IMG/VR virus record: IMGVR_UViG_3300038465_000091
Location: 1-64,000 of that record
Reading direction: 5' to 3' (one strand)
Length of the DNA: 64,000 nt
Shown here: positions 1 to 64,000 of the stretch, piece after piece
Numbering within the stretch: position 1 is the stretch's first letter
Layout: each line of letters starts with the position of its first letter
The notes under the pieces: generated by a model
Database searches by the model: none
Told to the model about the DNA's origin: nothing
What the model saw: the letters and a program-made list of their open reading frames with translations, nothing else
Position numbers and translations under genes: made by a program

Positions 1-138
1 TTTAGCGACGGCGTTCTTGAGGTATTTTCCTGACCCGAGGTAGGCGTCGTTCGGATCATCGGTTTTGTGGCAACCGATGTAGAATTTACTGTTCTGGAGG
101 TTCGTCGTCTTGTAAACGGTATGGAACATTGTGTGCAT
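1..138 (-). CDS. GIY-YIG (Seg-like) homing endonuclease, N-terminus (runs off the window)
   Basis: Not in the ORF track. Translates MHTMFHTVYKTTNLQNSKFYIGCHKTDDPNDAYLGSGKYLKNAVAK, with VYK...FYIG and YLGSG motifs typical of Seg-like GIY-YIG nucleases. Confidence 0.85.
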   Translation of the reverse strand, partial: MHTMFHTVYKTTNLQNSKFYIGCHKTDDPNDAYLGSGKYLKNAVAK

Positions 139-433
139 TCCCTACCAATAGTTTAGAAGTTGTTTTACCTCATCGCGGATGATGGAGGCAAAATACGGCG
201 TAAAGTCCGTATTTTCAAGATTGTGTGTCGAGTGTGGTAAGCAAGTCGGTTGATCCCCTACCTAATACGGAGAAAAGCCGATTCTTTCTTTACATAGACG
301 GGCACTCGTCTTCTCAACTTGAAGTTGGGTAGGGACGAAAAATTTCAAGTGATGCGACTCGCGTTACGTACATATATACAACAAAATAAAGGATTTAATT
401 GGCTAAACTTCTTCAAGTAAATAAATTTGAAAT

Positions 434-467
434 TTCCTAGCAAAAACGCCCGTCTTTTTGGTAGAAT
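434..467 (+). promoter_or_regulatory. Phage promoter, TTCCTAGC-N20-TAGAAT
   Basis: One of seven copies of a fixed-spacing motif; ATG at 475 lies 7 nt after the -10 hexamer. Confidence 0.7.
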
Positions 468-474
468 AGGTTCC

Positions 475-1089
475 ATGAGGCGCAACGGCGGAAAATACGA
501 ATGCGAGCAGAAGCAACAAGAGGCTCGGATTCCTATCTGGAAAATCCTGCTCGAAACGTATCGCGGCGGCGACGTTCTCATCCTTCCCGAAAAGAATCGC
601 AAAGAACTTGATGTCCTCCTCTCCTCGGGTGTACAACCCCGCAGCGTGTACACCGTTGATAAATCTCCCGCCGTCATCGCAACCTTTACCCGCACGTTGT
701 CCGCACCCGAACGCGACGGTATTCATCGCCGTGGTGCCTTGGTGTCCGTTGCTTGCACGACGTGGGCAAAAGAGGGAGTCCAACTTGAAGCCGCCCATTT
801 CGATCTTTGCGGGAACGTGCAGGGATATCGGGATGGGTCAGTAAGGCAGGAACTTGAAAACATCGCCCGCTGTGGAATTATTGATAACGCCCGCATAGCC
901 GTAACGGTGGAAAAGGGTCGAGAGAAATCCAAGCTTATCGAAAGGTTTGATCGTATTGCGCTGCTCGCTGCTGCGCTTAACAATGGCTTGCGGGGACGTT
1001 CTACCGTAAAGGTGATTACTTCTCGCACATACCAAAACGGCCCCAGCCCCATGCTGTGGGTCGCATTCCAACTAGGGGGAAAATTATGA
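475..1089 (+). CDS. Hypothetical protein, possible degenerate SAM-dependent methyltransferase fold
   Basis: Long ORF; start reassigned to ATG 475 behind the promoter. Beta-strand pattern DVLILP...VYTVDKSPAV resembles Rossmann motifs I/II. Confidence 0.45.
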   Translation: MRRNGGKYECEQKQQEARIPIWKILLETYRGGDVLILPEKNRKELDVLLSSGVQPRSVYTVDKSPAVIATFTRTLSAPERDGIHRRGALVSVACTTWAKEGVQLEAAHFDLCGNVQGYRDGSVRQELENIARCGIIDNARIAVTVEKGREKSKLIERFDRIALLAAALNNGLRGRSTVKVITSRTYQNGPSPMLWVAFQLGGKL

Positions 1090-2042
1090 AGATCGACCAT
1101 GAACTTGAAGTACCGTTAGACAAGATAGTCAAGGACTGGGACGTGCGCGTCGAAGCTGGGGCTGAAGACCCTGAGAGGGTAGTGCTTCTTCAGGGGCTCT
1201 ATGTTGATGGCAAAAACATCGACCTGATAAAGGTTGCACCCGTCACCCCGCAGTTAGCAGAAAAGCTGCACCTTCCGAACGGGGGTAAAGACTACTATCG
1301 CCTCATCGAAGGACGCACACGATACGCCGCTTTGACCGCGAACAGCATCGACTCTGAGTTGAAACGCGAAGTAAGAAGTCATTTCAAGAAAATCCGCGTT
1401 GCGGTGCTGGCTCCAGCAACCGAAGCTGAATATCTGCTGTACGCCTATAAAGCCAACTGTACGGGGCCTAAACCCCCGAAATTTGAGGACTTGAAACAGA
1501 CGGTTGAACTGCTGATTCAGAGTGGCATGAAGGAAAAAGCCATTATCAACAGTTCGCTCAACCAAGTTGAGAGCATGAAAAACCTCAAGTTGGCGTGCGA
1601 TCAGGTACGTTCCAACCTCCACAAGACGGGCGTTCGCGAGGCGAAGAACATCCTCCTGAAAAACCTTGAACCCGTTCGCTCAATTACGGATCAAAAAGAA
1701 CGGGAGAAAGCGGCTGCCGATTATTGTGGCATCCCAGTTAAGACCCTCAGGAAGGCGATAAATCATGAACCGGGGCGGAAACCACAAGCCCTGTTGAGTG
1801 AACTCAAAAAAGACCTTGGTGGTATGCACAACCGTCGTTCTCAGTTTGTGCGGGACTGGACAAGCAAACTGAACGGGCACTATGACAACGGTTATCCGAC
1901 TGACCAAGTTCTTGATGTATTCGACCACATCATTAAGCAACTTCAAAAAAACGTGGACACGATGGTAACAGCCCGCGAACGCTTTGAAATTCGCATCAGC
2001 GGCGGTATGGTGAAGGGAAAAGCAGCCGCAGCCGGGAACTAA
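1086..2042 (+). CDS. ParB/Srx N-terminal domain protein
   Basis: YYRLIEGRTRYAAL matches the ParB G-x-x-R motif; helical C-terminus; ATG overlaps the upstream stop. Confidence 0.7.
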   Translation: MKIDHELEVPLDKIVKDWDVRVEAGAEDPERVVLLQGLYVDGKNIDLIKVAPVTPQLAEKLHLPNGGKDYYRLIEGRTRYAALTANSIDSELKREVRSHFKKIRVAVLAPATEAEYLLYAYKANCTGPKPPKFEDLKQTVELLIQSGMKEKAIINSSLNQVESMKNLKLACDQVRSNLHKTGVREAKNILLKNLEPVRSITDQKEREKAAADYCGIPVKTLRKAINHEPGRKPQALLSELKKDLGGMHNRRSQFVRDWTSKLNGHYDNGYPTDQVLDVFDHIIKQLQKNVDTMVTARERFEIRISGGMVKGKAAAAGN

Positions 2043-2083
2043 TCTGTGTTGTGTAGTCAAAATATCAAAGGAAGGAGACCAGC

Positions 2084-2227
2084 ATGAGAAAGAGCCAGCT
2101 ATCCGACAGCGAAAAGCGGAAGATGATTCGCGGCCATGAGGACGGAAGCACCGTCTATGAACTTGCGAAGAAGTACGGCATCAAGCCAGCATCGGTCGCA
2201 GCATACGTCGCCAACGCCCACCGTTAA
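2084..2227 (+). CDS. Small helix-turn-helix DNA-binding protein (47 aa)
   Basis: Below the ORF-track cutoff. Strong SD (AAGGAG); MRKSQLSDSEKRKMIRGHEDGSTVYELAKKYGIKPASVAAYVANAHR has an HTH pattern. Confidence 0.75.
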   Translation: MRKSQLSDSEKRKMIRGHEDGSTVYELAKKYGIKPASVAAYVANAHR

Positions 2228-3072
2228 ACCAAGACGGGTTGGGATGAACACCAGTGTTCGATTCGTTGCTTAGCCAGTTCAACGTGATCGGATTCAAGTT
2301 CAATCCCTACAATTTCATCCCAACCCGCCTGAAACCCACCTATCAACTCACTGCCGCTACCGCTGAAAGGCACCAGCAGCTTAGTATCGCCTGTGGGCTT
2401 AATGAGCGTTGCCAGCCATTTGCACAGATCAAGGGGCTTCACGGTGGGGTGGATGTTGCCGTTGAGACACCCCGCGTCCTTCTCTTTTTTAGACGCCTTC
2501 GAGCAAAAGAAGTAGTTACCCAGACGATCATCCTCTTGGAAGAGGAGGTTTCCGGGCCAACGCCCAATCACTTGTTTACCCGATTGCTTGCCTCCAGTGT
2601 ACTGTGGGCGCATTCCCCACCCCGAATCCTTGATGTTGTTGGCGGTCTTATTCCACCGCTTCTCATTTCCGATTCGACAGGCGTCAATGTTCAAAGGCAC
2701 CACCTTTTTACCGCGTTTGCAGGCCAAAATAACGGGCTCCCAAGAAGGTTTTAAGCAGGATTTTGCTTTGGGAAAGCCACTGGTGTAGCACCACATGAAA
2801 ACATCCCTCAACTCAAACCCAGCGTCCTCCATAGCAACCATCAGACGGTGGTGAGTACGTGGGAATCCGAACGCCAGCACATACGCTCCCGGCGTCAAGA
2901 CGCGGTAGATTTCTTGCCACATAGGGACGCTGAAAGCAATGCCAGACTTGTCCCAGTCCCTACCCATAAAGCCAAGCTCGTAGGGCGGGTCGGTGAGGCA
3001 CCCATTGAATGTATTGTCTGGGTAACGTGGTAGGGCCTTTAGAACGTCGTCGCATTGAATGTCGAAACCCAT
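2224..3072 (-). CDS. DNA N6-adenine/N4-cytosine methyltransferase (beta class)
   Basis: TDPPY catalytic motif, HPTVKP, and VPFSGSGS (F-x-G-x-G) SAM-binding motif. Confidence 0.92.
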   Translation of the reverse strand: MGFDIQCDDVLKALPRYPDNTFNGCLTDPPYELGFMGRDWDKSGIAFSVPMWQEIYRVLTPGAYVLAFGFPRTHHRLMVAMEDAGFELRDVFMWCYTSGFPKAKSCLKPSWEPVILACKRGKKVVPLNIDACRIGNEKRWNKTANNIKDSGWGMRPQYTGGKQSGKQVIGRWPGNLLFQEDDRLGNYFFCSKASKKEKDAGCLNGNIHPTVKPLDLCKWLATLIKPTGDTKLLVPFSGSGSELIGGFQAGWDEIVGIELESDHVELAKQRIEHWCSSQPVLV

Positions 3073-3110
3073 GTCACCCTCTAAAGGACGGGGTGAGTAG
3101 TTCCAACATT

Positions 3111-3749
3111 CTAAATCACTGTTTTGGCGCTCTTGGCAATCCTGTGGCGGTAGATCGCCGCAATCAACCGTAGAAATTCGTCACGGGACTTGTCGGACTT
3201 CATCTCGTTGCATGGCTGGCAACACGGGACTACGTTTCCTTCAACGTACCCCTTGTCGCTGTCGATACGGTCGATGCCGTTGTAACGAAAAGACTCGTAA
3301 CTGGAATGCCGCATTTGACTAGGGGACATCGGTCGTGACGGCGGCTCGCCACAGTAATCGCACGGTTGGGAAATGATGAAAGCGAGTTGTTCCAATGTGA
3401 GCGTAAATGATAGGTCTCGACGCTTCGCCGAGCCGCGATAATTGAACCAGACGTATTTGTATGGCGGAACTCGCTGGTTTCGTCTTACACCCATACCACA
3501 ACGGCAGGATTCTGTCCTACCAGCGGCTAAGTTTTCAGCGGATACGACAGTGTGGTTGCCGCACTCGCAATCACAATTCCAGCGGACTCTTCCACACTTT
3601 CCGTTATTGGCTTGGCTACGGACAACTAATTTCCCGAACGTTCTACCCGTCAAGTCAACGAAGCCGCCAATGGATTTGCCTTGTGCCTTGGCGCAAAGCA
3701 TTCCGTCTTTGACTTTTTGTGAGAATTCTTCAGATTGGCGATAGTTCAT
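3111..3749 (-). CDS. HNH homing endonuclease
   Basis: DLTGRTFGKLVV N-terminal motif; CDYCG...NGIDRIDSDKGYVEGNVVPCCQPCNEMK. Confidence 0.88.
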   Translation of the reverse strand: MNYRQSEEFSQKVKDGMLCAKAQGKSIGGFVDLTGRTFGKLVVRSQANNGKCGRVRWNCDCECGNHTVVSAENLAAGRTESCRCGMGVRRNQRVPPYKYVWFNYRGSAKRRDLSFTLTLEQLAFIISQPCDYCGEPPSRPMSPSQMRHSSYESFRYNGIDRIDSDKGYVEGNVVPCCQPCNEMKSDKSRDEFLRLIAAIYRHRIAKSAKTVI

Positions 3750-3766
3750 ACTCTATTATACCACGG

Positions 3767-6394
3767 TTATCCCATACCCTCGCCGCTACCTTCTGGACCT
3801 TCGTCATCCATTTCGGCCTCAATCGCGTTCAGGTCGAGACCCTTCGTGATGCGCTTGCCGAGATCGGTGTTGGTCATGAGCCAGTCACCCACGGAGTTGT
3901 AGATGTTGCTCAAAAGCTCGTTAAACTTCGAGTCCTTGACGGTGAACATCGCGTCTTCTAGTTCTCGCTTCGCATCCTCTGGATCGATATCTAAGAACTC
4001 GTAGATAATATCCACTGGCAACGATCCCTTACTATATAAATTGAAAAGCATATCGTAAATATCGCCTTGATCGCGAAGCGCCATGCGACTAAAGGAGATT
4101 TTGGGATATATCCAGCGGGGACGGCCATACTTGTCCATCTCGTAATATCCGCGTTTTTGGCTGTAAGGTTTGAAAATCTGCTCCTCGATAACGTATGTCA
4201 AGAGATCACGGAACTGGGCATAGGACGTTTCCATCAATTGCAGTTGCACGTGGTTGCCTGAGTACATGCCCTCACCAATGAGGATTTCAGGCGACAGGCC
4301 AAGACCGATTGCCAAGTCGGAGTTCGTGTGCTGCCACTCAGCGTCGAGCGAGAGCAGACGACCTTCGGAACCAATCTCATCCCATCTACATTCGTAATTG
4401 ACCACGACGGAATAATCGGGATCGGCGATAGCTTCGTCGATGTGGGCGCGTAAGGCAATAACTTCATTCGCTGGAATGTCAGGGGCTACAATCAAACGCT
4501 TTGGCGTCATGTTACGGGATGCCAACGTGCTCTGCACCTGACGCAGCTTCTCGCGGTAGATAACCGTGCGGATGCAGCGTTGCAGGATCGAGCGGCCATG
4601 CAGTTCGTAGCCGCTCTTCTTGCGGGCGAAGTGGATGACGTAAGAGCCTTGGAACGGGTCGTTGTTCAGCGGAATCTTGCCTTCCGTCTGAATCACGTCC
4701 TTCACTTGGTTCGGGACATCAGGATCATCCATGTAGGCTTGCTTCTGAGCCTCGGGTGGTTTGTAGTAGATCGTCGGACCATCCACCATCGTGCCCTCGT
4801 TGGTGATCTCGATCTGCTCAGGCGGAAGAATCTGAATGCGATCAGGTCCCTCGTAATCCTTATTCTCGATGTGGCTGAAGAGTTCCAGTTCTTCGCGCTT
4901 CTTCTCACGAATTTCCTTCAATTCTTCGAGCAGTTCTTTCTTCTTTTCGAGCAACTTGAGGAGGTGCTTCATTTCCATCAACTCACGCTGTGCCGAAATC
5001 GTGGCACCCATGGCGATAGCGTCCTTCACGCCCCCAGCGGCATCAGCGGGAGTAATCGGACCACCTCCACCGCCGCCTCCACCACCCATTGGGGCACCGC
5101 CGCCCATACCTTCAACGTCGCCAAGACCGCCCTCACCTAACGGGGCACCTTCGCCGCCTGCCGCTGGGTCACCAGCAGCGGGGTCGCCCGCAGGGGCGTC
5201 TGCGCCCGGAGGCGTACCGCCCCCAGCATCACCCGTAGGTGGTGCCGCAGCGGGTGCGGCCGGAGCGGGTGGTTGAGCAACTTTGGACATTTCGGCTAAG
5301 ATTTGAAGCGGGTAAGTATCGTCACCTTTTTCGTTACGGATAAGCTTCGCCAGCTTGTCGTTAGTCTCCGAAGCCAAAATCATCTTGGCGAGTTTCTTCG
5401 GGGCAATGCCTATGACCTTGGCAAACTTACGAGCACCCTTGTTGAGTTCTTTACGGGTCGCCTCGATCTTAACCGCGACTTTGGCAAGGTCTTTGATAAT
5501 GCTGTCGGCCCCGAAATCGAAATCAATGCCCGCAGCCTTGAGTTCATCAAACACTGAAGCGCGTTTCTTGATCCACGAAGAACGCTTCTCAGGTTGGAGG
5601 TATTCCAAAATCTTATCCGCCGTACCGCCTTCGGGTGGGTGGAAAGCTCCATCTCTGCTACCCGCTTCGGTGCTGTCGCCGCCACGTTTGCCTTCCTTTT
5701 CAAGAATTTCCTTGGCTGCCGAGCATGGTTCAATGTCTTCGGGGTCTTCGATGAATAGGAAGGTCTCTCCAATGCACCAGTACTCTCTGGCCGCATCGAT
5801 GATGACTTGAAACAGGCGGGTGCGGTTCATAAACCGCTGGAAATCGTCGTACACATAATCGGCGTACTCTTCGGACGAGCACTTCGGTTTCTCTGCCGTC
5901 ATCTTACTGACGGGGAGTTCCGTGTGCATATCGATTGCGCGACCGACGATTGGGTCACGATCATACGCCAGACGATAGAAACGAAGTTCTTCTGCACGGG
6001 ACGCAGGAAGCTCAAGGGCATCAACTGGAAACTCGTAAGAGTAGTAGCCGATGTTATTCGAGTCTTGGATATCGGCAGCGCCCAAACCGCCGTCACTGAA
6101 AAGACCAGCAGCCGTTTTAGCCGCCTCGTACATGCCCCAGCCAGAGTTTGGGTTGGTGCTTACGGTGCCGCTACGTGCCGCGCCTTGGATAATACGGAGC
6201 TTGTTCATCGCCGAATCTTCGACGATCTCGCCCTTATTGTTCATCTGCGTGTACTTGCCAGCCGATGCGAATTCCTTGTTGCCTACTTTGGCAACCTTCC
6301 GCTTTACCATGGACGGTGAGATGCGCGTATTTGCGCCTCGCTGACGGGTAGTAACCCGCTTACCTTGACCGTCGTCTGCTGTCTTATTTGCCAT
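3767..6394 (-). CDS. Probable portal protein with a large internal insertion
   Basis: 875 aa. YRLAYDRDPIVGRAIDMHTELP and HFARKKSGYELHGRSILQR segments resemble large-phage portal proteins (recognised from memory, not searched). Confidence 0.55.
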   Translation of the reverse strand: MANKTADDGQGKRVTTRQRGANTRISPSMVKRKVAKVGNKEFASAGKYTQMNNKGEIVEDSAMNKLRIIQGAARSGTVSTNPNSGWGMYEAAKTAAGLFSDGGLGAADIQDSNNIGYYSYEFPVDALELPASRAEELRFYRLAYDRDPIVGRAIDMHTELPVSKMTAEKPKCSSEEYADYVYDDFQRFMNRTRLFQVIIDAAREYWCIGETFLFIEDPEDIEPCSAAKEILEKEGKRGGDSTEAGSRDGAFHPPEGGTADKILEYLQPEKRSSWIKKRASVFDELKAAGIDFDFGADSIIKDLAKVAVKIEATRKELNKGARKFAKVIGIAPKKLAKMILASETNDKLAKLIRNEKGDDTYPLQILAEMSKVAQPPAPAAPAAAPPTGDAGGGTPPGADAPAGDPAAGDPAAGGEGAPLGEGGLGDVEGMGGGAPMGGGGGGGGGPITPADAAGGVKDAIAMGATISAQRELMEMKHLLKLLEKKKELLEELKEIREKKREELELFSHIENKDYEGPDRIQILPPEQIEITNEGTMVDGPTIYYKPPEAQKQAYMDDPDVPNQVKDVIQTEGKIPLNNDPFQGSYVIHFARKKSGYELHGRSILQRCIRTVIYREKLRQVQSTLASRNMTPKRLIVAPDIPANEVIALRAHIDEAIADPDYSVVVNYECRWDEIGSEGRLLSLDAEWQHTNSDLAIGLGLSPEILIGEGMYSGNHVQLQLMETSYAQFRDLLTYVIEEQIFKPYSQKRGYYEMDKYGRPRWIYPKISFSRMALRDQGDIYDMLFNLYSKGSLPVDIIYEFLDIDPEDAKRELEDAMFTVKDSKFNELLSNIYNSVGDWLMTNTDLGKRITKGLDLNAIEAEMDDEGPEGSGEGMG

Positions 6395-6423
6395 TACGGT
6401 GCCTCTCTAAATACAACAAAAAG

Positions 6424-7212
6424 CTAGTTTTCTTGTTCTTCCGCGTCCTTTTGGAACTTCTTGGTCCGCTGGGCAAGCTGGATTTTGACTTGCTCCATAA
6501 GCTCTTCGGGATCAAGGTCTACCAAATCAACGGTTTCAAAACCCTCCGAATCCGCCCCGGGGGTAGTTAATTTCGTCGCTTTCTTGATCGCTGCACTGAT
6601 TACATCTTTGGCTGACCGAACTGTGCGAGCTTTCCGTTTTTCTCGCAACAGAGCCTCTTCCATTTGAGCCGCCAGATTTACTTTCTTGGAACTCAGTTCG
6701 GCCAACCCCATCAACCCTTGCTTCAGCAGTTCGGCGGTAGGAGCGAATGATTCACGCTCAGGCTCATCCAAGAACCCCCATAAATTAGAGAGGCATATTA
6801 GAACCTTCTTCTGAGTTTGGTAGGCACGCATCGCTAAGCCCATCTGGTTGTATACCTTGCGGGCGTCAAGTCGCATCAAAGAACGCTTTCGAACAATCTC
6901 CGTGTCGTCGTCGCCGTCGTTTATCTCCCAGTGTTTGAACATCGGTGAGTCGTGTTTCTTAGTGCCGACAGGTTTGGCTTTTTTGCCAACTATTTCTTCT
7001 TTCTCACGTTCAAGGGCGGCCTCACGTTCGCCGACGAGTGTGGGCTCTTCGCGACCCTCTTGTTCCGCTTCTAGTTTCTCAGCCTCGGTGAGTGCTGGAG
7101 TCCATGGGCGTCCACAAGTGCGGCAGGTGTTGAAATAATCAATCGGCCCGAAGCACTTAGGGCAAGAGTGGAACTTGTCTTCTTTTGTGAGTGCTACTTT
7201 TTTCTTCGCCAT
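6424..7212 (-). CDS. Hypothetical protein (N-terminal Zn ribbon, coiled coil)
   Basis: CPKC...CRTC motif; ORF coupled to its neighbours. Confidence 0.6.
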   Translation of the reverse strand: MAKKKVALTKEDKFHSCPKCFGPIDYFNTCRTCGRPWTPALTEAEKLEAEQEGREEPTLVGEREAALEREKEEIVGKKAKPVGTKKHDSPMFKHWEINDGDDDTEIVRKRSLMRLDARKVYNQMGLAMRAYQTQKKVLICLSNLWGFLDEPERESFAPTAELLKQGLMGLAELSSKKVNLAAQMEEALLREKRKARTVRSAKDVISAAIKKATKLTTPGADSEGFETVDLVDLDPEELMEQVKIQLAQRTKKFQKDAEEQEN

Positions 7213-7646
7213 TAGTCGTTAAATTCCTTTAAGTACACAATCGCTTTTTGGAGGAGCACCAAGCTGTCTTCGAATTGACCCAACCCACGATTGCATTTGT
7301 GGCATAGCAACCCACGAACTTTGCCTGTCTCATGGTCGTGGTCTATCGGTGCATCCTGCAAAATTGGGATGGAGCAAATCGCACATTTTCTTTCTTGTCG
7401 TTCCCACAACTCGACCAACTGCTCTTTCGTAAAATCGTAACGGCGTAACCGCATGTACTCGTTGTAGGCGAGCCTCGCATCATCCGCACTTCGAATTTCC
7501 GCGTTCAACTTAGCGTGCTTACGTCTATAGTCGGGATGGTTTCTCCAGTAAGCTTTCTTTCCGCAAGAACGGCTACAAAACTTTTGATTCCGCCCCGTCT
7601 TCTTGAACGGTTTTTCACAAAATCCGCAATCCATAGATGACCTCAC
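7212..7646 (-). CDS. Endonuclease VII-like HNH protein
   Basis: CAIC...IDHDHETGKVRGLLCHKCNRGLG. Confidence 0.9.
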   Translation of the reverse strand: MRSSMDCGFCEKPFKKTGRNQKFCSRSCGKKAYWRNHPDYRRKHAKLNAEIRSADDARLAYNEYMRLRRYDFTKEQLVELWERQERKCAICSIPILQDAPIDHDHETGKVRGLLCHKCNRGLGQFEDSLVLLQKAIVYLKEFND

Positions 7647-7684
7647 TATAAAAGACTGTGGTAGTCAAAATAGTGATGCCTCTT

Positions 7685-8167
7685 TTACTTTCCGAACTCC
7701 CGTATCACTCGGCCCTCAGCATCGAAATACTTGATGTAATAATTCGGATGACAGTTGAGGATTAGTCCTTTGTGAGGACCTTCAAGAAAAAGCACGTCCA
7801 AGTTGGCCGATGAGTTTTTTCCCGCGATTTCCCCCTTGAGTCCGCCGATTTCAACAAGCATTCCAATTCTCGCGAATGGGACACACCTATAGGTTGCGGT
7901 ACGTAGGAATTCGTCGAAGACATTCTTGTTCGGATGATCGGAACCTCTGCAAACCGTTATCTGCGTATACTTTACGTCAGGCCAAGACTCAGTGACATCG
8001 CGCCAAAATTTGTACTTCGCTTTTCCAGCGGTGATGTGGTAGATGGTTGTTGGGGGGAATGTACTCCCCTTGACATTGCAATCGAAAGCTTTTAGCATCT
8101 TATCTCCAGTCCGACGCCCACGAAATCGCCTTATATCAGTCCTTGAACGTGACGTGGGTATCACCAC
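7685..8167 (-). CDS. Hypothetical protein
   Basis: ORF in operon orientation; the true start is probably the internal MLKAF. Confidence 0.55.
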   Translation of the reverse strand: MVIPTSRSRTDIRRFRGRRTGDKMLKAFDCNVKGSTFPPTTIYHITAGKAKYKFWRDVTESWPDVKYTQITVCRGSDHPNKNVFDEFLRTATYRCVPFARIGMLVEIGGLKGEIAGKNSSANLDVLFLEGPHKGLILNCHPNYYIKYFDAEGRVIREFGK

Positions 8168-8214
8168 GCGGTGAAACAGCCGTCCATTTCCCGTTGATTT
8201 TTCTGACCCACCAT

Positions 8215-11200
8215 TTACGCAAGGGTCACCTGCTTCAGGAATTCCTCCGGCACGTGGTCGAGCTTCTTTCCCGTCACAGTCACGACCTTACCGCCGATCT
8301 TGATATTGACGGTGTTCGGCCCCCTGCCTAGAGCTTCCTTGAGTTGCCGCTGAAGTTCCGCGTTGGTCTGCACCTCATCGATCAATTCGTAGATGGGCTC
8401 GGTCCCGTGTAACTCTGCCAAAATCTTCGGTAGGTTAGCGACAGCCTCAGCGTGCTTTTCAGCTTCAGCTTTGTCCTTGGCGGCACGCTCGGATTCCATC
8501 TCCCGCATGGTCTCCGCATTCATTCTATGAGCAACCTCGGCGATGGCAGCCTGATCTATCGTTGCGGGGATCGTAGCAGTGATCTCATTCTCCGATACAG
8601 TGATGAGCGGAAGCTCGGCTTGGACTTCTTCACCGAGGATGAGCAGCGTCGGACGGATAACCTTCGCATCCAACGGAATCGCCCCTGAGTATCCGAACGA
8701 CGGCATCATGCCGCGATCTTTCGCAGTAAGGCCGACACGTTGCTCGTACTGTTCCAACGTTTCCATCGTGGCATCCTGTCCATCAGGCACGTGGTCAATC
8801 GTCCAGTATTCATGCAACTGAAGAATGGCGATCAGAATGCGCTGGGTTTCCTTGGGGTTCTTCGCCTTATCGAGAGCGTTGATCGTTTCGTACACGTCCG
8901 TATCGTGCACGCGACCGACAGCCCGTGGATGCAGGTTCTCTATCATCCAAGCCTTGACTTTTCCAACTTTGATCGGATCGCCCGATGTCAGGGAGTTGAG
9001 CATAGCCTTGACAGACTTGGAGTCAAACAGGTCGGGCAGGTATCTCTCCATGCCTTCGACGTGCGTCCAAGCGTAGGCTTTCTTCGGGTCCGTAGCGTTC
9101 CAGTCAACATCCCAGCTATGCCCGTATTCCGCATCGCACTCAATCGGCACGGGCCACTTCATCTGCTCGTGGTACTTGCGGAGCTTCATGAGGCGGGTGA
9201 CACGCGGCAGAATGAACGGGACGTACTCGTTCTTCACCGAGAAATCAACTTCGTCGTGCACCGACGTATGCAGACGGAACACCGACTGTATCAACGGGTC
9301 GCTTTCCACCCACTTACGGAGGCGGTTCAATGCAATACGCATGAAGTCTCCGCAGATGCCTTGAATGGGAGCGTTGACGGCGATACGTTGGACCTTGCCG
9401 ATGAACTTGTTGTACTCCATCGCGTTGCGGACGCCCGAATCAGGGTCTTTCCACAGGCGGTCGGCGCGACCTTTATACTTCTGGTAATCCGCGTCGTTCC
9501 CCGCCTTCTTTGCCTGCTCCGCTTCGCGGTTGTTTCCATAGTATTCGTAAAGGTTATGACGTTCTTCGTCAAACGGCTTGTGCAGGTGCAGGGCTTCCAA
9601 TGCCGAGTTGAAGTTGATGACGCGACCCGTCGAGGTTTCGCAAATCATCTCGGTCTTCGCCTTCGTCTGTTTCATCTGCACGAACTCGGCAAACTTAGGC
9701 ACGCCTTCCCAATATTTATCCACCATCTTCTTGCAATCTTCCTTGGTGATATTGGGGTCTTTTTCCTTCATGTTGAGGTAGATGGCGTGCTCAGTGCCGC
9801 CATACAGGAGGGCGAAGTTGATGATCTTAGCGATATCGCGGAAGCCCTTCTTCTTGTCGGCTGAAGTGTTCGGGTCGTTGAATTCGGGGAAGACGTTGGA
9901 CGCAGTTAGGGTGTGGAAATCGCCCTTGCCCTTAAGGAATTCGTCAATGAACTTTGGCTCACCGCTCATGTTGGCGGCGGCTCGCATCTCGATGTTCGAA
10001 TAGTCAACGGAGAACCACGTCCAGCCCGGGGGCGAACACATCAGCACACGCAGGTTGACGACTTCGTTGGCATCCATCTGCGTATCTTTGATGAGGATGC
10101 CGTATTTCTCCGCGCAAGACGTACACTTCGGGACAAGACAGATTGCGTATCCCGTGTACTGCCCGATGTGGTTCTTGATGATGCCTTTGGCTTTCTTGAT
10201 GACACCTTTCTCAAGATGGAAACAGGACGGGTCCAAGTCGGCTTCGGTGTACTCCTCCATCTCATCGAATGGAATTTCATCGGGCGACAGTACGTTGCCG
10301 TGCACACGCCACTGCTTTTCGGGCTCGACCTTCTTGACGCCCTGCGGGTTCATACCGAAGCCGCCGTCTTCCTCGAAGTCCCCGCCTGATGCCGATAGAC
10401 GACCGCCAGCTACCGTGCTCTGTCGCAAGTGAATACGGGCGGACAAGTCCTTCGGGTCATACCGCAGGTTGGCTGGGTGGAGTGCTCCGTACTTCTTGAA
10501 CTCCATAAGGGTCTTAAGGAATTCATCATCTGGATGGTCTTTCACCAAGTCGTCGATGGCATCGCTATCGCAGGACGGGGCTCCAGCCTTCTTTGTCCAG
10601 TGCTCGATCTCGTACCCCTTGACCCCGTATAGAAGCTTCTGCAACTGCGGGCCGCTGCCGGGGTTGAACTTGTCATCCTCGTTGACCTTGCCCTCTTCAT
10701 CAGCGGGCTCCTTAAACCCAGCCTCAAGAGCTAGATTGCGGAGCTTGTTGTACAGACTGTCGAGCAGCCCTTGGTGCCACTTGGCGGTTCGCCCGTGACG
10801 CTCGGTGTCGATCAGGAACCGTTGACGCTCAACGAAGATGATGCTGTCCACCAACTCGTGGTCGATGCGGTGCGGCAGGCGACGGCTACGTGCCAAATCC
10901 TTCATCTTCTGCCACAGGAGCCACGTGCAGATGGCATCACCTGCGGCATACCAAAGAGCAATGTCCGTGGGAACCCATGTGAACGGGGCGTACACGTTCT
11001 TCTTGCCGTGCTTTTTATCCTGTTGGGACAGGGCCTTTATCTCTTCTTCCGTGCAATTGCAGAGAGGCTTCTTGGTCAGCGGGCACACCACGGCTTTGAC
11101 TACGGAGATTTCTTCTATCTCGATCTGCTCGATACCCAGCACGGTCTTGGACAACGCCTTCAAACCACCAGCGGAGCCCGTGTACTTCTGCTTTTTATCA

Positions 11201-11826
11201 CCCAGATCGGCCTTGGGGTCATTGATGTACGCGAGGGACTGCACGTCTTCGAAGTGCGGATAACCGCGTAGATTGATGCCCAGACACAGACGTATGACTT
11301 CGCGGTCAAATTTCGCGTTGTAGAAAATCAGATGGCAGCGGTCGAAGAGGTATTGGAGGATGCGACGTGCGGCTTCACGGGGGACGTTCTTGCCCCTCTC
11401 GTGATTGATCGGAACATAGATGCCCTCAACACCGTCCGCGCTCAAGCAGACACCAGCGATCTCAACCTTGACTTCGTAGGTCAACTCATACGAGCCGTCT
11501 GGTTGCTCCTGCATGTCGATCAGGATTCGAGTATCGAGACCATTGCCTTCGGTGTCTACCGCGAGAGCGGGGGACGTTTCTTTGCCGTATGTGTGGTGAC
11601 GAGACTTGTCCGCGAGCAGATTGTCTACCCACGCTTGAAGGGCTTCTTCCGTATCCAGCAGTTTGAAGGCTTTCTCAGCCATCCACGGCTTCTTGATCTT
11701 CTCAATGTCTAGCTCGCGAAGACGAGCCCGATACATGGAACGGAGATCGGACGGCGGCTTTGGTTTCTTGACCTTCTTGGTCCGCTTGAGCTTGACCTCG
11801 CCCGTGTCCTGTTGAATCTTTGCCAT
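8215..11826 (-). CDS. polA: Family A DNA polymerase with 3'-5' exonuclease and a long C-terminal extension
   Basis: Exo DTE/FYNAKFD/YAAGDA; motif A DYSNIEMR; motif B RDIAKIINFALLYG; NAPIQG; motif C VHDE. Confidence 0.95.
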   Translation of the reverse strand: MAKIQQDTGEVKLKRTKKVKKPKPPSDLRSMYRARLRELDIEKIKKPWMAEKAFKLLDTEEALQAWVDNLLADKSRHHTYGKETSPALAVDTEGNGLDTRILIDMQEQPDGSYELTYEVKVEIAGVCLSADGVEGIYVPINHERGKNVPREAARRILQYLFDRCHLIFYNAKFDREVIRLCLGINLRGYPHFEDVQSLAYINDPKADLGDKKQKYTGSAGGLKALSKTVLGIEQIEIEEISVVKAVVCPLTKKPLCNCTEEEIKALSQQDKKHGKKNVYAPFTWVPTDIALWYAAGDAICTWLLWQKMKDLARSRRLPHRIDHELVDSIIFVERQRFLIDTERHGRTAKWHQGLLDSLYNKLRNLALEAGFKEPADEEGKVNEDDKFNPGSGPQLQKLLYGVKGYEIEHWTKKAGAPSCDSDAIDDLVKDHPDDEFLKTLMEFKKYGALHPANLRYDPKDLSARIHLRQSTVAGGRLSASGGDFEEDGGFGMNPQGVKKVEPEKQWRVHGNVLSPDEIPFDEMEEYTEADLDPSCFHLEKGVIKKAKGIIKNHIGQYTGYAICLVPKCTSCAEKYGILIKDTQMDANEVVNLRVLMCSPPGWTWFSVDYSNIEMRAAANMSGEPKFIDEFLKGKGDFHTLTASNVFPEFNDPNTSADKKKGFRDIAKIINFALLYGGTEHAIYLNMKEKDPNITKEDCKKMVDKYWEGVPKFAEFVQMKQTKAKTEMICETSTGRVINFNSALEALHLHKPFDEERHNLYEYYGNNREAEQAKKAGNDADYQKYKGRADRLWKDPDSGVRNAMEYNKFIGKVQRIAVNAPIQGICGDFMRIALNRLRKWVESDPLIQSVFRLHTSVHDEVDFSVKNEYVPFILPRVTRLMKLRKYHEQMKWPVPIECDAEYGHSWDVDWNATDPKKAYAWTHVEGMERYLPDLFDSKSVKAMLNSLTSGDPIKVGKVKAWMIENLHPRAVGRVHDTDVYETINALDKAKNPKETQRILIAILQLHEYWTIDHVPDGQDATMETLEQYEQRVGLTAKDRGMMPSFGYSGAIPLDAKVIRPTLLILGEEVQAELPLITVSENEITATIPATIDQAAIAEVAHRMNAETMREMESERAAKDKAEAEKHAEAVANLPKILAELHGTEPIYELIDEVQTNAELQRQLKEALGRGPNTVNIKIGGKVVTVTGKKLDHVPEEFLKQVTLA

Positions 11827-12023
11827 TATTCCTCTAACTCGTACAAGGCGTTGAGGAAATCCAGAAGATAGTCGTCAACTGGTTCATCAATTTGCAAGTT
11901 TTGAACATGGAGCAATCCGCCTTCTTGATCCGCTCGACAGTGTAAACAAACACAGCCTTCATACACAAAATCGGTATGTCGGCATGGAGCACCAGTGATG
12001 GGGTCGGAGCACTTGACTGCCAT
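11826..12023 (-). CDS. Small Cys-rich hypothetical protein
   Basis: Start and stop overlap with neighbours (TAATG coupling). Confidence 0.6.
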   Translation of the reverse strand: MAVKCSDPITGAPCRHTDFVYEGCVCLHCRADQEGGLLHVQNLQIDEPVDDYLLDFLNALYELEE

Positions 12024-12289
12024 TAGAACCTCCTTAACGCCAGCCCACTCATGCCCGGACGCTTGACTTCAGTCAACACGCCGTCCTTCAATTCAACGTC
12101 GGCGTATAGCTCGAACATCGCCCGCGCCTGACCCTTGAAACACCGCTTGATGCAATTGAATCCAACGGGTTTTTGGATGATCCTCGTACCGCCGTTGGCA
12201 CCTGTGGCGGCTATGGGCTTGGTGATGGTGTCGTACTTCTCTTTGTCGGCGAAAATCTTACCGCAGTAGATGCAGCGTGGTTTTAGCAT
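12023..12289 (-). CDS. Hypothetical Zn-finger protein
   Basis: CIYC...CIKRC; coupled to the downstream gene. Confidence 0.6.
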   Translation of the reverse strand: MLKPRCIYCGKIFADKEKYDTITKPIAATGANGGTRIIQKPVGFNCIKRCFKGQARAMFELYADVELKDGVLTEVKRPGMSGLALRRF

Positions 12290-12294
12290 TTGGG

Positions 12295-12975
12295 TTATTC
12301 CTTGTCGTCCAGAATTCGATTTACCGCCTCTTGTCCTAATACTCTCGCCAGACGCATTGCGGCTTTGAAATGTAGCTTTGTCGCTTCTTCGGGTTCGCGG
12401 GCCTTCTTAGCCTCGTCCGCCCCCTTCTCGAAATCGAGAGCACCGAAGTAAACGTGGATGTACTCCACGGCTAACTCGTAATCTTTCGATGTTCTAACAT
12501 CTTTGACAGCGCGAACGAGGAATGGTTCAGACAGATCACTGAAGGTGACCTCTGTTGTGATCTCTTCGTCCTCGTCTTGCTCGATGAGAACATCTGGAAG
12601 TGCGGGGAGTTCGAATTCCTTTTCGATCCATTTGAGGGCCTGCACCCACGTGCATCCGAGGGATTCTTTTACAAAGCGGATGTGATCGTAATAGCCCTTA
12701 CCTGCGGGGCAACCAAAACAGAAGCCATCGTTGGAGCCGCGATAGACCTGAAAAGACGGCGTGGAGTCAGTGCCGTGGAAAGGGCAACTGATTTTATCTC
12801 CCACGTTGCGGACGAAGTGGGCAACTACGTCATCGAACCGAACGTCTTCGCGGATTCGTTCAATTCGCCGGGGATTGATGCCCCGTATGACTCCCGCCCG
12901 ATAAAGTTTATCAGCCGTGCGCTTCTGGAAATCTACATCTTGAACGTCGGGTGCTTCGGTGTATTTGTCTGGCAC
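12295..12975 (-). CDS. CHC2 zinc-finger (primase Zn-binding domain) protein, no TOPRIM domain
   Basis: CPFHGTDSTPSF...CFGC. Start reassigned to GTG 12975 behind SD GAGGG. Confidence 0.85.
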   Translation of the reverse strand: MPDKYTEAPDVQDVDFQKRTADKLYRAGVIRGINPRRIERIREDVRFDDVVAHFVRNVGDKISCPFHGTDSTPSFQVYRGSNDGFCFGCPAGKGYYDHIRFVKESLGCTWVQALKWIEKEFELPALPDVLIEQDEDEEITTEVTFSDLSEPFLVRAVKDVRTSKDYELAVEYIHVYFGALDFEKGADEAKKAREPEEATKLHFKAAMRLARVLGQEAVNRILDDKE

Positions 12976-13129
12976 GCTGCCCTCTGTGTCTAATACCAAA
13001 ATTTTGAGAATAGTCAACCAAAATAAAGGGCTGTGGCGGCACTACTTAAAAATGCAACAGTGCCGTTGTGTTTCGCAACATTGGAAAAATGCACAGAACA
13101 CAGGGGTTACACCGAGATCGGGTTTTATC

Positions 13130-13214
13130 TGTTGCGAATCGCAACAAAATAATTCCGTCGTGTAAATGTAAGATACTGAGGGGTAAGGACTTAGAGTTTG
13201 GCTGTTTAATTGCT
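13130..13214 (+). promoter_or_regulatory. Sigma54-type promoter with upstream palindromic enhancer site
   Basis: TGGCTGTTTAATTGCT gives GG(13200-13201)-N10-GC(13212-13213); perfect palindrome TGTTGCGA-A-TCGCAACA at 13130-13146. Confidence 0.65.
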
Positions 13215-13235
13215 ATAGTAACAGTGGAGGTTATC

Positions 13236-13871
13236 ATGACAGTCATTCTGGTTCTGCTCACGTTCATTCTCTTCCTGCTGATCGATTACTTCAAGAGTCG
13301 CGGCAAGGTTCCTGTTCCCGCCACAGCCTATCAGGTGTCGCGACCGCTCACACCCGCGCTCGTAAACGGCTTCAGTGTGCCGACGAATCTCCTCTACCAC
13401 CCCGCCCACACGTGGGCTCTCAAAGAATCCCCCTCGCTCGTGCGCGTAGGCATGGACGACTTCGCATCCAAGCTGATCGGCAAGATCGATTCGATCACGC
13501 TACCGCAGCGTAACACATGGGTACGACAGGGACAACGGTTCGCCACGGTCACCCGTGATGGTCGCACCGTTGATCTGATTTCGCCGATTGAGGGTATCGT
13601 GACCGATGTCAACTCTGACGCCATTCGCGACCCCGAGGCCGCACGCAAGGACGCCTATAGCGGCTGGCTCATGACTGTGGACTCGCCCGACCAGAAGACA
13701 TGCCTCCGCAACCTGTTCAACGGCAGCATGGCACGATTGTGGATCGAAGAGGCCGTAGATCGCCTGCACCCCGCCATGGCACAGGACGGCGGCGAAGCGT
13801 GCAACGACTTCCTGACAGGGATGGGGAGCAGGGATTGGGAGGCAACTACTCGGGAATTCTTGCTCAACTAA
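13236..13871 (+). CDS. Membrane-anchored glycine cleavage H-like protein lacking the lipoyl lysine
   Basis: SD GGAGG; N-terminal TM helix; YHPAHTW, VRVGMDDFA, SPIEGIV..VN and DAY..GWL are GcvH motifs. Confidence 0.85.
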   Translation: MTVILVLLTFILFLLIDYFKSRGKVPVPATAYQVSRPLTPALVNGFSVPTNLLYHPAHTWALKESPSLVRVGMDDFASKLIGKIDSITLPQRNTWVRQGQRFATVTRDGRTVDLISPIEGIVTDVNSDAIRDPEAARKDAYSGWLMTVDSPDQKTCLRNLFNGSMARLWIEEAVDRLHPAMAQDGGEACNDFLTGMGSRDWEATTREFLLN

Positions 13872-13888
13872 AGATTTTTTCGACCAAC

Positions 13889-13928
13889 CGAGCCTCCTAC
13901 CCCCCAATATATAGGTAGGAGGCTTTTC
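13889..13928 (+). terminator. Intrinsic terminator after the GcvH-like gene
   Basis: AGCCTCCTACC / GGTAGGAGGCT stem followed by TTT. Confidence 0.8.
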
Positions 13929-14059
13929 TCATGGCAAACGACAGCGGTCTGTGGAAACTTGTGGTGTACCCCTTTGTGGCGGGAATTGTGTTCACGGGAG
14001 CGGTGTACGGCGGGGTGCGCTGGTTAATCTATTTCGCGCATCACATTGCTTGGAAATAA

Positions 14060-14135
14060 TGGTGGGAAGGGGGAGAATCGAACTCCCATCTCCTGTTTTT
14101 CAGACAGGCGCTAAGTCCACATCAGCTACCGACCC
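14060..14135 (-). tRNA. tRNA-Phe(GAA)
   Basis: Cloverleaf; anticodon arm CCTGT-CTGAAAA-ACAGG; encoded CCA; two acceptor-stem mismatches. Confidence 0.85.
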
Positions 14136-14154
14136 ATTATGATAGGTGGAATTT

Positions 14155-14231
14155 TGGTGGGAAGGGAGGGATTTGAACCCCCGACGCCAGCCTCTTCAGG
14201 GCTGCGCTCTACCGGGCTGAGCTACCGACCC
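14155..14231 (-). tRNA. tRNA-Phe(GAA)
   Basis: CAGCC-CTGAAGA-GGCTG; encoded CCA; same acceptor mismatches as the neighbouring copy. Confidence 0.87.
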
Positions 14232-14605
14232 ACATGATTACAGGCCCCCGCCCATGACGGCGGGGATGGTAAACAAGTCGAGGATGCGGTAGATGCGGTT
14301 CATAGTTTTAACCTACTGAGTAATCGAAGGACGGGCGGTCAACCGTAGTCAACCCCCGTCCCTCGCGGTAATGCCAGCCTGAAGCCAAAAGGCTCCAGTT
14401 TCCCCTGACAGGGCGAGCGATTCGTAACCGTGAGGTGTCAGCCTCAGAGGTCTTTATCGCCCCTTGTAACTGGCAATTAGAAAAAACCAGCGTCGGGTGG
14501 GACCTCCTAGCTGGCGCAGTCGATGCTTTGTCCCACGGTACTTGAGGAAGGCGTTCTAAACCTGTGCCATTGTCTCGGCTCGGTCATTCTGGCCCCTCCC
14601 CAAAC

Positions 14606-14854
14606 TTAAAATCTTTTCTTTGCTAATTGAACCTTGCGGTTCCGAATCTGCCGCACGCCCTCGGCGCACTGGCAAGCTTTCTGCAAGGCTAAACACGTTC
14701 CACAAAAGGATTCGGAAATCAAAATACTGCTGTTGATTCCCTCTTTGAAGTACGGATTGCAGCTATACTCCATGTTGCACGGTTCCAACTTAGTGCCTTT
14801 CTGATCCGCGTGGTTTTTCACGTTGTTCAGAAAAATACAAGTATCACAACCCAT
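14606..14854 (-). CDS. Possible small Cys-rich hypothetical protein
   Basis: 82-aa ORF with CxxC pairs; no strong RBS seen. Confidence 0.35.
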   Translation of the reverse strand: MGCDTCIFLNNVKNHADQKGTKLEPCNMEYSCNPYFKEGINSSILISESFCGTCLALQKACQCAEGVRQIRNRKVQLAKKRF

Positions 14855-14990
14855 CTTTTCTCTCTTTCAAAGCGTCGGCGGGGCTTTCGCCCCGCCGTTG
14901 GTCGGGGCCACTTGGTTTACGTCCAAGAACGGGGGCGAGACGGCGAACCGTTTACCCTCCACCACTCGGTTTACGTCCGAGAACGTGAAC

Positions 14991-15290
14991 TTATCCGCAG
15001 ATTTCAGGCCCGCAGCTTTCGGCGTTACCCGTGCTCTCGTTGGGCTCGTACACTTTAGCTGCGTAAACGTACTCACCTTCGGCGAAAGGTCCTGCCGAAG
15101 CATTGACCAGCATGTACCCCAGTTTAGCCAATGTGTCGGCGTTTGTCAAGAGGCGCATTTTATTGGTCGTCTGACCGTAATGCGAAGCTTCAACTTCCAA
15201 CACTGGGCGACCCTTTGTATCTGTCGTAACGGCGAATTGCACTCCACCGCCCCCGATCTCCAAAAACACTTCATTCAAAGTCTCGCCCAT
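14991..15290 (-). CDS. Hypothetical protein
   Basis: SD AAAGGA 4 nt before ATG; protein-like composition. Confidence 0.6.
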   Translation of the reverse strand: MGETLNEVFLEIGGGGVQFAVTTDTKGRPVLEVEASHYGQTTNKMRLLTNADTLAKLGYMLVNASAGPFAEGEYVYAAKVYEPNESTGNAESCGPEICG

Positions 15291-15299
15291 ACGATCCTT

Positions 15300-16160
15300 T
15301 CAAAATGCTATTGGGACCTAGCTGCGACTGGCTACGCAGGGTCGTCGGCTCCCGCCGAAGGTCTTGCCTATCAAGCGTCCCAACAGCAATCTTCGCCCCC
15401 ACTGTTCTCGCGGTATTACCGTCCGATTGGATACGGAAGCGTTGCCCCAATTCTTGGGTTACCCGTTCAGGGGGAGCACCCACCCATCAATCTCAAAACT
15501 ATGCGGGCACGAGCTTGGTTAGGCTCCGACCTTCTGCCGTAGTTGCAACGGCCTCCCGATCTTGCTTAGTCGCCGCACAAACTTTCCCAGTCGGCAGGGA
15601 CTCCCGATTCTCCACCCTGCATGACCCCAGTCCCATTTAAGGGACACAGTTGAGCCTGTGCTCGAAGACTGTGCTGACCGCTTGGGTCTCCACGTTCGGA
15701 ATCCCGTCGCAGCGGGAACCCCTTCCAAACGCTTTAGCGTCTCTATTTCTGGATCGTGTCTATTTCCGCCACGACTGGAAAAACGATTGTGGCGGGGGAT
15801 AGCAGCCGTAAAACACGGCCCCACTAGGCTCACGCCCACGTTCTTTTGGTAAATCTCCCTTGAAGAACGATTGCTCATATCTCGTATCGTAGCTCGAACA
15901 GGAGCAGGACACAGAGACACCGCCACAAAATTACTACTCCCATCCGAGGCAGTTCGAACTGCTTGTCGGCGTCGGCTGTAACCAGCGAACGAGCGATTTG
16001 AGCTTACCTTTCGGCAGAGGCTTGCGGAGTTCGTTAAAAGCGGCCTGAGAAGCGATTTCACAGGTTTCACGCCGCACGCTTTTACGTTATGGCGGTTCCC
16101 CGAACAATGACTCCACTCAGGCACAAAGTCAAAGTCCAATGAGGACCTGCTAATCACAGC
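15300..16160 (-). ncRNA. Candidate large structured ncRNA (GOLLD/ROOL size class)
   Basis: About 850 nt with no credible RBS-linked ORF, many short hairpins, inside a tRNA array; family not verified. Confidence 0.35.
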
Positions 16161-16260
16161 CGCTATTACGCGGCAACCTTACTTGTTGTCAGGCGGCTGT
16201 CGGCTTTGGCCCTGAGGATTTACACAGGAGCGACTCACCTATCATGACCTGACAACAAAA

Positions 16261-16340
16261 TGGTTGCAGAGGCTTGGAGTCGCACCAAGTACACCGTTCG
16301 GCTTATGAGGCCGATGAGCCGCAGTTGCTCGATCCCTGCT
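16261..16340 (-). tRNA. Atypical tRNA-Met(CAT)
   Basis: TCGGC-CTCATAA-GCCGA arm; T-loop TGCGACT; encoded CCA; irregular acceptor stem. Confidence 0.6.
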
Positions 16341-16686
16341 TCAAACTTAACAATCCCGCGTGAACCTTGCGATGACAATTCTCACACAGAACCACGCACT
16401 TTGCAATCTCAGCTAAGACTCGTTCTCGACTGAATTGCCTTGCGATTGCGTATGCTATCGTAAATTCTTTCTTGTCCTTGTCCACGTGATGAAATGAAAG
16501 GCAGCAATAAGCCGTTTCAGGACACAACTTGCAGGACAATTTCAAAGACTGGAAGAGCTTTCGTATCTCCTCCTTGTACCGTTTCTTTCGCTGGCTAACC
16601 AGCCGCTTGTGCTCCGCTCTGTACACGGGATCGTTGTTGTAACGATCTCGAAGGTACTTTGCGTGTTTTGCAGGGGTAGTAGGCAC
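16303..16686 (-). CDS. HNH endonuclease (tRNA-array family)
   Basis: CKLC...LSFHH...KCVVLCENCHRKVH. GTG start 6 nt after TGTGGTATACT. Confidence 0.88.
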   Translation of the reverse strand: MPTTPAKHAKYLRDRYNNDPVYRAEHKRLVSQRKKRYKEEIRKLFQSLKLSCKLCPETAYCCLSFHHVDKDKKEFTIAYAIARQFSRERVLAEIAKCVVLCENCHRKVHAGLLSLKQGSSNCGSSAS

Positions 16687-16776
16687 CCTACAAGTATACC
16701 ACAGCCGCAACTCGATCCCCGGGAGACGCTAGGCGACTCCACTTGCAAGGCGCGTGCGCCTCACTGGGGAAACCTT

Positions 16777-16853
<77 letters not shown>

Positions 16854-17162
16854 TCAAAATTATACAGCGGCCTGAGCCCACATCCACCTTCTACGGGGCT
16901 AACCCCCTCGGGCGACTGCGATGCATCCCGAACCCAAGCCGACTTCCCTACCGAGGCAATGGATGAATGCCCCTTCACTAAAATGGGCTGAACGAATGGT
17001 CAGGGTTTTTTACTGTTTAAGGTCGCCCGCCAGCCCGCTGTTGGCCGACCCCCTTTACTGCCATTTACACAGCAAGGGTAGCCTGTCCTCCGTGGTCTAC
17101 CAGCGTACCACGATACTCGACAAGGTACAACTATCTGGGAATCCTTGTCAATCGCCGTGCTA

Positions 17163-17495
17163 CTAAACTTCTCGCAACATGCTCTGCAATTGCTCGGCCA
17201 ACTCTTTCGCCTGATCGCGGCTCACATAAACCGTGCCCGAATCCCCGCAATCCATGCGGATGCCGATCACGTTGGGCTCGTCGCCATCAGCCATCAACCA
17301 AATGTGGTCGGTTGCGTTGCCGTTCAAGCGCAATGTCTTATCCAGTGCAATAGCCATACGGCCTCCAGAAAGAAAAAACCTCGGCAAGTGCACTCCCCCG
17401 TTTCGACCCGCTGGGTACTTATTCCCCAGAAGGGAGAGGCACGACGACCAAACAGAGTCGGGCACCACGTCGGCTGTCATCCGGGAGTCGGGCAT
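17163..17495 (-). CDS. Hypothetical protein
   Basis: ORF; an internal start MAIALD with SD GGAGG is also possible. Confidence 0.5.
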   Translation of the reverse strand: MPDSRMTADVVPDSVWSSCLSLLGNKYPAGRNGGVHLPRFFLSGGRMAIALDKTLRLNGNATDHIWLMADGDEPNVIGIRMDCGDSGTVYVSRDQAKELAEQLQSMLREV

Positions 17496-17652
17496 ATCCG
17501 CAAAGCCCCAACTCCCTTGAACCTGCTTGTTAGCGTCCCGCAGCGGAGCGGGTGCCGAGGCACATCAGGGCATGGTCGCAACTGTCGCCAAATTGAGCCG
17601 CCTGTAATTGCCGGCGGCACCCTCATTACAATAATACGCTAGTTTCAAAAGA

Positions 17653-17967
17653 TTATCTACCTTCAACTTTATCGCGCCGACGAAATTCAGCTTGCGTCCA
17701 CGATTGGCGAAGCGCCTTACGGCGTTTATGAGCACAAGAAAAATACTTTGCCGAGTGGCACTGACGACAGCCGCAGTTGAGGTTGAACTTTGCGTAGCGA
17801 CCCCACTCCGTGGGTGTGTACCACCCCATTTGCTGCTGGTAAAACGGAGAACCCTCGTGCGGCTCCTCGTTGTAGTGGGTCCAAATTTTCGTCGCGATGA
17901 ACTTGCGACGGGCGATTACACGTTCGCGCTGGTGACGACGTTCGTCACGAGACGTTGGATGAGACAT
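17653..17967 (-). CDS. Basic hypothetical protein with CGCRQC motif
   Basis: SD GGAG upstream of ATG 17967. Confidence 0.6.
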   Translation of the reverse strand: MSHPTSRDERRHQRERVIARRKFIATKIWTHYNEEPHEGSPFYQQQMGWYTPTEWGRYAKFNLNCGCRQCHSAKYFSCAHKRRKALRQSWTQAEFRRRDKVEGR

Positions 17968-18307
17968 GGCTTTCACTCCCCGACCGCTCACACCTTATGC
18001 GGTATGTGCGGTCTTGCTAGGGTTAGTAGCCATCTGCTCGTCCTCCTGTGAATTGAATTGTCGGGTATCCGATACTGTGTTTGGGCAGTTAGTAGCCAGA
18101 TGCTTTTGGCCCTATAGCCTCGGAAGGGTCCGCAGACTCCCGACTTCCCTAAATTTCGGCGGCGTTTCAGCCGCCAGCACTGCATAACCAAAACCGAGCG
18201 CGGTGCACCGCCTCGGCTGGATATTCAAAGAACGGGTGCGTCTGTTCTGCACAAACTTGTGGGGCTTTCCCCATCCGGCTCGAAGCCTACGGGTCTTAAA
18301 CCTACGC

Positions 18308-18383
18308 TTTAGCGTGGTGGGATTCGAACCCACGTCCTTCCCCGTCAATAGGGGTTGCCGATCCGCTGGGCGTCACGCTAAAG
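18308..18383 (-). tRNA. Degenerate tRNA-like gene (loop TATTGAC, nominal anticodon TTG)
   Basis: Perfect acceptor TAGCGTG/CACGCTA and GTGGG-TTCGAAT-CCCAC T-arm; A33; no encoded CCA. Confidence 0.5.
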
Positions 18384-18511
18384 AACCTTTGGTGGATGGT
18401 TCGCTTGGGTCGCTTTCGCGTCTTTCCGCCTTTTGGCTCCCAACATCCCCGCCCCTGCTGTTAACACGACTGTACGTGACTGCTTACGCTATCAGGGCAT
18501 CCACCAAAAAT

Positions 18512-18589
18512 TGGTGCCGGATGCTGGGATCGAACCAGCGGCCTTCGGCTTATGAGACCGACGCTCTGAGCCAACTGAGCTAATCCGGC
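18512..18589 (-). tRNA. tRNA-Met or Ile2 (CAT)
   Basis: Canonical cloverleaf; TCGGT-CTCATAA-GCCGA; CCA. Met versus Ile2 cannot be resolved by eye. Confidence 0.9.
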
Positions 18590-18648
18590 TAAACGTCGGG
18601 GAATCGGTGACCGACTCCCCAGTTCCTCCCACACGTGGTGGGTGAATC

Positions 18649-18816
18649 TTAAAAATTCAACTTACTCGCCAGAATCTCAGGTCGAATTACAACTTTCGAC
18701 CAATCTGGTTGTTCGAACCATTCGGGGTGCTCGTAATAGTTACGGAGATGACTATGGATTGGAAGACCTTCATTATCTAGTATGCCAAATCCCGTCTCAT
18801 CAGTATCTTGCGGCAT
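18649..18816 (-). CDS. Small hypothetical protein (55 aa)
   Basis: Below the ORF-track cutoff; SD AAGGAG; begins MPQDTDETGFGILDNEGLP. Confidence 0.6.
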   Translation of the reverse strand: MPQDTDETGFGILDNEGLPIHSHLRNYYEHPEWFEQPDWSKVVIRPEILASKLNF

Positions 18817-18825
18817 TCAATCTCC

Positions 18826-19176
18826 TTAAAAGTCTGGAAAGAACGCGGTTGCTTTCTTTGCTTTGGGTGCCGCCTCAGCGGTATCTTCCGAAAGCTCGAT
18901 CTGCCCCTGTTCTCTCACGACTTCATCATACGGCTTACTGTTAATCTGAGCAAGCTCTGTTTCAAAACCACTATACAAGTTGCTGCCCGATGCCAGCTTG
19001 GTGAGGTGAGCGACCTCGCGTTCAGCGTCGGCCTTCTCTTCCAAAGTCACTGGGCTCTCGGCCAACCACACGTCGATGAACGATAGCTCGCCCTTCTCAG
19101 CGGCTTTCTTCCACGGGTCATAGGTCTTTACGTCAACCTTCTCGTGACCCTCTACGCCTACACGAATCTTTGACAT
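18826..19176 (-). CDS. Hypothetical protein
   Basis: Start reassigned to MSKIRVG behind TATTAG and SD GAGG. Confidence 0.65.
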   Translation of the reverse strand: MSKIRVGVEGHEKVDVKTYDPWKKAAEKGELSFIDVWLAESPVTLEEKADAEREVAHLTKLASGSNLYSGFETELAQINSKPYDEVVREQGQIELSEDTAEAAPKAKKATAFFPDF

Positions 19177-19279
19177 GGCGGTCCTCTGTCTAATAGGTTT
19201 GATATTCACCAAGTGCCTATAGGACGATACTGCTTTCGTTGGAAAAGAGCCGCGAGTTTTCGCAAAAACCACATAAATT

Positions 19280-19354
19280 TGGTCGGGGAGGCGAGATTCG
19301 AACTCGCGATCCCATGCTCCCGAAGCATGTGCGTTACCGCTACGCTACTCCCCG
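19280..19354 (-). tRNA. tRNA-Pro(CGG)
   Basis: CATGC-TTCGGGA-GCATG; CGGGGAG acceptor; CCA. Confidence 0.92.
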
Positions 19355-19358
19355 AAAT

Positions 19359-19531
19359 TGGTTGCAGGGCTGGGAGTCGAATTGAACCCAGCATCTCTCG
19401 GATCGCTGCTCAGCGTCTTGCGTCAACGTTGCTCGTCTATTTCCTTGCGGATCACCGTCTCACATCAACTTGCCAGCGCAACGACCCCGCGCACTTTCGT
19501 GCGGGATGTTCTGCCATTTGAACTACCTGCA
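19359..19531 (-). ncRNA. tRNA-framed RNA with a ~100-nt insert in place of the anticodon arm
   Basis: Acceptor TGCAGG/CCTGCA-A-CCA, D-arm GTTC..GAAC and T-arm GCTGGG/CCCAGC flank a long structured insert. Confidence 0.6.
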
Positions 19532-19565
19532 AACTCTTGCCGCCAGTCTTGCTACACGTGGCGGG

Positions 19566-19769
19566 TTACCCCACCTTACTCGAAAAACTTTTCTTGAACT
19601 CTTCAACGACGACTTCGAGGCTATGTCTTGCTTCCGCCTCATCCGCGCCATAACCTACGAGTTCTGCACCGTTGTGGTGCCCGAACTCGTTGAAGAAGAA
19701 AGGAAGTTCAACCCTCGCTTCATAGCTGTCGTGCTTCTCTTTGCCATCGTTGATGATTTTTGCATCCAT
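19566..19769 (-). CDS. Small protein, possible HicB-like N-terminal fold
   Basis: YEARV...LVGYGADEAEARHSL resembles the HicB G-x-T/D-x-x-EA pattern. Confidence 0.45.
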   Translation of the reverse strand: MDAKIINDGKEKHDSYEARVELPFFFNEFGHHNGAELVGYGADEAEARHSLEVVVEEFKKSFSSKVG

Positions 19770-20026
19770 AAAATTCCGATGGCGTATGAAGTGAGCATTG
19801 ATCCTTGGCTGAGCACCATCAACACCGTTTGCAAAATCTTGGGGCGACCTAAGCTGGCACTGGTACTTGCGTGGTCTCCAGCCATCGACGTATTATGCAC
19901 AGCCTGCGACCGAGTACCCGGCGACCTCGCAGACCGCTCCACCCCGTTCTTCGATACCTGCCTGATCCCACGTTGCAGACTTTCGTCTGTGCGAGTCAGC
20001 CCTCGGGCGGGGCACTTTCAAAACTT

Positions 20027-20116
20027 TGGTCAGGATGAGAGGATTTGAACCTCCAAGGTCATAAAGACACCTGCATCCGAGGCAGGACGGCTGCCAAGTT
20101 ACCGTTCTACACCCTG
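20027..20116 (-). tRNA. tRNA-Pro(CGG) with enlarged variable arm
   Basis: CCTGC-CTCGGAT-GCAGG; ~15-nt variable region; CCA. Confidence 0.85.
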
Positions 20117-20129
20117 ACATTGTAAAATT

Positions 20130-20216
20130 TGGTCGGGGTGGGGAGATTCGAACTCCCAGTGATCTTATCTCCCGCTTCCAAAGCGGGTCGGCTCCCAACT
20201 ACCGATTTACACCCCG
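20130..20216 (-). tRNA. tRNA-Pro(TGG) with enlarged variable region
   Basis: CCCGC-TTTGGAA-GCGGG; ~13-nt variable region; CCA. Confidence 0.87.
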
Positions 20217-20342
20217 ATTATGCGTTTTTCCGCCTAAAAGCGTTTTATACGGAAAACCGCCTAAAGCACAAAATCGAGGCAAATGTCTTGGAATTCAGTT
20301 GCTTACAGCGCCCCGATGCCTAGCAGCACGGGGTTGAGGCTC

Positions 20343-20414
20343 TTAGAGCACTTCACCCCCGCGCACGGTAGGCGTGCACGGTCGAAACATCGGGGTTGGT
20401 CGCATTGTGTTCAT
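20343..20414 (-). promoter_or_regulatory. Leader peptide ORF of the Pro/Met/Phe tRNA array (MNTMRPTPMFRPCTPTVRGGEVL)
   Basis: 23 codons with 4 Pro, 3 Met, 1 Phe (also 4 Thr, 3 Arg), lying between the promoter and the first tRNA-Pro. Confidence 0.6.
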
Positions 20415-20534
20415 AAAGTCGTCCCGATTCGTGCCCAGAGCCGTAGCTAAACTACAGATGCTCACGAATCGTAAGATTGGTGTGGGGCACGAGTTTCCAC
20501 CGTTCTGTAATCTGCGCCCTTCCCAATCTCTACT

Positions 20535-20568
20535 ATAATACCATGGAAGTTTGAATTTTAGTTAGGAA
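20535..20568 (-). promoter_or_regulatory. Phage promoter TTCCTAAC-N20-TATTAT
   Basis: Fixed-spacing motif shared with six other loci. Confidence 0.7.
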
Positions 20569-20758
20569 AATCGAAATTTATTTCCAAGGCACGGGGTCAT
20601 GGGCGTTCAGTTGTTCGCGGCGGTCCATAAGCTCCTGCCTTCGCGGTTCGTGTATTTCGGCTGCACGCCATCTACGATCAGCGGCTCCCGCGTGCCCTCC
20701 ACAACGACGTTCTTCCGACCCGTCCAAACTCTAGTCTTGGCGGATTTCTTCACGGCTT

Positions 20759-21325
20759 TCACAGTTCATCCTCCACGATTTGCGGCGAGGCGTTGTCAAA
20801 ACCGCCAGCACACGACTCACATTCCTGCCGCTTGGTCTTGCCGTGCTTGCACATCGGTTCAGCAGTTCCCAGTCCGTAAAACTGCCGTACTTCCATCAGC
20901 AGCCTACCGAGCCAATTCTCGCCGAGGGGTGCATGAGGAAAATCACACTTGCCCATGCACACGCCCCAGAACGTGTCGTGCCAGTGATTGCCTTCGATCA
21001 ACTCGGCTTGAAACGTGGAGATCAGCTTGCGCTTGGGAATGCTCGGCCTGAACTTCTGCATGAGCAGATCGCGCATGATACCGATCTTGACTTCTTCCCA
21101 GTCGGGACGTAGCTTCAAGGACCGTCCCATCCTCTTTGCTCTCGCGGACGTTACGCCGAGGTAACGGAACTTCTCACGTTGCGCTGCATCGAGCGTCTTT
21201 GCCGCTTGGTATGCATGTTCAACCGAGGTATACACCTCAACCATGGCGTCGGGCATCTCATGGGCGTAAATCATCCCATCGGTGGTGACCCATAGCCGAA
21301 CTTCGCCGAGTGCGAAGTTAGACAA
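20759..21325 (-). CDS. NADAR (YbiA/DUF1768) family protein
   Basis: FLSNF, SVEHAYQAAK, NHWHDTFWG, GENWLGRLLMEVR. The reading frame stays open upstream to about 21373. Confidence 0.9.
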   Translation of the reverse strand: MSNFALGEVRLWVTTDGMIYAHEMPDAMVEVYTSVEHAYQAAKTLDAAQREKFRYLGVTSARAKRMGRSLKLRPDWEEVKIGIMRDLLMQKFRPSIPKRKLISTFQAELIEGNHWHDTFWGVCMGKCDFPHAPLGENWLGRLLMEVRQFYGLGTAEPMCKHGKTKRQECESCAGGFDNASPQIVEDEL

Positions 21326-21369
21326 GAAAGCCCAAGCTCCGGTAAAACTATCGATTTTGGTTGGGAGTT

Positions 21370-23506
21370 TTATGTGCCCTCTGATCTGGAACTTCGGATT
21401 ATGGTTTTAGCAATGACTCTCGCTGCCAATGTTCGTTCGAGAGCTTCTGCAAACGCCATGCGGGTGCACTCTTCGCAACCGGCGGGGAACGATACGGGTG
21501 CGATCATGAGGGTAACCTTGGTGTCGTGTGGTCCGCAAACGTAACCATTTGTAGTTTCAGCTATTCTCAACATCTTCGTCCTCAATCATGACAGCCGCAT
21601 TTCTTCGGGCATTGAAAGATCAGTGGGCCTGTGGCGAATCCGTTGTACACCCCGCCAAGAGCACAACAGTCGCACTCGGCACGTCCAGCAGTCAGGATCG
21701 CCTGCCGCAGGTCGGCAATGTCAAAAGTAGGTGTCGGGTCAATCCCGTGCCATCCCTCAAGCATACTCACTGTCCGCTGCTTCGTCGCTGGAGATCACGC
21801 GGCAGTTGTCAGGACGGCATTCCGTCGCCGCCACGCACTCAGCTTCCAGTTCACACTCGGCTTCAATCTCCACCGTACCGCTGTATTCAACCTGATATTT
21901 CGGCATCATCATCCTCCATCGACAGTGGCAACTCTGCCGCACATTCGAGCCAATCCTTTTGAGTGGGCTCGTCCATAAGCTCCCAGTGCTCGTACATGTA
22001 GTCCAGCGACGAGGCGATCATCGCGTTCTTTTGCCTCACCAACTGGTTGTACGCTTCATTGTCACCACGGGCGAATGCCAGCATCACTGCCTTGACGACG
22101 ATCAGCAATTCCATGTGCCTCTTGGCACAGTTGTTACAGAATGTTTGAACGTCGTCCATATCGGGTAATACTGACTATTCGATTGTTCCGTCTTTGTGAA
22201 CCATCAGGATTTCTTCGCTGATGCGGTACGCCATGACCACTTCCTGATCGTAATACTTAGCGGTCATCCAGCAAATCTCCTCGATCTGGCGTCTGGTGCC
22301 GCTGATCTTGACGGGGATCATCCGCTCGGCGAACACGTTCTTGCTGACGGGGTGAACCCACTGACCTTTCTCTACGGGACGAATGGTCAAGCCGCCCGTG
22401 ATGGCACGGACGCGGGTATCCCACTTCTTGTGGAAGCCCTTGACATATTCGGTCTGGGTCCGATCAATCGTCGGCACCAAGATTTCCCAGAGTTCGTGCA
22501 TCATAAGTTCCCCTTCTTCAACATCTGGCGGACTTGATCGGGCGAAAACATAACTGGCACCCTGCCCACGCAAACCTTGGGGTGCTGCGCCTTAAGCCTC
22601 TCAATAACTTCCTCGATCCCCTGACGGTTTATGCCCGCGTCCATGATGATATTCAGGAGCTTTTCCAGCCCCTTCATCTCGCTTACCCGCATGAACCCGA
22701 TGTTCAACGGGTATTCCGTCCCGTCAGGGAGAATCGCGTACATCCCCATCGGTCGGTCCCTTGCCGTGCAAAATGGTGAGCGATCTCTATCGTGCCTCTG
22801 CCCATCATCGTACTCGACTCGGATCGAATTAGACTGGCTCGGCAATGTCGCTCTCTTTGAGAAGCTGGTACGTCATCTGGTACGGCAGGCGGTGCGAGCC
22901 CTCGGCGACATCCGCAACGGCGTTGTAGGTGTCAACCACCTTCTTGAGTTCGACGGTGGTTAGCGGGCGTACCAGAAGATCAATCTCTTCGCCAATCACG
23001 TTAGTCACTACGATAGCGGCGAGAGTGCCGTCACGGTCTACTGCAAGTCTTGAGAGTCCCATGTCTTCTCCTGAATTTTCTTAAGTGTCAACCAAACAGC
23101 TATTCGACGTACTAAGGGCTCCAATCTACTCGGCCCGAATACGGGCGTTTTACCGTCCGTGAGCAGCTTCATTTATTTTTCTCCAGTTTGGCAATCTCAG
23201 CATACATGTCCATGATGGGCTGAGGGGTGCGACTCACATGCCAGTTGTTCTCTTCCCAGTGCCGCACCTTCTCTTTCAGCAGTCGAAGATAGATTTGGTT
23301 ATCCATCAATCTAGCCCCCATTTGTTCAGCCAAATTTTGAACATTGTCCAACGAAGAAGCTCCGGGTTGCTGATCGGATGCCAGCCCTGAGCCGTGTCAT
23401 CGAGAGAGGTTAACCCGCGTTCGTCTTGAATGATGCACAGGTCCACTGGACAATCTGATGTGGCGGGAATCCACCAACACTCGTACCTGCCTGTTGTTGT
23501 GTACAC
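21370..23506 (-). CDS. Run of about nine tightly packed small hypothetical genes (e.g. 21370-21585, 21582-21770, 21887-22159, 22175-22507, 22501-22845, 22829-23062, 23306-23506)
   Basis: Overlapping start/stop codons in a common orientation; no recognisable domains. Confidence 0.55.
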
Positions 23507-23512
23507 GTGGTT

Positions 23513-23546
23513 ATTCTACCATGAAGGGAGAGGATTTGGTTAGGAA
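23513..23546 (-). promoter_or_regulatory. Phage promoter TTCCTAAC-N20-TAGAAT
   Basis: Fixed-spacing motif upstream of the small-gene run. Confidence 0.7.
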
Positions 23547-23636
23547 ATCGTGGTAAGTAACCGTTTTTGTTTACAATACGTTGGAGTCTGGGAATGACAG
23601 TTCGGACAATACTAAATGGTTTGGAAGTTCAAATTT

Positions 23637-23722
23637 TGGTGTCCGAAGGGGGACTTGAACCCCCACGACCTTGCGGTCACTGGCTCCTAAGGCCAGCGCG
23701 TCTGCCATTCCACCACTCGGAC
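23637..23722 (-). tRNA. tRNA-Leu(TAG)
   Basis: Class II cloverleaf; loop CTTAGGA; CCA. Confidence 0.95.
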
Positions 23723-23727
23723 AAATT

Positions 23728-23812
23728 TGGTGCGGCTAAGAGGAGTCGAACCTCCACGGGGTTGCCCCACTAGGGCTTGAGCCTAGCGCGTCTGCCATTC
23801 CGCCATAACCGC
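23728..23812 (-). tRNA. tRNA-Leu(CAA)
   Basis: Class II; loop CTCAAGC; CCA. Confidence 0.95.
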
Positions 23813-23921
23813 ATAATCAGCACCTTTGTACCGATTAAGCCTGTAAACCGTTGTAAGCGGCATATTTCCACTCCCGTCGCCATTTTGCGCTGAACAGTGA
23901 ATATAGCCTTTCGAGTAAATA

Positions 23922-24007
23922 TGGTGCCGCCGACAGGGATCGAACCTGCATGGCTGTAAACCACTGGATTCTGAGTCCAGCCTGTCTGCCAATTCCAGCA
24001 CGGCGGC
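23922..24007 (-). tRNA. tRNA-Leu(CAG)
   Basis: Class II; loop CTCAGAA; CCA. Confidence 0.95.
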
Positions 24008-24014
24008 AAAATTT

Positions 24015-24099
24015 TGGTGTGGCCGGAGGGACTTGAACCCTCACACCTTTCGGCATCACCCCCTCAAGATGACGTGTCTGCCAATTCCACCACGGCCAC
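24015..24099 (-). tRNA. tRNA-Leu(GAG)
   Basis: Class II; loop TTGAGGG; CCA. Confidence 0.93.
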
Positions 24100-24200
24100 A
24101 TACCGTTTCACCATCCGATGAAACCCCTCGAAACAGTGAAACTCGCGATATGCTTTATTGCATCAAACCGCCGACCTGATGTAATAAAGCACATCAAATT

Positions 24201-24290
24201 TGGTGTGCCTAAGAGGACTTGAACCTCCACGGGGGTATCAGCCCCAACGGACTCTCAGCCCGCCGCGTCTGCCAGTTTCGCCATAGACAC
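24201..24290 (-). tRNA. tRNA-Leu(GAG), second variant
   Basis: Class II; GCGGG-CTGAGAG-TCCGT; CCA. Confidence 0.85.
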
Positions 24291-24295
24291 AAATC

Positions 24296-24383
24296 TGGTG
24301 CCGGGAGCAGGATTCGAACCTGCGAACCTCCTAAGAGGGACTGCTTTACAGGCAGTTGGTTTTAACCGCTCACCCATCCCGGC
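24296..24383 (-). tRNA. tRNA-Tyr(GTA)
   Basis: ACTGC-CTGTAAA-GCAGT; long variable arm; CCA. Confidence 0.95.
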
Positions 24384-24394
24384 ATATTCTCCAC

Positions 24395-24425
24395 AAAAAT
24401 CAAAAGCCGCCTTTTCAGGCGGCTT
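24395..24425 (-). terminator. Attenuator terminator upstream of the Tyr/Leu tRNA array
   Basis: AAGCCGCC-TGAAAA-GGCGGCTT followed by TTGATTTTT, located between the leader ORF and the first tRNA. Confidence 0.9.
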
Positions 24426-24448
24426 GTTCAAATTCGGGTGTAATAACG

Positions 24449-24532
24449 TTACCCTTTGAACACACCGCCCCGACGATAGCTAAGGTACAAGCTATACAGT
24501 CGCAGTGACGGTGATAGGGTTACGTGGGTCAT
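24449..24532 (-). promoter_or_regulatory. Leader peptide ORF of the Leu/Tyr tRNA array (MTHVTLSPSLRLYSLYLSYRRGGVFKG)
   Basis: 27 aa with Leu CTA/CTG/CTG/TTG/CTT and Tyr TAT/TAC/TAT clustered; its 3' end forms the antiterminator arm. Confidence 0.85.
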
Positions 24533-24547
24533 AATGTTCACTTCTAC

Positions 24548-24581
24548 ATAATACCACGGTAGTCAAGATTTTCGCTAGGAA
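24548..24581 (-). promoter_or_regulatory. Phage promoter TTCCTAGC-N20-TATTAT
   Basis: Fixed-spacing motif immediately upstream of the leader ORF. Confidence 0.75.
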
Positions 24582-24606
24582 AATCAAAAATTATTTTTCG
24601 GCAATC

Positions 24607-24909
24607 TCAATAATCCCGATTATCTCCGGCTGAGGCGGGCGGCGGGATGGTCTTCCGCTCCTCGGGAATCGCGGGCGTGTCGATGGGTATCTGCAAGATG
24701 GTGTTGATCTTGGCGATGCAGCGGTTGCACAGGTCTTTCTTCATCCCGAAAATGTTCGTGCCCTGAGTCACTTTGATACGGGGTAGTGGGGCGTGACTCG
24801 CCGTGGGTGCGCCCATGTATACTGTACGGCTGCCGCTGGTGTCCTTACTGGGGTCGTCAACGCTGTCGTCCTGAGCGTGACAGCCGTCGCAATGCAATAT
24901 GTGTGCCAT
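24607..24909 (-). CDS. Hypothetical Zn-finger protein
   Basis: CDGC...CNRC; SD AAGGAG. Confidence 0.65.
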   Translation of the reverse strand: MAHILHCDGCHAQDDSVDDPSKDTSGSRTVYMGAPTASHAPLPRIKVTQGTNIFGMKKDLCNRCIAKINTILQIPIDTPAIPEERKTIPPPASAGDNRDY

Positions 24910-24910
24910 T

Positions 24911-25552
24911 TCAGTTCTCCTTGGTTTCTCGTGGGAGCCCGTTGGTCTGAATGTAGGCGTATCCCCAAGGCGCTAATAGCATCCGTTCCATGAATTGAGC
25001 ACCAGTCTCCGATGCCCTTCCGCCGATGGCTTTCTTCTTGTCGGACGAGAAACACAGCACTTCTACGAAGGTGCGGTATTTGTAATTCAGGTTGCTGGGG
25101 TCGCACATGAGGTATTGCAGCACTTCCTTTTCCCAGTCGTACACGCCTTCTTTTTTGAACTTCTCCCGATCTCGCCGCTTCAACTCAGCTTGCCACAGGG
25201 CCTTGCGTGTTTTGCTGGTGCGTTTTTCTTCCGCCTGTTCAGCGATGTGGCAGCGACAATCACAATCCATACAACAGCCGACTGGGGAATCCCACGGGCC
25301 GTCGAGTTCCACCACGGCGCACAAGCACTTCGGCTTACGGAGTTTGGTGTGGCACTCGCAGTCGCACTTGGATAAATCGCAAGGAACGTTGCCTACGACT
25401 CTCTCCTCGCAGTTATTCGAGCCTTGAGGTTTGCTGGGATCGTAGTTTGGGTTGGGTTCAAACGTCCACTCATCACAATGAACGCACCATGCCTTGTCCC
25501 CTGCGGGACATATTTTATTGCCGATAGTTTTACGATATTTGCGACCAGCCAT
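24911..25552 (-). CDS. Cys/His-rich hypothetical protein
   Basis: Start reassigned to MAGRKY (TAATG coupling); CDCECH and CCMDCDCRCH clusters. Confidence 0.6.
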   Translation of the reverse strand: MAGRKYRKTIGNKICPAGDKAWCVHCDEWTFEPNPNYDPSKPQGSNNCEERVVGNVPCDLSKCDCECHTKLRKPKCLCAVVELDGPWDSPVGCCMDCDCRCHIAEQAEEKRTSKTRKALWQAELKRRDREKFKKEGVYDWEKEVLQYLMCDPSNLNYKYRTFVEVLCFSSDKKKAIGGRASETGAQFMERMLLAPWGYAYIQTNGLPRETKEN

Positions 25553-25607
25553 TAGATCACCAACCTTACGAACTTCTGCCGTTCCGCAATTAGTTTTTCC
25601 GTTGCGT

Positions 25608-25787
25608 TCATAGAAACTCCTCACCCTTCGGCAACTTTTCAACTGTGCTCCACTTGAGCAGGGATTCGGGGATGTCTCCCATAATTTCACGCAAGTATTC
25701 GCCCGCGCTTGCTTTGTCCACAGCTTGGATGTAGAGGGTGTCGCCTTCAGCGACTACTTTGAAAATTTTGCCCTTCTTGGTCTTCAT
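25608..25787 (-). CDS. Small hypothetical protein (59 aa, MKTKKGKIFKVVAEG...)
   Basis: Below the ORF-track cutoff; stop overlaps the ATG of a 19-aa ORF that in turn couples to 25552. Confidence 0.6.
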   Translation of the reverse strand: MKTKKGKIFKVVAEGDTLYIQAVDKASAGEYLREIMGDIPESLLKWSTVEKLPKGEEFL

Positions 25788-25802
25788 GCCATTTGCCTTT
25801 CG

Positions 25803-26111
25803 TCATTTTGCCCAACTCGGGTCTATCAATTTGAAATTCGTCCACAACGGTAAATCAAGTGTTGGCTTGAAAGGTTTCTTGCCGTCGCAACACCGTTCGC
25901 AGACTTGAGCATTGCCTATTTCTGTGAAGAAAAGGTGCTTCTCACAAAAATAGAGGCCGCAACCGTTGTCCCCACCGTAAAGGTCACCGCCGCAAACGTA
26001 CGACAATCCACGGTCAATTCTTTTCCCGCACTTGGGGTGGTCGCAAATGGAGGGAACCCCATACCCAATATCCCGCTTCCAGCGTTCATCGTAGCCAACT
26101 GCCCAGCCCAT
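25803..26111 (-). CDS. Cys-rich hypothetical phage protein
   Basis: MGW..GY...RDIGYGVP..CDHP.C...IDRGL.YVCG pattern familiar from phage genomes; function unknown. Confidence 0.7.
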   Translation of the reverse strand: MGWAVGYDERWKRDIGYGVPSICDHPKCGKRIDRGLSYVCGGDLYGGDNGCGLYFCEKHLFFTEIGNAQVCERCCDGKKPFKPTLDLPLWTNFKLIDPSWAK

Positions 26112-27157
26112 TAAACCGCCCCCACTTCATCTGTTAGTTCCTTAATTCTAGCACCTTCGTACAATTCAAGCATAGGGTAAACCGCTTTGAGACGCTCGAA
26201 AGTCTTCTTGATGTGGTCCCCGTTCACCGCTGTCACCACCAGTACGGAGTTCATGCGGGGAATCATGATGCACGTTTCCTTGGTGATATCGAAGTCACGG
26301 AAGACCTCGTACATGATCTTGCGGGAGAACAGAACCTCGTTGAGGATGTCCCCGCCCGATTTAGATCGGAAATTGTACGGAATATCCTTAGCTGTCAGAA
26401 TGGTTTCCGGGCCCTGCGCGAACACTGTCTCGGCAAGGCGCGGTGTCGTCCCCGGCTGCCAAGCGATGTAGAACGGTTTGAGGTTAGGGAACACCCGTAA
26501 GTATTTGTCGCCGCCAACTCCGATCATGCTGAGGTTGCGGCTGTCCGCGAAGGCTGGCGTGCTGCCTTTGGGACTCACCCTGAAGCTCACCTGTCCGTCG
26601 AACTGAGCGATCAGGTTGACCGCCCGCACCCTGCTGATGAGGTTGTTGAACTTCTGCTCATCTGTGGTCTTAGCTTCCTTGATTTTTTTGGCTTTGGGTG
26701 CAAATGGGTCGAGTTTTGGGTGCTTCCAGCTACCCTTGATACCCGCTAGTTCCTTCTGGGCATCCCCAACGGCATACTGCATCCCTGTGTAACCCTGAAG
26801 GTTCAGAAGCACCTGCGTAAAGAGGTTGTAATCCAGCAGGGGGTGGGCGAGCTTGAGGATCATCAGCTTGTCGTAGCCCGTGGGAGTGGACTTAACTTCA
26901 GGCCCAGCTTCCAGCCACGCAGCTTCGAGAATCTTCCAGATGATAGCCGCCCAGTGGTTAGTACGGCTGAATTCTACACCCTCGGGGGCTTTCTGAAGCT
27001 GTGCGGCAACGCCTTTGAAAAGGTCTTCGGATGGAATCTCGGGCGCTGGGATGGCAAAGAATCGCTTGAACGCGGCTTCGAGTGAAGTCTCAGACTCAAA
27101 TGTCGAATTGATCTTAGCCGTGAAAAGCTCGGCTACACGCTGGTAGATTTCTTGCAT
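26111..27157 (-). CDS. Hypothetical protein (~350 aa)
   Basis: Long ORF; likely start MQEIYQ. Confidence 0.7.
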   Translation of the reverse strand: MQEIYQRVAELFTAKINSTFESETSLEAAFKRFFAIPAPEIPSEDLFKGVAAQLQKAPEGVEFSRTNHWAAIIWKILEAAWLEAGPEVKSTPTGYDKLMILKLAHPLLDYNLFTQVLLNLQGYTGMQYAVGDAQKELAGIKGSWKHPKLDPFAPKAKKIKEAKTTDEQKFNNLISRVRAVNLIAQFDGQVSFRVSPKGSTPAFADSRNLSMIGVGGDKYLRVFPNLKPFYIAWQPGTTPRLAETVFAQGPETILTAKDIPYNFRSKSGGDILNEVLFSRKIMYEVFRDFDITKETCIMIPRMNSVLVVTAVNGDHIKKTFERLKAVYPMLELYEGARIKELTDEVGAV

Positions 27158-27765
27158 ACTTTTTGAACCTTCTCTCGTGGACAATACCCGTACATTCCTC
27201 TGGAACAGTTGCAATTCCAACACAGCAGACGAAACTCATCCTTGGGAAATCCACGTTTACGCAGCCACGAATAAAATGGCGCACCACTACTGGGGCATTT
27301 AGCTTCTGTTCGTTGCTTTCTACCCCCACCCTTTATATGATCGACGTTCAAGAACTCGGGCTCATTAACCATACACCCACACGGGCAACTGCATTTACCG
27401 CCATAAACTTGTAACGTTTCATGGCGTAATGCCTTAAGCCATTCTTTAATGCGTAACGCGCATTGTTCGCATTTTGAACCGTGTGCTGGCGGTTTGCCAC
27501 AATGACACAAACCCAACTTTCTGTTCTTTCTTGCAGCCGCGTTCACCCGATTTGCGTGTACCGAACACTGTTTTTTACCTGACACGACAGCTTTTCCACA
27601 GTGGCAAAGCCCCTTCAAACGATTCGCTGCCGCCCAGTCTTTCATTTGCTGGCCGCAACATATTTTGCAGACTTGACGCCTCCCACCCCTGCTTGGCGTG
27701 TGTAAGGCAAATTCACCAATGGGTTTTGGTGTATCACACTTCTTACAAGTTCGTTCCTTTTCCAT
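27133..27765 (-). CDS. HNH-type endonuclease with repeated Zn fingers
   Basis: CKKC, two CHCG repeats, LNVDHIKGGG...CWNCN. Confidence 0.8.
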   Translation of the reverse strand: MEKERTCKKCDTPKPIGEFALHTPSRGGRRQVCKICCGQQMKDWAAANRLKGLCHCGKAVVSGKKQCSVHANRVNAAARKNRKLGLCHCGKPPAHGSKCEQCALRIKEWLKALRHETLQVYGGKCSCPCGCMVNEPEFLNVDHIKGGGRKQRTEAKCPSSGAPFYSWLRKRGFPKDEFRLLCWNCNCSRGMYGYCPREKVQKVCKKSTSV

Positions 27766-28201
27766 TCATGATCCCCTGAACATCTACGGCTAGGGATACG
27801 CCACGGTCAAAAAGGTCTTGACACCCTTCCCGTCCCTCCACAACTCCCTGCATAGAATAATTCAGAAAGTCTAAAATCTCTTGATAAGCGTCCATGGCGG
27901 CATCTCGACCATTGAATGCCTTGAGGCGAGTGCCGTACTTTCGTTCACCAAGGCGAATGCGGGCCTCAATGTCTTCTGCGATCTCGTAAAGACCTAACGC
28001 TTTGAGCCGCTCAGCGGCAACGACAGCGACATCAATACCATCGCCAACGGGTGTGGGCTGTGGGGCAGCCGCGTCATAATGTTTGGACTTACCAAAAACA
28101 GCGTCAGCAAAGCTCTTTGGGTCGCGCAGCGGGGTCGATGTTATATCGTCAGAATAATTGTTTGGTTCGGAAGTTATGCCCATGGGGAGAATCCTCTCCA
28201 T
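27743..28201 (-). CDS. Hypothetical protein, possible all-alpha nucleotide pyrophosphatase-like fold
   Basis: R..LGERKYGTRL..FNGRD...DAYQE.LD..NY acidic helix motif. Confidence 0.45.
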   Translation of the reverse strand: MERILPMGITSEPNNYSDDITSTPLRDPKSFADAVFGKSKHYDAAAPQPTPVGDGIDVAVVAAERLKALGLYEIAEDIEARIRLGERKYGTRLKAFNGRDAAMDAYQEILDFLNYSMQGVVEGREGCQDLFDRGVSLAVDVQGIMNGKGTNL

Positions 28202-28216
28202 GTCTAATACCCGATT

Positions 28217-28513
28217 TTAGATGTCTCCATGGAGGACAAAGGGTTTAATCTCTTCATAAATCATACGAGGTATAGGGCTATGTCGCTTGACGAGATCGAA
28301 TTGATTGACACTTTCCAAGGGCCACCCCTTGGCTTCAACGCTACCCGCCTTTTCGCAAATACTTTCGGCTTGTTCCTTGCTGGTCACATATCCAATAATT
28401 TCATAGCCAAACGCTTGATCGAGGCTGTTTTCTAATCTATCCGTCCACATCTTTTTAATGAGATACATTAAAAATCCATCTCCTCTTTGAGGCCCGCACG
28501 CCATGCTTTCCAA
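28217..28513 (-). CDS. Hypothetical protein
   Basis: ORF in operon; an internal start MYLIKK is likely. Confidence 0.5.
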   Translation of the reverse strand: MESMACGPQRGDGFLMYLIKKMWTDRLENSLDQAFGYEIIGYVTSKEQAESICEKAGSVEAKGWPLESVNQFDLVKRHSPIPRMIYEEIKPFVLHGDI

Positions 28514-29274
28514 AGTTCGACCTTTGGCTTCATCTTCTCCACTATCTGCTCAAGGGAAGGAGGATAGAAGTCCCAGCAATCCACGCCCACGTCGAACGAG
28601 AGCATGTTGCCCAGTACCCTGTCCTTCCAACCCTCCAGTTGGTTGTGGGAATGCCCATACAGCGACCAGACGCCTTTGTTGGAGCCGTGCCACGTAAGAT
28701 GAGCGTAATGGCTCAGCATAATCTTGTGCTTGGTCTGGCCTGCGTCCATGATGCCCGAGGGAATCACGACATCAATGCGCTTCCTGTCCTTGACCCAAAT
28801 CCATGCTCCGTGCTTCGCCATCTGCACGGCGATGCTGTCATGGTTGCCTTCGAGCAGGAAGTTCTGTCCGATGAGGCGCTTTTGGATAGCCAAAGCCTGT
28901 TCCAGTGTGCAGTTCAGGAAAACGTCACCCAGATTGTAGACGCGGGAACTCTTCTTGACCACGGAGTTACGCCGCTCGATAATCGCCTCGTTCATCTCGG
29001 CGAGCCCAATGGCCTCCAACGCTTTCAGGTCGTGCTTCAGGGCGGCTTCATCGTCCGCAAAAACCTTCACCGATTCCTCGCTAACCTCTCCAGTCTTCAG
29101 GAGGGCCTTGGCAACGTTCAGATGGTTCTCGGCGGCGGACCACTTCCTACCCAATTCCATGAGTTGGGCTTGCGGACCAAACGGGCGTCCCTTCCCGAGC
29201 CACAGGATTTTGCCGTGGTTGAAGTGGTAATCGCTGGTAAAAAACACGTCAGACGTTTGCGTTAAAATGGTCAT
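28468..29274 (-). CDS. Calcineurin-like metallophosphoesterase
   Basis: SDYHFNH, LGD, GNHD, SHY, YGHSH, DVGVD motifs. Confidence 0.92.
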   Translation of the reverse strand: MTILTQTSDVFFTSDYHFNHGKILWLGKGRPFGPQAQLMELGRKWSAAENHLNVAKALLKTGEVSEESVKVFADDEAALKHDLKALEAIGLAEMNEAIIERRNSVVKKSSRVYNLGDVFLNCTLEQALAIQKRLIGQNFLLEGNHDSIAVQMAKHGAWIWVKDRKRIDVVIPSGIMDAGQTKHKIMLSHYAHLTWHGSNKGVWSLYGHSHNQLEGWKDRVLGNMLSFDVGVDCWDFYPPSLEQIVEKMKPKVELWKAWRAGLKEEMDF

Positions 29275-29584
29275 AAAGCCTTACAATCCATTCACGAAAT
29301 TCCTGCACCGTTCGAACATCTTTAGCACGATTACAGATTGAACAACAGGGAACGATATTACTTCGTGTGTACCCCTTTGTATTATCTTCCCTGTCAACAA
29401 TATGGCAAAACAATATTTTATTCCTCAATGGATTTCTTCGCCACTATCATACCACAGTAGTCAAGCTGCACCTTGTCAAGGCACTCTTTGCCGCAGACCA
29501 ACGCTTTGCTCAGGGGTTCCCGCCACGCCCGCTGGTATGACATCGGCCTAGCACAGCCCGCACAGAAAAGTTCGAAGTCTCGCA

Positions 29585-29959
29585 TTAGAATTCCTCGACC
29601 TTCAAGTTACTGGGGTGCATCATCTTGTCCACGGACTCGATTACCGAATCCTCCATCTCATCGTTAAGAACACTGATCTCAAAATCCTCGTTGATCTCCC
29701 TGAGTCTGCGGGCGACCTCGGCCTTGTGCCACTTCAGGAATACGTCGTTCCTCGCCAGTTTTATGAACGCCGCCTCTCGGTTCTTGGCCTGATCCCGTCC
29801 GTCGCGGTGCTCTGCCCGTGCCCCCGAAGCCTTGTGAATGATTCGGACGCCGTTCTGTTTCGCGTTTCTATGCTGTCCGCCCGCTCCACCCGTACAGAAA
29901 GTTTGAACCAGAAAGTCTTTCTTGGTCAGGCTGAACAGCAATTTCATTTCTTTTGCCAT
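29585..29959 (-). CDS. RF-1 domain peptidyl-tRNA hydrolase (ArfB/YaeJ-like)
   Basis: TGGAGGQHRN (GGQ motif), VRIIH.ASG, R.Q..NRE.A. Confidence 0.9.
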   Translation of the reverse strand: MAKEMKLLFSLTKKDFLVQTFCTGGAGGQHRNAKQNGVRIIHKASGARAEHRDGRDQAKNREAAFIKLARNDVFLKWHKAEVARRLREINEDFEISVLNDEMEDSVIESVDKMMHPSNLKVEEF

Positions 29960-30773
29960 TATTTTCCACCAAAATCGTCGTAGTCTTCGGGATCATTCCT
30001 GCTGGGAACGTATGGGTCACAATCCCCGATGAGAGCATCCCACTCAGGGGTGCACCGATAGACGATCTCATCGCGGTCGGTTGCCTCGAATGCTTTGATG
30101 CATCGACGCAATGCGGAGGCATACGGGGTCTGATCGTTCATTATGAATGCCTTGGATGCCAGCAGTGTGTAAAGCATGGGCGGCTGCATGTTGTACGCAA
30201 TGTCGGCCATCCCAAAATGGGCAAACAACTTCAGTTCCTTTTCGGAATAGGTCGCATCTCCAAGCATTGGGAACTCCTATACTCTAATACCATCATTTAC
30301 GGGATTTTACTTGTCGCCGCTTACACGGTAGAGTATGCGTTGAAACAGGGTGGGGGTGTCGAGTGCATCGCATATCGCTGCGTCCGCATGAAAAGCGATT
30401 AGGCCGCAGGCAAGGACTTTGGAGACTTTAGTCTTGTGATTTCTTAGTTCATATACGCCAACTGTGGCTATCATCACATGCCAAAGTGATTTGATGGCGC
30501 GTGACCGATAGCCTTCTGATTCGGAAGTCATTTCTCTCTCTTTGGAGTCGGCAATAAATACGATGCCAACTTTACGAGCCATGCGGGTAATTTTTTCGGT
30601 TCATTCCACTTGGGCAGATGAGGCCAGACACCTAGCGGATATTCCAACCGAACTTGCTGGTACACCCGAATCTCTCTGGAGTGCCGTGACATCTTGTAAC
30701 CAGCCCACGCAGCCCCTACAATTGAGACGGTTCCTAGCGTCACCATCGCCACATCGTACAAAGTGATGTGCAT
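29959..30773 (-). CDS. Three small hypothetical genes (29959-30267, 30307-30582, 30528-30773)
   Basis: Tandem ORFs, two with TM-like segments. Confidence 0.5.
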
Positions 30774-30785
30774 AAATTGACTCTA

Positions 30786-31787
30786 TCATGAGAGATTGCA
30801 TAGTTCAAGAAATAGTTGAAGTACTTTTGGATCGTCACAAAGTTGTTTCGCGATCTCACGAGGTTCGGACGTTTCCATCCCGTCAACCACTTCATCCATC
30901 TGCGAGAAGAAGTCCAAAACGTTGCCCGATTTTGCCGCCCTCTCGACGCCCTTATCGGCGTGCACGAAGATCACTTCTAGCGGCTTGACTGGGATGTCTT
31001 TCTCTTTGTAACGGATGCCATCCTGAGCAAAGGAGAGAATAGCCGCGACCACGGGGCGATCTTTCTCGTCGTAGGAGAACGCCGCCCGAGCCATTGACCC
31101 CAAATTTACGTGGGCGACGTTGCCGACAGTCTCGGTCTCCTTGCGGCTATGATCGTGACCCCAGAGCAGGAAATCGAAATCTAGATGAGCCACTTGGTTG
31201 TAACCGATCTTGGGCTCTCCGTACAGGGTGCCGCCGTTCCCGGGCTCGCCGTAAGCGTGAACAACGCCCACCCGATACTTGGCTTCGGGATGACGCGGCG
31301 GGGCCGATAGCAGGGCTTGAAGGGTCTTGTCCCCCGTGGCGTAAGGAAAGGTCTCGACGCTCACCTTAACGCTATCGTCGGCATTGGAGAACAGGACGGG
31401 CTCACGGTTCAGGTCGCGGTAGACGCCAGCAGCGATCAGCAACCCTAGCGGCTGAGAAAGGAGAGAATCCATGCGGTCGTAGGATAGATCGTGATTGCCA
31501 ATAGACCCGTAGACGCAGCCCGTAGGAAAGCCCCGAAATGCATGGAGCAGACCGACAATAAGGCTGAAACTGTTAGCAGGATGTTTTGGCTTCTTTTCAT
31601 GGAATACGTCCCCACCGCAAATACCAACTCCGTTGAGCTTCTTTGTAAGATCGGAAACGAAGTTTAGTTTTGCGAAAAGAGCGGCTTTGTAGTCGTCGCC
31701 ACGACGACCGGGAGGAATTTCACTGAAATGCCAGTCGGTGCTCCAGACCAAATTGATCTTATCGTGCGGTAGTTGAACTCGAATCAC
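30786..31787 (-). CDS. SbcD/Mre11-like nuclease
   Basis: TDWH, GGDVFH, GNHD, VVHA, GHDH, NLGS motifs; close to an SbcC-like ATPase. Confidence 0.88.
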   Translation of the reverse strand: MIRVQLPHDKINLVWSTDWHFSEIPPGRRGDDYKAALFAKLNFVSDLTKKLNGVGICGGDVFHEKKPKHPANSFSLIVGLLHAFRGFPTGCVYGSIGNHDLSYDRMDSLLSQPLGLLIAAGVYRDLNREPVLFSNADDSVKVSVETFPYATGDKTLQALLSAPPRHPEAKYRVGVVHAYGEPGNGGTLYGEPKIGYNQVAHLDFDFLLWGHDHSRKETETVGNVAHVNLGSMARAAFSYDEKDRPVVAAILSFAQDGIRYKEKDIPVKPLEVIFVHADKGVERAAKSGNVLDFFSQMDEVVDGMETSEPREIAKQLCDDPKVLQLFLELCNLS

Positions 31788-32203
31788 TATTTACCCCAAC
31801 GTTGCTGGCGTAGACCGTTCGGAGGAAAAGGACCCTCCAGTGTGGACATGGCGGGGACGCCTTTCCAGTAGTCTTCGAGTAGGCATTGCTGGGCGGCGGC
31901 GATGATGAGACCGAGCGCGTTGCTGCCATCGACCCCTTCTTGTGGAGTTTGCGACCAGCAATGACCCATGCGAATGTGGTGCCCACGGATCGTGACGGTG
32001 TACTCCGTGTTGCCGTAGGCGAACTGGTAATCCCAGCAGCCGTTGGGACATTCGGAGTAGGATTCGCAGAGGGTGCCCTCAGAAATGTAATCGCGGTAGC
32101 CGTCCTTGAGGCGACTACCGCAGATGGGGCATTGAGCATAGCCGAACCGCAGGGGTGCGGACAAGCCATACGGGAAACCGAAACTAACTGGAGCTAAAGC
32201 CAA
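31787..32203 (-). CDS. Hypothetical Zn-ribbon protein
   Basis: CPIC...CPNGC; coupled to neighbours. Confidence 0.55.
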   Translation of the reverse strand: MALAPVSFGFPYGLSAPLRFGYAQCPICGSRLKDGYRDYISEGTLCESYSECPNGCWDYQFAYGNTEYTVTIRGHHIRMGHCWSQTPQEGVDGSNALGLIIAAAQQCLLEDYWKGVPAMSTLEGPFPPNGLRQQRWGK

Positions 32204-32388
32204 GGCAGTCTCCCCTCATCCAGTCGGCGTAGCACTCGGCACACAGTCGGCAATCACTTGATGAGCCGGGTCTGTTGAATGGCGCTGGCTTGTAGCAGCA
32301 CCAATCAGGAGACGGCGGGATCATCATGCCGAACTTCCCTTCCCTGATGGACCCAAGGGTGCGTGTGCAATGATACTCCGTCATTTTC

Positions 32389-32871
32389 TTAACGGGCTGT
32401 AACTGACTCACTGGAAGCCTCACGCTTATTCAACAGAATGATTTCTGTAATCTTGAGGGCGTCATCCAGATTGTCCACGCGGAACTGGGCGATCTCTCGC
32501 ACCATCGGATAGTCATGTGGGTTGCCTTCTTTTTCGATAACCAAAACCGAAGGCACCCGAGCAGCGTCACACCAGCCCATTTCGACCATTGTACCGATGG
32601 AAATCCGTTGTGCACCCAATAAGTAGAATACCACCAAGTCGGCTCCCGTGCAATCATAGCGATCTCTAGAGGTCAGACCCTTATCTGTGGACATGGGGAA
32701 TTCGCTATACGAGCCTTCGAGCGGTCCCAGATTGGCTAGGTAATCCTTACCGCGAAGCGGAGAATAAGCGGCGATGCGGGGGTCTACGCGGCGAGAGAAT
32801 TCGTTCCGCCACTCTTGTGCCTCGGCGAACGTGCTTCCAGCTATAGGGCCAGCCAAATAGACTTTGAACAT
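32389..32871 (-). CDS. Nucleoside 2-deoxyribosyltransferase-like protein
   Basis: VYLAGPI, RDRYD..GADLVV, SIGTMVEMG motifs. Confidence 0.85.
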   Translation of the reverse strand: MFKVYLAGPIAGSTFAEAQEWRNEFSRRVDPRIAAYSPLRGKDYLANLGPLEGSYSEFPMSTDKGLTSRDRYDCTGADLVVFYLLGAQRISIGTMVEMGWCDAARVPSVLVIEKEGNPHDYPMVREIAQFRVDNLDDALKITEIILLNKREASSESVTAR

Positions 32872-33107
32872 TATTTGAACTCCGGCGCTTCGTGCACATC
32901 AAAATAGTAATACTTCCCGAGCGTGAACTGCTTCAATGCTTCGGGGTTGTTGCAGGTCATCTCGAATGACCCACTGGGAGTAGAGCTATAAAACCTCTGA
33001 TGCTCCTCTATACGGCTATCGTAGGTCGCCGAGAAGTAGAGAATTTCGACGGCTGGGTTATAGCAGGTCTTTTTTACCGCCTGAAACTGGAACAATGCTC
33101 TGACCAT
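32871..33107 (-). CDS. Hypothetical protein
   Basis: MVRALFQF...F...TPSG..EM...NP.AL.QF..GK.YY.D; SD GAGGG. Confidence 0.6.
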   Translation of the reverse strand: MVRALFQFQAVKKTCYNPAVEILYFSATYDSRIEEHQRFYSSTPSGSFEMTCNNPEALKQFTLGKYYYFDVHEAPEFK

Positions 33108-33146
33108 GGTTAGTCCCTCACTTCTCATCAATACTGAGTTTTTAGA

Positions 33147-33446
33147 TTATCCCTGTTGAAGTTCTCGGTATTGCTCCATGAGGTCCTCACCCTGCGCCAA
33201 TTGGGTGTTCAGGGTTTCAAGCTGCTCGGCGAGATTGGCTTCCAAGCTAGTTGCGAGGGCTTGCAACTCTTTGGCTGTCATGGCTTCGGGGTTCTCAATT
33301 CCGAGTTCCCGCAGCTTCCGATAAGCTTCTTCCAGCTTGCCCTGTTCGAGACCCTTCTGTTGGTTGATCTGATCCCGCCCGCTCTGAAGGGTGGTCACCC
33401 GGGCTTTAAGCTGCTTCAATCGTTCCTGTGTCTGTTCGAGTTCCAT
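33147..33446 (-). CDS. Coiled-coil hypothetical protein
   Basis: Heptad-rich 99 aa with SD GGAG. Confidence 0.7.
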   Translation of the reverse strand: MELEQTQERLKQLKARVTTLQSGRDQINQQKGLEQGKLEEAYRKLRELGIENPEAMTAKELQALATSLEANLAEQLETLNTQLAQGEDLMEQYRELQQG

Positions 33447-33987
33447 TTGCTTTCTCCATCTGAAATCTTACTACCCTCTCTAAATACAACATAAACTCAG
33501 CGTATCTCATGTCTCTTTTAGAGAGGTTGCACGTCTTGCAGCAGGGTAAACAGTTTTCTGGCACGTAGCCAACGACATTATCTTTTCTGTCAATACCGTT
33601 GCAGTCCCAGCCGCCGTTGTACCGTTGCTCTCGCTGCCGCTTGCTTGAATGATAAACATAGTCCCGTTCGGTCGGTGGAGCACCGCAATAGTGACAGTTC
33701 TGTTTAGCTATGACAACGAACTGTTCAACCGTCAACTCCCAGACCAATCCGCGTTGCTTTGCGGCGTGTCTGTATCGAGAGATTATCATATTTCGAGTAG
33801 CGATTCCTTTAGGCTGAAATCTCTGGTCAACCACCACTCGGTTTGCGTGAACAGCACACATTGTCTTCCCTTGCCTAGCTGGATTTGGACAACGAATACA
33901 TTCACCATCCTTGATTTTTTGCGCTCTCCTCGCCTTAGTGTTCTTTCTTTGATTAGCGTTCTTTTCCTTGATGTCCTTATACGGCAT
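33406..33987 (-). CDS. HNH homing endonuclease
   Basis: CHYCG...NGIDRKDNVVGYVPENCLPCCKTCNLSK. Confidence 0.88.
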   Translation of the reverse strand: MPYKDIKEKNANQRKNTKARRAQKIKDGECIRCPNPARQGKTMCAVHANRVVVDQRFQPKGIATRNMIISRYRHAAKQRGLVWELTVEQFVVIAKQNCHYCGAPPTERDYVYHSSKRQREQRYNGGWDCNGIDRKDNVVGYVPENCLPCCKTCNLSKRDMRYAEFMLYLERVVRFQMEKANGTRTDTGTIEAA

Positions 33988-33998
33988 TGGTTAACCCC

Positions 33999-35177
33999 CT
34001 ACTGGGGGATTGCTAGTCGCTTTCCGCAATTAGGACACATCCCATCAAAGCCGCACTTCGGGCAAAGCCCCTTCTTCAAGTCTTCCTGAGCTTGAGTCAA
34101 CTCTGAGTCGATTTGAGTCAATTCCGCTGTCTTGGCCTTCAGGCTGCGGCGAAGCTCGATCACCTGCCCTATCGTTCTAATACTGGAATATAAACCGACC
34201 AGTGCCGAGTATTGCGCCCCCGTGTCCTCGATGTTTGGGAACTCGCGGCGGCTGACGATCAGGTCTCGGAGGGTCTCCACAGCGACCAGCTTCCGCCAAA
34301 CCGCCAGCAGCGCAGCCCATGGCTCCGAAGTACCATCTATGGCCGTAGTCACTTTGCCGAGCCATTTGCTCAGGATGCGGGATTCACTCGCCTGTGTGAG
34401 GTAGGCGACTTGCTGGGCTAGTTGCTCGGCGGCAACCGTATTTGGCACCGCCAGAGCGTTCTGGAGCCTTTCTAGGGGCTTCAGACGGGTTAGGCGGCTC
34501 GTAGCCTCACCAACCCACACCGACTTGGCATCCAGCAGCCTGACGCGAAGTTCAAGCTCGTGAAGGGTGCTGATAACGCAACCCCCATTTGCGCTCAGGA
34601 CCATGAGTTTATTCTTCCGCTCCTCAGCTTCACGAATCTCCGCAGCTAAGGTTTTAGCTTCACCATTCTTGTCACTTACCCGTGACCCGGCCTCTTTCTT
34701 GCCAGCTTCCAACTTCTCCGTGCCGCCGAAAGCACCGAGGATAGCATTCAGGTCGGCGGGCTTGTAGGCCCGTTTGTCCAGCAGGAATTGAGGATCGTTC
34801 TGCACCCCGAAGATCGGGTCAAAGTCAAAGTCCCCGATAGTGATCTCTCCGCAGAGTAGGTCTTTGACGGGCGGCGGGACATGACCGTCCAGACTGGTGT
34901 AGGCGTTCTTCTCGTCACCGTTGAGGACGTACTTGACCTTCCCCGCCTTGTTGCGGGTTGCCTTGATCGTTATCCCGTTGATTTCGAGGGTGAGTTCGAG
35001 GGGTTCTTTCTTGGGATCACGGATAAAAGCGGCGTCAAGCTCGTTGCGGAGGATACCACGCAGGGCACGGGACAGGCTGGACTTTCCCTTGTTGGATGGG
35101 CCTGTGAGGACGGTGAGCCCGCCGATTTCAAGCTCGAAGTCCGCCCATGGTTGGAAATTTTTGCCTGAGAGTCTCAC
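33999..35177 (-). CDS. SbcC/Rad50-like ATPase, N-terminal half only
   Basis: Walker A TGPSNKGKSS, Q-loop region, coiled coil ending in CPKC/CPNC; no signature or Walker B. GTG start 5 nt after TATTAG. Confidence 0.85.
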   Translation of the reverse strand: MRLSGKNFQPWADFELEIGGLTVLTGPSNKGKSSLSRALRGILRNELDAAFIRDPKKEPLELTLEINGITIKATRNKAGKVKYVLNGDEKNAYTSLDGHVPPPVKDLLCGEITIGDFDFDPIFGVQNDPQFLLDKRAYKPADLNAILGAFGGTEKLEAGKKEAGSRVSDKNGEAKTLAAEIREAEERKNKLMVLSANGGCVISTLHELELRVRLLDAKSVWVGEATSRLTRLKPLERLQNALAVPNTVAAEQLAQQVAYLTQASESRILSKWLGKVTTAIDGTSEPWAALLAVWRKLVAVETLRDLIVSRREFPNIEDTGAQYSALVGLYSSIRTIGQVIELRRSLKAKTAELTQIDSELTQAQEDLKKGLCPKCGFDGMCPNCGKRLAIPQ

Positions 35178-35208
35178 CCTATCTAATACTGTGATTACGG
35201 TGCTTCTC

Positions 35209-35664
35209 TTATACAACGGCTAGGGGGCTAGGGGTCTTCGGTGTTTGCTGAAACGCGAACGGGGGGACAGCGGGGGTCGGAAATATTACGCGAAGTTCGG
35301 GCGTCGGCACCACTGCGTCTGGGTACAACAGATGTTTCGCGGCTTCGATTGAGAGTGGGGCAGTTAAAACGACAAACACGACCACGGACGCAAGGGTGAT
35401 TCCGATCAGCCACTTCGTCAGCGTTTCAAGTTTGATTGTGCGGGAGATCAGACGTTCGGTTTGATCCAATCCCACTCGTGCGATCACTGCCTGTTGTTGG
35501 TCAATACCAAAAGTGAATGCCGCTAACATTTCACGACCGTCAGCCGCCGAGGTTGGCTCTGGGCTACGCGCTCGCACGAGGGCTTCCCCATGAAAGAAAT
35601 GCGCCTCTGACTCAGTAATGAAGCCCTTTTGGATGTTGACTAAGGCTTTGGGATCGTAGATCAT
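35209..35664 (-). CDS. Hypothetical membrane protein
   Basis: One TM segment; SD GGGAG. Confidence 0.6.
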   Translation of the reverse strand: MIYDPKALVNIQKGFITESEAHFFHGEALVRARSPEPTSAADGREMLAAFTFGIDQQQAVIARVGLDQTERLISRTIKLETLTKWLIGITLASVVVFVVLTAPLSIEAAKHLLYPDAVVPTPELRVIFPTPAVPPFAFQQTPKTPSPLAVV

Positions 35665-35682
35665 TTGATTGTCTCCCCGTTT

Positions 35683-36465
35683 TTATTTGTTGCAAGCCCA
35701 ACCATAGGACTTGATGAATTTTTCGGCGTAGGCCAAGTTCCCAAATGTCCCGATTGCGGCGTCCTGCGTCCTATTGCCGCCCTGAGCGAAACCGCGTTCT
35801 GACACGGTGACTTCGCCGTTACCGTTCAAAGACCACCAACCAGTTTTGAGTCCGTCAGAATCACAGAGGATATCGACTGTTTGATGCTTCTTGGGTGTAT
35901 TGAAGTGAACTGGTGTTGGCTCAGAGGGCTTCGGGGAAGCGTAGCGAGAGTAGCAAGCCTGCATGATACCTTCGGCTTCAACGACGGTGATTCCAACGGT
36001 AAGGTTACGCCACACGCCTTCACACGCGGTTTTCTGCTCCTCTGTTGGCGTAACCCATGACGCGGGTACGGACGCGGGTGAAGTCCCCCAGATTCGTTGT
36101 TGTTCGTAGTCCGCCCGCTGAACGCACTTTGCGTAAAGGTTTTGAGCAAGTTCCCGTACCGCCGCTGATGGGTCGTTGACGCCGAGTGGGGTGCACAGGT
36201 CTCGGTAAGACGGCATAGGCACGGAGGTCGTTGGTCCTTCTTGACAAGGACGAGCCGTGGTCAAACCGTCCTTGTTCACGTAGGTTCCGCAACCCACGTT
36301 GGCGCTCGTAGAACCCGCACCCAACCATTGAGTGACGCCGCCGTGGTGAGAACACGTACCTGAATGGTGTCTGCTGTAGCTCGTGGCTCCATCCGCGCAA
36401 GTCGCGGTCTGAGCATGGCTAAAAGCGGCTGTCAGAACGATCAGGGCAAGTACGATTGTTCTCAT
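35683..36465 (-). CDS. Secreted protein with DUF3761-like domain
   Basis: Signal peptide; TATCADG..SYS.HH.GTCSHHGGV motif. Confidence 0.8.
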   Translation of the reverse strand: MRTIVLALIVLTAAFSHAQTATCADGATSYSRHHSGTCSHHGGVTQWLGAGSTSANVGCGTYVNKDGLTTARPCQEGPTTSVPMPSYRDLCTPLGVNDPSAAVRELAQNLYAKCVQRADYEQQRIWGTSPASVPASWVTPTEEQKTACEGVWRNLTVGITVVEAEGIMQACYSRYASPKPSEPTPVHFNTPKKHQTVDILCDSDGLKTGWWSLNGNGEVTVSERGFAQGGNRTQDAAIGTFGNLAYAEKFIKSYGWACNK

Positions 36466-36606
36466 ACCCCATTATACCAATTTGGGGCTCGGAATCGCTA
36501 GTTTTTGGAGTATCTTTGGTAACCATAGCGGAGAATTCCCTGTTCTCCTGCGACGTTGAGGACAAGGACTTTACGAGGACTACGGTATCACCAAAACGGT
36601 ATCAGG

Positions 36607-37056
36607 TTACTGAGAAGGTAACCCGAGTTCGGTACGGGTCTTTCCACAGGTCTTGCATTTATGCCAGTTGGCACGACAGTCAGCGTCACACTGCTGTTCA
36701 TCATCGTGCGGAGGCGGGACGAATTCATGCAGGTGGAGACTGGCGGCGTGGGCGGGGCGGACGCAAGCCCAACTACCTTCCTCGTCGTAACAGATAGCGC
36801 AATCAGGTTCCTTTTTTCCGAGAACCTTGCGTATGGCGTCCAGCCGCTCTTCATCGAACTCGGGCTCATGATGGCGTGGGCCGATAGGCATATTCTGCCA
36901 CTCGATCTGCTGAAGCCGACCCTCAAGATCGGCGACCTTGAACAACAGGTGCTTGATGCAGTCGTCATAGGTGACGAGCGTCGTCGCGGGGTTGAACATG
37001 TCCGCACAAAGAGGACATGTTTGCGGGGTGTGCTGCCACTCCCATCCGTTTTCCAC
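36607..37056 (-). CDS. Hypothetical Cys-rich protein
   Basis: CPLC, CAIC and CKTC motifs. Confidence 0.55.
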   Translation of the reverse strand: MENGWEWQHTPQTCPLCADMFNPATTLVTYDDCIKHLLFKVADLEGRLQQIEWQNMPIGPRHHEPEFDEERLDAIRKVLGKKEPDCAICYDEEGSWACVRPAHAASLHLHEFVPPPHDDEQQCDADCRANWHKCKTCGKTRTELGLPSQ

Positions 37057-38337
37057 TTAGTCCTCCTCGACCTCAAACGCCGCACGTGCGGGCAGTTCAA
37101 CGTTATCGTCGTCCAAGCCCGTCATATAGCGTTCGGTGCTCTCATCGACTTCCATCAGATGGCGTCCCGTTTCATCGTTGCGGACAGCTTCTTTGACCAG
37201 TACTCGCAGCTTGGCAAGCACTTCGGGATTCTGCTTGATGACGAGATCGTCTATGGCCGCGTCCTGATCGGGGTAGCCTGCAATGGCTTCCTCAGCCGAT
37301 TTGCCGACGAACCACTTCTTGCCGACGTTGCTGATGAAACCGTAGTCGCGAGCAAGGTCACGGACAGTAACGTTGTCGTCAAAGCCGACGCCCTTACGTA
37401 GGTACATCGAGCCTTCGCGGTAGCCGCCGCCATTGGTCTTGTTCTTCAAGATGCGAACCTTGATACGGGTCGCGGCAAAGTCCTGCAAATCACCCTTCAC
37501 ACCAGTGCCGGGTTCGAGCAGGAATGCATCCTCCTGTTCGCTGCCCGCACGGATGGCTTTGTGGGTCATCGTCTCAATCATCACGCTGGGCGTGAAGCGG
37601 CAGGTCTTGCCGCCCGGGAGGATGTAGGGCAAGTTGGTGAAGGATGGGTACTTGATGGCGTACTGGGCGTCCTTCGTGGATTCAATACGTGCGCGGGGCT
37701 GGTTGACCATCAGGAACACGCAATCGTAGCGAGCCGCTGGGGTCAACATATTTTTGAAGAAACATTCCATCGCACGAGCATGTTCACCCGGCGTGGTCTT
37801 GTGGGATTTCTTGACATCCATCACGATCTTGCGTTCCACTTCCTCACGCATACGGACGATGGAGTCGAAAACGAACAGGCGGACGCCGCTCTCCATGAAT
37901 TCAAGGGTGCGCTTTTCCGCGTCCTGAATACTATCGGGCATGATGAGTTCGCAACCGCTGTCATCGACGCCGATCTTGTGAAGGTAGTTCCAGTCGCCCG
38001 TGCGCTCAAAGTCAAAAATGACGGCGGGCTCACCAGTGAATCTCTGGTAAGCACTGACGATGCCGTAGGTCAATGTGGACTTACCGCTGTGCTCGTTCCC
38101 GTGGATTTCAATGACGCGCCCACGGCGAGGCATACCGTCCAAGCCGCACACGTCGTCGAGGGTGACGAATCCATACGGAATGCGCTCTTCCGCCACGTTG
38201 GGGTCAACGACCCGATAATCTTTCTTGTTGCCCGCACGAGCCTTGGCGAACAGGTCTTGCCGCTGCTTCGAGTTTAGCGACCTTACCGCTTGAAAATCTA
38301 CTCCCTTTACTGCCTCTGCTTTTGATTTCTTTGGCAC
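37057..38337 (-). CDS. recA: RecA/UvsX-like recombinase
   Basis: GMPRRGRVIEIHGNEHSGKST Walker A, FVFDSI Walker B, NQPR, KNK motifs. Confidence 0.93.
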   Translation of the reverse strand: MPKKSKAEAVKGVDFQAVRSLNSKQRQDLFAKARAGNKKDYRVVDPNVAEERIPYGFVTLDDVCGLDGMPRRGRVIEIHGNEHSGKSTLTYGIVSAYQRFTGEPAVIFDFERTGDWNYLHKIGVDDSGCELIMPDSIQDAEKRTLEFMESGVRLFVFDSIVRMREEVERKIVMDVKKSHKTTPGEHARAMECFFKNMLTPAARYDCVFLMVNQPRARIESTKDAQYAIKYPSFTNLPYILPGGKTCRFTPSVMIETMTHKAIRAGSEQEDAFLLEPGTGVKGDLQDFAATRIKVRILKNKTNGGGYREGSMYLRKGVGFDDNVTVRDLARDYGFISNVGKKWFVGKSAEEAIAGYPDQDAAIDDLVIKQNPEVLAKLRVLVKEAVRNDETGRHLMEVDESTERYMTGLDDDNVELPARAAFEVEED

Positions 38338-38345
38338 GTTTCCTC

Positions 38346-39197
38346 CTACAACTCAAATCTGATGCGGGTGAGAGATTTCTTGGGGTTGGACGCATCCTTG
38401 ACGCAGGCGTCATACCCCTGCCGCTTGTACATATACCAATACTCAATTCGGTGCAAAAGTCCTTTGGTTACGACGTGGGCATTACGTCCCTTGCCCTTGA
38501 TTTCCTGTGTTGCGTTGCAGAGCGAATTCAGGAAGTTCTGGGGAACCTCGGAAACACACCCCATAATGATCGACGCCGCGTGGCGGGCCATCATACTCAG
38601 GAGAACGGCGTCACAGGAGTCGGTGTCCAACTCTGGATAATCCGTTCTGCCGATAAAATCGTAGGCTCTGATGATGTTCTCGGCCTTGTTCTTGGCACCC
38701 CTTGACGTAAGCCCCATGAGGGACCGCAGCGTGGCGGCGTTCGTGTACATGATGCGGACCTGCCCGAACTGAACGGGGCTGTTATTGGCTGTCCCATTCT
38801 CGAAGAACACCAGATGGATGATTCTGTTCAGGGCAACGAGGTAGTCGTTCATCGGCGTGGGGAATTCCATGCTGATGATGAGTCCCGTGCGCTTCAAGAT
38901 GTCGGGCGAATAGCTCGCAACCAGAGCCTCAAGTAAGCTGCGGAGGTAGAGGGCCATCAACTTCGCCCTAAGCCAGATCGTGTTGCGCGGGTGCATCCCG
39001 TTTTCAATAGAGCAGGCTTTGACGGAGCCCGCCAGAATCCATTTAGCCACGGTCGCTGCGCTGGTATCGGTCGATGGAAAAACGTCCAGCATGGCGTACC
39101 CGGTGCGGCTCATGGACGGGTCTAGCCCAAGAATGACCCAGCGGTCAATCTCTTCAACCTTGGGCGGGATGATGAGAGGAATTTCTTTCTTCGGCAT
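38346..39197 (-). CDS. RuvC-like Holliday junction resolvase
   Basis: ILGLDPSMSRTGYA, ISME, DSCDAV motifs. Start reassigned to MPKKEI. Confidence 0.8.
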   Translation of the reverse strand: MPKKEIPLIIPPKVEEIDRWVILGLDPSMSRTGYAMLDVFPSTDTSAATVAKWILAGSVKACSIENGMHPRNTIWLRAKLMALYLRSLLEALVASYSPDILKRTGLIISMEFPTPMNDYLVALNRIIHLVFFENGTANNSPVQFGQVRIMYTNAATLRSLMGLTSRGAKNKAENIIRAYDFIGRTDYPELDTDSCDAVLLSMMARHAASIIMGCVSEVPQNFLNSLCNATQEIKGKGRNAHVVTKGLLHRIEYWYMYKRQGYDACVKDASNPKKSLTRIRFEL

Positions 39198-39211
39198 AAT
39201 ACTTAATACCG

Positions 39212-39250
39212 CAAAAAGAAAACCCTTCGGCGTTAACCGAAGGGTTTTGC
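39212..39250 (-). terminator. Intrinsic terminator
   Basis: AAAACCCTTCGG / CCGAAGGGTTTT stem with a T-tract on the minus strand. Confidence 0.85.
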
Positions 39251-39267
39251 GTGCATTTGCTTTAAAA

Positions 39268-40944
39268 TTATTGGTTGCTGTTGGGGGGAGCTTGCTGCGC
39301 CTCCCGTTGAATCTTAACCACAGGTTTACGACCCATACCCATTCCGCCGCCGTCATCCGTCTTCGCGGAACCGCGCTGTGCCTCTTCCATTTCCGAGTCG
39401 TCGTACTCGCCTGTACGTTCCTTGGGTGGGGATGCCTGCTTACGTTTATCGAACTTGCTACCATCCGACGACTGAATCCACCACCGTTTGGAGCCCTCGG
39501 TGTAGGAAATAGCGTAAGGTTTGTCTTCGATGAATTTATTCGAGCCTGAGGGTACGACGCCGACTACTTCATCGCCGTCCTCAAATTCGAACGAAAGTTT
39601 CTTGGTGCTATCTTCCTCCAGCACCTTCACTTGCACTTTCGTGGCGAACAGTCCCTTTGGATGATAGTACTCAATCACCTGCCCCGGAGAAGCTTCGTAA
39701 CGCTCGCCAGCCTTGGTATATTCCTTGGCGATGTACTCGACTTCCATGAACATGCTATGCTCATGATCGCCATTCGGGTAACCGGGGTTGCTTGGGTCAA
39801 TTTTCTGATGCTTGAATTTGATGCGGACGTTGTAGTTGTCGCCCATCATGGTCACGTACTTGAAGGGTACGATCCAACCATTCGGATCAGTAGATTTCTC
39901 CCACTGATCGACTGGCTGATCCACCTTGCTGATCTCGATCTTGAACAAGTTGTGGGGCGGCAGAACTCGCTTCTCGCTCTTCTTCTCTTGGAAAAGAGTC
40001 GCCAGCAAAGTGCCGTCGTTAATGACATCCTTCACGTTCTCTATGTCAGAGGCGACCTGAAGAATATCTGGAACGCCGAACCCTGCTTCACCTTCGCGGT
40101 CGGTGTCAACCAAAACGACTGCGCCTTCCCCGCCTGATGGGAAGAAAATTTTAAGTGTCGGCTTAGACTCTTGTTTGCCGTCGATTACGCGGTAGCCTTC
40201 AATGTAGTTACCCTTGTTGTCCTGCGGCTTATCCTCGGTGACGATCTTGTAGTTCGTCAGACGGATGCTCATCTTGGCGGGCTTCCAGACGAATTCATTC
40301 TCATCATTGGGGTGCTTCGGATCGCTCGCTTTATGATCGTAGGGAGTGGTGTATTCCAACTCCAAGGATTCGATTTCCTTCAAAGAGCCATCGGCCTTCG
40401 CGCCTTCAATCTGACTAGCCTTGAAAGGAAACGCTTCCGATACATCTTTCGTCAAGAAAATCTTGCGGATATTGTACCCGCCGCCCATTTGTGCTTCTGG
40501 GCCGTATTCGGGACGATCACCCATCTTCTGCTCGAACTGGTTTTCCAGATCGGCAGCATGAACACGGGCGTACTGCGCCTTGGTGATCTGCTCCTCATGC
40601 GTCAAGTCCGCACGCAGTTTGAAGGTGTCGAGATACTGCACCATTTCGGCGTTATTCGGGTCGAGGGATTCGTCCAAGTCTCTCAGGACGGTTTCAATCT
40701 GCGAGGCGACCTTGGTGGTCGGCACCTTGCCGTAGATGATGACGTACTGGTTGCTGCCCTCTTGAACTTCACGAGCCCACCAAATGCGGTCGGCGTAGGC
40801 AAAGGCGGCAAGGGTCTGCTTCTTTGTCCAGTGCTTATCTTTCCCAGCGTTGTCGAATTCCGCACGGTACGGCGAAACGCATCCCGCCAGCAGGAAAACA
40901 AACATCAAAGCAATCGCGGTGGTTAGGGAACGGAGCAATTTCAT
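39268..40944 (-). CDS. Lipoprotein, hypothetical (558 aa)
   Basis: Signal peptide with LAGC lipobox. Confidence 0.8.
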   Translation of the reverse strand: MKLLRSLTTAIALMFVFLLAGCVSPYRAEFDNAGKDKHWTKKQTLAAFAYADRIWWAREVQEGSNQYVIIYGKVPTTKVASQIETVLRDLDESLDPNNAEMVQYLDTFKLRADLTHEEQITKAQYARVHAADLENQFEQKMGDRPEYGPEAQMGGGYNIRKIFLTKDVSEAFPFKASQIEGAKADGSLKEIESLELEYTTPYDHKASDPKHPNDENEFVWKPAKMSIRLTNYKIVTEDKPQDNKGNYIEGYRVIDGKQESKPTLKIFFPSGGEGAVVLVDTDREGEAGFGVPDILQVASDIENVKDVINDGTLLATLFQEKKSEKRVLPPHNLFKIEISKVDQPVDQWEKSTDPNGWIVPFKYVTMMGDNYNVRIKFKHQKIDPSNPGYPNGDHEHSMFMEVEYIAKEYTKAGERYEASPGQVIEYYHPKGLFATKVQVKVLEEDSTKKLSFEFEDGDEVVGVVPSGSNKFIEDKPYAISYTEGSKRWWIQSSDGSKFDKRKQASPPKERTGEYDDSEMEEAQRGSAKTDDGGGMGMGRKPVVKIQREAQQAPPNSNQ

Positions 40945-42407
40945 TGCGTCACCTTCTTGGAAGTCTTGAACGTGCCGAGGAATTGAAGTGCATCCGCTGG
41001 AGACATCTTCTGGATTTCAGCCAGCTTCTCGGGGTGGTTGGTAAAATATGCCTCGATGTTCTTGCGTTCATCGGCGGTGAATGCGCGGGTGTACTGATCC
41101 ACCAAGTAGGGCGGGGCACCCATCACCATGCCGCCCTTGTTGCCCGTCAACCCCTTCTGGAAGGCTTGCTGAGCAATTTCCTTGATCTCTTCGCTGTGAG
41201 CGTTGAGCCACTCCATCGTCGGCTTTCCACCGCCGAGGAGCGTCGGGTTGTAGTGCAGGGCGTAGGTCATGCGGAAGACCGAGTTGTTGTCACCACGAAT
41301 GTTGTTCACCGCCGACCACCACATCGGGTCCGAATAGAATTCGGGAATGGTGACGTTCATGAAGAATGTGAGCATGTCGGCTTTGATCGTCTCGATCTGC
41401 TTGTGGTAGTACAGGAAGTTCGAGTCATCAATCGACAGGTTGCCTGCGTAGTTGAACCTGATCGTATCCTTCTCGTACTGATCCCAATCGAATCCGTAAT
41501 AAATTTCGGCCAACTCGCGAAGGTCCTTCGTGTACCCGTGAGACGGCAGGTCCGTCGTATCTTCGGGGGACAACACGCTTGGCATATCGGCCATTAGTTC
41601 CACGTCAAACGCTTCTGACATCGGGAACTTCTCGAAATTGATGTTGCCGTGCACCATTTCATGCTGCATGATGTATGGAATAGTGTGGACGTAATCCGTC
41701 ATCCAAGCTTCGGGGTTGTAATAGATCACGCCAGTGTTGAGCCACGTGACGCCGAGGATGCCGCCAAGGGGCGGGTTGTAACCAAGGTGTAGCTCGCGTG
41801 GAACGAAGTCGCTAGCCTTGCTGGGTTTCGGCAGGCGGTGCAACTCGCGGAAGGTAATGTCGTAACCCGGAACTTGCTCGTTAAGCTGGGTGATTAGCTT
41901 TTCTTTCTTGATTCCGAGCTTCGCGGCTCGAACCTCGATGGAACGCTCAGCAACCCTCTGGTAAAACGCATTGTCGCGCTCGGAAGCAACAACGACGAGC
42001 TTCGTGAGGGTATCCACGAGAAGCTTCATCTGGGCTTCACTGACAAAGAACTGATCGCAAAGGGATGTGTAGCGATATGTGCCGTCAGCCTGCTTGTAGG
42101 CGTGGTCGATGATGATCTTCAACTTGGCGGGATTCTCGGTGACACTGCTTGTGCTCACCACGTCCGTCACGACGGAATAGCTGTCCGAGCCCGGATCGAG
42201 AGTCTTCATTCCCGAGCCGCCCTGATTGCAAGCCCAAGTCGCTTGGAAAAGATGCTCGTACTCTTGGTGCTGTTTGAGTGGGTCGGTAGCGTACTGTTGG
42301 ATGCCCTTCGGGAAGAAGAAAGGCTGTTCGGTCGGTGTGTTTTGGCCGAAGGCTGACACGGCCAGCAGAAGAAACGGTACAAGTTGAAGAACTTTGTGAA
42401 ACTTCAT
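40941..42407 (-). CDS. Secreted protein with HEXXH zincin motif
   Basis: Signal peptide; MQHEMVH followed by a downstream E (DVELMAD). Confidence 0.7.
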   Translation of the reverse strand: MKFHKVLQLVPFLLLAVSAFGQNTPTEQPFFFPKGIQQYATDPLKQHQEYEHLFQATWACNQGGSGMKTLDPGSDSYSVVTDVVSTSSVTENPAKLKIIIDHAYKQADGTYRYTSLCDQFFVSEAQMKLLVDTLTKLVVVASERDNAFYQRVAERSIEVRAAKLGIKKEKLITQLNEQVPGYDITFRELHRLPKPSKASDFVPRELHLGYNPPLGGILGVTWLNTGVIYYNPEAWMTDYVHTIPYIMQHEMVHGNINFEKFPMSEAFDVELMADMPSVLSPEDTTDLPSHGYTKDLRELAEIYYGFDWDQYEKDTIRFNYAGNLSIDDSNFLYYHKQIETIKADMLTFFMNVTIPEFYSDPMWWSAVNNIRGDNNSVFRMTYALHYNPTLLGGGKPTMEWLNAHSEEIKEIAQQAFQKGLTGNKGGMVMGAPPYLVDQYTRAFTADERKNIEAYFTNHPEKLAEIQKMSPADALQFLGTFKTSKKVTQ

Positions 42408-42501
42408 TGATCCCCCGCAAACCTGTGACGTGGGTCACACATACTACAATACTGAAGTTAATAGAATCTGTAAACAAAATTGCGGATGATTTTGCCACTA
42501 T

Positions 42502-43224
42502 TTATTTGATTACTTCAATCGAAAAACCAGCTACCAAACATTCTTCCCGCTCTTGTTCGACGAAAAGTTCCTTCATTTCCCTATACCACATCACAAACTT
42601 ACCATCTTTGTATTCAGCGTGATAGCCACGTTTCTTCGCCAGTTCATTGTTGTGAAAACTCACCAGAGCCTTGACTATAACCATCGGGCTTCGAGCCAGT
42701 TCCAGTACTTTGTCCAACGGGTATTGGTCGAGCATCTGCATCATGCTAACCGCATCAAACGCCGCTCGATGAGGAAACGGGTTTGGCAGCATCCCATGAT
42801 CCACTGGCATGTAGGCAAGCTTACGGGTGTACCAGCGGGGCATGGGAAGATCGGTTAGGGTGTCAATCCAAAGCTTGCTCGGGTCAGATTCGAAGTTATA
42901 GCGATCCGCCCATGCCTGCACAAAGCCCCTGTCGAACTTGTTGCCGTTGTGGGCGCACACGGTGTCGGCGGCTTGATACCTGAGGAAGAACTGCTTGGCA
43001 GCCTTGAGGTCATCGATGCCGTATTTCGAACACAACTCGGGCATCTTGGGGTATCGTTCGAGGATTTCAGGTTCCCACGGGGCATCCCCCGGGTTGACCA
43101 GATAGCCCATGATTTTTGTGGGTTGGCGCAGGCCGGTGCACCACGTCACCATCCCAACCTCGGTGATGCGGTGGATTGCGGGGTCGCCGCCACAAGTTTC
43201 AAAATCGAGCCCGAGGATAAGCAT
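42502..43224 (-). CDS. DEDDh 3'-5' exonuclease (DnaQ-like)
   Basis: LDFET, AHNGNKFD, IDT, HRAAFD motifs. Confidence 0.92.
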   Translation of the reverse strand: MLILGLDFETCGGDPAIHRITEVGMVTWCTGLRQPTKIMGYLVNPGDAPWEPEILERYPKMPELCSKYGIDDLKAAKQFFLRYQAADTVCAHNGNKFDRGFVQAWADRYNFESDPSKLWIDTLTDLPMPRWYTRKLAYMPVDHGMLPNPFPHRAAFDAVSMMQMLDQYPLDKVLELARSPMVIVKALVSFHNNELAKKRGYHAEYKDGKFVMWYREMKELFVEQEREECLVAGFSIEVIK

Positions 43225-43239
43225 TCGTATTTCCCTCCC

Positions 43240-43533
43240 CTACCATCCTCTTCCGCTGAAACATCGCTTAGATTGCCAAGGCCCCCACCATCCACCATCC
43301 CGGTAGGTGGCTAACGATGGAGTCGCATCCCCGCGAGTGCGATAGCCAAGGCGTCGGTGCCCAACAATTAAAGCGAATAACCATCGCTGATCGCATTGAA
43401 GAGAGTGGTACATGAGCAGGAGCGTGAATGGTCCAAACTTACAACGCCACCCCCCGAAAACACTGCTGGGAACAACTATTTCAAACCCCATTTTGTTCTC
43501 CTGTCCCTCGCGGGGGTTAAATATAATTCCCAA
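43240..43533 (-). CDS. Hypothetical protein
   Basis: ORF in operon. Confidence 0.45.
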   Translation of the reverse strand: MGIIFNPREGQENKMGFEIVVPSSVFGGWRCKFGPFTLLLMYHSLQCDQRWLFALIVGHRRLGYRTRGDATPSLATYRDGGWWGPWQSKRCFSGRGW

Positions 43534-43570
43534 AAGAAAAGGTAGAAACGAGATTCATTCGTTTCTACCT
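43531..43570 (-). terminator. Intrinsic terminator
   Basis: AGGTAGAAACGA / TCGTTTCTACCT stem followed by TTTCTTTT. Confidence 0.85.
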
Positions 43571-43590
43571 AAGTAATTGAAAACAAAGGG

Positions 43591-44553
43591 TCATAAATCT
43601 TCTACGTCGTCGAGGCGAGCTTCTTCGGCACCAGCCGCCACGCCAGACAGCAGGGCTTTCCACTCTTGGAGAGTCAGCTTCTTGCCGAGACGCCCCTTGA
43701 GAATCTTGCCGTCGTCTTTGGTGAACTTCTCAGCGGCCAGCTTGACTTCTTCGACCAACTGAGGGTTCTGCTTCCAACGAGCCTTTTGAGAGATACGTTG
43801 GAACTGGTAGCCGAACGCACGATCTGGATCGTGTTTCATCACGATGTCGATGTCGTACACACTGACGTTCGGGTTGTCTTCAACCATCTCGTCAATCAAG
43901 TGTGAGACCGCACGGTAGTTGCTGCGGGTCAGGTCAACGTACTGAACTTCCCACTCGATTACCGCACCTTTTTCGTAGCCGCCCGTCTTGGAGTCCGCGT
44001 TGGTGTAGCGGATAACGAGAGACGCAACGTGTAACTCGCCGTCCTCGCCCAGCTTGGCGCAGCAATAACCTGCGTCAGGCGAATTGGCGGGGGTCAAACA
44101 ACGGGCGGTCAGCTTCTTGCCCGGGAGTTCGACGAAGTGATTCTTCGCACTCTTCGGCTTGATGAATGGAAGCAACGCGAAACGCACGGCCTTGCCCTTT
44201 TCGGAGGGACGGCAGCGATTCAGCATGTTCGGACGTGTGGCGAGCTTATCGTCGCCGAACTCCACGTCTAAATCGTCCTCGTCGGCTGCGGGAGCGTTAC
44301 CCTTGGTGCCTTTGTGTCCACCTGCGGCGGCAGCCTTCGGAGTTGGCTCGTCGAGTTCGTCTTCAGTTGGTTTTGTCTTTGCGGTCGCAGTTGCGGTCGC
44401 GGCTTGTGGTTGTGCTACGGGTGTCGCTGGTACGGCAGCTTCGGCGTCAGCGAGTGCTTTCGCGGCGGCGGCGGCAGCGGCACGGGCCTTTGCAACGGCG
44501 TCGGATACAACAGGCTTTACATCTGCTAGTTCGTCTTCGGTAAATTGATTCAC
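43591..44553 (-). CDS. Probable single-stranded DNA-binding/annealing protein
   Basis: Ala-rich N-terminus, VRFALLP, His/Cys cluster, acidic C-tail; replication-gene context. Confidence 0.5.
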   Translation of the reverse strand: MNQFTEDELADVKPVVSDAVAKARAAAAAAAKALADAEAAVPATPVAQPQAATATATAKTKPTEDELDEPTPKAAAAGGHKGTKGNAPAADEDDLDVEFGDDKLATRPNMLNRCRPSEKGKAVRFALLPFIKPKSAKNHFVELPGKKLTARCLTPANSPDAGYCCAKLGEDGELHVASLVIRYTNADSKTGGYEKGAVIEWEVQYVDLTRSNYRAVSHLIDEMVEDNPNVSVYDIDIVMKHDPDRAFGYQFQRISQKARWKQNPQLVEEVKLAAEKFTKDDGKILKGRLGKKLTLQEWKALLSGVAAGAEEARLDDVEDL

Positions 44554-44593
44554 GTGTTTGTTCCTCTCAGGTCGATTTTTATTTGTTTGTTTT

Positions 44594-44911
44594 TTACTTT
44601 ACGACTTCGTTCTTCCGAAGTTCTCCGAGCGTAATGAACTTGACCTTGCGTTTCGCGTTGGTCATTTTCACTTCACCCGTAAAAGGTATCTTTCGTCTAA
44701 TACCAGATTTGTGGCGAACGGAGAACTTACCAAAAGAATTTAATTTCAATTGGAATCCGTTCACGGTGAGATTATTCAACAGGGTGTGCTCCAGTTGAGC
44801 AACCACCACATTGATAATGTGCTCAGCTTCTTTCTTCGTTGGAAGGTTCAACTCCCGTTGAACCCTTGATGTCAACTCGTCGCGGCCTGCTTTTGATTTG
44901 CCTGTAGACAT
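44594..44911 (-). CDS. HU/IHF-like DNA-binding protein
   Basis: LNSFGKFSVR.K....RKIPFTGE.......RKVKF motif. Confidence 0.9.
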   Translation of the reverse strand: MSTGKSKAGRDELTSRVQRELNLPTKKEAEHIINVVVAQLEHTLLNNLTVNGFQLKLNSFGKFSVRHKSGIRRKIPFTGEVKMTNAKRKVKFITLGELRKNEVVK

Positions 44912-45063
44912 GCGGTATTCCTCTTCATGTCTCTAATACTGGATTTTTAGGGTTTTATTGGGAAAAAGAAAAGCCTAGAAAAACTTGGGCTCATACCGCA
45001 GTTTGAGTTTCGGGATTGACTTGGGACAACACGTGGACTTGCTTGCTCATACTAGCTTAATAC

Positions 45064-45102
45064 CAAAAATAAAAGAGAGTCAGTTTTGGAAACTGACTCT
45101 CT
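45064..45102 (-). terminator. Intrinsic terminator
   Basis: AGAGAGTCAGTT / AACTGACTCTCT stem with a T-tract. Confidence 0.85.
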
Positions 45103-45125
45103 GACTTACGGGATCGAGCGATCCT

Positions 45126-45635
45126 TTAGAACCTAACTACGATACCAGCGATTGGGCGGATACCGTTTGCGGAAGCGTACTGAGCCGCTGAATCAGCGTG
45201 GAAGTAGTCCAGCCCGCCGCGCACAGCGAAGTGCTTGGAGAGGGACAGGTCAAGACCAGCACCTGCCTGTTGTGAGAACGCATTTACGGAACCGCCAGTT
45301 GTGTACTTGGTATCGCCGAACAGGACGTTCACGTAAGGACGCAATTTGCCCGTGCGGTTGAACTGGTACTGAAGACCGCCCGCGCCAGTGTTGACGGCAG
45401 CCTTCGATGCCGAGTTGAAGTCGGTGCCCGTCCATTCAGTCACGACGGCGAAAGGGCTCTTGCCGAGGTAATAGGCTGCGCTGGCTTGCCAGCCGGGGTT
45501 GGCGGTGTTGGACGTGCCGTAGGAAAAGACCGTTGAGGATTGATAAGCACCACTCAATTCAACTTTGTCTTGGGCGAATGCGGAACCGACCATTAGGACG
45601 AGAGCCGCAAGAACTAACAGAAAGGACTTCTTCAT
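45126..45635 (-). CDS. Outer-membrane beta-barrel protein
   Basis: Signal peptide, amphipathic strands, C-terminal VVRF (BAM signal Phe). Confidence 0.85.
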   Translation of the reverse strand: MKKSFLLVLAALVLMVGSAFAQDKVELSGAYQSSTVFSYGTSNTANPGWQASAAYYLGKSPFAVVTEWTGTDFNSASKAAVNTGAGGLQYQFNRTGKLRPYVNVLFGDTKYTTGGSVNAFSQQAGAGLDLSLSKHFAVRGGLDYFHADSAAQYASANGIRPIAGIVVRF

Positions 45636-45755
45636 GTTTTTACTTCTCCTTGGAGGAATATATCCCCACATTCACTATACTACTGCGTTTCCCAGACTTT
45701 GGCAACTATTTTTAGCTAATCCATACTATCGCCTTTATTATGAGTATTATATACC

Positions 45756-46262
45756 ATGGGACGTTCCCTTGAAAAATATGGGATTTCTACGGAAGAGGCC
45801 CGAGCGCGGCGGGCGGCGGGGTTCCTGTGGTGTGGCACGTGCAAACGATTCCGCAAGAAGGGGGGATTTTACGGTCCCCGAAATACCAGTGCGTGTAAGG
45901 TCTGTAGAAAAACACTGAAGTTTCGAAAATACAATCGTGACCTGTACCTAAAAAACGCCTACCATCATTGGACCAGCCGCCTTCAATCTCAATTTAACAT
46001 AAGCGAAGAGTGGTACAACATCCAATTATCTGAACAAGGCGACGTGTGCGCGACTTGCAAAAAGCCCAATTCCAACGGGCGTAGATTGGCCGTAGACCAT
46101 GACCGTAGGTGTTGCCCCGGACGAAAATCGTGTGGAAAATGTGTTCGCGGTCTGCTGTGCCACCCATGTAACATCGCTCTTGAGCGTCTCGAATCAACCC
46201 CAACGTGGGTATCAAACGCTCAACAATACCTACGTGCCCACACTACTGAGACCAAATCTTAG
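45756..46262 (+). CDS. Endonuclease VII-like HNH protein
   Basis: CATC...LAVDHD...VRGLLCHPCN; opposite orientation to its neighbours. Confidence 0.9.
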   Translation: MGRSLEKYGISTEEARARRAAGFLWCGTCKRFRKKGGFYGPRNTSACKVCRKTLKFRKYNRDLYLKNAYHHWTSRLQSQFNISEEWYNIQLSEQGDVCATCKKPNSNGRRLAVDHDRRCCPGRKSCGKCVRGLLCHPCNIALERLESTPTWVSNAQQYLRAHTTETKS

Positions 46263-47097
46263 ATATCTTGAGGGCGCAAATATACGGGTCACCCTTATGC
46301 ATTCGATATCGGGAAAGTTCCACGATGCTGTCAAAAACGCACCCTATGGGAAGCCGCAATTTTTTCAACATGTTGAATTCACGGGGCTTAAACTTGCCTA
46401 TTTTCCGAGCCGCATATTCATCCCCCTCCCGAGCAAAGACATAAACCACCAGTTCTTTGTACAGGGAATTGAGACGGAGGCTGGGGTTCATTCCACGAGG
46501 AAACCACGTCAAATGGTTGTTCCATGGGTGCGACCAAAACTTGAACGGCGGCGGTTCGGGACCAGTCAACAACCATGCGGCAGCCCAGATCGCCGCGAAC
46601 ACGTCGTCCACTTCCTTGTGGACGCTCAAGTCGCTCATCATTTTGACCATCGCTTCGCCGAACTTCTCCACCGAGGCACGAGCGGGCCGCTCCAGCCGAA
46701 GCAATTCGGCGGCATAGCGAACGATGGCGTTAGCCCCGTCGCTGCCTTTGGTGATCGGGGCGAGAGCCCAAATACCCACGTTCGCTTTTACCTTGGAAGA
46801 CAGATCAATGTCGCGGGAACGCTCGACTCGAAGTAGGGAAGGCTCGTCCTTGCCCAACACCATCTCGTCTTGGACGGTTTCGACCTCAACGCATTTGAGC
46901 TTGAAATGATTCTCTTCCTCGCAACCCTCGGTACAGAAATGTGCGTGGGATAAATAACGCTCCGCGAAGCGGATTTGTGCCGGATCGTCCCCGACAAGAA
47001 TGTTGTGCTGTTTGGGGGTCGGCTTTTCGAGGAGCAGGGGTGTCGAAGGATCGCCCGACACCCGCACCCCGGTTCTCAGTTTTCCTTGTGTGGGCAC
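46243..47097 (-). CDS. Hypothetical protein, weak resemblance to clamp-loader delta (HolA)
   Basis: ILVGDD....RFAE.YL N-terminal pattern; otherwise unsupported. Confidence 0.3.
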   Translation of the reverse strand: MPTQGKLRTGVRVSGDPSTPLLLEKPTPKQHNILVGDDPAQIRFAERYLSHAHFCTEGCEEENHFKLKCVEVETVQDEMVLGKDEPSLLRVERSRDIDLSSKVKANVGIWALAPITKGSDGANAIVRYAAELLRLERPARASVEKFGEAMVKMMSDLSVHKEVDDVFAAIWAAAWLLTGPEPPPFKFWSHPWNNHLTWFPRGMNPSLRLNSLYKELVVYVFAREGDEYAARKIGKFKPREFNMLKKLRLPIGCVFDSIVELSRYRMHKGDPYICALKISKIWSQ

Positions 47098-47115
47098 AAG
47101 GGTATGATACCACAG

Positions 47116-47304
47116 TTACAGCTTTTTGACTGCGGCGGCGGCGTCGGCTGCGACTTTCTTTGCATCGGCCTCGGCTGCTGCCAGCTTTGCCTTGAGCCAC
47201 AAGTAAGCCTTGTGACCTGCGACACCGATTGCAGCGGCGGCGACAGAGTACCAAGTGGCGAAGTCTTTCGCGATCTTTGAGAGTTCTGCTAAGTTGATGG
47301 ACAT
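47116..47304 (-). CDS. Small membrane protein (holin-like)
   Basis: Single TM helix plus a Lys/Ala-rich tail; SD GGAGG. Confidence 0.45.
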   Translation of the reverse strand: MSINLAELSKIAKDFATWYSVAAAAIGVAGHKAYLWLKAKLAAAEADAKKVAADAAAAVKKL

Positions 47305-47447
47305 GGGTTAAGTCCCTCCTAAAATAGGGATTAGGAAGTCCGTTTTGTGGAGGGATCGGGGTAGTTCCAGTACCTATGGACGAGCAGCAAAACCACTGCT
47401 GTTGCAATGGTTTGAGTCACATACCAACCCACGAGGAATGGGGCGTC

Positions 47448-47966
47448 TTATCCGAGAATCCCGAAGGTAGAATCCCTATCAATGTACTCTCCACGTGCGA
47501 CCAGCGTGCCAATGAATTCGTCCCATGTATTGTAGTGCTGGATCGGTTTTATTCCCTCTTGCCGCAGGTCGGGGGGTAGGTCCCTAAGAAACACGAAGAT
47601 CGTATCGAGATTCGAGCGGAGTGCGGGGTCCTCGGGGCCGATCACTATGCACTGGCGTCCCGAGAACAACGCACCACCGAACTCGGCTAAACGGGTGTTA
47701 CGGATGATCGCGGTGCCCGCGCTGAACAGGACTAGAGTGTCGGCGGCTAGGATGTCTCGAATGTCGCGGATAGCGCAACCAAACGCGAATAGCTCACGGC
47801 TCAGATCAGTTGAACCGTCTCTGTTGGTGAGGTTTGTGGAGCCCGTAGAGGACTGCTCGTCATGCCAGCGGGACGTGACGGTCTTGCCGATAGCGCGTAG
47901 TTCTTTGGCGTGTTCTCGGATACGGTCGATCCAGTCAAACGTCGCGGCTAGGTAAATTCTCTGCAA
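47448..47966 (-). CDS. Nucleoside 2-deoxyribosyltransferase-like protein
   Basis: IYLAA, RDIRDILAADTLVLF, LAEFG motifs; TTG start with SD GGAG. Confidence 0.7.
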   Translation of the reverse strand: MQRIYLAATFDWIDRIREHAKELRAIGKTVTSRWHDEQSSTGSTNLTNRDGSTDLSRELFAFGCAIRDIRDILAADTLVLFSAGTAIIRNTRLAEFGGALFSGRQCIVIGPEDPALRSNLDTIFVFLRDLPPDLRQEGIKPIQHYNTWDEFIGTLVARGEYIDRDSTFGILG

Positions 47967-48023
47967 AAAGAAACTCCATGAGGAAGGTCCCCATGGAGTA
48001 CTGATACTGGATTTCTGGGAAAT

Positions 48024-48398
48024 TTAGGAATGGGCGGCATTGTACGCGGCGAATGCCATTCCGCCGAGAAGCGTTACAACCGTCCAAGAATAAACGAGTA
48101 TCGCCATAGTAGCGTGCGACACGCCTTGGTTGGTGGTGCCGTCATGGGAAACCACTACGACGAGCATGATAGCCATCGCTATAACAAATGCCACGACTCC
48201 AGCGAGCATAATGCCGCTGATAAATCCGATGCCCACGGCGCGTGCCTTGGACATGGTGTCGTTGTTATTCCAAACATTGACATTGGGTTCGACGGACAAA
48301 ACCTGCGATCCCGGTACTCCAGAGCCGTCAGTGTATGTCCTAACCCTGAATTTGCCGCCTTGGGCGAGTAGCGTTTGCATTTCAGTTGTGGGTTCCAT
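48024..48398 (-). CDS. Membrane protein, hypothetical
   Basis: Two TM helices; leaderless-type promoter. Confidence 0.7.
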   Translation of the reverse strand: MEPTTEMQTLLAQGGKFRVRTYTDGSGVPGSQVLSVEPNVNVWNNNDTMSKARAVGIGFISGIMLAGVVAFVIAMAIMLVVVVSHDGTTNQGVSHATMAILVYSWTVVTLLGGMAFAAYNAAHS

Positions 48399-48477
48399 AC
48401 CCCTATTATACCCAAAACGAAGGCGAAATCTATAGTAATTTTTGACTTATATTTGTTTTGTTTTCAATAGGTTACGT

Positions 48478-49188
48478 TCATGACATACTGAGCTTGGGTT
48501 TGGCATTTTGGAAGCGGGTGTGAGCCTTGCCCATCTCCGAAACGAACCTCTGGGCGTCTACCATGTGCAGGAAAACCCGCTTGCCGAGGGGCGTCAGGGC
48601 GATGGTGGGGCGCTTCGTACCATAGTAGTCCGCCTCTTTCATCACGCTGACGATGCCGTACTGCTTGCCGACCGCGATGATGGCATCCGCCAGATCGGTG
48701 CAGACCTGTCGTTTGATCGCCTGCTCTTTCCCGGGAGCGGCCTTGGACGTTATCGTCAAACTTTTCTCCATTGGCTCCACAAGATATTTGTGACGCGGGT
48801 GATTGAGTTCGTCGAGCAGGAGCAGAAGCATGTGTCGCAGCACGGGTTCGAGATGCGGCTGCATTCGTTTAAGTTCTTCGACGATGAGTCCACCGACGAG
48901 AATCGCAACGCCGAAAGTCGCTCCCCATTTTGTGCCGTTCATCAGGGCATCGGGCTCCGCACTCATCTCCGACATGGTTGGGTAGTTGGCGTACTTCGTG
49001 AGAAGCTTGCGCTCCTCGGCGACGAACACGGGTGCGGCTTTCGGGTTACCCATGCCATCCGTGGCGATGGAAAGCATTTCGTTCTTCGCTCGGTCGGTCA
49101 CGGTCTTTTGGATGAAAAGAATTTTCTTGAGATCATCTATACTGCTAATCGGCACTAGCGGTCTGTCGGATTGGATTCTGCTGTCCAT
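48478..49188 (-). CDS. Hypothetical protein
   Basis: 236-aa ORF with SD GAGG. Confidence 0.7.
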   Translation of the reverse strand: MDSRIQSDRPLVPISSIDDLKKILFIQKTVTDRAKNEMLSIATDGMGNPKAAPVFVAEERKLLTKYANYPTMSEMSAEPDALMNGTKWGATFGVAILVGGLIVEELKRMQPHLEPVLRHMLLLLLDELNHPRHKYLVEPMEKSLTITSKAAPGKEQAIKRQVCTDLADAIIAVGKQYGIVSVMKEADYYGTKRPTIALTPLGKRVFLHMVDAQRFVSEMGKAHTRFQNAKPKLSMS

Positions 49189-49376
49189 GTTTTGTCCTCT
49201 AAATACAGAATACGATAATTACGCGAACTTTGCCCTACCTAACCCTCTTATGAATGACCATCTAAAAAACACGAGGTAACGCCATGACAGACTTGAGGAT
49301 GCAGTTTTGGATCATTTTGTACCGTCTGTTCGGCAAGGCAGGAAATTTCTGTCTTGGAATGGCGATCCGTATCAAA

Positions 49377-50362
49377 CTAAGCTCTCAACATCCGTCGTAA
49401 ATAATTCACAGTTGATGGAATAGACTTACAAATTTCAGGTGAGCGGTCCCCGACTGTGATGACGAAGTGCGCTCCCGCGTACACGTCCACAAACCATGTA
49501 AGTCCCTGAGTCTGGCTTTGCAGCCGATAGTTCGGTACGTTGTTCGTCGAGTACCGCCATCCCTCCTGAATATCCGAATCCATGGGGATCGTGTTCGTCA
49601 ACACGGTCTTGACTAGGCCGAGGTCACGAGGGTGGGGGAATCGGGGGCGTCCTTTCCTCACGGATTACGCTCCGAATACGTGCAGGGGTCGGGATAAAAT
49701 TCTTTGCGCCCACCCGGCCAAATGGCGAACTTCCCGCGATACATCGGCAGGCGAACCCACAGCTTACGTCCTGAGTCCTTGCAGAAGGCGACTGCCGCTT
49801 CTGCGGTCAGCATTGAACGGGGGCTCTTGCGGCTACCGTATTTCTTCTCGTCGGGGGTCATACCAGATAATACCTAATATTTGACGTAATTGACCAATGC
49901 GGGATCAAGATCATCGATACCCACGGTGTCACGAGCCTGCTTTGGCGGGGTGTAGATCAACGGGAACGGAGCCTTGCCGTTATACTGGCGTGCCGTCCAG
50001 TCGATGACCACACCTTCGACGTAGTTCACGCAGTGCCCCTCGAAAACAATATTCGGATACCACTCAGGGCAGAAGTAGCGGTCGTGCATTTCATCCAGCA
50101 CAATATCCCACGTGCTGCACTTGAGACCGTCCTCAATCGCCAGCCTGCGAAAAGCGTAGCTGGCGTCCGTGCAGCACCCCTTAGCCGACTCGTGCTTCGA
50201 CAACTCGGGGTTACCCTGCTTGAAGTTCTCGATGAGTCGCTGGAGCCGCTTACTGAGTTTCATTAGGCAGCCGCCGCCATCGCCTTTGGCTTCTCTTCGC
50301 GGGGCAGACCCATGCACTCTGGGTCGTGCTTTCGCAGGACGTTGTACGTAATAGTCGTGCAT
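49377..50362 (-). CDS. Three small hypothetical genes (49377-49661, 49658-49861, 49874-50362)
   Basis: Tandem ORFs in a common orientation. Confidence 0.5.
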
Positions 50363-50453
50363 TGGTCGATAAATCCGAAACGCTCTCTTGATCGGCGATC
50401 ACCTGTCGGCGGCATAATATTCTCCTCAGTTTAAAATGCGGGGAGGAATCTTG

Positions 50454-52175
50454 TTAAAAGCTGGATGCAAAATCAGGTGCTTCCATTCCGATGATTGAAT
50501 CTGTCCACCATTTCGACAATTGGATGCTGGTCGAAGTCGTGCACTGATTCTTGTTGTAGAAATCGCGAAACCCTTCGTCCAGAATGTAGGTGTGAGCCTT
50601 GTCCGTCATGCTGCGGACTACGCGACCCGTCGCCTGCTCCAGAACCAGAGCCGTCAGCCATTGATACCATGCGGGGTCGCGATCCATGCGAGCCTTCACG
50701 TAGGGGTCCATGAACGGGTACGGCACCTTCGTGACGACGCAGAACCGAGCCAAGTCTTCTTTCAAGTCCAGACCTTCCGTCATACTTGGAGAGAAGAGGA
50801 CGGTCGGTTCTGGACTTGAAATGTGCTCCACCACTGCGCGATCACGCGAACCCTTCGAATTGTCGTGGGTGATGATACGATACCCAAATTCAGCTTTCAG
50901 GAAATCCACAAAATAGCGGTTGTTCTCGTAGCTGTGTGTGTGGATGATGCCTTTCTTGGTCGCATACTTCCGAAGAATTTTCGCCATGAAATCCGCCATC
51001 TTCGGCATGGTGTTCTTCTTGAAGCGGAAGCCCATGTTACCGCAGGGCTTGAAGAAAATCGGACGATGCTCCAGTGGGAATTCACTGTCAACCGCGAGGC
51101 ACTCAGCCTGCGCGGGATCGATACCCAGATTCCGCATGAAGGTCGGGAAGTCCAGAATCGTCGCGCTCATCAGCAGGACTTTGGCAGCCTTGCTGAATAG
51201 GATATCGTTAGCGAACAGGGTAGCGGTCAACGGCTTGATGGCGAGGTCGGTCGTGCCCTTGCGCTTTTCCGCGTCCCAATCGCTCCATGCCAGCCAGTCG
51301 CGGCGATCTTCGGAGTTCAGGAAGAAATTGATCTTGCCCATGAAACGCTCAGCCGCCTGCACTTTCTTGAGCAGCTTTACGGCGAGTTCTTTATCGCCAG
51401 TCTCTTTGGCAACGCTGATCTGCGACTTGAGATTGCGCTTGTGAGTCTCGTAGGCGGGCACGAAATCGGCGTGCAGCCAGTTCGCCACATCTTCGTTGTA
51501 GCCCGCTTCGAAGATCGGCAAACCGCCGACCACACCGTATTCCTCGCACCGACGCTTGTCGATGACGGTATCCGTGAAGCCCAGAATCTTGCCTTCGGCG
51601 TTGTGCGCTTCGTCGAGCACCAGCATGTTGCGGTTCTTCAACTGCCCCGCGTGCATGGTCTCGTTCAAGTAGTAGTCGAAGTTGGTGACGCCCATCGGGG
51701 TCGATTGGAAGATGCGCTTCGCGGGCTTGTAGCCAGTGCAAGTCTCGGCGTTGTGCTCTTCTTCGTAGAGCATCGCTGCGGTTTCGCAATCGATTTCCAT
51801 ACCAGCCTGCTCAGTGAAGCCGTGGCAGGTGTAGTTCGCCTGACCCCTAAGCTCCACGAGGCCGTTGTTGGCGAAGTCATCCACATACTGCTTGGTCAGG
51901 ACTTTCTGCGGGGAGAGGATGTAGCCGCCCTTCTCGTAAACTTCGCTGTCGTGGGTGTTCAAGGTCTTAGCCCAAGAGCAAGCGGCGATGCCGATGCCTG
52001 ATTTTCCGACGCCCGTAGGACATTCCGCAATATAGAACTTTTTGTTGTTGTCGCGGAAAGCGGACTGGAGACCCGTCATGGCTTGGGTCTGATTTTTCCG
52101 TTGGGTTGGGAATGGAAAGTGGGCGGTGATGTCCGTCGAAAATTCGTGGTTCAGGTTTTTATCTACGGTTGGCAT
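50454..52175 (-). CDS. DinG/XPD-like SF2 helicase
   Basis: ECPTGVGKS, LRGQANYTC, VLDEAHN, MSATI, EGLD, QATGRVVR motifs. Confidence 0.93.
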   Translation of the reverse strand: MPTVDKNLNHEFSTDITAHFPFPTQRKNQTQAMTGLQSAFRDNNKKFYIAECPTGVGKSGIGIAACSWAKTLNTHDSEVYEKGGYILSPQKVLTKQYVDDFANNGLVELRGQANYTCHGFTEQAGMEIDCETAAMLYEEEHNAETCTGYKPAKRIFQSTPMGVTNFDYYLNETMHAGQLKNRNMLVLDEAHNAEGKILGFTDTVIDKRRCEEYGVVGGLPIFEAGYNEDVANWLHADFVPAYETHKRNLKSQISVAKETGDKELAVKLLKKVQAAERFMGKINFFLNSEDRRDWLAWSDWDAEKRKGTTDLAIKPLTATLFANDILFSKAAKVLLMSATILDFPTFMRNLGIDPAQAECLAVDSEFPLEHRPIFFKPCGNMGFRFKKNTMPKMADFMAKILRKYATKKGIIHTHSYENNRYFVDFLKAEFGYRIITHDNSKGSRDRAVVEHISSPEPTVLFSPSMTEGLDLKEDLARFCVVTKVPYPFMDPYVKARMDRDPAWYQWLTALVLEQATGRVVRSMTDKAHTYILDEGFRDFYNKNQCTTSTSIQLSKWWTDSIIGMEAPDFASSF

Positions 52176-52190
52176 CTTCTCTCCACCCCT

Positions 52191-52224
52191 ATTATACCCA
52201 AAAGGGAGTCAAAACCGATAGGAA
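52191..52224 (-). promoter_or_regulatory. Phage promoter TTCCTATC-N20-TATAAT
   Basis: Fixed-spacing motif. Confidence 0.7.
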
Positions 52225-52256
52225 TTTCAAACTTTATTATGTTTATTATCAATAAC

Positions 52257-52922
52257 TTACGGTAGGAAAATGCGAAAACAATCGGACGTACACTGATAAT
52301 TGGCGATCTGTCCATTGTCACACACGCCCCGCTCATCGTCGGTCAGGAAGTCGCGGATATTGTCGCGGGTATCTTCGATTTGTGTCCTGAAAAAATCATC
52401 GGAAACCTGTCCGGGGTAGGTAGCCATGAGCCCCTTAAGTCTGAATAAATAGTGTTGGCACACGTCCGTTGGCAAGTGACTAGTGGTCGAGCATTTACGC
52501 AGGAGTAACAACGCCTCGCCCATGCGTTGCTGCGGATCGTCCAAATGATTGTACAGGCAACCGAGTTTGGCCCACAACTTCTGGGGGTCGGATAATTCTT
52601 CCCATCGCGGAGCGAGTTTTGAACCGATCACCAGAATCACGTCCTCGTACATCTCTTCGGCCCGCAGGTACCGCTCACAGGCTTTGAACTCTTCCGCGTC
52701 CATGGCAAGGAATCGCTCGCGACGGCGAGCCTTTTCCTGTTGAACAACAGTAACTTGACAGGCGGCATCCCCTGCGTTACCCATTGCTGCGAGGTGGAGT
52801 TGGTGGTAGGGGAGAAGACGGAGGGATGTCTCGTCAAATCTTTTGTCCTGTTCGATCAGGTCGATGCGGAGATCGTAGAAATCCCGCCGCGCACCCCCGT
52901 ATGATTCGACATCAACCTTCAT
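52257..52922 (-). CDS. Hypothetical protein
   Basis: 221-aa ORF; ATG 5 nt after TATTAT. Confidence 0.7.
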   Translation of the reverse strand: MKVDVESYGGARRDFYDLRIDLIEQDKRFDETSLRLLPYHQLHLAAMGNAGDAACQVTVVQQEKARRRERFLAMDAEEFKACERYLRAEEMYEDVILVIGSKLAPRWEELSDPQKLWAKLGCLYNHLDDPQQRMGEALLLLRKCSTTSHLPTDVCQHYLFRLKGLMATYPGQVSDDFFRTQIEDTRDNIRDFLTDDERGVCDNGQIANYQCTSDCFRIFLP

Positions 52923-53037
52923 ACAGGATAATACTGAATTACGAGACGGTGTAGAATGTGCTTGGCGAAGACTGATTGTTGTACTCCGCAGTTTCGATCT
53001 GAACTAATACGGGAAACGTGGCAAAAGTGTCTATTTA

Positions 53038-56000
53038 TTACACCTGTCCAATCACGACATAATTGAAAATTACGTTAGCTAAGGGAGCGGTGCCAACATT
53101 AACGGTGAAACCCGTCCACGCATTCGTTGCGCCTTGGTATGTAATCCAAATCGGATTCGCCGCGCCCAGATTTGATGTCGGAGTCACAACCAATATAGGC
53201 TGTCCCGCGCCTGTGTAATTGTTTACAAAACTGTACACAACGGTCGTGTTGCCTGAAAGCAGCGTCACCTGACCTGCGAAGTCCGTGTTGGCCGCTGGCG
53301 AATCCGCTTCGATAACGTTGTTTGGGCTAGTGTACCCATACGGAGTGTGACGAATAGCCTGAAGGCGACTGCCCACATCCACAGCACCGAGAACGTTCTG
53401 CTCTTGCGGGTTGACCTCATAAATAGCAAACCGCTTCGTTGCGCTGCCAACGTTCTGTCTCTGAATATAGATGTTGAACGAGTTGGTAATCGTACCCGAT
53501 GGGTCGCCGTTAGAAGTCAAAAATATACCATAGGCGTTGTCCATGTGGCTTCCACTGACAGACTGACCGATGTCCAGAACAAGTGCGGCGGCATTCGGTA
53601 CAGACGCGCCGTGGAAGTTGTTGACACTGATCGCCGCGCCAACGAGCCCGTACCACGGGCTTGATCCCGGTGAAGTTATGTTACCCGTGTTTTCATGATT
53701 TGTTCTGACGCGCAATCCAGTGACGCCTTGCGGAAACACCTGTGCTCCACTCACAGTAATTCCCGTTGATTGAATTGCCTGTACAACATCGAGGCCAGAA
53801 ATAAACTGATTGCCTGTGAACGGATTGCACTGCGAGAGGATACTGGCGCTATTGACTACCGAGTAACTGATTCCAGACCCGGAGTCCGCTGTCGGCCCGT
53901 AATCCGCATGAGTAAATGCTGCTTCGAACTGCGTACCTGACAGTCCTGTGGGAAGCACTACCACTGTGTGACGGTTCAAAAAGGTTGCCGCAGACAAGCC
54001 TGCAAACAGGCCAATTTCAACTCTATCTCCAGCGGACAGTGTGTTGACTGCTTGGAATGTCGCGATGTTGCTGGTAATCTGAATGCTCGTGATGCTCACA
54101 AACTGCGACGGCAGCGAATTTGTGGTGACAAACCTGTACCCAGAATAGGCTTGATAGGTGGCTAACTCTGAAAGCGTTGTCGGATCGAGTTGGTAGTCGG
54201 GCTTGCCTCCAAGTATCACCCCGCTTGTTTCGCCGACACCTAGAACGGTGAGAGCAGCGACGGCACCACCAGCTAAAGGCGTAATGTTCACGTCACCAAA
54301 GCTGTCTACCGAAACTACGGGGGTGCTGGGGGTTCCGTTTGAAAACCAATCTTGAATATCGCTTGCTGAGGCGTCACCCGTAACAGACAATGTTACGAAC
54401 GTGCCCGCTCCTCCACCACCCCCTGCGGGAATAGGAGCCGCTGAGAATAACCCCGTGCTCGCGTTATAACCAGTGAGGTACTCGTATTCTGGAGGTGAAC
54501 CCGCCAGAGTTGGGGCGAACGTTTGAGCTAAAACAAGGGCGACCCACTGAGTTCCCGTTACCGTGGAGCTAAGTACTTGTCCGCTGGTTCCGACCGAACT
54601 CGTGCTGTCCTTCAACGTGCCAGTCAAAGCTATGTTTGCGACAGCCAACGTACCACTTGCATCATTGCTCTGCCCGATAGACAGCGTGCCGGTGGGGTTC
54701 TCATAAATAGTGGTTCCAGTCGTGAGCTTTAGAGAGCGTTGGGAAGCAAAGTACGTTTGGCTCGGAGTGATGTCCAAAGCTATTGCTCCGTTGACGACCA
54801 GTGCTAACCCCCCGGCACCGTTGTTCACTCCCATTCCGTAATTTGTTTTACCAGCAACGGTAAAAGAGAACGCTGGGTTGGTAAGCGTTCCCGCTGTGGA
54901 TGCTTCAAACGTTGAAGCCTGTACTATTCCGCTTGCGTTTATCGCCGCAGCGGTCGCAGTACCAGTGAAAGCTGGACTGGCAAGTGTGGTGATAACGCCG
55001 GTGCTGCCGTATACGGATGTAACGCCTCCTCCGCCGCCTCCTGTCGCGGGCTGCCATACGGGTAGCCCAGCAACTACAGTCAATACCTGACCCGTTGTAC
55101 CGATGGGCAAACGCAGTGGGCCAAGCACTGGGGGAGAACCCGCCAGCCCTTCGTAAATCATATCCCCATCAGCGGTCATAGGATTAACGAAGGTGCCGCT
55201 AAGTATGCCCTCCAAGGAGACGCCCGAATCCTGTGTGTTACCAAGTTCATCGAATGTGACAATATCGCCAGCAGTGATGGCACCAGACCCAGATGGGACC
55301 GTGACGGCGGTAGCGGCTGAAATAGAGACTGCCCCATTGCCCCCACCCACGGCAAGAGCGCGACCTGTCAGGATGCCGCCGCCCAACGTGATCGAGGCAT
55401 ACGCCAAAATGTTTCCAACCATAGTGCTTGTGGCAACCGATGTGAATGAGCTTCCGACGCACCAAACTACGTTGGCTGCTTGAGCACCGTTGACCAAAAG
55501 AATTGACGCCCCGCTTTCGAGCGTGACGGTGGAGGCTGCGATAAACACAAAGATCGCGTTCGGATCGCCCTGAGCGTCAAGGGTGATCGTAGTCGGGATG
55601 TCCAATGCTCCACCAGAGAACACGCCCGCGTGATACACGCCGACGCCGCCCCCACCATCGTTCGTGGATAGGTTGGCGAGGCCCGTCTGAGTCGGGGTCA
55701 GTCCGCTGTAGTAGGTATACGCCGCCTGACCCGCAGTACGTGCCGCAGGAGCGTCGGTGTTGTCCACCGTAGCGGTAGGTGGGTTGAACCCCGTAATACT
55801 CATGGTCGGGGCAGAACCAATCTTGCCGCCTGTTATTGAAGTCGCGGGCGCTGCGTTTGTGATCCCGCTGTACGCCAGCAAAGCGTAGTTCGCGGACGAG
55901 CCGAGTTGCGTAGTGACTGGGGACGGAGGCGGTGCACCACTCGTCAACTGAACAAAAGCACCTGTGCCCTGCACGCTGCAAATCTGGGACGTTGCGAGAC

Positions 56001-56238
56001 AGCCCGAGATTTGAGTGAAATTAGTGCTGCCCACAAACAGTGACGAATCGATGACGCCACTAGGGTTGAGAACCACGGGAACGCCCGCTGATGCGGCCCC
56101 TAGCGACTGTACTGTAACACCATCGACAGCCGTAACGATATCAATCAGGTTTGATCCTGTTTGATTCGGCACAATCGGTGCTGCCACATCCTGATTAGGG
56201 TTTATGTTAAAGACGCAGATTCGCGTAGGACCATTCAT
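53038..56238 (-). CDS. Tail-fibre/virion protein with DUF3494 ice-binding-like domain
   Basis: Gly/Thr/Ser-rich modules; LGSSANYALLA.SGITN, GVY, TITLDAQGDPNAIFVF, NGAQAANVVW.VGSS, GNILA..SITL..G.LTGRALA motifs. Confidence 0.8.
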   Translation of the reverse strand: MNGPTRICVFNINPNQDVAAPIVPNQTGSNLIDIVTAVDGVTVQSLGAASAGVPVVLNPSGVIDSSLFVGSTNFTQISGCLATSQICSVQGTGAFVQLTSGAPPPSPVTTQLGSSANYALLAYSGITNAAPATSITGGKIGSAPTMSITGFNPPTATVDNTDAPAARTAGQAAYTYYSGLTPTQTGLANLSTNDGGGGVGVYHAGVFSGGALDIPTTITLDAQGDPNAIFVFIAASTVTLESGASILLVNGAQAANVVWCVGSSFTSVATSTMVGNILAYASITLGGGILTGRALAVGGGNGAVSISAATAVTVPSGSGAITAGDIVTFDELGNTQDSGVSLEGILSGTFVNPMTADGDMIYEGLAGSPPVLGPLRLPIGTTGQVLTVVAGLPVWQPATGGGGGGVTSVYGSTGVITTLASPAFTGTATAAAINASGIVQASTFEASTAGTLTNPAFSFTVAGKTNYGMGVNNGAGGLALVVNGAIALDITPSQTYFASQRSLKLTTGTTIYENPTGTLSIGQSNDASGTLAVANIALTGTLKDSTSSVGTSGQVLSSTVTGTQWVALVLAQTFAPTLAGSPPEYEYLTGYNASTGLFSAAPIPAGGGGGAGTFVTLSVTGDASASDIQDWFSNGTPSTPVVSVDSFGDVNITPLAGGAVAALTVLGVGETSGVILGGKPDYQLDPTTLSELATYQAYSGYRFVTTNSLPSQFVSITSIQITSNIATFQAVNTLSAGDRVEIGLFAGLSAATFLNRHTVVVLPTGLSGTQFEAAFTHADYGPTADSGSGISYSVVNSASILSQCNPFTGNQFISGLDVVQAIQSTGITVSGAQVFPQGVTGLRVRTNHENTGNITSPGSSPWYGLVGAAISVNNFHGASVPNAAALVLDIGQSVSGSHMDNAYGIFLTSNGDPSGTITNSFNIYIQRQNVGSATKRFAIYEVNPQEQNVLGAVDVGSRLQAIRHTPYGYTSPNNVIEADSPAANTDFAGQVTLLSGNTTVVYSFVNNYTGAGQPILVVTPTSNLGAANPIWITYQGATNAWTGFTVNVGTAPLANVIFNYVVIGQV

Positions 56239-56828
56239 TATCTAGCCACTCCTGTACGAGCTAATCGATTTTCTCTAAACTGCCGCAACGCCGCCGTCAT
56301 ACATACCCACTCTTCATAGGTGTAGCGGTGTGCTTTACCGTGGTTACAAACCCCACAGCAAACGACAAGGTTGCTTTTGACGTATTCCAAACCATTGTCC
56401 TTACGGTCGAGATAGTACCTTCCATAGGTTTGCCTGTCGCTATAAGGCATCCATGTGATGTGAGCCCCGCAATAATGACATTCGTTGATTTTCGTGAATT
56501 CTAAAAATTCCCCGAACGATAAATCAACGACTCTGACTTTTCTGCGTGTGCGATGAACAAGAGCGTTGTAAGCGTGCTCAAATGGAAGGAATTCACTTCG
56601 CTTGGCTTCCGAAGTACGCTCCCGTTGCAAACAGCCGCAACTTTCAGTGTTGGGTCGTGCCCCCTTCCTTCCCAAATTAGTCCCAAAAACTTCTGTCAAG
56701 TTGCCGCAGACGCACTCACACGAATACTTGGCGGGCTTCCCCTTGTCCGATACCCGAGCAAGTACCTTCAGTCTACCGAACGGCTTTCCGATCTTGGTGT
56801 CTATTTTCATCTGTTCCTCGCAGGCCAC
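56238..56828 (-). CDS. HNH homing endonuclease
   Basis: IGKPFGRLKV, CHYCG...LDRKDNGLEYVKSNLVVCCGVCNHGK. Confidence 0.88.
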   Translation of the reverse strand: MACEEQMKIDTKIGKPFGRLKVLARVSDKGKPAKYSCECVCGNLTEVFGTNLGRKGARPNTESCGCLQRERTSEAKRSEFLPFEHAYNALVHRTRRKVRVVDLSFGEFLEFTKINECHYCGAHITWMPYSDRQTYGRYYLDRKDNGLEYVKSNLVVCCGVCNHGKAHRYTYEEWVCMTAALRQFRENRLARTGVAR

Positions 56829-57472
56829 TCGACCCGTTTATGCTTGATCGCCGCTAATTCAGGAAATTCTTCTTCCGCTTCGAAATCTTGTGCCACGGCA
56901 ACGGGGTTCGGTGGTGTGTGTTCAAATTTGGGGTTGTTCCCCAGATCGTCCTGTGCTCGATCATTCCCACTGGTGCCGCCCTCTTCGTGGACTTCCCCTG
57001 ATGTATCATAACCATAAGCTAGTTTGTTTCTTGACCCACGCTTCTTATTGGCATCCCGAGTCAGTGTATCCAACACGCGATGTAGCTTCATCATAGCGTA
57101 GCTCTGATACACGGTCGCCATACCGTAATCACCCGCCTTACCGTAGGAGCTTGCGATGTCAAAATCGTGGTGGGAGTTCGTTACGTCGCGGGCGATGTCC
57201 CTGCGGGTGCTAAGTTCTTTGGAAACGTCTTCCAGCCCCAGCACAAGCTCCCGAAGATGAGTTTCGGTCTGGGTGTAAAGCTCTTGATCCTGTTCGGGAG
57301 CCTTCAGGCGATCCCAAACGGCGTAGATTTCCATGTAGGTGTCGCGGAGATAGTTCACGTCCTGCGGCCAAGAGGCCCCAGATTGCAGCAAAGCACTGGA
57401 AAATTGCGGGGTTGTCTGAAGAGGGGCAACCGCCGAGGCAGCTAATTTGGTGATGGGAAGACGGACAGGCAT
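56807..57472 (-). CDS. Hypothetical protein
   Basis: 221-aa ORF. Confidence 0.7.
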   Translation of the reverse strand: MPVRLPITKLAASAVAPLQTTPQFSSALLQSGASWPQDVNYLRDTYMEIYAVWDRLKAPEQDQELYTQTETHLRELVLGLEDVSKELSTRRDIARDVTNSHHDFDIASSYGKAGDYGMATVYQSYAMMKLHRVLDTLTRDANKKRGSRNKLAYGYDTSGEVHEEGGTSGNDRAQDDLGNNPKFEHTPPNPVAVAQDFEAEEEFPELAAIKHKRVEWPARNR

Positions 57473-57499
57473 CTGGGCTCCTGTCTAAGAGCCAGAAAG

Positions 57500-58129
57500 T
57501 CAGATTCGATAGGACTGCCAAACCTCGGTGTCGAGTTCGCGGACGGTCTTGCCCCGCTTTTTGGCTTCGGCGATAAAGGCTTGCTCTAGTTCAAGATACC
57601 GCCTGCCTGCCTGAGGGGTGCTTTTGGGGGCGTTGTACCCCTGAAGCTTCAACCATTTGAGGATGTGAGTATCCAGCGGGACGCAGTTGGCCTCGGGCTC
57701 GTAGTACAGGATGGTCATGCGAGCGGTTTTGGGGCCGATACCCGGAATTTTCTCCAGCGATTCGATACTGACATGAGCGAGGTCGATGTTGACGGCGGCG
57801 GGGAACGCCTTGCGGTAGAGCTTGTACTTGCCGAGTTTGTGTTTGCGAAGGTAATAGTTAAGGGTGTTGTAATAGATGGCGTGCTTGACGATCTCGAACG
57901 GCGAGACCCCCTCATAACCCGGCATGGTGCTGCGGATGTCATCCAGAAAGGCGCGGAGCTTTTTCTCCGTACCCTTCGCACTCTTGCCCGCCACGCAGAT
58001 GCCGAAGAGAATCCACCACTCAAGCTGGAGTTTGGTCATCCGTTTTGGCAAGTTGGTTGGGTCCACCGCTGCTGTCGCTACCATCTTCCTTAACCTCACT
58101 CCACGTTCCGTCAACGATCTGGTTGACAA
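57500..58129 (-). CDS. HhH-GPD DNA glycosylase-like protein
   Basis: LEKIPGIGPKTA helix-hairpin-helix and catalytic PLDTH; probable start MVATAAV. Confidence 0.85.
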   Translation of the reverse strand: MSTRSLTERGVRLRKMVATAAVDPTNLPKRMTKLQLEWWILFGICVAGKSAKGTEKKLRAFLDDIRSTMPGYEGVSPFEIVKHAIYYNTLNYYLRKHKLGKYKLYRKAFPAAVNIDLAHVSIESLEKIPGIGPKTARMTILYYEPEANCVPLDTHILKWLKLQGYNAPKSTPQAGRRYLELEQAFIAEAKKRGKTVRELDTEVWQSYRI

Positions 58130-58668
58130 AAACTTTGAACTTGAAACCCTTGCGTTGCCAATCAGGTTCCACTTGAATCTGGGCGTTCGGACCCAATTCC
58201 TGAATCACACCCTCAGGAATGAAGACTTCCCAGCCGCCATCGATCCTATAACCGAACTTGCGGATGAGCAGCCCTAATGCAGCTAGGGGGTCTTGTTGCA
58301 TCAGTGACCGAACTCCTCGACGATGCCGAGAACCTCGGCGAGGATCAAAAGCGTTGCCGCCACGTAAATCACGGGGTGGTGATCCACGGCGTAGAGGAAA
58401 AGGTATCCGCCAATGCGGAAGAAACTCTTGATGTAGCTGATTTTTGCGTGTTCGCTCGCCATTATCGCACCAACCCCCGACCGTGGGCGTTGGATTCGGT
58501 CGAGCCCTGCGACAGGATGACATCCACAGCCACACGAGCGTGGAAGCGAGCCGCCGCTGGGCTCATGTTCGCCGCACGCATTACCTTGATCTGCTCGTTC
58601 AACAGCTTGTGACGAAACTTCCGACGTGCGGCCTTGCGTGCACCATCACCACGATGTTCTCCTGTCAT
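58020..58668 (-). CDS. Three small hypothetical genes (MQQDPL.. ending 58020; MASEHAK.. membrane protein 58301-58462; 58462-58668)
   Basis: Coupled start and stop codons. Confidence 0.5.
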
Positions 58669-58708
58669 ATTTCGAAGACCCTCGCTTTGTATAATACCAC
58701 AAAATCGC

Positions 58709-59449
58709 TCATAGTTCGACGATTACTGGCGGATACGGCGGATACCCATGTGCCGCCCGCTCGTTAGGATACCCGTATGGGCGACAAATCACTTCCGTCT
58801 CACCGAGCAAATAGTTGCAATCGGAATGCGTGTGCCCGTGAAACCAGTATCTCGGCTGCTTGACCTCGATCAAAGATGTCTCATCTGACAGAAAGAAGCG
58901 ATTGAGTGAATTACCGAGAAATTGCTGGGGCGTGCTTCGTGGGTGGGGTAGATGATGGCTCAGCACCACGGTCTGAGGCGTCACCAGCCGCATTGCAGCC
59001 TCACGGAAAGCCGTATTCTCCGCGTACACCCACTTACGAAAGTCCTTAATCACAACGAAGTCCGACATCGTGCTCTCGTACAACTGATTCAAAGGTTGGT
59101 CGGGAAACCACATCGTGCCGCCAAAGAAATGCACGCCGTCGAGGGTCACGTCGCTGTTTTGTAGCCAGACGAAGTTCCTCGGCATGTAGGACTTGAGAAT
59201 AACCTCGGCCTGTTCGCGAGTGCCGCCGTAGTATTCATGGTTGCCCGTGGTGTAAATGACGTGCCGCGCCTTTGTGCTGAGGAAGGCCAACACCTGCTGG
59301 ACAATCTTCCCGTTCTGGCGGCAGGGGACAACGATGTCTCCGGGCAGGGCGAGGAAATCCAGATCGGGGGCGAAGTCCAGCCGATTGAGAACGGACAGCG
59401 GCATGTCATAGAACTCAAGATGCAAGTCCGAAACAATCTGGAGCTTCAT
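58709..59449 (-). CDS. Calcineurin-like metallophosphoesterase
   Basis: SDLHLE, PGDI, GNHEYY, SHH, HGHTH motifs. Confidence 0.92.
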   Translation of the reverse strand: MKLQIVSDLHLEFYDMPLSVLNRLDFAPDLDFLALPGDIVVPCRQNGKIVQQVLAFLSTKARHVIYTTGNHEYYGGTREQAEVILKSYMPRNFVWLQNSDVTLDGVHFFGGTMWFPDQPLNQLYESTMSDFVVIKDFRKWVYAENTAFREAAMRLVTPQTVVLSHHLPHPRSTPQQFLGNSLNRFFLSDETSLIEVKQPRYWFHGHTHSDCNYLLGETEVICRPYGYPNERAAHGYPPYPPVIVEL

Positions 59450-59502
59450 ACTTTATTATACCGCAAAATGCAAGGATTTACCTCACTCATCCGTTTATAT
59501 AA

Positions 59503-59724
59503 GTGGAGGCAACCATGTGCGACTGTGGATGTAAGGAAGGGAATCTGTGCAACCTGCACCAATTCATCTGGGAAACTCGAATGAAGGCTCAGCAAGTGCT
59601 AGACAACATGCCGCCTCCTACGCGATGGCAGCGATTCAAGCAGTGGGGGACGACGGGCGGTTCGGATTTCGATTGGGTAACGTTCTTGGTGGTGCTGGTG
59701 TTGTTGAAAGCAATCTTTGGATAA
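59503..59724 (+). CDS. Small membrane protein, hypothetical
   Basis: C-terminal TM helix; an internal ATG behind GGAGG is the likely start. Confidence 0.55.
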   Translation: MEATMCDCGCKEGNLCNLHQFIWETRMKAQQVLDNMPPPTRWQRFKQWGTTGGSDFDWVTFLVVLVLLKAIFG

Positions 59725-59726
59725 AT

Positions 59727-59772
59727 TGGAGGCGTTTACGGGAGTCGAACCCGTCATTTTTAGTTGAAAGTC
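59727..59772 (-). pseudogene. 3' half of a tRNA (Glu-like, loop CTTTCAA)
   Basis: T-arm ACGGG-TTCGACT-CCCGT and CCA end present; the 5' half is replaced by the HNH promoter. Confidence 0.65.
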
Positions 59773-59785
59773 AGTATTGTAGTAC

Positions 59786-60283
59786 ATGGAAACCCAAACC
59801 TGTACTAAATGCCGCGACCCCAAATCTGTAGATGAGTTCGCCTTCAAAAGTAAGGCGGCGGGCAAGCGCAACTCGTGGTGCAAGTCATGCCAAAAGCCCT
59901 ACAAAGACCAGCATTACCAAAACCACAAACAAGTGTACATCAAGAAAGCTCACGAGTATCGAGCGGATTACAAAGCGCGGATTTATGCTCTCCTCGCCGA
60001 ATACTACAAGCAACACCCGTGTGTCGATTGCGGGGCGGATGACTTCATTGTTTGTCAATCTGACCACGTGAGGGGCAAGAAGTTTGAGGGTATCTCAAGG
60101 CTTATTCAACAGGATGCTTCGTGGGAAAGAATACTAGAAGAACTTAAGAAGTGTGAGACTCGATGCGCTAATTGCCACATGCGAAAAACAGCCAAGCAAT
60201 TTGGTTGGTACAAAGATTTGGTAGCGTACAGGGGAATCGAACCCCTCATCATTCGCTTGAAAGGCGAAGGTCCAAACCGATAG
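59786..60283 (+). CDS. HNH endonuclease (tRNA-array family), antisense
   Basis: CVDCG...SDHVRGKK...KCETRCANCH; the C-terminus overlaps tRNA-Glu on the opposite strand. Confidence 0.88.
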   Translation: METQTCTKCRDPKSVDEFAFKSKAAGKRNSWCKSCQKPYKDQHYQNHKQVYIKKAHEYRADYKARIYALLAEYYKQHPCVDCGADDFIVCQSDHVRGKKFEGISRLIQQDASWERILEELKKCETRCANCHMRKTAKQFGWYKDLVAYRGIEPLIIRLKGEGPNR

Positions 60284-60294
60284 ACGGGTACGCC
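60219..60294 (-). tRNA. tRNA-Glu(TTC)
   Basis: TTCGC-CTTTCAA-GCGAA; CCA. Confidence 0.92.
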
Positions 60295-60310
60295 ATTGGA
60301 CTTCTAAAAT

Positions 60311-60385
60311 TGGTGCGCCGTGAGGGATTCGAACCCCCGATCTTTTGCGTGTCATGCAAACGATTTGCCACTAATCTAACAGCGC
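60311..60385 (-). tRNA. tRNA-Val(GAC)
   Basis: TTTGC-ATGACAC-GCAAA; CCA. Confidence 0.9.
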
Positions 60386-60386
60386 G

Positions 60387-60484
60387 TGTACCCGAGAGGG
60401 ATCGAACCTCCGACCTGCCTCCAGCAACCCATGCCGAAGCATAAAAGCTGATGGAGACCGCTCTGCCGGTTGAGCTACAGGCAC
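60387..60484 (-). ncRNA. tRNA body with a ~30-nt structured insert in the anticodon loop
   Basis: Normal acceptor, D and T arms; GTCTC/GAGGC stem encloses CAGC/GCTG and an ATGC-TTCG-GCAT hairpin. Confidence 0.65.
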
Positions 60485-60562
60485 AAACAAAAACTGGTGG
60501 AAAGGAAATCCCGGCAAGGATTTTACATTGCTACATGTCTGCAACAACCCACCCATAAAAAT

Positions 60563-60639
60563 TGGTGCGGCTTGGACTGAATTTCACGTCCGACCCCTCC
60601 CCCGTTATAGGAGTGCTCTGTTCCTGAGCTAAAGCCAAC
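60563..60639 (-). tRNA. Degenerate tRNA, nominal Val(AAC)
   Basis: D-arm GCTC..GAGC; CTCCT-ATAACGG-GGGAG; aberrant T-loop; CCA. Confidence 0.5.
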
Positions 60640-60642
60640 ATC

Positions 60643-60718
60643 TGGTGGACCTAGTGGGATTCGAACCCACGACCTCCGCAGTGCGAGCGCAGCGTTCTCC
60701 CAACTGAACTACAGGCCC
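60643..60718 (-). tRNA. tRNA-Ala(CGC)
   Basis: Loop CTCGCAC; G3:U70; CCA. Confidence 0.93.
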
Positions 60719-60852
60719 AAAACTTTAGACGGTGAGATTCGATACTCACATAAGCGCATCGACTAGCGATATAGCCGATCTCATCATTCAATGAGCTTAG
60801 GACGCTATTTATTTTTCGCCCTCTCTACGGGCGCTTAACTTACGTCTAAACT

Positions 60853-60928
60853 TGGTGCACCTTGAGGGATTCGAACTCTCGACTCCCACCGTGTGAAAGT
60901 GGTACTCTGGCCGCTGAGTTAAAGGTGC
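60853..60928 (-). tRNA. tRNA-Val(CAC)
   Basis: CCACT-TTCACAC-GGTGG; CCA. Confidence 0.92.
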
Positions 60929-60996
60929 AAAATGGTGGAGGCACGTTAAGGGCTTTCTTGCTCGCCCACCCTTACGGTCGTTCACCCCCGTAAACT

Positions 60997-61073
60997 TGGT
61001 AGCGCCTGCGGGAGTCGAACCCGCCGTCATTCGAGTGAGAGTCGAAGGTCCAAAGCCGATAGACGGAGACGCC
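60997..61073 (-). tRNA. tRNA-Glu(CTC)
   Basis: TTCGA-CTCTCAC-TCGAA; CCA. Confidence 0.92.
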
Positions 61074-61143
61074 ACAATCATATAATTGGCCTCTACAGTG
61101 AAATTCTTCACGATTTTGGCCGTTTTATACGACGTAATAAAAT

Positions 61144-61219
61144 TGGTGGACCTAAGGGGGCTCGAACCCCTGACCTCTCGAATGCCATTCGAACGCTCTC
61201 CCAACTGAGCTACAGGCCC
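61144..61219 (-). tRNA. tRNA-Ala(GGC)
   Basis: Loop ATGGCAT; G3:U70; CCA. Confidence 0.93.
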
Positions 61220-61227
61220 AACGACAG

Positions 61228-61301
61228 TGACGCAGTGTATCGGATTTGAACCGATGTTTCCCGCAGGCGTCCTCAACCAGCCTAGACGAACACCTATCAC
61301 C
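61228..61301 (-). ncRNA. tRNA-like RNA lacking a proper anticodon arm
   Basis: Glu/Asp-type D-arm GTCT..AGGAC and T-arm ATCGG-TTCAAAT-CCGAT are separated by only ~13 nt. Confidence 0.55.
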
Positions 61302-61338
61302 ATCTGTGCGCGTGTACATCGCGCAGTCTTTCAAAACT

Positions 61339-61413
61339 TGGAGCGGAACACGGGGCTCGAACCCGCGACCTGTTCGTTGGCAACGAACCGCTCTACCACT
61401 GAGCTAGTTCCGC
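61339..61413 (-). tRNA. tRNA-Gly(GCC)
   Basis: Loop TTGCCAA; GCGGAAC acceptor; U73; CCA. Confidence 0.95.
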
Positions 61414-61659
61414 AAACTTTCAAAAGCAAAAGCATGTGTGTCCCAGTCGGTCGATAGGATTACCAGCCCCTACCACAAGCGGTTCGGGCTTTCGCCGCAA
61501 CCGCCGAACCTCAATCTGAGGTCGTCGAGTCTCGCAGCCGAAGCTACGACGTTTTTCTACCCACTTAAGGGAGTCCACGCGGATACACACAACTCATTTG
61601 GGGAGGATGGGTGTTAATCCAGTTTTGACCTCGTGCCAACACACGAGCCTCCCCCGATC

Positions 61660-61734
61660 TGGAGCGAGCAACGGGAATCGAACCCGTCTCATCGGCTTGG
61701 AGGGCCGGGGCACCGCCAGTTATACCTTACTCGC
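61660..61734 (-). tRNA. tRNA-Gly(TCC), C33 variant
   Basis: Loop CCTCCAA; U73; CCA. Confidence 0.82.
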
Positions 61735-61745
61735 TTAAAATATTC

Positions 61746-62158
61746 GTGTTGAACCTGTAGCCGGGATTTTGTCCGCCAGCTTACGCCAGTTGGACGACCA
61801 TTCCTCTAGGCGTTGCATCGCTACAACGCTCAAGCACCCTACCCGCTGATTACCCGCCTCTTGCGAAGCGAACGGATCGAACACAATCCTGCTCAGCCTA
61901 TTTGGGCTTGCTGCACGTGGAGATTGCTCGTTTCACCCGAACTGAATCGGCTCGTCTCTGTAGCTCTAATCGTCAACACCCTTGCGGGTGCCGCCCAGCC
62001 GTTAGCTGGCACGCTGTTCTTTGCAGTCCCGAACTTCCTCCCCTGCGCTCAACGCCGGACTTGGTTGGGTATTTCACATCAACACTGCCGATGCGAATCT
62101 TACACGCTTCCAAGCACAGGACGTATATCTACGCAGCAGCGGTCGTCCAATTCAACAC
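61746..62158 (-). ncRNA. rnpB: RNase P RNA (bacterial type A-like)
   Basis: P1 GTGTTGAA/TTCAACAC; P2 ACGACCG/TGGTCGT; P4 strands GAGGAAGTTCGGG and ACAAAATCCCGGCTA; GGGTGAAACG and GAGCAA core motifs. Confidence 0.9.
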
Positions 62159-62234
62159 AAATTTTCAAAGACCTAATAGACGATGCAAAAGCTTTGTTCT
62201 GCACTCAATCACCCGATAAACTGGGCGATGATTT

Positions 62235-62309
62235 TGGAGCACCCGGTCGGTGTCGAGCCGACTCATAATGGTTTTGCAGACCATTGCGTTCCCGTTTCGC
62301 CACGGATGC
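62235..62309 (-). tRNA. tRNA-Cys(GCA)
   Basis: ATGGT-CTGCAAA-ACCAT; U73; CCA. Confidence 0.9.
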
Positions 62310-62313
62310 AAAT

Positions 62314-62694
62314 TTAAATGCGTTTCAATACCTGTGCTTCTTCAAAAGTCGCTAGGCGGTGATGATTAGCACAAAGCACATCACACTTTGCGGCTTCTCG
62401 CTTCACTCGTACAAGGGACCAACCCTTCTTACGGGTTTCAGATAAATTCAGTTCTTTTGTCGCCCTATCGCGATGGGCAAAATCTAAACAGACTGGATGT
62501 TCCCGCCATCCGCAAACTTTACAACCCATCTCCATTTTGTAAGCGTCCAGCCATTGACAAATAACGGCTATCCGCTTTTTATCATTCTTCCGCACCGCTT
62601 TCAAGTGTCGTGCCTTCCGAACTGGATCGGCGTAATACCGCTTCCAGTACCCAGCACGATATTCCTTGCGCTTCTTGCAATCCTTCAACGGCAT
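62314..62694 (-). CDS. HNH endonuclease (tRNA-array family)
   Basis: CKVCG...CLDFAHRD...KCDVLCANHHR. Confidence 0.88.
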   Translation of the reverse strand: MPLKDCKKRKEYRAGYWKRYYADPVRKARHLKAVRKNDKKRIAVICQWLDAYKMEMGCKVCGWREHPVCLDFAHRDRATKELNLSETRKKGWSLVRVKREAAKCDVLCANHHRLATFEEAQVLKRI

Positions 62695-62699
62695 AAATT

Positions 62700-62773
62700 T
62701 GGCGGGGATACGGAGAATTGAACTCCGATTTTATGATAGACAGTCAAATGTCCTACCCTTGAACGATATCCCC
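62700..62773 (-). tRNA. tRNA-Asp(GTC)
   Basis: Loop CTGTCTA; G73; CCA. Confidence 0.9.
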
Positions 62774-62785
62774 GTTCTTAAATTT

Positions 62786-62860
62786 TGGTGGACACGGGGG
62801 GATTTGAACCCCTTCTTTCACTTTGCAAGAGTGACGCATTCCCAGTTATGCTACCGGCCC
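62786..62860 (-). tRNA. tRNA-Ala(TGC)
   Basis: TCACT-CTTGCAA-AGTGA; G3:U70; irregular lower acceptor stem; CCA. Confidence 0.82.
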
Positions 62861-63075
62861 ATTTTTGCTGGTTTCGCGACACTCTTCGTGCCGTGTACCA
62901 GATCAAACTCTAATTGCCGAACCACCATCAGGTCCATCTTGAACAGGGCTTCATCCTCGGTGTCGGCAGATGCGACTAGGCCGAGGGTGGGGTGAACCAC
63001 TTTGAATCCCCAATCATACCTCTCGACCTCCACGGTCGTTACCAGCTTGACGATGCGTTGTCTGTCGCGTTTCAT
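62851..63075 (-). CDS. Small HicB-like protein
   Basis: SD GGAG; W.F.V.HPTLGLVASADTEDEAL resembles the HicB N-terminal domain. Confidence 0.55.
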   Translation of the reverse strand: MKRDRQRIVKLVTTVEVERYDWGFKVVHPTLGLVASADTEDEALFKMDLMVVRQLEFDLVHGTKSVAKPAKMGR

Positions 63076-63090
63076 CTTCTCTCCGAATCT

Positions 63091-63169
63091 TGGTACGCCG
63101 AGAGGGACTCGAACCCCCGATAATACTTGCTTGTAGGGCAAGTGGTTTCGCCGCTCACGCCATCGGCGT
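63091..63169 (-). tRNA. tRNA-Val(TAC), C33 variant
   Basis: CTTGC-CCTACAA-GCAAG; irregular D-stem; CCA. Confidence 0.8.
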
Positions 63170-63180
63170 AAATTTACCGC

Positions 63181-63214
63181 AAAAACAAAAAGGACGCCTT
63201 TTTAGGGGCGTCCT
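63181..63214 (-). terminator. Attenuator terminator upstream of the Val/Ala/Gly/Asp/Glu/Cys array
   Basis: AGGACGCC-CCTAAAAA-GGCGTCCT followed by TTTTGTTTTT, about 11 nt before tRNA-Val. Confidence 0.92.
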
Positions 63215-63238
63215 CGGAATTCGTTGGTTTTAGGCTAT

Positions 63239-63385
63239 TTAGCCACCCCAACCATCCAAGGACACCATATCTCCTACCGGCGCCGCGTCAGCGGCGACAG
63301 TACCGCGTTCGGCTGTACAAGCCGACAGGACCACGCCTGCACAGACGACCGTCACGACAACACCGTCTTGGAGAATGGAGTTCAT
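63239..63385 (-). promoter_or_regulatory. Leader peptide ORF (MNSILQDGVVVTVVCAGVVLSACTAERGTVAADAAPVGDMVSLDGWGG)
   Basis: 48 aa: 10 Val, 7 Ala, 7 Gly, 4 Asp, 2 Cys, 1 Glu; its 3' end forms a 12-bp antiterminator arm; TATTGT element upstream. Confidence 0.85.
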
Positions 63386-63700
63386 AAGCGTCTCTATTTA
63401 CAATACTCGGTATTCAGGAAACTTGCAACAACTATTTTTCAGAAAAGTTTGAGGGCGCAACCACGGACGAACCGTGTGATCTTCTGTCTTGCTACGGCTA
63501 TCAGCCGCCTTCCGAACTGCGCCCCGATGAAAATACATCGGCTACAGTAACCCTGCACGTTGAACTGGTGCCAGCTAGAGTTCGGGACCGTTGCCACCGT
63601 TGCACCTGAGGTACACCGGATTATGCGGGTCATGACTCCCGTGACAGTGGGTTTTAGCCCTAGCCAGCCGTGCACAGTATGCAGCCGAATCTCAAAATTT

Positions 63701-63775
63701 TGGTGGACCTAGAGGGAATTGAACCCCCGACATCAGCCTTGCAAAGGCTGCGTTCTCCCGCTGAACTATAGGCCC
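63701..63775 (-). tRNA. tRNA-Ala(TGC)
   Basis: CAGCC-TTTGCAA-GGCTG; G3:U70; CCA. Confidence 0.95.
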
Positions 63776-64000
63776 AACCCCTTTCGGACGCGGTACACGT
63801 GCTACCCGTCGTCCTTAGGGCTCCCCCTCGTGCGATCCTCATGCCCGTGACAGGGTGATTGAAGACGGGGGCTGCGGTGCATACTCTAGAACTGTCACGT
63901 CCTATTGCCTTTTACGGCAGAGCAGGGGCAGAACGCAGGCTCACATTAAGATAATACCGTAGTCTGGGGATTCTTACAAGCGGGTCGTGACTTCTTTGTA

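What the first reader, a model, noticed from the sequence alone, without database searches (positions are those of the whole stretch)
13021..13928. Captured host cassette: sigma54 promoter, enhancer palindromes, non-lipoylatable membrane GcvH-like gene and terminator
This self-contained plus-strand unit sits in a minus-strand region. It has a -24/-12 promoter, a perfect 17-bp palindrome (13130-13146) and a degenerate copy near 13064-13080. The protein has a TM anchor, and alignment to ESVKAASDIYAP puts Gly at the lipoyl-Lys position (TRDGRTVDLISP). Such membrane GcvH-like proteins occur in redox gene clusters of Acidobacteria and deltaproteobacteria (from memory). The phage copy would respond to a host enhancer-binding protein.
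Basis: partly seen in the sequence, partly recalled or inferred. Interest (0 to 1): 0.6.

Follow-up and report, generated by a model that had tools for sequence, protein, structure and literature searches.

The report
Phage gene wired to host sigma-54
A giant soil phage of Acidobacteria carries a host-derived membrane protein gene (a glycine-cleavage-H look-alike that cannot carry lipoate) together with the host's own sigma-54 promoter and activator-binding sites, so the phage copy is probably switched on by a host signalling system, and it is transcribed in peat.

Summary
Window 13064-13925 is a single plus-strand unit between a minus-strand primase and minus-strand tRNAs. It has two 17-bp dyads (13064-13080, 13130-13146), a GG-N10-GC sigma-54 promoter (13199-13214), an SD, a 211-aa CDS (13236-13871) and a 12-bp-stem terminator.

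The protein has an N-terminal TM helix, a GcvH fold and a ~50-aa C-terminal extension. Gly109 sits at the lipoyl-Lys position. That position is Gly in 84 of 85 bacterial and 25 of 29 phage-clade relatives, and never Lys.

Homologues at 51-58% identity occur in at least 465 species genomes; the best 80 are all Terriglobia. About 77 of those 80 have a sigma-54 promoter. The dyad TGTTGC-N5-GCAWCA is about 270-fold enriched upstream of them. In 43 of 80 loci an operon encoding a NrfC-like protein, a NrfD-like protein, a sensor kinase and an NtrC-type activator lies nearby.

Eight distinct phage loci keep the promoter and the short 36-38 bp promoter-to-ATG spacing; six of them keep a recognisable dyad. 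dN/dS is 0.11. The phage record shows no RpoN or activator.

Four peat metatranscriptomes hold 100%-identical contigs over the gene. One starts at 13225, the predicted start site.

Protein function and RpoN dependence remain inferred. Verdict: a new variant of host-regulated phage auxiliary genes.

The parts
13064..13080 (+). Distal activator-binding dyad CGTTGTGTTTCGCAACA (10 of 12 half-site positions). Its centre is 128 bp upstream of the -24 GG.
   Evidence: The distance matches the proximal dyad of bacterial homologues (125-134 bp; 47 sites). It is conserved in L086.
13130..13146 (+). Proximal activator-binding site: the perfect 17-bp palindrome TGTTGCGAATCGCAACA (6-N5-6). Its centre is 62 bp upstream of the GG and about 87 bp upstream of the start site.
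   Evidence: It is the only 12/12 match in the 223.5-kb phage record. A dyad (9-12 of 12) is kept at 61-62 bp upstream of the GG in window/L085, L086, L087 and L088, and at about the same place in L103 and L106 (centres -100 and -98 from the ATG), while the surrounding sequence has diverged.
13199..13214 (+). Sigma-54 -24/-12 promoter TGGCTGTTTAATTGCT (GG at 13200-13201, GC at 13212-13213).
   Evidence: GG-N10-GC is kept at -36 to -38 from the ATG in 8 distinct phage loci. It is kept at -64 to -91 in about 77 of 80 bacterial homologues.
13225..13225 (+). Predicted transcription start, 12 nt after the -12 C. This gives a leader of about 11 nt.
   Evidence: Geometry of sigma-54 promoters (established knowledge). 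In one search, an RNA-library contig of run X13 begins at 13225 directly after adapter letters.
13226..13230 (+). Shine-Dalgarno GGAGG, 5 nt before the ATG.
   Evidence: invariant in four phage loci.
13236..13871 (+). CDS of 211 aa. Residues 2-21 form a TM helix. Residues about 46-163 form a GcvH-fold domain with Gly109 (13560-13562) at the lipoyl-Lys position. Residues 164-211 form a helical extension with an invariant AQDGG motif.
   Evidence: dN/dS is 0.11 against L086. RNA contigs cover 13225-13817.
13890..13929 (+). Intrinsic terminator: 12-bp stem, 12-nt loop, then UUUU.
   Evidence: dG -21.2, z -4.64. It is kept in L106 and absent in L086.
13931..14059 (+). 42-aa hydrophobic small ORF on the same strand, after the terminator. 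It may be a second small gene of the unit.
   Evidence: It is 37/42 identical in L106, and the segment is 92% identical in DNA. It is absent in L086. No RNA contig covers it.

Best explanation
An ancestor of this Terriglobia-infecting jumbo-phage group captured a single-gene, sigma-54-dependent transcription unit from a Terriglobia-like host. It took the promoter and the upstream activator sites along with the gene.

In the bacteria, the gene is the conserved target of an NtrC-type activator. That activator is paired with a sensor kinase whose periplasmic part carries a CxxCH haem-c motif. Both are often encoded next to a NrfC/NrfD-like membrane iron-sulfur/quinone module.

The product is tethered to the cytoplasmic face of the membrane by one N-terminal helix. 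It has a GcvH fold without the lipoyl lysine. It therefore most likely works as a non-catalytic partner or adaptor of that membrane redox module, or of its signalling system, rather than as a lipoate carrier.

In the phage the unit has been compacted. The leader is about 11 nt instead of about 45 nt, a structured 5' hairpin is lost, and one activator site is moved to -87. The gene is still read by host RNA polymerase with RpoN, and only when the host's activator is phosphorylated. The phage thereby makes extra copies of this protein under the same envelope or redox signal that induces the host gene.

Shown here: the anatomy, the homology of gene, promoter and sites, purifying selection, and transcription in peat. 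Inferred: RpoN and activator dependence, membrane topology, the partner and the benefit to the phage.
For: Fold and missing Lys:
- GcvH fold with TMt 0.84-0.91 and rmsd 1.6-1.8 A.
- Gly109 aligns with the lipoyl Lys.
- That position is Gly in 84/85 bacterial and 25/29 phage-clade rows and never Lys. The next position is variable.

Host origin:
- The best 80 of at least 465 species-genome hits are all Terriglobia.
- The phage-type clade of 29 rows is split from them with SH-aLRT 99-100 and lies beside them when rooted on paralogues.
- The polymerase's best isolate hit is Tunturiibacter phage Tunturi_5, at 44.9% identity over 86%.

Regulatory homology:
- The sigma-54 element is present in about 77/80 bacterial loci and in 8 distinct phage loci.
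- 76 of 121 dyad hits in 947 kb lie within -350 to -150 of the gene: 13.4 per kb in the peak bin against 0.049 per kb background.
- Dyad distances from the GG cluster at 125-134, 225-234 and 250-259 bp. The phage's distal site is at 128 bp.

Regulator:
- The NrfC-like / NrfD-like / kinase / REC-AAA-HTH_8 activator operon lies beside the gene in 43/80 loci.
- All 5 tested carrier genomes have RpoN.
- The phage record has no activator, RpoN or NrfD match.

Selection and expression:
- dN/dS is 0.11.
- Four metatranscriptomes hold 100%-identical contigs over the gene. None covers the upstream 780 bp. One contig starts at 13225.

Partner:
- The predicted complex of the bacterial protein with the NrfD-like and NrfC-like proteins scored 0.60, with a best control of 0.00. 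The tool calls this weak support. The mark is reached by 58 of 80 solved complexes and 2 of 110 mismatched pairs. At 0.60 or under, it is reached by only 7 of those 80 solved complexes and by both mismatches.
- The three runs agree in at least 50% of contacts and the partner's pLDDT is at least 71.
Against: - No experiment shows RpoN or activator dependence.
- The window's -24/-12 element is a weaker match to the family consensus (11 of 19 positions) than L088's (19 of 19).
- An 11-nt leader that starts at the SD is unusually short.
- The RNA evidence is from assembled contigs, which the tool says cannot prove a start. Only one contig gives 13225.
- 37 of 80 bacterial loci lack the kinase/activator operon within 6 kb, so the cognate activator is assigned by neighbourhood only.
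- The phage's real host, and whether it has this activator, is unknown.
- The phage record is about 71% complete, so a phage activator or RpoN in the missing part cannot be excluded.
- The complex prediction is weak, and it was run on bacterial proteins, not the phage protein.
- In sub-clades L089/L090 and L104/L105 the dyad has changed, and in L089/L090 the promoter match is poor.
Confidence: 0.72

Rival explanations
1. The protein is a feedback modulator of the host two-component system, not a redox-module subunit. It would be a small membrane-anchored target of the system that binds the kinase or the activator, in the manner of MgrB-PhoQ or PspA-PspF. The phage copy would then damp or lock the host's response during infection. 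The phage's high-affinity palindrome could also titrate the activator.
For: - It is a single-gene regulon target with a multi-site enhancer beside the kinase/activator genes.
- It has no cofactor-binding residues and no conserved Cys.
- The phage evolved a perfect palindrome closer to the promoter.
- 37 of 80 loci have the gene without the NrfC/NrfD operon nearby.
Against: - The one interaction test gave a pass, although weak, with the NrfD/NrfC-like pair. The score fell to 0.00 when the NrfD-like chain was replaced.
- No test with the kinase was possible.
- A decoy role alone would not explain purifying selection on the protein.
Confidence: 0.15
2. The sigma-54-like motif and the palindromes in the phage are inherited relics. 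The gene would really be transcribed by a phage-directed or sigma-70-type promoter as part of the phage programme.
For: - A weak sigma-70-like match lies at 13210-13237.
- Relatives such as Tunturi_5 encode their own sigma factor next to the primase.
- RNA contigs of two runs begin at 13238 and 13246.
Against: - The sigma-70-like site would start transcription downstream of the ATG.
- The -24 TGG, the -12 TTGC, the dyad core and the SD are the invariant islands in otherwise diverged upstream regions of phages whose proteins are only 64-92% identical.
- Neighbouring phage genes are not co-covered in RNA libraries.
Confidence: 0.08
3. The protein still carries a swinging-arm cofactor on another residue, for example the Lys or Arg one position after the canonical site or the invariant Lys79. 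It would then act as a true carrier for the membrane redox module.
For: - Many bacterial members have Lys at position 110 (30 of 85).
- Lys79 is invariant.
- GcvH-like carriers work outside glycine cleavage, for example the GcvH-L of S. pyogenes (PDB 5a35) that appears.
Against: - Position 110 is Arg in this phage and varies widely in bacteria (A, T, V, C, H, S, Q and others).
- From general knowledge, shifting the target Lys by one position in lipoyl domains abolishes lipoylation.
Confidence: 0.05

Closest known systems
Cyanophage auxiliary genes (pstS and others) controlled by the host PhoR/PhoB two-component system through Pho boxes (PMC10976474 and the work it cites)
   Same: A host-derived or host-regulated phage gene keeps binding sites for a host response regulator. 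Its expression therefore follows a host environmental signal.
   Different: Here the circuit is sigma-54 plus an AAA+ enhancer-binding activator with remote 17-bp dyads, not a sigma-70 promoter with Pho boxes. The host is soil or peat Terriglobia, the phage is a jumbo phage, and the gene's function is unknown. No binding or induction experiment exists.
Glycine cleavage system H protein (GcvH, PF01597; e.g. PDB 3hgb, 1onl, 3a8i)
   Same: The same barrel-sandwich fold with a hairpin tip (TMt 0.84-0.91). The HxW and SP...G motifs are kept.
   Different: There is no lipoyl Lys (Gly109). It has an N-terminal TM helix and a 50-aa C-terminal extension. It scores far below the NCBIfam GcvH cut-offs (66.9 against 117, and 50.3 against 115.85). 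It is not next to gcvT or gcvP.
NtrC-type sigma-54 enhancers (e.g. glnAp2 with NtrC sites; general knowledge)
   Same: GG-N10-GC promoter. Multiple 17-bp 6-N5-6 dyads lie about 80-280 bp upstream. The neighbouring activator has a REC-AAA+-HTH_8 architecture.
   Different: The half-site sequence is TGTTGC/GCAACA. The kinase is a HAMP kinase with a periplasmic CxxCH motif. The regulon target is this membrane protein.
Tunturiibacter phage Tunturi_5 (309-kb jumbo myovirus of Acidobacteriaceae; PMC11924767)
   Same: It is the closest isolated relative by DNA polymerase (44.9% identity). It has the same primase-polymerase module, many tRNA genes and a large genome.
   Different: No match to the GcvH-like protein was found in Tunturi_5 by tblastn at E <= 1e-5. 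A sigma-factor gene sits beside its primase.

Membership tests
GcvH (glycine cleavage H protein, functional carrier) | GcvH barrel-sandwich fold | tested here: met
   Pfam GCV_H at E 9.4e-17. Foldseek matches 3hgb/1onl/3a8i with TMt 0.84-0.91.
GcvH (glycine cleavage H protein, functional carrier) | Lipoyl-lysine at the hairpin tip (ES.KA motif) | tested here: not met
   Gly109 aligns with the Lys. The position is Gly or Asp in 114/114 close relatives.
GcvH (glycine cleavage H protein, functional carrier) | Reaches the curated equivalog score | tested here: not met
   TIGR00527 scores 50.3 bits against a cut-off of 115.85. NF002270 scores 66.9 against 117.
GcvH (glycine cleavage H protein, functional carrier) | Gene context with gcvT/gcvP | tested here: not met
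   None of the conserved neighbour clusters that were annotated is a glycine-cleavage protein. The phage context is primase and tRNAs.
Sigma-54-dependent promoter with enhancer | GG-N10-GC (-24/-12) element at a fixed distance from the gene, conserved in orthologues | tested here: met
   Present in about 77/80 bacterial loci at -64 to -91 and in 8 phage loci at -36 to -38.
Sigma-54-dependent promoter with enhancer | Upstream dyad sites for an enhancer-binding protein | tested here: met
   The dyad TGTTGC-N5-GCAWCA is about 270-fold enriched upstream, at fixed distances. The phage sites are at 62 and 128 bp from the GG.
Sigma-54-dependent promoter with enhancer | RpoN and a cognate AAA+ activator available in the cell | tested here: inconclusive
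   RpoN is present in 5/5 carrier genomes. An activator gene is adjacent in 43/80 loci. The actual host of this phage is unknown.
Sigma-54-dependent promoter with enhancer | Transcription start about 12 nt after the -12 element, and dependence on rpoN | tested here: inconclusive
   One RNA-library contig starts at 13225, as predicted. Dependence on rpoN cannot be tested with these tools.
Phage auxiliary gene of host origin under host regulation | Located in a bona fide phage genome, repeatedly | tested here: met
   The window is part of a 223.5-kb virus record. The gene occurs in syntenic contigs L086, L103, L104 and L106, and in other phage contexts L088/L091, L090 and L105.
Phage auxiliary gene of host origin under host regulation | Phylogeny shows derivation from the host family, and selection maintains it | tested here: met
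   The phage-type clade lies beside the Terriglobia clade and inside the paralogue outgroups. dN/dS is 0.11. The direction of transfer is inferred from the wide bacterial distribution.
Subunit or partner of a NrfC/NrfD-type membrane module | Physical association with the NrfD-like/NrfC-like pair | tested here: inconclusive
   Neighbourhood in 43/80 loci. Predicted complex 0.60 against a best control of 0.00, rated weak support: 58/80 solved and 2/110 mismatched pairs reach the mark, but at 0.60 or under only 7 of those solved ones and both mismatches do.

The most novel reading that the evidence does not exclude
A lineage of jumbo phages uses the host's sigma-54/enhancer-binding-protein circuit, driven by a haem-containing periplasmic redox sensor kinase, as its own environmental sensor. 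Through it the phage makes a lipoate-free GcvH-fold subunit that plugs into a previously undescribed NrfC/NrfD-like membrane redox complex of Terriglobia. This would retune respiratory or quinone electron flow during infection in peat. As far as I know and as far as the paper searches showed, it would be the first sigma-54-dependent phage gene and the first function for membrane-anchored, Lys-less GcvH proteins.
Probability: 0.3. Interest if true: 0.8.

Novelty: new variant of a known kind. Interest (0 to 1): 0.62.

Why it matters
Phage genes that keep host regulator sites are known mainly from marine cyanophages (Pho boxes). This case extends the idea in three ways. The control is sigma-54/enhancer-dependent. 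That type of control is strictly signal-gated and needs a host ATPase activator. The host group, Acidobacteriota, is abundant in soil and peat but poorly studied.

The case also defines a large, uncharacterised bacterial family. It is found in at least 465 species genomes among those scanned, and in 13% of a phylum-wide sample. The family has a clear regulon architecture: promoter, three or four dyads, a structured leader, and a neighbouring kinase/activator and NrfC/NrfD-like module.

This gives concrete handles for experiments on redox sensing in Terriglobia. The in-situ transcripts show that the phage copy is active in peat.

Tried and rejected
- Window-only statistics for the -24/-12 pattern were not significant (4 matches against 2.4 expected). 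In the whole phage record, dyads at 10 of 12 or better are not enriched (12 found on both strands together, against about 8 per strand in shuffles). The case therefore rests on comparative data, not on counts within the phage.
- No second sigma-54/enhancer unit was found in the phage. The perfect -24/-12 match at 24894-24908 (minus strand) has no dyad nearby.
- The simple terminator scanner missed the hairpin. Folding showed it.
- No terminator is conserved in L086, L087 or L090, so the terminator is not a fixed part of the cassette.
- A divergent sigma-54 promoter for the NrfC-like operon was sought and not found.
- Rfam gave nothing in 12900-16500 except the tRNAs.
- RNAalifold on the bacterial leaders predicted only a 3-bp SD hairpin. 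A hand-drawn 8-bp hairpin got moderate support.
- Paper searches for GcvH-like with sigma-54 or Acidobacteria, for NrfD with GcvH, and for phage-encoded sigma-54 systems found nothing relevant.
- The Atlas look-up added only 'GcvH family, Acidobacteriota'.
- The isolated-phage collection holds no family member, only distant canonical gcvH hits at 24-31% identity.
- One paralogue (L095) was mistranslated by my script and should be ignored.
- The large representative protein search was not used.
Full report
**What the window is.** The window is the first 64 kb of a 223.5-kb IMG/VR virus record that CheckV rates about 71% complete. It holds 27 tRNA genes, all on the minus strand. It also holds a 1203-aa family-A DNA polymerase (8215-11826, minus) and a primase-like ORF (12295-13017, minus).

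The polymerase's only strong hit among isolated phages is Tunturiibacter phage Tunturi_5. That is a 309-kb jumbo myovirus of an Acidobacteriaceae host, hit at 44.9% identity over 86% of the protein (PMC11924767). The DNA is found in peat and permafrost metagenomes from many studies.

**The observation.** The described unit is real.

- The CDS runs from 13236 to 13871 on the plus strand (211 aa). GGAGG lies at 13226-13230.
- Upstream lie TGGCTGTTTAATTGC (13199-13213, an exact GG-N10-GC), the perfect palindrome TGTTGCGAATCGCAACA (13130-13146) and a copy with three mismatches (13064-13080).
- Downstream, 13890-13925 folds into a 12-bp perfect stem followed by UUUUCUC (dG -21.2 kcal/mol, z -4.64).
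- The flanking genes are on the minus strand.

Within the window alone the promoter pattern is not significant (4 matches against 2.4 expected). The evidence that matters is comparative.

**The protein.**

- Pfam assigns GCV_H (E 9.4e-17, residues 53-163). The scores are far below the curated GcvH cut-offs of NCBIfam.
- An AF2 model (pLDDT 85) shows a helix at residues 2-21 and a poorly ordered linker. It shows a GcvH domain that superposes on solved H-proteins (TMt 0.84-0.91, rmsd 1.6-1.8 A). It also shows a helical C-terminal extension.
- Positive residues follow the helix (K20, R22, K24) and none precede it. By the positive-inside rule the domain should face the cytoplasm. This is an inference.
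- HMMER aligns VTRDGRTVDLISP with VESTKSVSDLYAP, so Gly109 replaces the lipoyl Lys.
- In 85 bacterial and 29 phage-clade relatives this position is Gly (109 rows) or Asp (5 rows), never Lys. The next position is Lys in only 30 of 85 bacterial rows and is Arg here.
- Arg107 and the C-terminal AQDGG motif are invariant. No Cys is conserved.

**Where the family lives.**

- The word-based search found 3474 relatives.
- In one-genome-per-species contigs, at least 465 stretches encode a relative. The best 80 (51-58% identity) are all Terriglobia/Acidobacteriaceae, Sulfotelmatobacter or Korobacter.
- In an even sample of 201 Acidobacteriota genomes, 27 have a full-length match at E <= 1e-30. Some genomes have two paralogues.
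- No bacterial genome hit exceeds 58% identity.
- All sequences at 58-100% identity lie on viral or unbinned contigs. The ten examined look viral by gene content:
  - The cassette sits beside the primase-polymerase module in L086, L103, L104 and L106.
  - It sits elsewhere in the 332-kb phage L088/L091, in the 183-kb contig of P0020 (which has thymidine-hypermodification genes), and in L105.
- In trees, these 29 rows form one clade (SH-aLRT 99-100). Rooted on paralogues, the clade lies next to the main Terriglobia clade.
- dN/dS between the window and L086 is 0.11.
- No match was found in Tunturi_5, which has a sigma-factor gene beside its primase instead.

The simplest reading is one old capture from a Terriglobia-like host, followed by vertical descent and some movement within a phage group. 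The direction of transfer is inferred from the much wider bacterial distribution.

**Regulatory signals are shared with the hosts.**

- About 77 of 80 bacterial loci have a GG-N10-GC element with consensus TTGGCAYGGCGATTGCCTT. The GG lies 64-91 nt before the ATG.
- The dyad TGTTGC-N5-GCAWCA (at least 10 of 12) occurs 121 times in 947 kb of these loci. 76 of those hits lie between -350 and -150 of the gene: 13.4 per kb in the peak bin against 0.049 per kb elsewhere.
- Measured from the GG, dyad centres cluster at 125-134, 225-234, 250-259 and about 385 bp.
- In the phages the GG is 36-38 nt from the ATG in eight distinct loci. A dyad lies 61-62 bp upstream of the GG in the four loci measured that way (window/L085, L086, L087, L088), and at about the same place in L103 and L106. 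A second dyad lies at 128 bp (window, L086) or about 150 bp (L087, L088).
- In an alignment of four phage upstream regions, the invariant islands are the -24 TGG, the -12 ATTGC, the dyad core, the SD and the ATG. The rest has diverged.

The window's 'degenerate copy' thus sits where the bacterial proximal site sits. The perfect palindrome is a phage-specific closer site. The 6-N5-6, 17-bp layout is that of NtrC-type sites (general knowledge). Two sub-clades have changed repeats (L104/L105), or changed repeats and a poor -12 match (L089/L090).

**Who would bind.** In 43 of 80 bacterial loci an opposite-strand operon lies within 6 kb. It encodes:

- a NrfC-like 4Fe-4S protein with no Tat signal and a C-terminal TM helix;
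- a NrfD-like membrane protein;
- a HAMP histidine kinase;
- a REC-AAA+(Sigma54_activat)-HTH_8 response regulator.

The operon is divergent, with 420-630 bp between it and the gene, in 25 loci. It lies downstream in about 16 loci. The kinase's periplasmic part has a CxxCH motif, which suggests a haem-c sensor. No minus-strand sigma-54 promoter was seen for that operon. All five carrier genomes tested have RpoN. The phage record has no match to the sigma-54 activator domain, the RpoN DNA-binding domain or NrfD, although it is incomplete.

**Expression.** Four peat metatranscriptomes from four studies hold contigs 100% identical to the gene: 13238-13817, 13246-13816, 13225-13366 with 13481-13631, and 13361-13631. 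None covers 12440-13224.

One contig begins at 13225 immediately after adapter letters. That is the position expected for a sigma-54 start, 12 nt after the -12 C at 13213. The leader would be about 11 nt and would begin at the SD.

There are caveats. The tool warns that contigs cannot prove starts or strand and that DNA can be present in RNA libraries. The patchy coverage argues for RNA. Bacterial homologues are too different to be the source.

**Differences between the phage and host units.** Bacterial leaders are about 45 nt and begin with a hairpin (GAGYGRCC...GGYCRCTC). 74% of cells are paired, against 27-47% when the partners are slid. The covariation score is reached by 1 of 500 shuffles. 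The phage copies lack this leader. They also lack an 8-9-residue insert before AQDGG and have a shorter linker.

The terminator and a 42-aa hydrophobic ORF (13931-14059) are shared with L106 at 92% DNA identity. They are absent from L086, where a tRNA follows the stop codon.

**Mechanism.**

- Best supported: host RNA polymerase with RpoN reads the phage promoter when the host's NtrC-type activator, bound at 13130-13146 and 13064-13080, is activated by its kinase.
- What the protein does is open. One test, a predicted complex of the bacterial protein with the NrfD-like and NrfC-like neighbours, scored 0.60 with a best control of 0.00. The tool rates this as weak support:
  - 58 of 80 solved complexes and 2 of 110 mismatched pairs reach the mark.
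  - At 0.60 or under, only 7 of those solved ones and both mismatches do.
  - The runs agree in at least 50% of contacts, and the partner's pLDDT is at least 71.
- I therefore favour a non-catalytic partner of that membrane redox module. A feedback role on the signalling system is the main rival.

**Comparison and novelty.** The nearest known case is cyanophage genes controlled by the host PhoR/PhoB system through Pho boxes (PMC10976474). The present case differs in promoter class (sigma-54 with remote enhancer sites), host phylum, phage type and gene. My paper searches found no description of this protein family, of its regulon or of a sigma-54-dependent phage gene. That last point also rests on my own knowledge and is not proof of absence.

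I rate it a new variant of a known kind. It is not a functional GcvH.

Noticed in passing
window 14212-14593: A stretch just beyond the two tRNA-Phe genes is covered by 100%-identical contigs in all four metatranscriptomes. Its reported contig depth is the highest in the 4 kb laid, though the tool warns that contig depth cannot rank genes. It has no Rfam match and no convincing ORF. It folds well on the minus strand (z -3.5). Only a 45-bp piece is conserved in L086. It may be a phage non-coding RNA or a tRNA-array leader.
   Followed up: partly
window 14060-24383 and 60219-63775: There are 27 tRNA genes in 64 kb, all on the minus strand, including duplicates (2 Phe, 3 Met, 5 Leu, 4 Ala). This resembles the 43 tRNAs reported for Tunturi_5.
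   Followed up: no
L005-L084, about 45 nt before each homologue's ATG (alignment A8): Bacterial leaders start with a conserved hairpin. Its 3' arm (CTCC/CTCG) could alternatively pair with the SD (GAGG), giving a possible translational switch or a 5' stabiliser. Support from pair counts is moderate. The hairpin is absent from all phage copies.
   Followed up: partly
L058:1740-3419 (minus) and homologues: The neighbouring histidine kinase has a CxxCH motif (ACYACH), and a second Cys-His pair, in its periplasmic part. This suggests a covalently bound haem sensor.
   Followed up: no
L014:4605-5372 (minus) and 29 homologues: The NrfC-like iron-sulfur protein starts directly with MSKALLYD..CIGC, so it has no Tat signal. 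It ends in a TM helix. No catalytic subunit gene was among the conserved neighbours that were annotated. This would be a two-subunit NrfC/NrfD-like module with a cytoplasmic iron-sulfur domain.
   Followed up: partly
window 13931-14059: A 42-aa hydrophobic ORF lies right after the terminator. It is 37/42 identical in L106. The terminator-plus-ORF segment is 92% identical in DNA, more than the neighbouring gene (79% at the protein level). It is missing in the closer relative L086. It may be a small mobile module.
   Followed up: partly
L089 and L090, 100 nt before the gene: This phage sub-clade has replaced the dyad by repeats of CGTTGTAWWTC. It has only a poor -12 match (CGGCCNTCGNCGCGC at the same -36 position). 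The regulator or its specificity may have changed.
   Followed up: no
L104:8430-8726 (minus): A phage contig syntenic with the window encodes a 98-aa c-type cytochrome (PF13442/PF00034) 2 kb from the cassette. This is another possible redox gene in these phages.
   Followed up: no
L090:2249-3538 and the 183-kb contig of P0020: ADDT and HMUDK_hel domain genes (thymidine hypermodification) lie near the cassette in another carrier phage.
   Followed up: no
window 24894-24908 (minus): A consensus-perfect TGGCACACATATTGC lies about 500 nt upstream of the tRNA-Tyr/Leu array on the same strand. No dyad is nearby, so it is probably chance.
   Followed up: partly

What the first reader, a model, noticed from the sequence alone, without database searches (positions are those of the whole stretch)
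19359..19531. tRNA-framed RNA carrying a ~100-nt structured insert
The acceptor (with CCA), D-arm and T-arm are intact, but the T-loop is enlarged (TTCAATTCGACT). The anticodon region is replaced by about 100 nt containing GCAC-GAAA-GTGC and CGTTGC/GCAACG helices. It is shorter than typical tmRNAs or group I introns. It could be a mini-tmRNA-like RNA, an unknown intron, or a tRNA-scaffolded small RNA.
Basis: seen in the sequence. Interest (0 to 1): 0.62.

Follow-up and report, generated by a model that had tools for sequence, protein, structure and literature searches.

The report
Circularised tRNA-shaped RNA of a peat jumbo phage
A huge phage from peat soil encodes, inside its tRNA gene array, a tRNA-shaped RNA that has no anticodon but carries a 115-base structured filling, and one soil RNA data set holds it as a 176-base head-to-tail joined (circular) molecule, which is unusual for a bacterial virus but rests on thin evidence.

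Summary
On the minus strand at 19359-19532 lies a tRNA frame: a 7-bp acceptor stem followed by CCA, a canonical D arm, and a T arm with a 12-nt loop. It sits 4 nt upstream of tRNA-Pro(CGG), in the tRNA array of a partial 223-kb peat/permafrost jumbo-phage record. A GAAA-capped hairpin and an 88-nt branched arm replace the anticodon arm.

- **Not a known family.** ARAGORN and Rfam do not recognise it.
- **Not a tmRNA.** It has no G3-U70, and the phage has a normal tmRNA elsewhere.
- **Not an intron-bearing tRNA.** Both RNA-library contigs that cover it keep the filling.
- **Origin.** Its 3' third is homologous to an odd tRNA(CAU) lineage of this phage clade. Two exact 13- and 14-mers of the filling recur, in the same order, in a large non-coding region of a distant relative.
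- **New evidence.** One peat metatranscriptome holds a perfectly cyclic 176-nt contig, 19355-19530. One reading of its junction puts both ends at RNase P-type positions.
- **Ligase.** Relatives encode a T4 Rnl1-type RNA ligase. The partial record here does not.
- **No covariation.** I found only identical copies, so structure conservation cannot be tested.

Best reading: a tRNA-scaffolded non-decoding RNA, analogous to T4 species 1 RNA, that becomes circularised. Main rival: a chimeric tRNA pseudogene that is still processed.

The parts
19355..19530 (-). 176-nt unit recovered as a cyclic (head-to-tail) contig in metatranscriptome X15. The junction is ambiguous over UUU, so the 5'/3' ends may be G19530/U19355 up to U19533/A19358.
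   Evidence: a 206-nt contig runs 19362-19530 and then 19355-19391. 206 = 176 + 30 (k-1 overlap); depth 7.
19526..19532 (-). Acceptor stem, 5' strand (UUGCAGG)
   Evidence: pair probabilities 0.62-1.0
19508..19523 (-). D arm, GUUC-AAAUGGCA-GAAC, canonical
   Evidence: probability 0.97
19488..19504 (-). Hairpin capped by a GAAA tetraloop, standing where the anticodon arm should be. It has no 7-nt loop and no anticodon.
   Evidence: probability 0.99
19400..19487 (-). 88-nt branched arm closed by a 10-bp helix, in the position of a variable arm
   Evidence: probability 0.78-1.0
19452..19464 (-). Motif UGUGAGACGGUGA, identical in a large non-coding region of relative G006
19427..19440 (-). Motif AUAGACGAGCAACG, identical and in the same order in G006. 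Between the two motifs the window has the short hairpin UCC-GCAA-GGA; G006 has 62 nt there.
19369..19392 (-). T arm: 6-bp stem with a 12-nt loop, UUCAA + UUCGACU. The clade's tRNA(CAU) genes have U(G/U)CGACU, so UUCAA is a 5-nt addition.
19359..19368 (-). Acceptor stem 3' strand (CCUGCAA) followed by CCA
19355..19358 (-). 4-nt spacer AUUU before the next tRNA; retained in the cyclic contig
19280..19354 (-). tRNA-Pro(CGG). Cleavage at its 5' end by RNase P would define the 3' end of the 176-nt unit.
   Evidence: 68.8 bits
19534..19555 (-). Leader GCAAGACUGGCGGCAAGAGUU. It is the last 22 nt of a roughly 150-nt structured RNA that relatives carry at this locus and the window has lost.

Best explanation
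This is a real, expressed, phage-encoded tRNA-shaped non-coding RNA. It is not a decoding tRNA, a tmRNA or an intron-bearing tRNA.

**Origin (inferred).** It arose from the clade's unusual tRNA(CAU) lineage. It kept the parts that tRNA-processing enzymes read: the acceptor stem with CCA, and the D/T elbow. The anticodon arm was replaced by a GAAA-capped hairpin and an 88-nt arm.

**Processing (position shown, enzymes inferred).** It is transcribed with the tRNA array. RNase P would release it by cutting at its own 5' end and at the 5' end of tRNA-Pro(CGG), 4 nt downstream.

**Circle (shown in one data set; enzyme inferred).** The released 176-nt piece is joined head to tail into a circle. The most likely enzyme is an Rnl1-type 5'-P/3'-OH RNA ligase, as encoded by this phage clade.

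**Function (inferred).** The tRNA frame serves as a processing signal and stabilising scaffold, and the arm is the payload. A closed acceptor stem cannot be aminoacylated, so the circle would act as an exonuclease-resistant tRNA mimic or as a carrier of the arm, not in decoding.
For: - **Frame and fold:**
- **No anticodon loop;** no call by ARAGORN or Rfam.
- **Placement:** same strand as all 27 tRNAs of the window and 4 nt from tRNA-Pro.
- **Ancestry:** the 3' third is homologous to the clade's tRNA(CAU) family (weakly 107).
- **Presence in RNA libraries:** a linear contig 19219-19575 in X8 and a cyclic 176-nt contig in X15, with no flanking coverage in X15.
- **Circle ends:** in one of the four equally fitting readings of the junction, both ends fall at RNase P-type positions. 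That reading puts G19530 after a U, and U19355 just before +1 of tRNA-Pro.
- **No DNA copy of the junction** in IMG/VR.
- **Enzymes:** all four clade genomes tested encode their own RNase P RNA. G005, G006 and G008 encode a T4 Rnl1/gp63-type ligase. In G005 it sits next to a CCA-adding enzyme.
- **Precedent:** T4 rnaC is a 139-nt stable RNA in the T4 tRNA cluster, with a terminal stem and a canonical T arm.
Against: - Only identical copies were found, in IMG/VR, a JGI metagenome contig and Logan runs. So there is no covariation and no sign of purifying selection.
- Relatives whose neighbouring gene is 85-87% identical at protein level lack it at the same site. The covariance model finds it in none of four relatives' records, two of them complete genomes.
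- The 5-nt T-loop addition looks like a slippage scar.
- The circle rests on one assembled contig in one of three RNA runs, not on raw reads.
- The ligase gene is absent from the partial record of this phage.
- No function of the arm is shown.
Confidence: 0.5

Rival explanations
1. Chimeric, decaying tRNA pseudogene. A copy of the tRNA(CAU)-type gene was disrupted by recombination with neighbouring non-coding DNA and by a 5-nt slippage in the T loop. It is still co-transcribed and cut by RNase P because the acceptor/T minihelix survives. The circle is a by-product: an RNA ligase acts on an aberrant RNA whose 3' trailer is not trimmed. No function.
For: - It is an orphan. Only identical copies exist, and it is absent from close and distant relatives.
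- It is a mosaic: its 3' third resembles tRNA(CAU), and its filling shares two short blocks with a G006 non-coding region that itself follows a tRNA(CAU).
- The T loop reads as UUCAA + UUCGACU.
- The locus is highly plastic among relatives.
- The cyclic contig keeps the untrimmed AUUU trailer.
Against: - All frame helices and the tertiary-contact bases (U8, A14, G18G19, U54U55C56, A58) are intact, and the filling folds into a closed 10-bp-based arm rather than a random stretch.
- The RNA is present at depths like those of neighbouring mRNA contigs in two RNA libraries.
Confidence: 0.3
2. The RNA is linear, and the head-to-tail junction is not a circle. It would come from a variant genome with two tandem copies, or from template switching during cDNA synthesis.
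For: - Tandem duplicates of tRNA genes are common in this array.
- The evidence is a Logan contig, not reads, from one run. X8 shows only the linear form.
Against: - X15 has no coverage of either flank. A tandem DNA copy or a primary transcript would show flanks, and RNase P products of a tandem pair would not keep the junction.
- No DNA with the junction exists in IMG/VR, and three independent assemblies hold a single copy.
- At depth 7, the junction words must be in a sizeable share of the molecules to be assembled.
- A second, 41-nt cyclic contig in the same run points to rolling-circle cDNA from small circles.
Confidence: 0.25
3. Intron-containing tRNA. The filling, or 89 nt of it, is an intron, and a mature tRNA such as Leu(GAG) is made by splicing.
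For: ARAGORN at 70-80% of its threshold proposes tRNA-Leu(GAG) with an 89-nt intron. The same phage has a tRNA-Arg with a 318-nt intron called by ARAGORN.
Against: - No group I intron model matches at E <= 10, and about 100 nt is half the size of the smallest group I introns (my own knowledge).
- The proposed anticodon stem has a C-C mismatch and C37. It has no long variable arm, and it uses a distorted T arm.
- Two tRNA-Leu(GAG) genes already exist.
- Both RNA contigs retain the filling.
Confidence: 0.04
4. Miniature tmRNA: a tRNA-like domain plus a short tag-coding stretch. AAAUAGAC-GAG-CAA-CGU-UGA loosely resembles the E. coli resume region.
For: - There is no anticodon, and a CCA end is present.
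- A short open frame follows AUAGAC here (EQR-stop) and in G006 (EQRESS-stop), read directly from the sequences.
Against: - There is no G3-U70, so no alanine identity.
- A full D stem is present, which tmRNA lacks.
- Neither ARAGORN at normal threshold nor Rfam calls a tmRNA.
- The phage has a standard tmRNA with tag AEAPKAFAAHA.
- The circular form has no free CCA.
Confidence: 0.03

Closest known systems
Bacteriophage T4 species 1 RNA (rnaC; NC_000866 70908-71046) and species 2 RNA (rnaD)
   Same: - Small stable RNAs encoded inside a phage tRNA gene cluster, directly after a tRNA.
- rnaC (139 nt) folds with a terminal stem and a canonical T arm, CCGGG-UUCGAAU-CCCGG, and carries long hairpins in place of the D and anticodon arms.
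- Function unknown (my own knowledge).
   Different: - No sequence or model-level homology: R1 scores rnaC at 5.6 bits, E 0.5.
- The element keeps a full D arm, has an enlarged T loop, and sits upstream of a tRNA.
- A circular form is not known for the T4 RNAs (my own knowledge).
Canonical bacterial or phage tRNA (Rfam RF00005)
   Same: Acceptor stem with CCA, D arm, T stem, the UUC and A58 of the T loop, and placement in a tRNA array.
   Different: No anticodon stem-loop; 115 nt between the D and T arms; 12-nt T loop. There is no RF00005 match even at E <= 10, and no ARAGORN call.
tmRNA (standard or two-piece)
   Same: A tRNA-like molecule without an anticodon, with the interior replaced by structured RNA.
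   Different: No G3-U70; a D stem is present; about half the size; no pseudoknot series or credible tag; not detected by the tools. A normal tmRNA is present elsewhere in the phage.
Circular intermediates of permuted tRNA genes (Cyanidioschyzon merolae) and circular archaeal tRNA introns and C/D sRNAs (PMC3978253, PMC9014305)
   Same: tRNA-related RNAs that exist as covalently closed circles. In archaea an ATP-dependent RNA ligase circularises small RNAs (abstract of PMC9014305).
   Different: - Those are eukaryotic or archaeal.
- Their ends are made at bulge-helix-bulge motifs or at C/D sRNA termini.
- The permuted-tRNA circle is reopened to give a working tRNA.
- Here the gene is not permuted, the joint closes the acceptor end, and no reopening is seen.
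Engineered tRNA scaffolds for recombinant RNA (the Ponchon-Dardel approach, as used in PMC3753655)
   Same: A foreign structured RNA replaces the anticodon arm. The tRNA frame gives processing and stability.
   Different: That is an artificial design. This is a natural gene, with an extra hairpin and an enlarged T loop.

Membership tests
tRNA (RF00005 / ARAGORN) | 7-bp acceptor stem with a 3' NCCA end | tested here: met
   UUGCAGG/CCUGCAA followed by CCA. In the register shared with the G005 tRNA(CAU)-like gene it reads U1-A72, A73, CCA.
tRNA (RF00005 / ARAGORN) | D arm with A14, G18G19 and A21 | tested here: met
   GUUC-AAAUGGCA-GAAC at 19508-19523.
tRNA (RF00005 / ARAGORN) | Anticodon arm: 5-bp stem with a 7-nt loop | tested here: not met
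   A 6-bp hairpin with a GAAA tetraloop stands in its place.
tRNA (RF00005 / ARAGORN) | T arm with a 7-nt loop | tested here: not met
   12-nt loop UUCAAUUCGACU.
tRNA (RF00005 / ARAGORN) | Score above the family threshold | tested here: not met
   No RF00005 match at E <= 10. No ARAGORN call at default threshold, with or without intron mode.
tmRNA | G3-U70 alanine identity pair | tested here: not met
   The third pair is G-C or C-G in either register.
tmRNA | Tag reading frame, pseudoknots, and detection by ARAGORN or Rfam | tested here: not met
   No call at normal thresholds. Only a 3-codon frame follows AUAGAC.
Group I intron in a tRNA | Catalytic core (P3-P9) recognised by the Rfam intron model | tested here: not met
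   No match at E <= 10 in 19200-19700.
Group I intron in a tRNA | A spliced product exists | tested here: not met
   Both RNA-library contigs over the element retain the filling. These are contigs only, so a rare spliced form cannot be excluded.
T4 species 1-type tRNA-framed stable RNA | Encoded within a phage tRNA cluster, flanked by tRNA processing sites | tested here: met
T4 species 1-type tRNA-framed stable RNA | Terminal stem plus T arm, with non-tRNA hairpins between | tested here: met
T4 species 1-type tRNA-framed stable RNA | Sequence or structure homology to rnaC | tested here: not met
   R1 scores rnaC at 5.6 bits, E 0.5. It is an analogue, not a relative.
Covalently closed circular RNA | Head-to-tail junction in RNA data without the flanks | tested here: met
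   The cyclic 176-nt contig in X15 has no flank coverage. It is not seen in X8 or X16.
Covalently closed circular RNA | Exonuclease (RNase R) resistance, or a gel shift | not testable with these tools
   Needs bench work.

The most novel reading that the evidence does not exclude
The phage deliberately makes a covalently closed, tRNA-shaped RNA. RNase P, whose RNA the phage encodes itself, cuts a 176-nt unit out of the tRNA array, and a phage Rnl1-type ligase closes it. The result is an exonuclease-proof tRNA mimic without an anticodon or a free CCA end. It would titrate a tRNA-binding factor, for example a host tRNA-targeting defence nuclease, or deliver the 88-nt arm. This would be the first programmed circular tRNA-like RNA in a bacterial virus that I know of.
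Probability: 0.2. Interest if true: 0.85.

Novelty: new variant of a known kind. Interest (0 to 1): 0.6.

Why it matters
Phage tRNA clusters have been known since the 1970s to hold tRNA-framed stable RNAs of unknown function, the T4 species 1 and 2 RNAs.

Here a second, unrelated example appears in a soil jumbo phage. This phage clade also encodes its own RNase P RNA. Relatives add an Rnl1-type ligase, a CCA-adding enzyme and a release-factor-like protein.

If the circular form is real and programmed, it would show two things. Phages would be using tRNA processing sites plus an RNA ligase to make stable circular RNAs. And there would be a natural counterpart of the engineered tRNA scaffold.

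It would also give a concrete substrate for asking what phage RNA ligases do besides anticodon-loop repair.

If it is a pseudogene, it is a clean snapshot of how tRNA arrays generate chimeric RNAs.

Tried and rejected
**Detectors**
- ARAGORN in tRNA, intron, tmRNA and mitochondrial modes on the region, and on the circle and its trimer, gave nothing at normal thresholds.
- Rfam at gathering and at E <= 10 gave nothing on the element.

**Searches for homologues**
- BLAST of the region against 50,697 phage records hit only ordinary tRNAs.
- An IMG/VR pattern scan for the T arm found one identical copy.
- A scan for the 14-mer gave 118 loci. All were chance hits except the same genotype and G006.
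- A gapped two-motif scan in IMG/VR with a 40-70 nt gap gave 0 hits. It even missed G006, so that scan is not exhaustive.
- The two-motif scan of JGI metagenomes gave 20 loci, 19 of them coding or chance and one identical copy.
- The covariance model R1 found no structural homologue in G005-G008 or in 11 loci.
- A two-motif hit in G008 turned out to be the start of a small ORF.
- A search for the closest parent tRNA by local alignment to 141 tRNAs gave only generic similarity.

**Enzymes and neighbours**
- RNA ligase in this phage's record: none found (TIGR02307, TIGR02308, the G005 Rnl1 protein and the G005 203-aa ligase-like ORF).
- RtcB in the clade: none.
- PHROG annotation of neighbouring ORFs P0001 and P0002 gave nothing.
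- The promoter and terminator scan showed nothing above chance, apart from a terminator-like hairpin after tRNA-Pro.

**Considered and dropped**
- Hammerhead-like ends: CUGAGCA does not fit CUGAUGA.
- A canonical GAAA tetraloop receptor: absent.
- Rolling-circle translation: stop codons in the sequence.

Full report
**Context.** The window is the first 64 kb of a 223.5-kb linear IMG/VR virus record that CheckV estimates as 71% complete.
- It encodes a DNA polymerase, a portal protein, a helicase and a UvsX-like recombinase.
- The window holds 27 tRNA genes, all on the minus strand, and a class A RNase P RNA.
- The whole record adds a tmRNA, a tRNA-Arg with a 318-nt intron, and a CUA suppressor tRNA.
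- Relatives found through the polymerase include two complete genomes of 455 and 463 kb.
- The closest cultured phage is Tunturiibacter phage Tunturi_5, with 44.9% polymerase identity.
- Runs that hold the DNA are peat and permafrost metagenomes.

**The observation.** On the minus strand, 19359-19532 reads as a tRNA frame:
- an acceptor stem, UUGCAGG/CCUGCAA, followed by CCA;
- the U8-A9 linker;
- a canonical D arm, GUUC-AAAUGGCA-GAAC;
- a 6-bp T stem whose loop begins UUCAA, as a T loop should, but runs to 12 nt.

Between the D and T arms lie 115 nt. They fold into a 6-bp hairpin capped by GAAA, followed by an 88-nt branched arm closed by a 10-bp helix. All of these helices have pair probabilities of 0.78-1.0, apart from the outermost acceptor pair (0.62).

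The shape is that of a long-variable-arm tRNA whose anticodon loop has been sealed by a tetraloop. The gene ends 4 nt before tRNA-Pro(CGG).

**What it is not.**
- ARAGORN does not call it in any mode at normal threshold, and Rfam has no match at E <= 10.
- It is not a tmRNA. It has no G3-U70, it has a D stem, and the phage has a regular tmRNA.
- The only intron model is tRNA-Leu(GAG) with an 89-nt intron, found at 70-80% of threshold. That model has a mismatched anticodon stem, C37 and no long variable arm. Both RNA-library contigs that cover the element keep the filling.

**Relatives and origin.** I found identical copies in a second IMG/VR contig and in a 13-kb JGI contig. I found no diverged copy.

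Phages whose neighbouring gene is 85-87% identical at protein level (L003, L004) and a third relative with 92% polymerase identity (L009) carry something different at this site. It is a roughly 150-nt structured RNA with four compensatory pairs among the three sequences. The window keeps only its last 22 nt. That remnant ends in AGAGUUU, which in L003 and L004 directly precedes tRNA-Pro. So the 176 nt are extra DNA relative to those relatives.

The covariance model R1 finds no counterpart in four relatives' records, two of them complete genomes, or in 11 loci.

The 3' third of the element aligns with an unusual tRNA(CAU) lineage of the clade. Its members are window 16265-16339, G005 (L010 1434-1508) and G006 (L012 6742-6819). 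They share a T loop of U(G/U)CGACU and, in the window and G005 copies, a GCAACCA end (GCACCCA in G006). In G005 that gene also sits directly before a tRNA-Pro.

The element's T loop therefore reads as a 5-nt addition, UUCAA, in front of UUCGACU.

Two exact blocks of the filling, 13 and 14 nt, recur in the same order in a large non-coding region of G006. That region directly follows G006's tRNA(CAU) gene. By my rough estimate, a chance co-occurrence is of the order of 0.003. I infer a mosaic origin from these neighbours.

**RNA evidence.** These are Logan contigs, not raw reads.
- In metatranscriptome X8, a 357-nt contig covers 19219-19575 linearly. This is either a precursor or contaminating DNA.
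- In X15, a 206-nt contig at depth 7 runs 19362-19530 and then 19355-19391. Its first and last 30 nt are identical, which is what a k=31 assembler prints for a closed cycle of 176 nt.
- X15 has no coverage of either flank, and its coverage of the phage is patchy. That argues for a processed RNA rather than DNA or a primary transcript.
- The joint is CCAA-UUU-GCAGG and is ambiguous over the three U. In one reading the 3' end is U19355, exactly what RNase P leaves when it cuts tRNA-Pro at C19354. The 5' end is then G19530, following a U.
- The junction does not occur as DNA in IMG/VR.
- A second cyclic contig in the same run measures 41 nt. It runs from nucleotide 38 of tRNA-Gln to 2 nt past the discriminator, plus CC. 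It fits rolling-circle cDNA from small RNA circles.
- The strand, the exact ends and the abundance cannot be read from contigs. The reads tool was limited to one call.

**Enzymes.**
- All four clade genomes tested carry an RNase P RNA.
- G005, G006 and G008 carry a T4 Rnl1/gp63-type RNA ligase (TIGR02308, E 1e-17 to 1e-23; PHROG 562, E 2e-57). In G005 it sits next to a CCA-adding enzyme.
- G005 also has a release-factor-like ORF and a weak ligase-like ORF inside its tRNA-Pro array.
- The ligase is not in this phage's partial record. By synteny with G005, it would lie beyond the record's left end. That is inference.
- No RtcB was found in the clade.
- RNase P leaves 5'-phosphate and 3'-hydroxyl ends, the substrate of Rnl1-type ligases (established enzymology).

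**Interpretation.** I read the element as a tRNA-scaffolded, non-decoding RNA. RNase P would cut it out of the array at two sites, and it is then closed into a circle. It is analogous to T4 species 1 RNA, which also combines a terminal stem and a T arm with long hairpins, but it is not homologous to it.

The main rival is a young chimeric pseudogene that is still processed, with circularisation as a side reaction. The lack of any diverged copy keeps that rival strong.

The function of the arm is unknown. A closed acceptor end excludes aminoacylation of the circular form.

**Scores.**
- Confidence in the best explanation: 0.5.
- The circle itself: about 0.7.
- Novelty: a new variant of a known kind.

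Noticed in passing
window 61741-62086 (-); also G005:92128-92502, G006:305811-306131, G008:31609-31959: The phage encodes its own class A RNase P RNA (139 bits here, 167-208 bits in relatives), embedded in a tRNA array. It is conserved in all four clade genomes tested. One full-text literature search turned up no report of phage-encoded RNase P RNA.
   Followed up: partly
window 18306-18344 (-), in tRNA-Gln(UUG) 18308-18381: Metatranscriptome X15 holds a 71-nt contig that is a 41-nt cycle. It runs from tRNA-Gln nucleotide 38 to 2 nt past the discriminator, plus a non-templated CC. It may be a circularised 3' tRNA half, which would mean anticodon-loop cleavage followed by ligase action. A variant gene is not excluded.
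   Followed up: no
window 16265-16339 (-); L010 1434-1508; L012 6742-6819: A clade-specific odd tRNA(CAU). Its T loop is UGCGACU or UUCGACU, and its 3' end is GCAACCA, with an extra A before CCA in the window copy. Rfam misses the window copy and ARAGORN misses the G005 copy.
   Followed up: partly
window 16030-16260 (-); L012 6820-7600 (G006): A conserved non-coding stretch follows the tRNA(CAU) gene, with blocks 90-94% identical to G006. In G006 it is part of a roughly 780-nt ORF-free, structured region between tRNA-Met and tRNA-Phe that matches no Rfam family.
   Followed up: partly
L003 5665-5822, L004 5666-5823, L009 3121-3266: A roughly 150-nt structured RNA lies upstream of the AGAGUUU leader in relatives. 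It has GCAA- and GGCA-capped hairpins and four compensatory base-pair changes among three sequences, and matches no Rfam family. The window keeps only its last 22 nt (19534-19555).
   Followed up: partly
L004 5403-5468; L003 4937-5001: A roughly 65-nt mini tRNA-like RNA lies between tRNA-Pro(GGG) and tRNA-Pro(UGG). It has a 6-bp terminal stem and a tetraloop hairpin with compensatory changes between the two phages. Its T-like arm has a 13-nt loop, UUCAGAAUUCUCU, that contains the palindrome GAAUUC.
   Followed up: no
window 20028-20116 (-) and 20130-20216 (-): An 87-nt tRNA-Pro(UGG) with a 13-nt variable region. Next to it is an uncalled Pro(CGG)-like tRNA with an expanded D region. ARAGORN does call its counterpart in L003 (4223-4312, 90 nt).
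   Followed up: no
G000 record 123104-123446, 127942-128353, 129385-129460 (outside the window): A tmRNA with tag AEAPKAFAAHA, a tRNA-Arg(UCG) with a 318-nt intron, and a tRNA with anticodon CUA that would read UAG. The last hints at possible stop-codon recoding. I did not examine it.
   Followed up: no
L010 1605-2261 and 2261-2872 (G005); L178 1339-2508 and 2727-3704: The relative G005 carries several RNA-handling genes. Inside its tRNA-Pro array are a release-factor-like ORF with a GGQ motif (closest models RF1 and PrfH) and a 203-aa weak RNA-ligase-like ORF. Elsewhere it has a T4 gp63/Rnl1-type ligase next to a CCA-adding enzyme.
   Followed up: partly
window 19362 (loose end of an X15 contig): Another X15 contig matches the element's 3' part up to 19362. 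In RNA sense it then continues as ACCUUUGAC followed by the start of a tRNA-Met like the one at 16853. A related strain may therefore carry this 3' end in a different neighbourhood. I could not retrieve the sequence.
   Followed up: no

What the first reader, a model, noticed from the sequence alone, without database searches (positions are those of the whole stretch)
20221..20568. Pro/Met/Phe leader peptide with alternative helices but no classic U-tract
The leader MNTMRPTPMFRPCTPTVRGGEVL (Pro CCA, CCG, CCG, CCT; 3 Met; Phe) lies between a TTCCTAAC-N20-TATTAT promoter and the array of 3 tRNA-Pro, 3 CAT tRNAs and 2 tRNA-Phe. CCCCGATG at the Pro-Met codons can pair with downstream CATCGGGG, competing with the hairpin CCCCGTGC/GCA-T-CGGGG. 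GGGGTG near the stop can pair with CAACCCC. No U-tract follows, so termination may be Rho-dependent or occur at the weaker GCG(G)TTTT/AAAACGC-TTTT hairpin further on. Four Thr and three Arg codons have no matching tRNA that I could identify, so this case is weaker.
Basis: partly seen in the sequence, partly recalled or inferred. Interest (0 to 1): 0.72.

Follow-up and report, generated by a model that had tools for sequence, protein, structure and literature searches.

The report
Leader-peptide switch before phage tRNAs
A jumbo phage from peat puts a short translated leader with competing RNA hairpins in front of its proline/methionine/phenylalanine tRNA genes, one of at least four such units whose peptides mirror the tRNAs downstream, which suggests that phages tune tRNA supply by sensing how well the matching codons are read.

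Summary
An extended -10 promoter (TGGTATTAT, 20543-20535) is followed by a 23-codon ORF (20414-20343) and competing helices, then three tRNA-Pro, three CAU tRNAs, one tRNA-Gln and two tRNA-Phe.

Eight distinct relatives from peat metagenomes keep the ORF. Indels inside it are multiples of three, and the stop codon always sits in the loop of a stem that is rewritten with compensatory changes. Three mutually exclusive helices, arranged like the trp attenuator, pair in 100% of cells in all nine aligned sequences.

The strongest support is context. The same phage has three sibling leaders (Tyr/Leu, Val/Ala/Gly/Asp/Cys/Glu, Ile/Thr/Gln). Each mirrors its own tRNA array and ends in a textbook terminator. 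The cultured phages Tunturi 5 and XacN1 have analogues.

This unit is the odd one. The helix in the terminator position has no U-tract. In two deletion relatives the switch instead captures the 5' strand of tRNA-Pro.

Metatranscriptome contigs support the promoter and some read-through, but not termination or translation. I found no published report. Verdict: a new variant of ribosome-mediated attenuation, with the output step unresolved.

The parts
20529..20583 (-). Conserved promoter block: an A/T-rich upstream part, a TTTTCCTA motif and the extended -10 TGGTATTAT (20543-20535).
   Evidence: The 21-mer occurs exactly twice in the genome, both times ahead of tRNA arrays, and is shared with the Tyr/Leu leader promoter. 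RNA contigs begin at 20517 and 20516 in two runs, with almost no depth upstream.
20475..20528 (-). 5'UTR module 1, a hairpin. It is a lineage-specific insertion between the promoter and the ATG.
   Evidence: Present in L005, L004, L015 and L019 but absent in L012, L017 and L018, where the ATG follows the -10 by 6-9 nt. Unique in the genome.
20415..20474 (-). 5'UTR module 2, a 9-bp stem with an inner hairpin, followed by an unstructured run of about 19 nt that carries the ATG.
   Evidence: Shared with L004, L015 and L019 with wobble or compensatory changes, and absent in L005. Fold.
20343..20414 (-). Leader ORF of 23 codons plus TAA. The conserved part is M-x-x-MRPTPMFRPC.
   Evidence: The ORF is 23 or 24 codons in all 9 sequences, with two independent +3 indels.
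20388..20396 (-). S0, ACCCCGATG (codons 7-9). It can pair with S4.
   Evidence: It closes the minimum-energy fold of the window sequence. The middle base varies C/U/A in relatives, so this helix is only partly conserved.
20374..20381 (-). S1, CCGTGCAC (codons 12-14), the 5' strand of helix A.
   Evidence: 72 of 72 cells paired with S2, with wobble and compensatory changes.
20356..20366 (-). S2, GTGCGCGGGGG (codons 17-20). It pairs either with S1 or with S3.
   Evidence: Both alternatives are 100% paired in all 9 sequences.
20337..20353 (-). Variable inner stem-loop with the stop codon in its apical loop.
   Evidence: There are six different stem sequences among relatives. All are paired, and the stop is always in the loop.
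20326..20333 (-). S3, CCCCGTGC. It pairs either with S2 (helix 1) or with S4 (helix 2).
   Evidence: Alignment column 93 covaries with both of its alternative partners.
20311..20319 (-). S4, GCATCGGGG, the 3' strand of helix 2. It resembles the 5' acceptor strand of tRNA-Pro and has no U-tract after it.
   Evidence: In L004 and L005 this position is the tRNA-Pro 5' end itself.
20262..20281 (-). S5, TGCCTCGAT (20281-20273), complementary to S4, followed by the U-run TTTGTGCTTT.
   Evidence: The S4:S5 helix is predicted in the window sequence and in L015, L017, L018, L012 and L011. The U-run is present in four of these. It forms in models only when a ribosome is stalled at codons 10 or 12.
20221..20262 (-).
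   Evidence: It is replaced by other hairpins in L012, L011, L017 and L018. A similar 17-mer precedes tRNA-Thr at genome position 132867.
20130..20216 (-). tRNA-Pro(UGG) with a long variable arm, the first gene of the array.
20027..20116 (-). tRNA-Pro(CGG) with a long variable arm.
   Evidence: Only 20.3 bits in Rfam and missed by ARAGORN here. Its homologues are called tRNA-Pro(CGG) in relatives, and the acceptor stem shows compensatory changes.
14060..19354 (-). The rest of the array: Pro(CGG), Met(CAU) x3, Gln and Phe x2, interspersed with small ORFs.
   Evidence: The same Pro-Met-Phe order is found in relatives.
24394..24556 (-). Sibling unit: promoter, Tyr/Leu-rich leader ORF (24532-24449) and canonical terminator (24425-24394) ahead of tRNA-Tyr and Leu x5.
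63180..63405 (-). Sibling unit: promoter, Val/Ala/Gly/Asp/Cys/Glu-rich leader ORF (63385-63239) and canonical terminator (63213-63180) ahead of the Val...Glu array.

Best explanation
The region is the 5' leader of the phage's Pro/Met/Phe tRNA transcription unit, built as a ribosome-sensing switch.

Transcription. Host-type RNA polymerase starts about 7-20 nt after the TGGTATTAT box.

The helices. The RNA carries a 23-codon ORF whose 3' half overlaps three mutually exclusive helices arranged like the trp attenuator:
- S1:S2, which lies inside the ORF.
- S2:S3, which encloses a small stem-loop with the stop codon in its loop.
- S3:S4.

Inferred working:
- A ribosome slowed at Met9, Phe10 or Pro12 covers S1. 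S2 then locks S3 away and S4 stays free.
- A ribosome that runs to the stop codon covers S2, so S3 pairs with S4.

The sibling leaders. In the three sibling leaders of the same phage, the helix equivalent to S3:S4 is a canonical terminator. There, good decoding shuts the tRNA array down and poor decoding opens it, which is negative feedback on tRNA supply.

This unit. S3:S4 has lost or never had the U-tract, so the output step is uncertain. The options are:
(a) inefficient or factor-assisted termination after S3:S4;
(b) termination at the S4:S5 helix plus U-run, which would invert the response;
(c) control of the availability of the tRNA-Pro 5' acceptor strand, and hence of tRNA folding and RNase P processing. 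This is what models predict for the natural deletion variants L004 and L005.

Shown versus inferred. Shown: the sequence features, their conservation and covariation, the family context, and transcription from the promoter. Inferred: translation of the ORF, stalling, and every output.
For: Conservation of the ORF:
- Nine sequences, eight of them distinct relatives.
- ORF of 23 or 24 codons, start always AUGAA.
- Two independent +3 indels inside the ORF, against spacings of 9-12 nt (not multiples of three) between the stop and S3.
- The stop codon is always in the loop of a stem that has six different, fully paired sequences.

Helices:
- S1:S2 and S3:S4 pair in 144 of 144 cells; slid controls give 25-65%.
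- The alternative S2:S3 pairs in 72 of 72 cells.
- One column (U/C) covaries with both of its alternative partners.

Ribosome-blocking folds:
- S3 is sequestered at 0.90-1.00 with the A site at codons 9-13.
- It is sequestered at only 0.30 with the ribosome at the stop.
- The Tyr/Leu sibling shows the same polarity clearly, and the other two siblings more weakly.

Family context:
- The promoter block is shared.
- Each of four leaders in this genome and two in Tunturi 5 is most enriched for its own array's amino acids: 6 of 6 on the diagonal, P from 0.044 down to 1e-5.
- Two siblings rank first of 1562 small ORFs in the genome.
- The Tyr/Leu leader and its terminator are conserved in L016.
- XacN1 has a Lys/Tyr-rich 13-mer ahead of tRNA-Lys, Lys, Tyr, P = 1.4e-5.

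Other support:
- In relatives the leader always precedes Pro x4-5, then Met, then Phe x2.
- In L012, L017 and L018 the ATG follows the -10 by 6-9 nt. Leaderless genes are common in this phage.
- RNA contigs from four peat metatranscriptomes cover the leader. Their 5' limits are 20517 and 20516, there is almost no depth upstream, and one contig runs into tRNA-Pro.
- In L005 the predicted fold has the tRNA-Pro cloverleaf only when a ribosome sits at codons 10 or 12. Otherwise S3 holds the tRNA 5' strand.
Against: - No canonical terminator is found in 20217-20568. Only 2 of the 12 bases after S3:S4 are U.
- The only U-run follows S4:S5, which models form when the ribosome is stalled. Taken at face value this gives the biologically odd response of stall leading to termination.
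- The codon bias of this peptide alone is weak: P = 0.04-0.06 for the whole peptide.
- Synonymous sites in codons 4-13 are almost invariant. Conservation there could therefore be purely at the RNA level.
- In the window phage a 114-nt structured 5'UTR without a good Shine-Dalgarno sequence precedes the ATG. Translation may be poor.
- Open frames of this length are common in this G+C-rich stretch; frame +1 is also open for about 36 codons.
- Internal promoters and ORFs lie between the tRNAs, so the leader may control only the proximal Pro genes.
- The RNA evidence comes from assembled contigs that may include DNA. Contig ends fall in the hypervariable stem, where assemblies break anyway.
Confidence: 0.65

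Rival explanations
1. It is a non-coding structured 5' leader of the tRNA precursor, for example a folding or processing guide for RNase P or RNase E, or a stable leader RNA. The ORF is fortuitous.
For: - Near-total invariance of synonymous positions in codons 4-13.
- Strong folding, z = -4.5.
- Open frames are common here.
- There is no conserved Shine-Dalgarno sequence.
- The phage carries its own RNase P RNA.
- Leader depth exceeds downstream depth in 3 of 4 RNA runs.
Against: - Indels inside the ORF occur only in threes, while those just after it do not.
- The ATG is kept at the transcription start in leaderless relatives.
- The stop stays in the loop through six rewritten stems.
- Sibling leaders have peptide composition that tracks their arrays.
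Confidence: 0.13
2. It is a decayed relic of tRNA-Pro duplications. S2/S3 and S4/S5 would be old acceptor-stem strands with a U-rich trailer, and the element no longer regulates anything in this phage.
For: - S4 is nearly identical to the tRNA-Pro 5' end, and S3 and S5 resemble its 3' acceptor strand.
- The L004/L005 form differs by exactly the stretch between the two ATCGGGG repeats.
- tRNAs in this phage are followed by A/U-rich trailers.
- The U-tract after S3:S4 is missing.
Against: - Neither Rfam nor ARAGORN sees a tRNA here.
- Compensatory rewriting of the inner stem and the maintenance of three alternative helices indicate ongoing selection.
- The C-terminal R-G-G codons and the stop-in-loop layout match the sibling attenuators rather than a tRNA.
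Confidence: 0.1
3. It is a reverse attenuator. S4:S5 plus the U-run is the true terminator, so stalling at Met, Phe or Pro codons terminates transcription and smooth translation lets it through.
For: - S4:S5 is conserved in six lineages and is followed by a U-run in four.
- In models it forms with a ribosome at codons 10 or 12, but not with one at the stop or with none.
Against: - The polarity is opposite to the three siblings, and the resulting feedback makes no obvious sense.
- The loop is 27-30 nt, so the terminator scan did not call it.
- One RNA contig crosses the U-run and another reaches the tRNA.
- The deletion variants lack it altogether.
Confidence: 0.15
4. It is an ordinary small-protein gene whose 23-residue product acts in trans. 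The hairpins would be incidental.
For: The N-terminal 13 residues are conserved.
Against: - The C-terminal third changes freely as long as the RNA pairing is kept.
- Nucleotide-level invariance exceeds what a protein needs.
- Position and architecture are shared with leaders of unrelated sequence.
Confidence: 0.03

Closest known systems
Leader-peptide transcription attenuators of amino-acid operons (trp, his, leu, thr, ilv, pheA)
   Same: A short ORF with regulatory codons. Three successive, mutually exclusive helices. The ribosome's position chooses between them. The stop codon lies near the second segment.
   Different: - The regulated genes are tRNAs, not biosynthetic enzymes.
- The peptide mixes codons for several amino acids that match a mixed tRNA array.
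- This unit lacks the U-tract after the last helix.
- In relatives the mRNA is leaderless.
Sibling leaders in the same phage (24556-24394, 63405-63180, genome 131643-131807) and in Tunturiibacter phage Tunturi 5 (gp308 and an unannotated ORF)
   Same: The same promoter block within this phage. An AUGAA start. Gly-rich last codons that form the 5' strand of the helix enclosing the stop. Peptide composition that mirrors the array.
   Different: The siblings end in textbook terminators (7-9 bp G+C-rich stem, short loop, UUUUGNUUUU). The Pro/Met/Phe unit does not, and it carries the extra S4:S5 stage and inserted 5'UTR hairpins.
Leaderless poly-Cys short ORFs that act as Cys-responsive attenuators in mycobacteria (bioRxiv 10.1101/834739, listed)
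   Same: Leaderless short ORFs rich in one kind of codon regulate the genes downstream in the operon.
   Different: Those regulate protein-coding operons of the cell. I read only the title and abstract.
T-box leaders
   Same: They sense tRNA status and regulate by alternative terminator and antiterminator helices.
   Different: T-boxes bind uncharged tRNA directly, have no ORF, and regulate aminoacyl-tRNA synthetase and amino-acid genes. No T-box match was found here.

Membership tests
Ribosome-mediated (leader-peptide) transcription attenuator, trp/his type | A short ORF directly upstream of the regulated genes, enriched in codons that relate to their function. | tested here: met
   The ORF at 20414-20343 is conserved in 8 relatives. 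Pro, Met or Phe make up 7 of 22 residues overall and 6 of the 12 conserved residues. The empirical rank is 7 of 1562 for the conserved part but only 92 of 1562 for the whole peptide.
Ribosome-mediated (leader-peptide) transcription attenuator, trp/his type | The ORF is translated. | not testable with these tools
   There is only indirect support: indels in threes, an ATG at the transcription start in leaderless relatives, and a fixed stop position.
Ribosome-mediated (leader-peptide) transcription attenuator, trp/his type | Successive, mutually exclusive helices that overlap the end of the ORF. | tested here: met
   S1:S2, S2:S3 and S3:S4 are each 100% paired in 9 sequences, with a column that covaries with both partners. 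Ribosome-blocking folds switch between them.
Ribosome-mediated (leader-peptide) transcription attenuator, trp/his type | The last helix is an intrinsic terminator (G+C-rich stem followed by a U-tract). | tested here: not met
   Only 2 of the 12 bases after S3:S4 are U. The terminator scan finds none in 20217-20568 but does find the sibling's at 24425-24404. A long-loop S4:S5 helix with a U-run exists, but it has the wrong polarity.
Ribosome-mediated (leader-peptide) transcription attenuator, trp/his type | Regulated premature 3' ends. | tested here: inconclusive
   Metatranscriptome contigs show more depth over the leader than downstream in 3 of 4 runs, and read-through in one. Contig ends are not RNA ends.
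Phage tRNA-array leader family (defined here) | A shared promoter block and position at the head of a tRNA array. | tested here: met
Phage tRNA-array leader family (defined here) | Peptide composition is best matched to its own array. | tested here: met
   The diagonal is the maximum in 6 of 6 rows. This member has the weakest P value of the six (0.044), though its enrichment ratio of 2.04 is mid-range.
Phage tRNA-array leader family (defined here) | The stop codon is enclosed by the helix that sequesters the 5' strand of the next helix. | tested here: met
T-box riboswitch, or any Rfam family | A match to a curated covariance model. | tested here: not met
   There is no match in 20221-20568 even at E up to 10.
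tRNA or tRNA pseudogene | A cloverleaf detectable by ARAGORN or the Rfam tRNA model. | tested here: not met
   Only short resemblances to acceptor strands are seen.

The most novel reading that the evidence does not exclude
Jumbo phages control their tRNA arrays with multi-codon leader peptides that test, codon by codon, whether the cell can decode exactly the codons served by the tRNAs downstream. In the Pro/Met/Phe unit the output has moved from transcription termination to capture of the tRNA-Pro 5' acceptor strand. The leader peptide would then decide whether the first tRNA can fold and be cut by RNase P. That would be a regulatory output not described for any attenuator.
Probability: 0.25. 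Interest if true: 0.9.

Novelty: new variant of a known kind. Interest (0 to 1): 0.8.

Why it matters
Why phages carry tRNAs, and how they set their levels, is a long-standing question that has been argued mostly from codon usage. Leaders whose peptides mirror the downstream tRNA set would mean that the phage measures decoding capacity directly and feeds it back on tRNA production.

This gives a concrete and testable mechanism, and a cultured system to test it in: Tunturi 5 on Tunturiibacter, and possibly XacN1 on Xanthomonas. It also extends classical attenuation to RNA genes and to mixed-codon sensors. It could bear on phage responses to host defences that deplete or cleave tRNAs; that last point is my inference.

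The Pro/Met/Phe unit matters as the natural variant that lacks the terminator. It can show what else such a switch can control.

Tried and rejected
- Rfam at the gathering threshold and at E up to 10 found nothing in the leader.
- A phage-database DNA search hit only the tRNA-Pro genes.
- IMG/VR scans with an ORF core, a degenerate ORF pattern and a tRNA-Pro pattern gave only three relevant contigs plus chance hits L008-L010.
- Equilibrium folding of the full leaders with a blocked ribosome was uninformative, because the local terminators always win. I replaced it with folds of the transcript truncated before the last strand.
- A sigma-70 consensus scan does not call the promoter, because there is no -35 box.
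- A relay in which S5 would capture the tRNA 5' strand in the window phage is not supported by minimum-energy folds. The cloverleaf forms in every state.
- The small ORF ahead of tRNA-Phe 14231 is not Phe-rich, and the leaders ahead of tRNA-Ala 63775 and tRNA-Arg 129024 have no matching ORF. I did not count them as members.
- XacN1 ORF094, ahead of its Pro/Thr/Trp/Gln tRNAs, shows no match.
- Five literature searches and the Tunturi paper gave no report of leader peptides ahead of tRNA arrays. This covers only the held library.
- ARAGORN with intron search did not resolve the tRNA-like RNA at 19530-19355.

Full report
WHERE THE WINDOW COMES FROM

The window is the first 64 kb of a 223,506-base IMG/VR virus record, estimated 71% complete. 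Its G+C content is about 52%, and nearly all genes in the window lie on the minus strand. It is a jumbo phage from peat or permafrost. The whole record carries 37 predicted tRNA genes and a tmRNA, plus a bacterial type A RNase P RNA at 61741-62086. The only database phages with DNA similarity match through tRNA-Pro genes. One of them is the acidobacterial jumbo phage Tunturi 5, so the host is probably an acidobacterium; that is my inference.

CHECK OF THE OBSERVATION

On the minus strand, the space between a small gene ending at 20607 and tRNA-Pro(UGG) at 20216 holds the following:
- the promoter-like block, 20583-20529;
- two hairpin modules, 20528-20415;
- the ORF MNTMRPTPMFRPCTPTVRGGEVL, 20414-20343;

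The stretch folds far better than shuffles, z = -4.5. No Rfam family matches it.

The promoter is better read as an extended -10 box, TGGTATTAT. The TTCCTA motif lies too far upstream to be a -35 box. The 21-mer around the box occurs exactly twice in the genome, and the second copy lies ahead of the Ile/Thr/Gln tRNA array.

Peat metatranscriptome contigs identical to the window cover the leader:
- 20335-20517, 20375-20516, 20250-20400 and 20111-20393;
- two of them stop at 20517 and 20516;
- three runs have almost no depth over the upstream gene;
- one contig runs on into tRNA-Pro.

This fits an independent transcript starting just downstream of the box, with some read-through. These are assembled contigs, and DNA carry-over cannot be excluded.

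RELATIVES

Exact and degenerate pattern scans found eight further distinct versions in IMG/VR and JGI metagenomes. In all of them the element heads an array of four or five tRNA-Pro, then tRNA-Met, then two tRNA-Phe.

The ORF is kept at 23 or 24 codons:
- The first 13 codons are almost invariant, even at synonymous sites.
- The last third changes freely.
- The two length changes inside the ORF are both +3 and independent. The distance from the stop to the next conserved segment takes the values 9, 10, 11 and 12.
- The stop codon always lies in the apical loop of a small stem that has six different, fully paired sequences.

In L012, L017 and L018 the ATG follows the -10 box by 6-9 nt, so the mRNA would be leaderless. 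Many genes of this phage have that layout. The two hairpins between promoter and ATG in the window phage are therefore lineage-specific insertions. They are unique in the genome.

THE HELICES

Three successive helices cannot coexist:
- S1:S2 (20381-20374 with 20366-20359).
- S2:S3 (20364-20357 with 20333-20326).
- S3:S4 (20333-20326 with 20319-20311).

On the nine-sequence alignment, S1:S2 plus S3:S4 form standard pairs in 144 of 144 cells. Slid controls give 25-65%. S2:S3 pairs in 72 of 72 cells. One column of S3 (U or C) changes together with both of its alternative partners. That is what a switch predicts, although the number of independent changes is small.

This is the layout of the trp attenuator. 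I folded the transcript as it exists before S4 is made, with 28 nt blocked around each A-site codon. S3 is sequestered with probability 0.90-1.00 when the ribosome sits at Met9 to Cys13, and only 0.30 when it sits at the stop.

FAMILY CONTEXT: THE DECISIVE EVIDENCE

Scanning upstream of every tRNA array showed three more leaders. Each has a promoter, a short ORF starting AUGAA, Gly-rich last codons, a stop enclosed in the helix that hides the 5' strand of the next helix, and then a textbook terminator just ahead of the first tRNA.

| Leader | Coordinates | Array it precedes |
|---|---|---|
| Tyr/Leu | 24532-24449 | tRNA-Tyr and five tRNA-Leu |
| Val/Ala/Gly/Asp/Cys/Glu | 63385-63239 | the array with exactly those tRNAs |
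| Ile/Thr/Gln | genome 131665-131754 | Ile x2, Thr x3, Gln x2 |

The five Leu codons of the Tyr/Leu leader (CTA, CTG, CTG, TTG, CTT) match the four anticodons present in its array.

Enrichment for the leader's own array:

| Leader | Residues matching own array | P |
|---|---|---|
| Tyr/Leu | 8 of 26 | 0.006 |
| Val/Ala/Gly/Asp/Cys/Glu | 31 of 47 | 4e-5 |
| Ile/Thr/Gln | 15 of 28 | 9e-6 |
| Pro/Met/Phe | 7 of 22 | 0.044 |

Against all 1562 small ORFs of the genome, the Val/Ala and Ile/Thr/Gln leaders rank first. The Tyr/Leu leader ranks seventh, and the Pro/Met/Phe leader ranks 92nd, or seventh for its conserved 13 residues. The Tyr/Leu leader and its terminator are conserved in a relative.

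The design extends to cultured phages:
- In Tunturi 5, gp308 is annotated as hypothetical. It is rich in Arg, Asp, Val, Lys and Trp. It is followed by a canonical terminator and then by a Trp-Asp-Met-Lys-Val-Arg-Glu array.
- Also in Tunturi 5, an unannotated ORF rich in Gly, Ala, Thr, Gln, Pro, Phe and His precedes a Gln-Gly-Thr-Pro-His-Ala-Phe array.
- With these two added, every one of the six leaders matches its own array best.
- In Xanthomonas phage XacN1, a 13-codon ORF with four Tyr and three Lys lies just ahead of tRNA-Lys, Lys, Tyr, P = 1.4e-5.

The Tunturi paper does not mention leaders or attenuation. Five full-text searches found no report of this arrangement.

HOW IT MOST LIKELY WORKS, AND WHAT REMAINS OPEN

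For the siblings the reading is simple. A ribosome slowed at the regulatory codons leaves the first helix in place, so the terminator cannot form and the tRNAs are made. A ribosome that reaches the stop melts that helix, and the terminator forms. That is negative feedback on tRNA supply.

The Pro/Met/Phe unit has the same front end. Met9, Phe10 and Pro12 sit exactly where stalling has the largest modelled effect. But S3:S4 is not followed by U residues in the window phage, where only 2 of the next 12 bases are U. Only the most divergent relative, L011, has a U-rich tail, 6 of 12.

Downstream, all non-deleted relatives have a fifth segment S5 complementary to S4. In four of them it is followed by UUUUGU. 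In models S4:S5 forms when the ribosome is stalled, and not when it is at the stop or absent. If S4:S5 is a terminator, the response is the reverse of the siblings, which is hard to rationalise. S4 and S5 also look like the two acceptor strands of a collapsed tRNA-Pro with its usual U-rich trailer, so they may be a relic.

The natural variants L004 and L005 lack the stretch between S4 and the tRNA, so S3 pairs directly with the tRNA-Pro 5' strand. There the predicted fold gives a complete cloverleaf only with a ribosome at codons 10 or 12. With no ribosome, or with one at the stop, the acceptor strand is held by S3. That keeps the sibling polarity, but the output is tRNA folding rather than termination.

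My estimates:
- About 0.65 that the element is a working ribosome-sensing leader.
- Within that, roughly equal weight on weak or assisted termination after S3:S4, on an effect through S4:S5, and on an effect on tRNA-Pro maturation.

Translation, stalling and any regulated 3' end remain unshown.

COMPARISON WITH KNOWN SYSTEMS

The element works like the leader-peptide attenuators of amino-acid operons. It meets their structural criteria except the terminator, so I do not file this unit as a proven transcription attenuator. It is not a T-box or any Rfam family, and it is not a detectable tRNA.

Three things are new:
- the class of regulated genes, which are tRNA arrays of phages;
- the mixed-codon peptides that mirror the array;
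- in this unit, the missing terminator with a possible alternative output.

Noticed in passing
window 61741-62086 (-): A bacterial type A RNase P RNA (139 bits, full length) sits inside the Val/Ala/Gly tRNA array of a phage genome.
   Followed up: no
window 20216-20130 and 20116-20027 (-): Two tRNA-Pro genes carry long variable arms of about 13 nt, a feature normally limited to Leu, Ser and Tyr tRNAs in bacteria. They are conserved in relatives alongside ordinary tRNA-Pro genes.
   Followed up: partly
window 19530-19355 (-): A 176-nt tRNA-like RNA with an acceptor stem, a T arm, an ACCA end and an insertion of about 110 nt. ARAGORN does not call it even with intron search. One metatranscriptome contig joins 19530 back to 19355, a head-to-tail or circular form whose ends coincide with the expected RNase P sites.
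   Followed up: partly
genome 123104-123446 and 129385-129543 (outside the window): A tmRNA gene, a tRNA with the amber-suppressor anticodon CUA, and an adjacent tRNA with a four-base anticodon CUAG. TAG may be read through late in infection. All four leader ORFs stop at TAA.
   Followed up: no
window 24556-24394 and 63405-63180; genome 131643-131807: Three sibling leader-peptide attenuators with canonical terminators lie ahead of the Tyr/Leu, Val/Ala/Gly/Asp/Cys/Glu and Ile/Thr/Gln tRNA arrays. They are stronger cases than the one examined.
   Followed up: yes
L021 (Tunturi 5, PP885688.1) 5346-5495 and about 17700-17810; L022 (XacN1, AP018399.1) about 23990-24030: Cultured phages carry analogous leaders. 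Tunturi 5 has gp308 and an unannotated ORF, each with a terminator and a matching array. XacN1 has a Lys/Tyr-rich 13-codon ORF ahead of tRNA-Lys, Lys, Tyr.
   Followed up: partly
window 20528-20415 (-); L004: Hairpin modules have been inserted stepwise between promoter and leader ATG in some lineages: none in L012, L017 and L018; one in L005; two in the window phage, L015 and L019; about 190 nt more in L004. Module 1 ends like a tRNA 3' end (CCCCGACCA in L005).
   Followed up: partly
L020 3827-3930 and downstream: In one relative an HNH-like zinc-finger ORF is inserted directly after S4 of the leader, ahead of the tRNA-Pro genes. Similar HNH-like ORFs are scattered between the tRNAs of the window phage.
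   Followed up: no
window 3763, 36479 (-); genome 141846 (+), 189382 (-): Many genes follow a TGGTATAAT or TGGTATTAT box by only 5-7 nt. Leaderless mRNAs seem to be common in this phage.
   Followed up: partly
window 14300-14232 (-): A 21-codon ORF with an internal G+C-rich hairpin lies directly ahead of the two tRNA-Phe genes. It is not Phe-rich, so I did not count it as a leader.
   Followed up: partly
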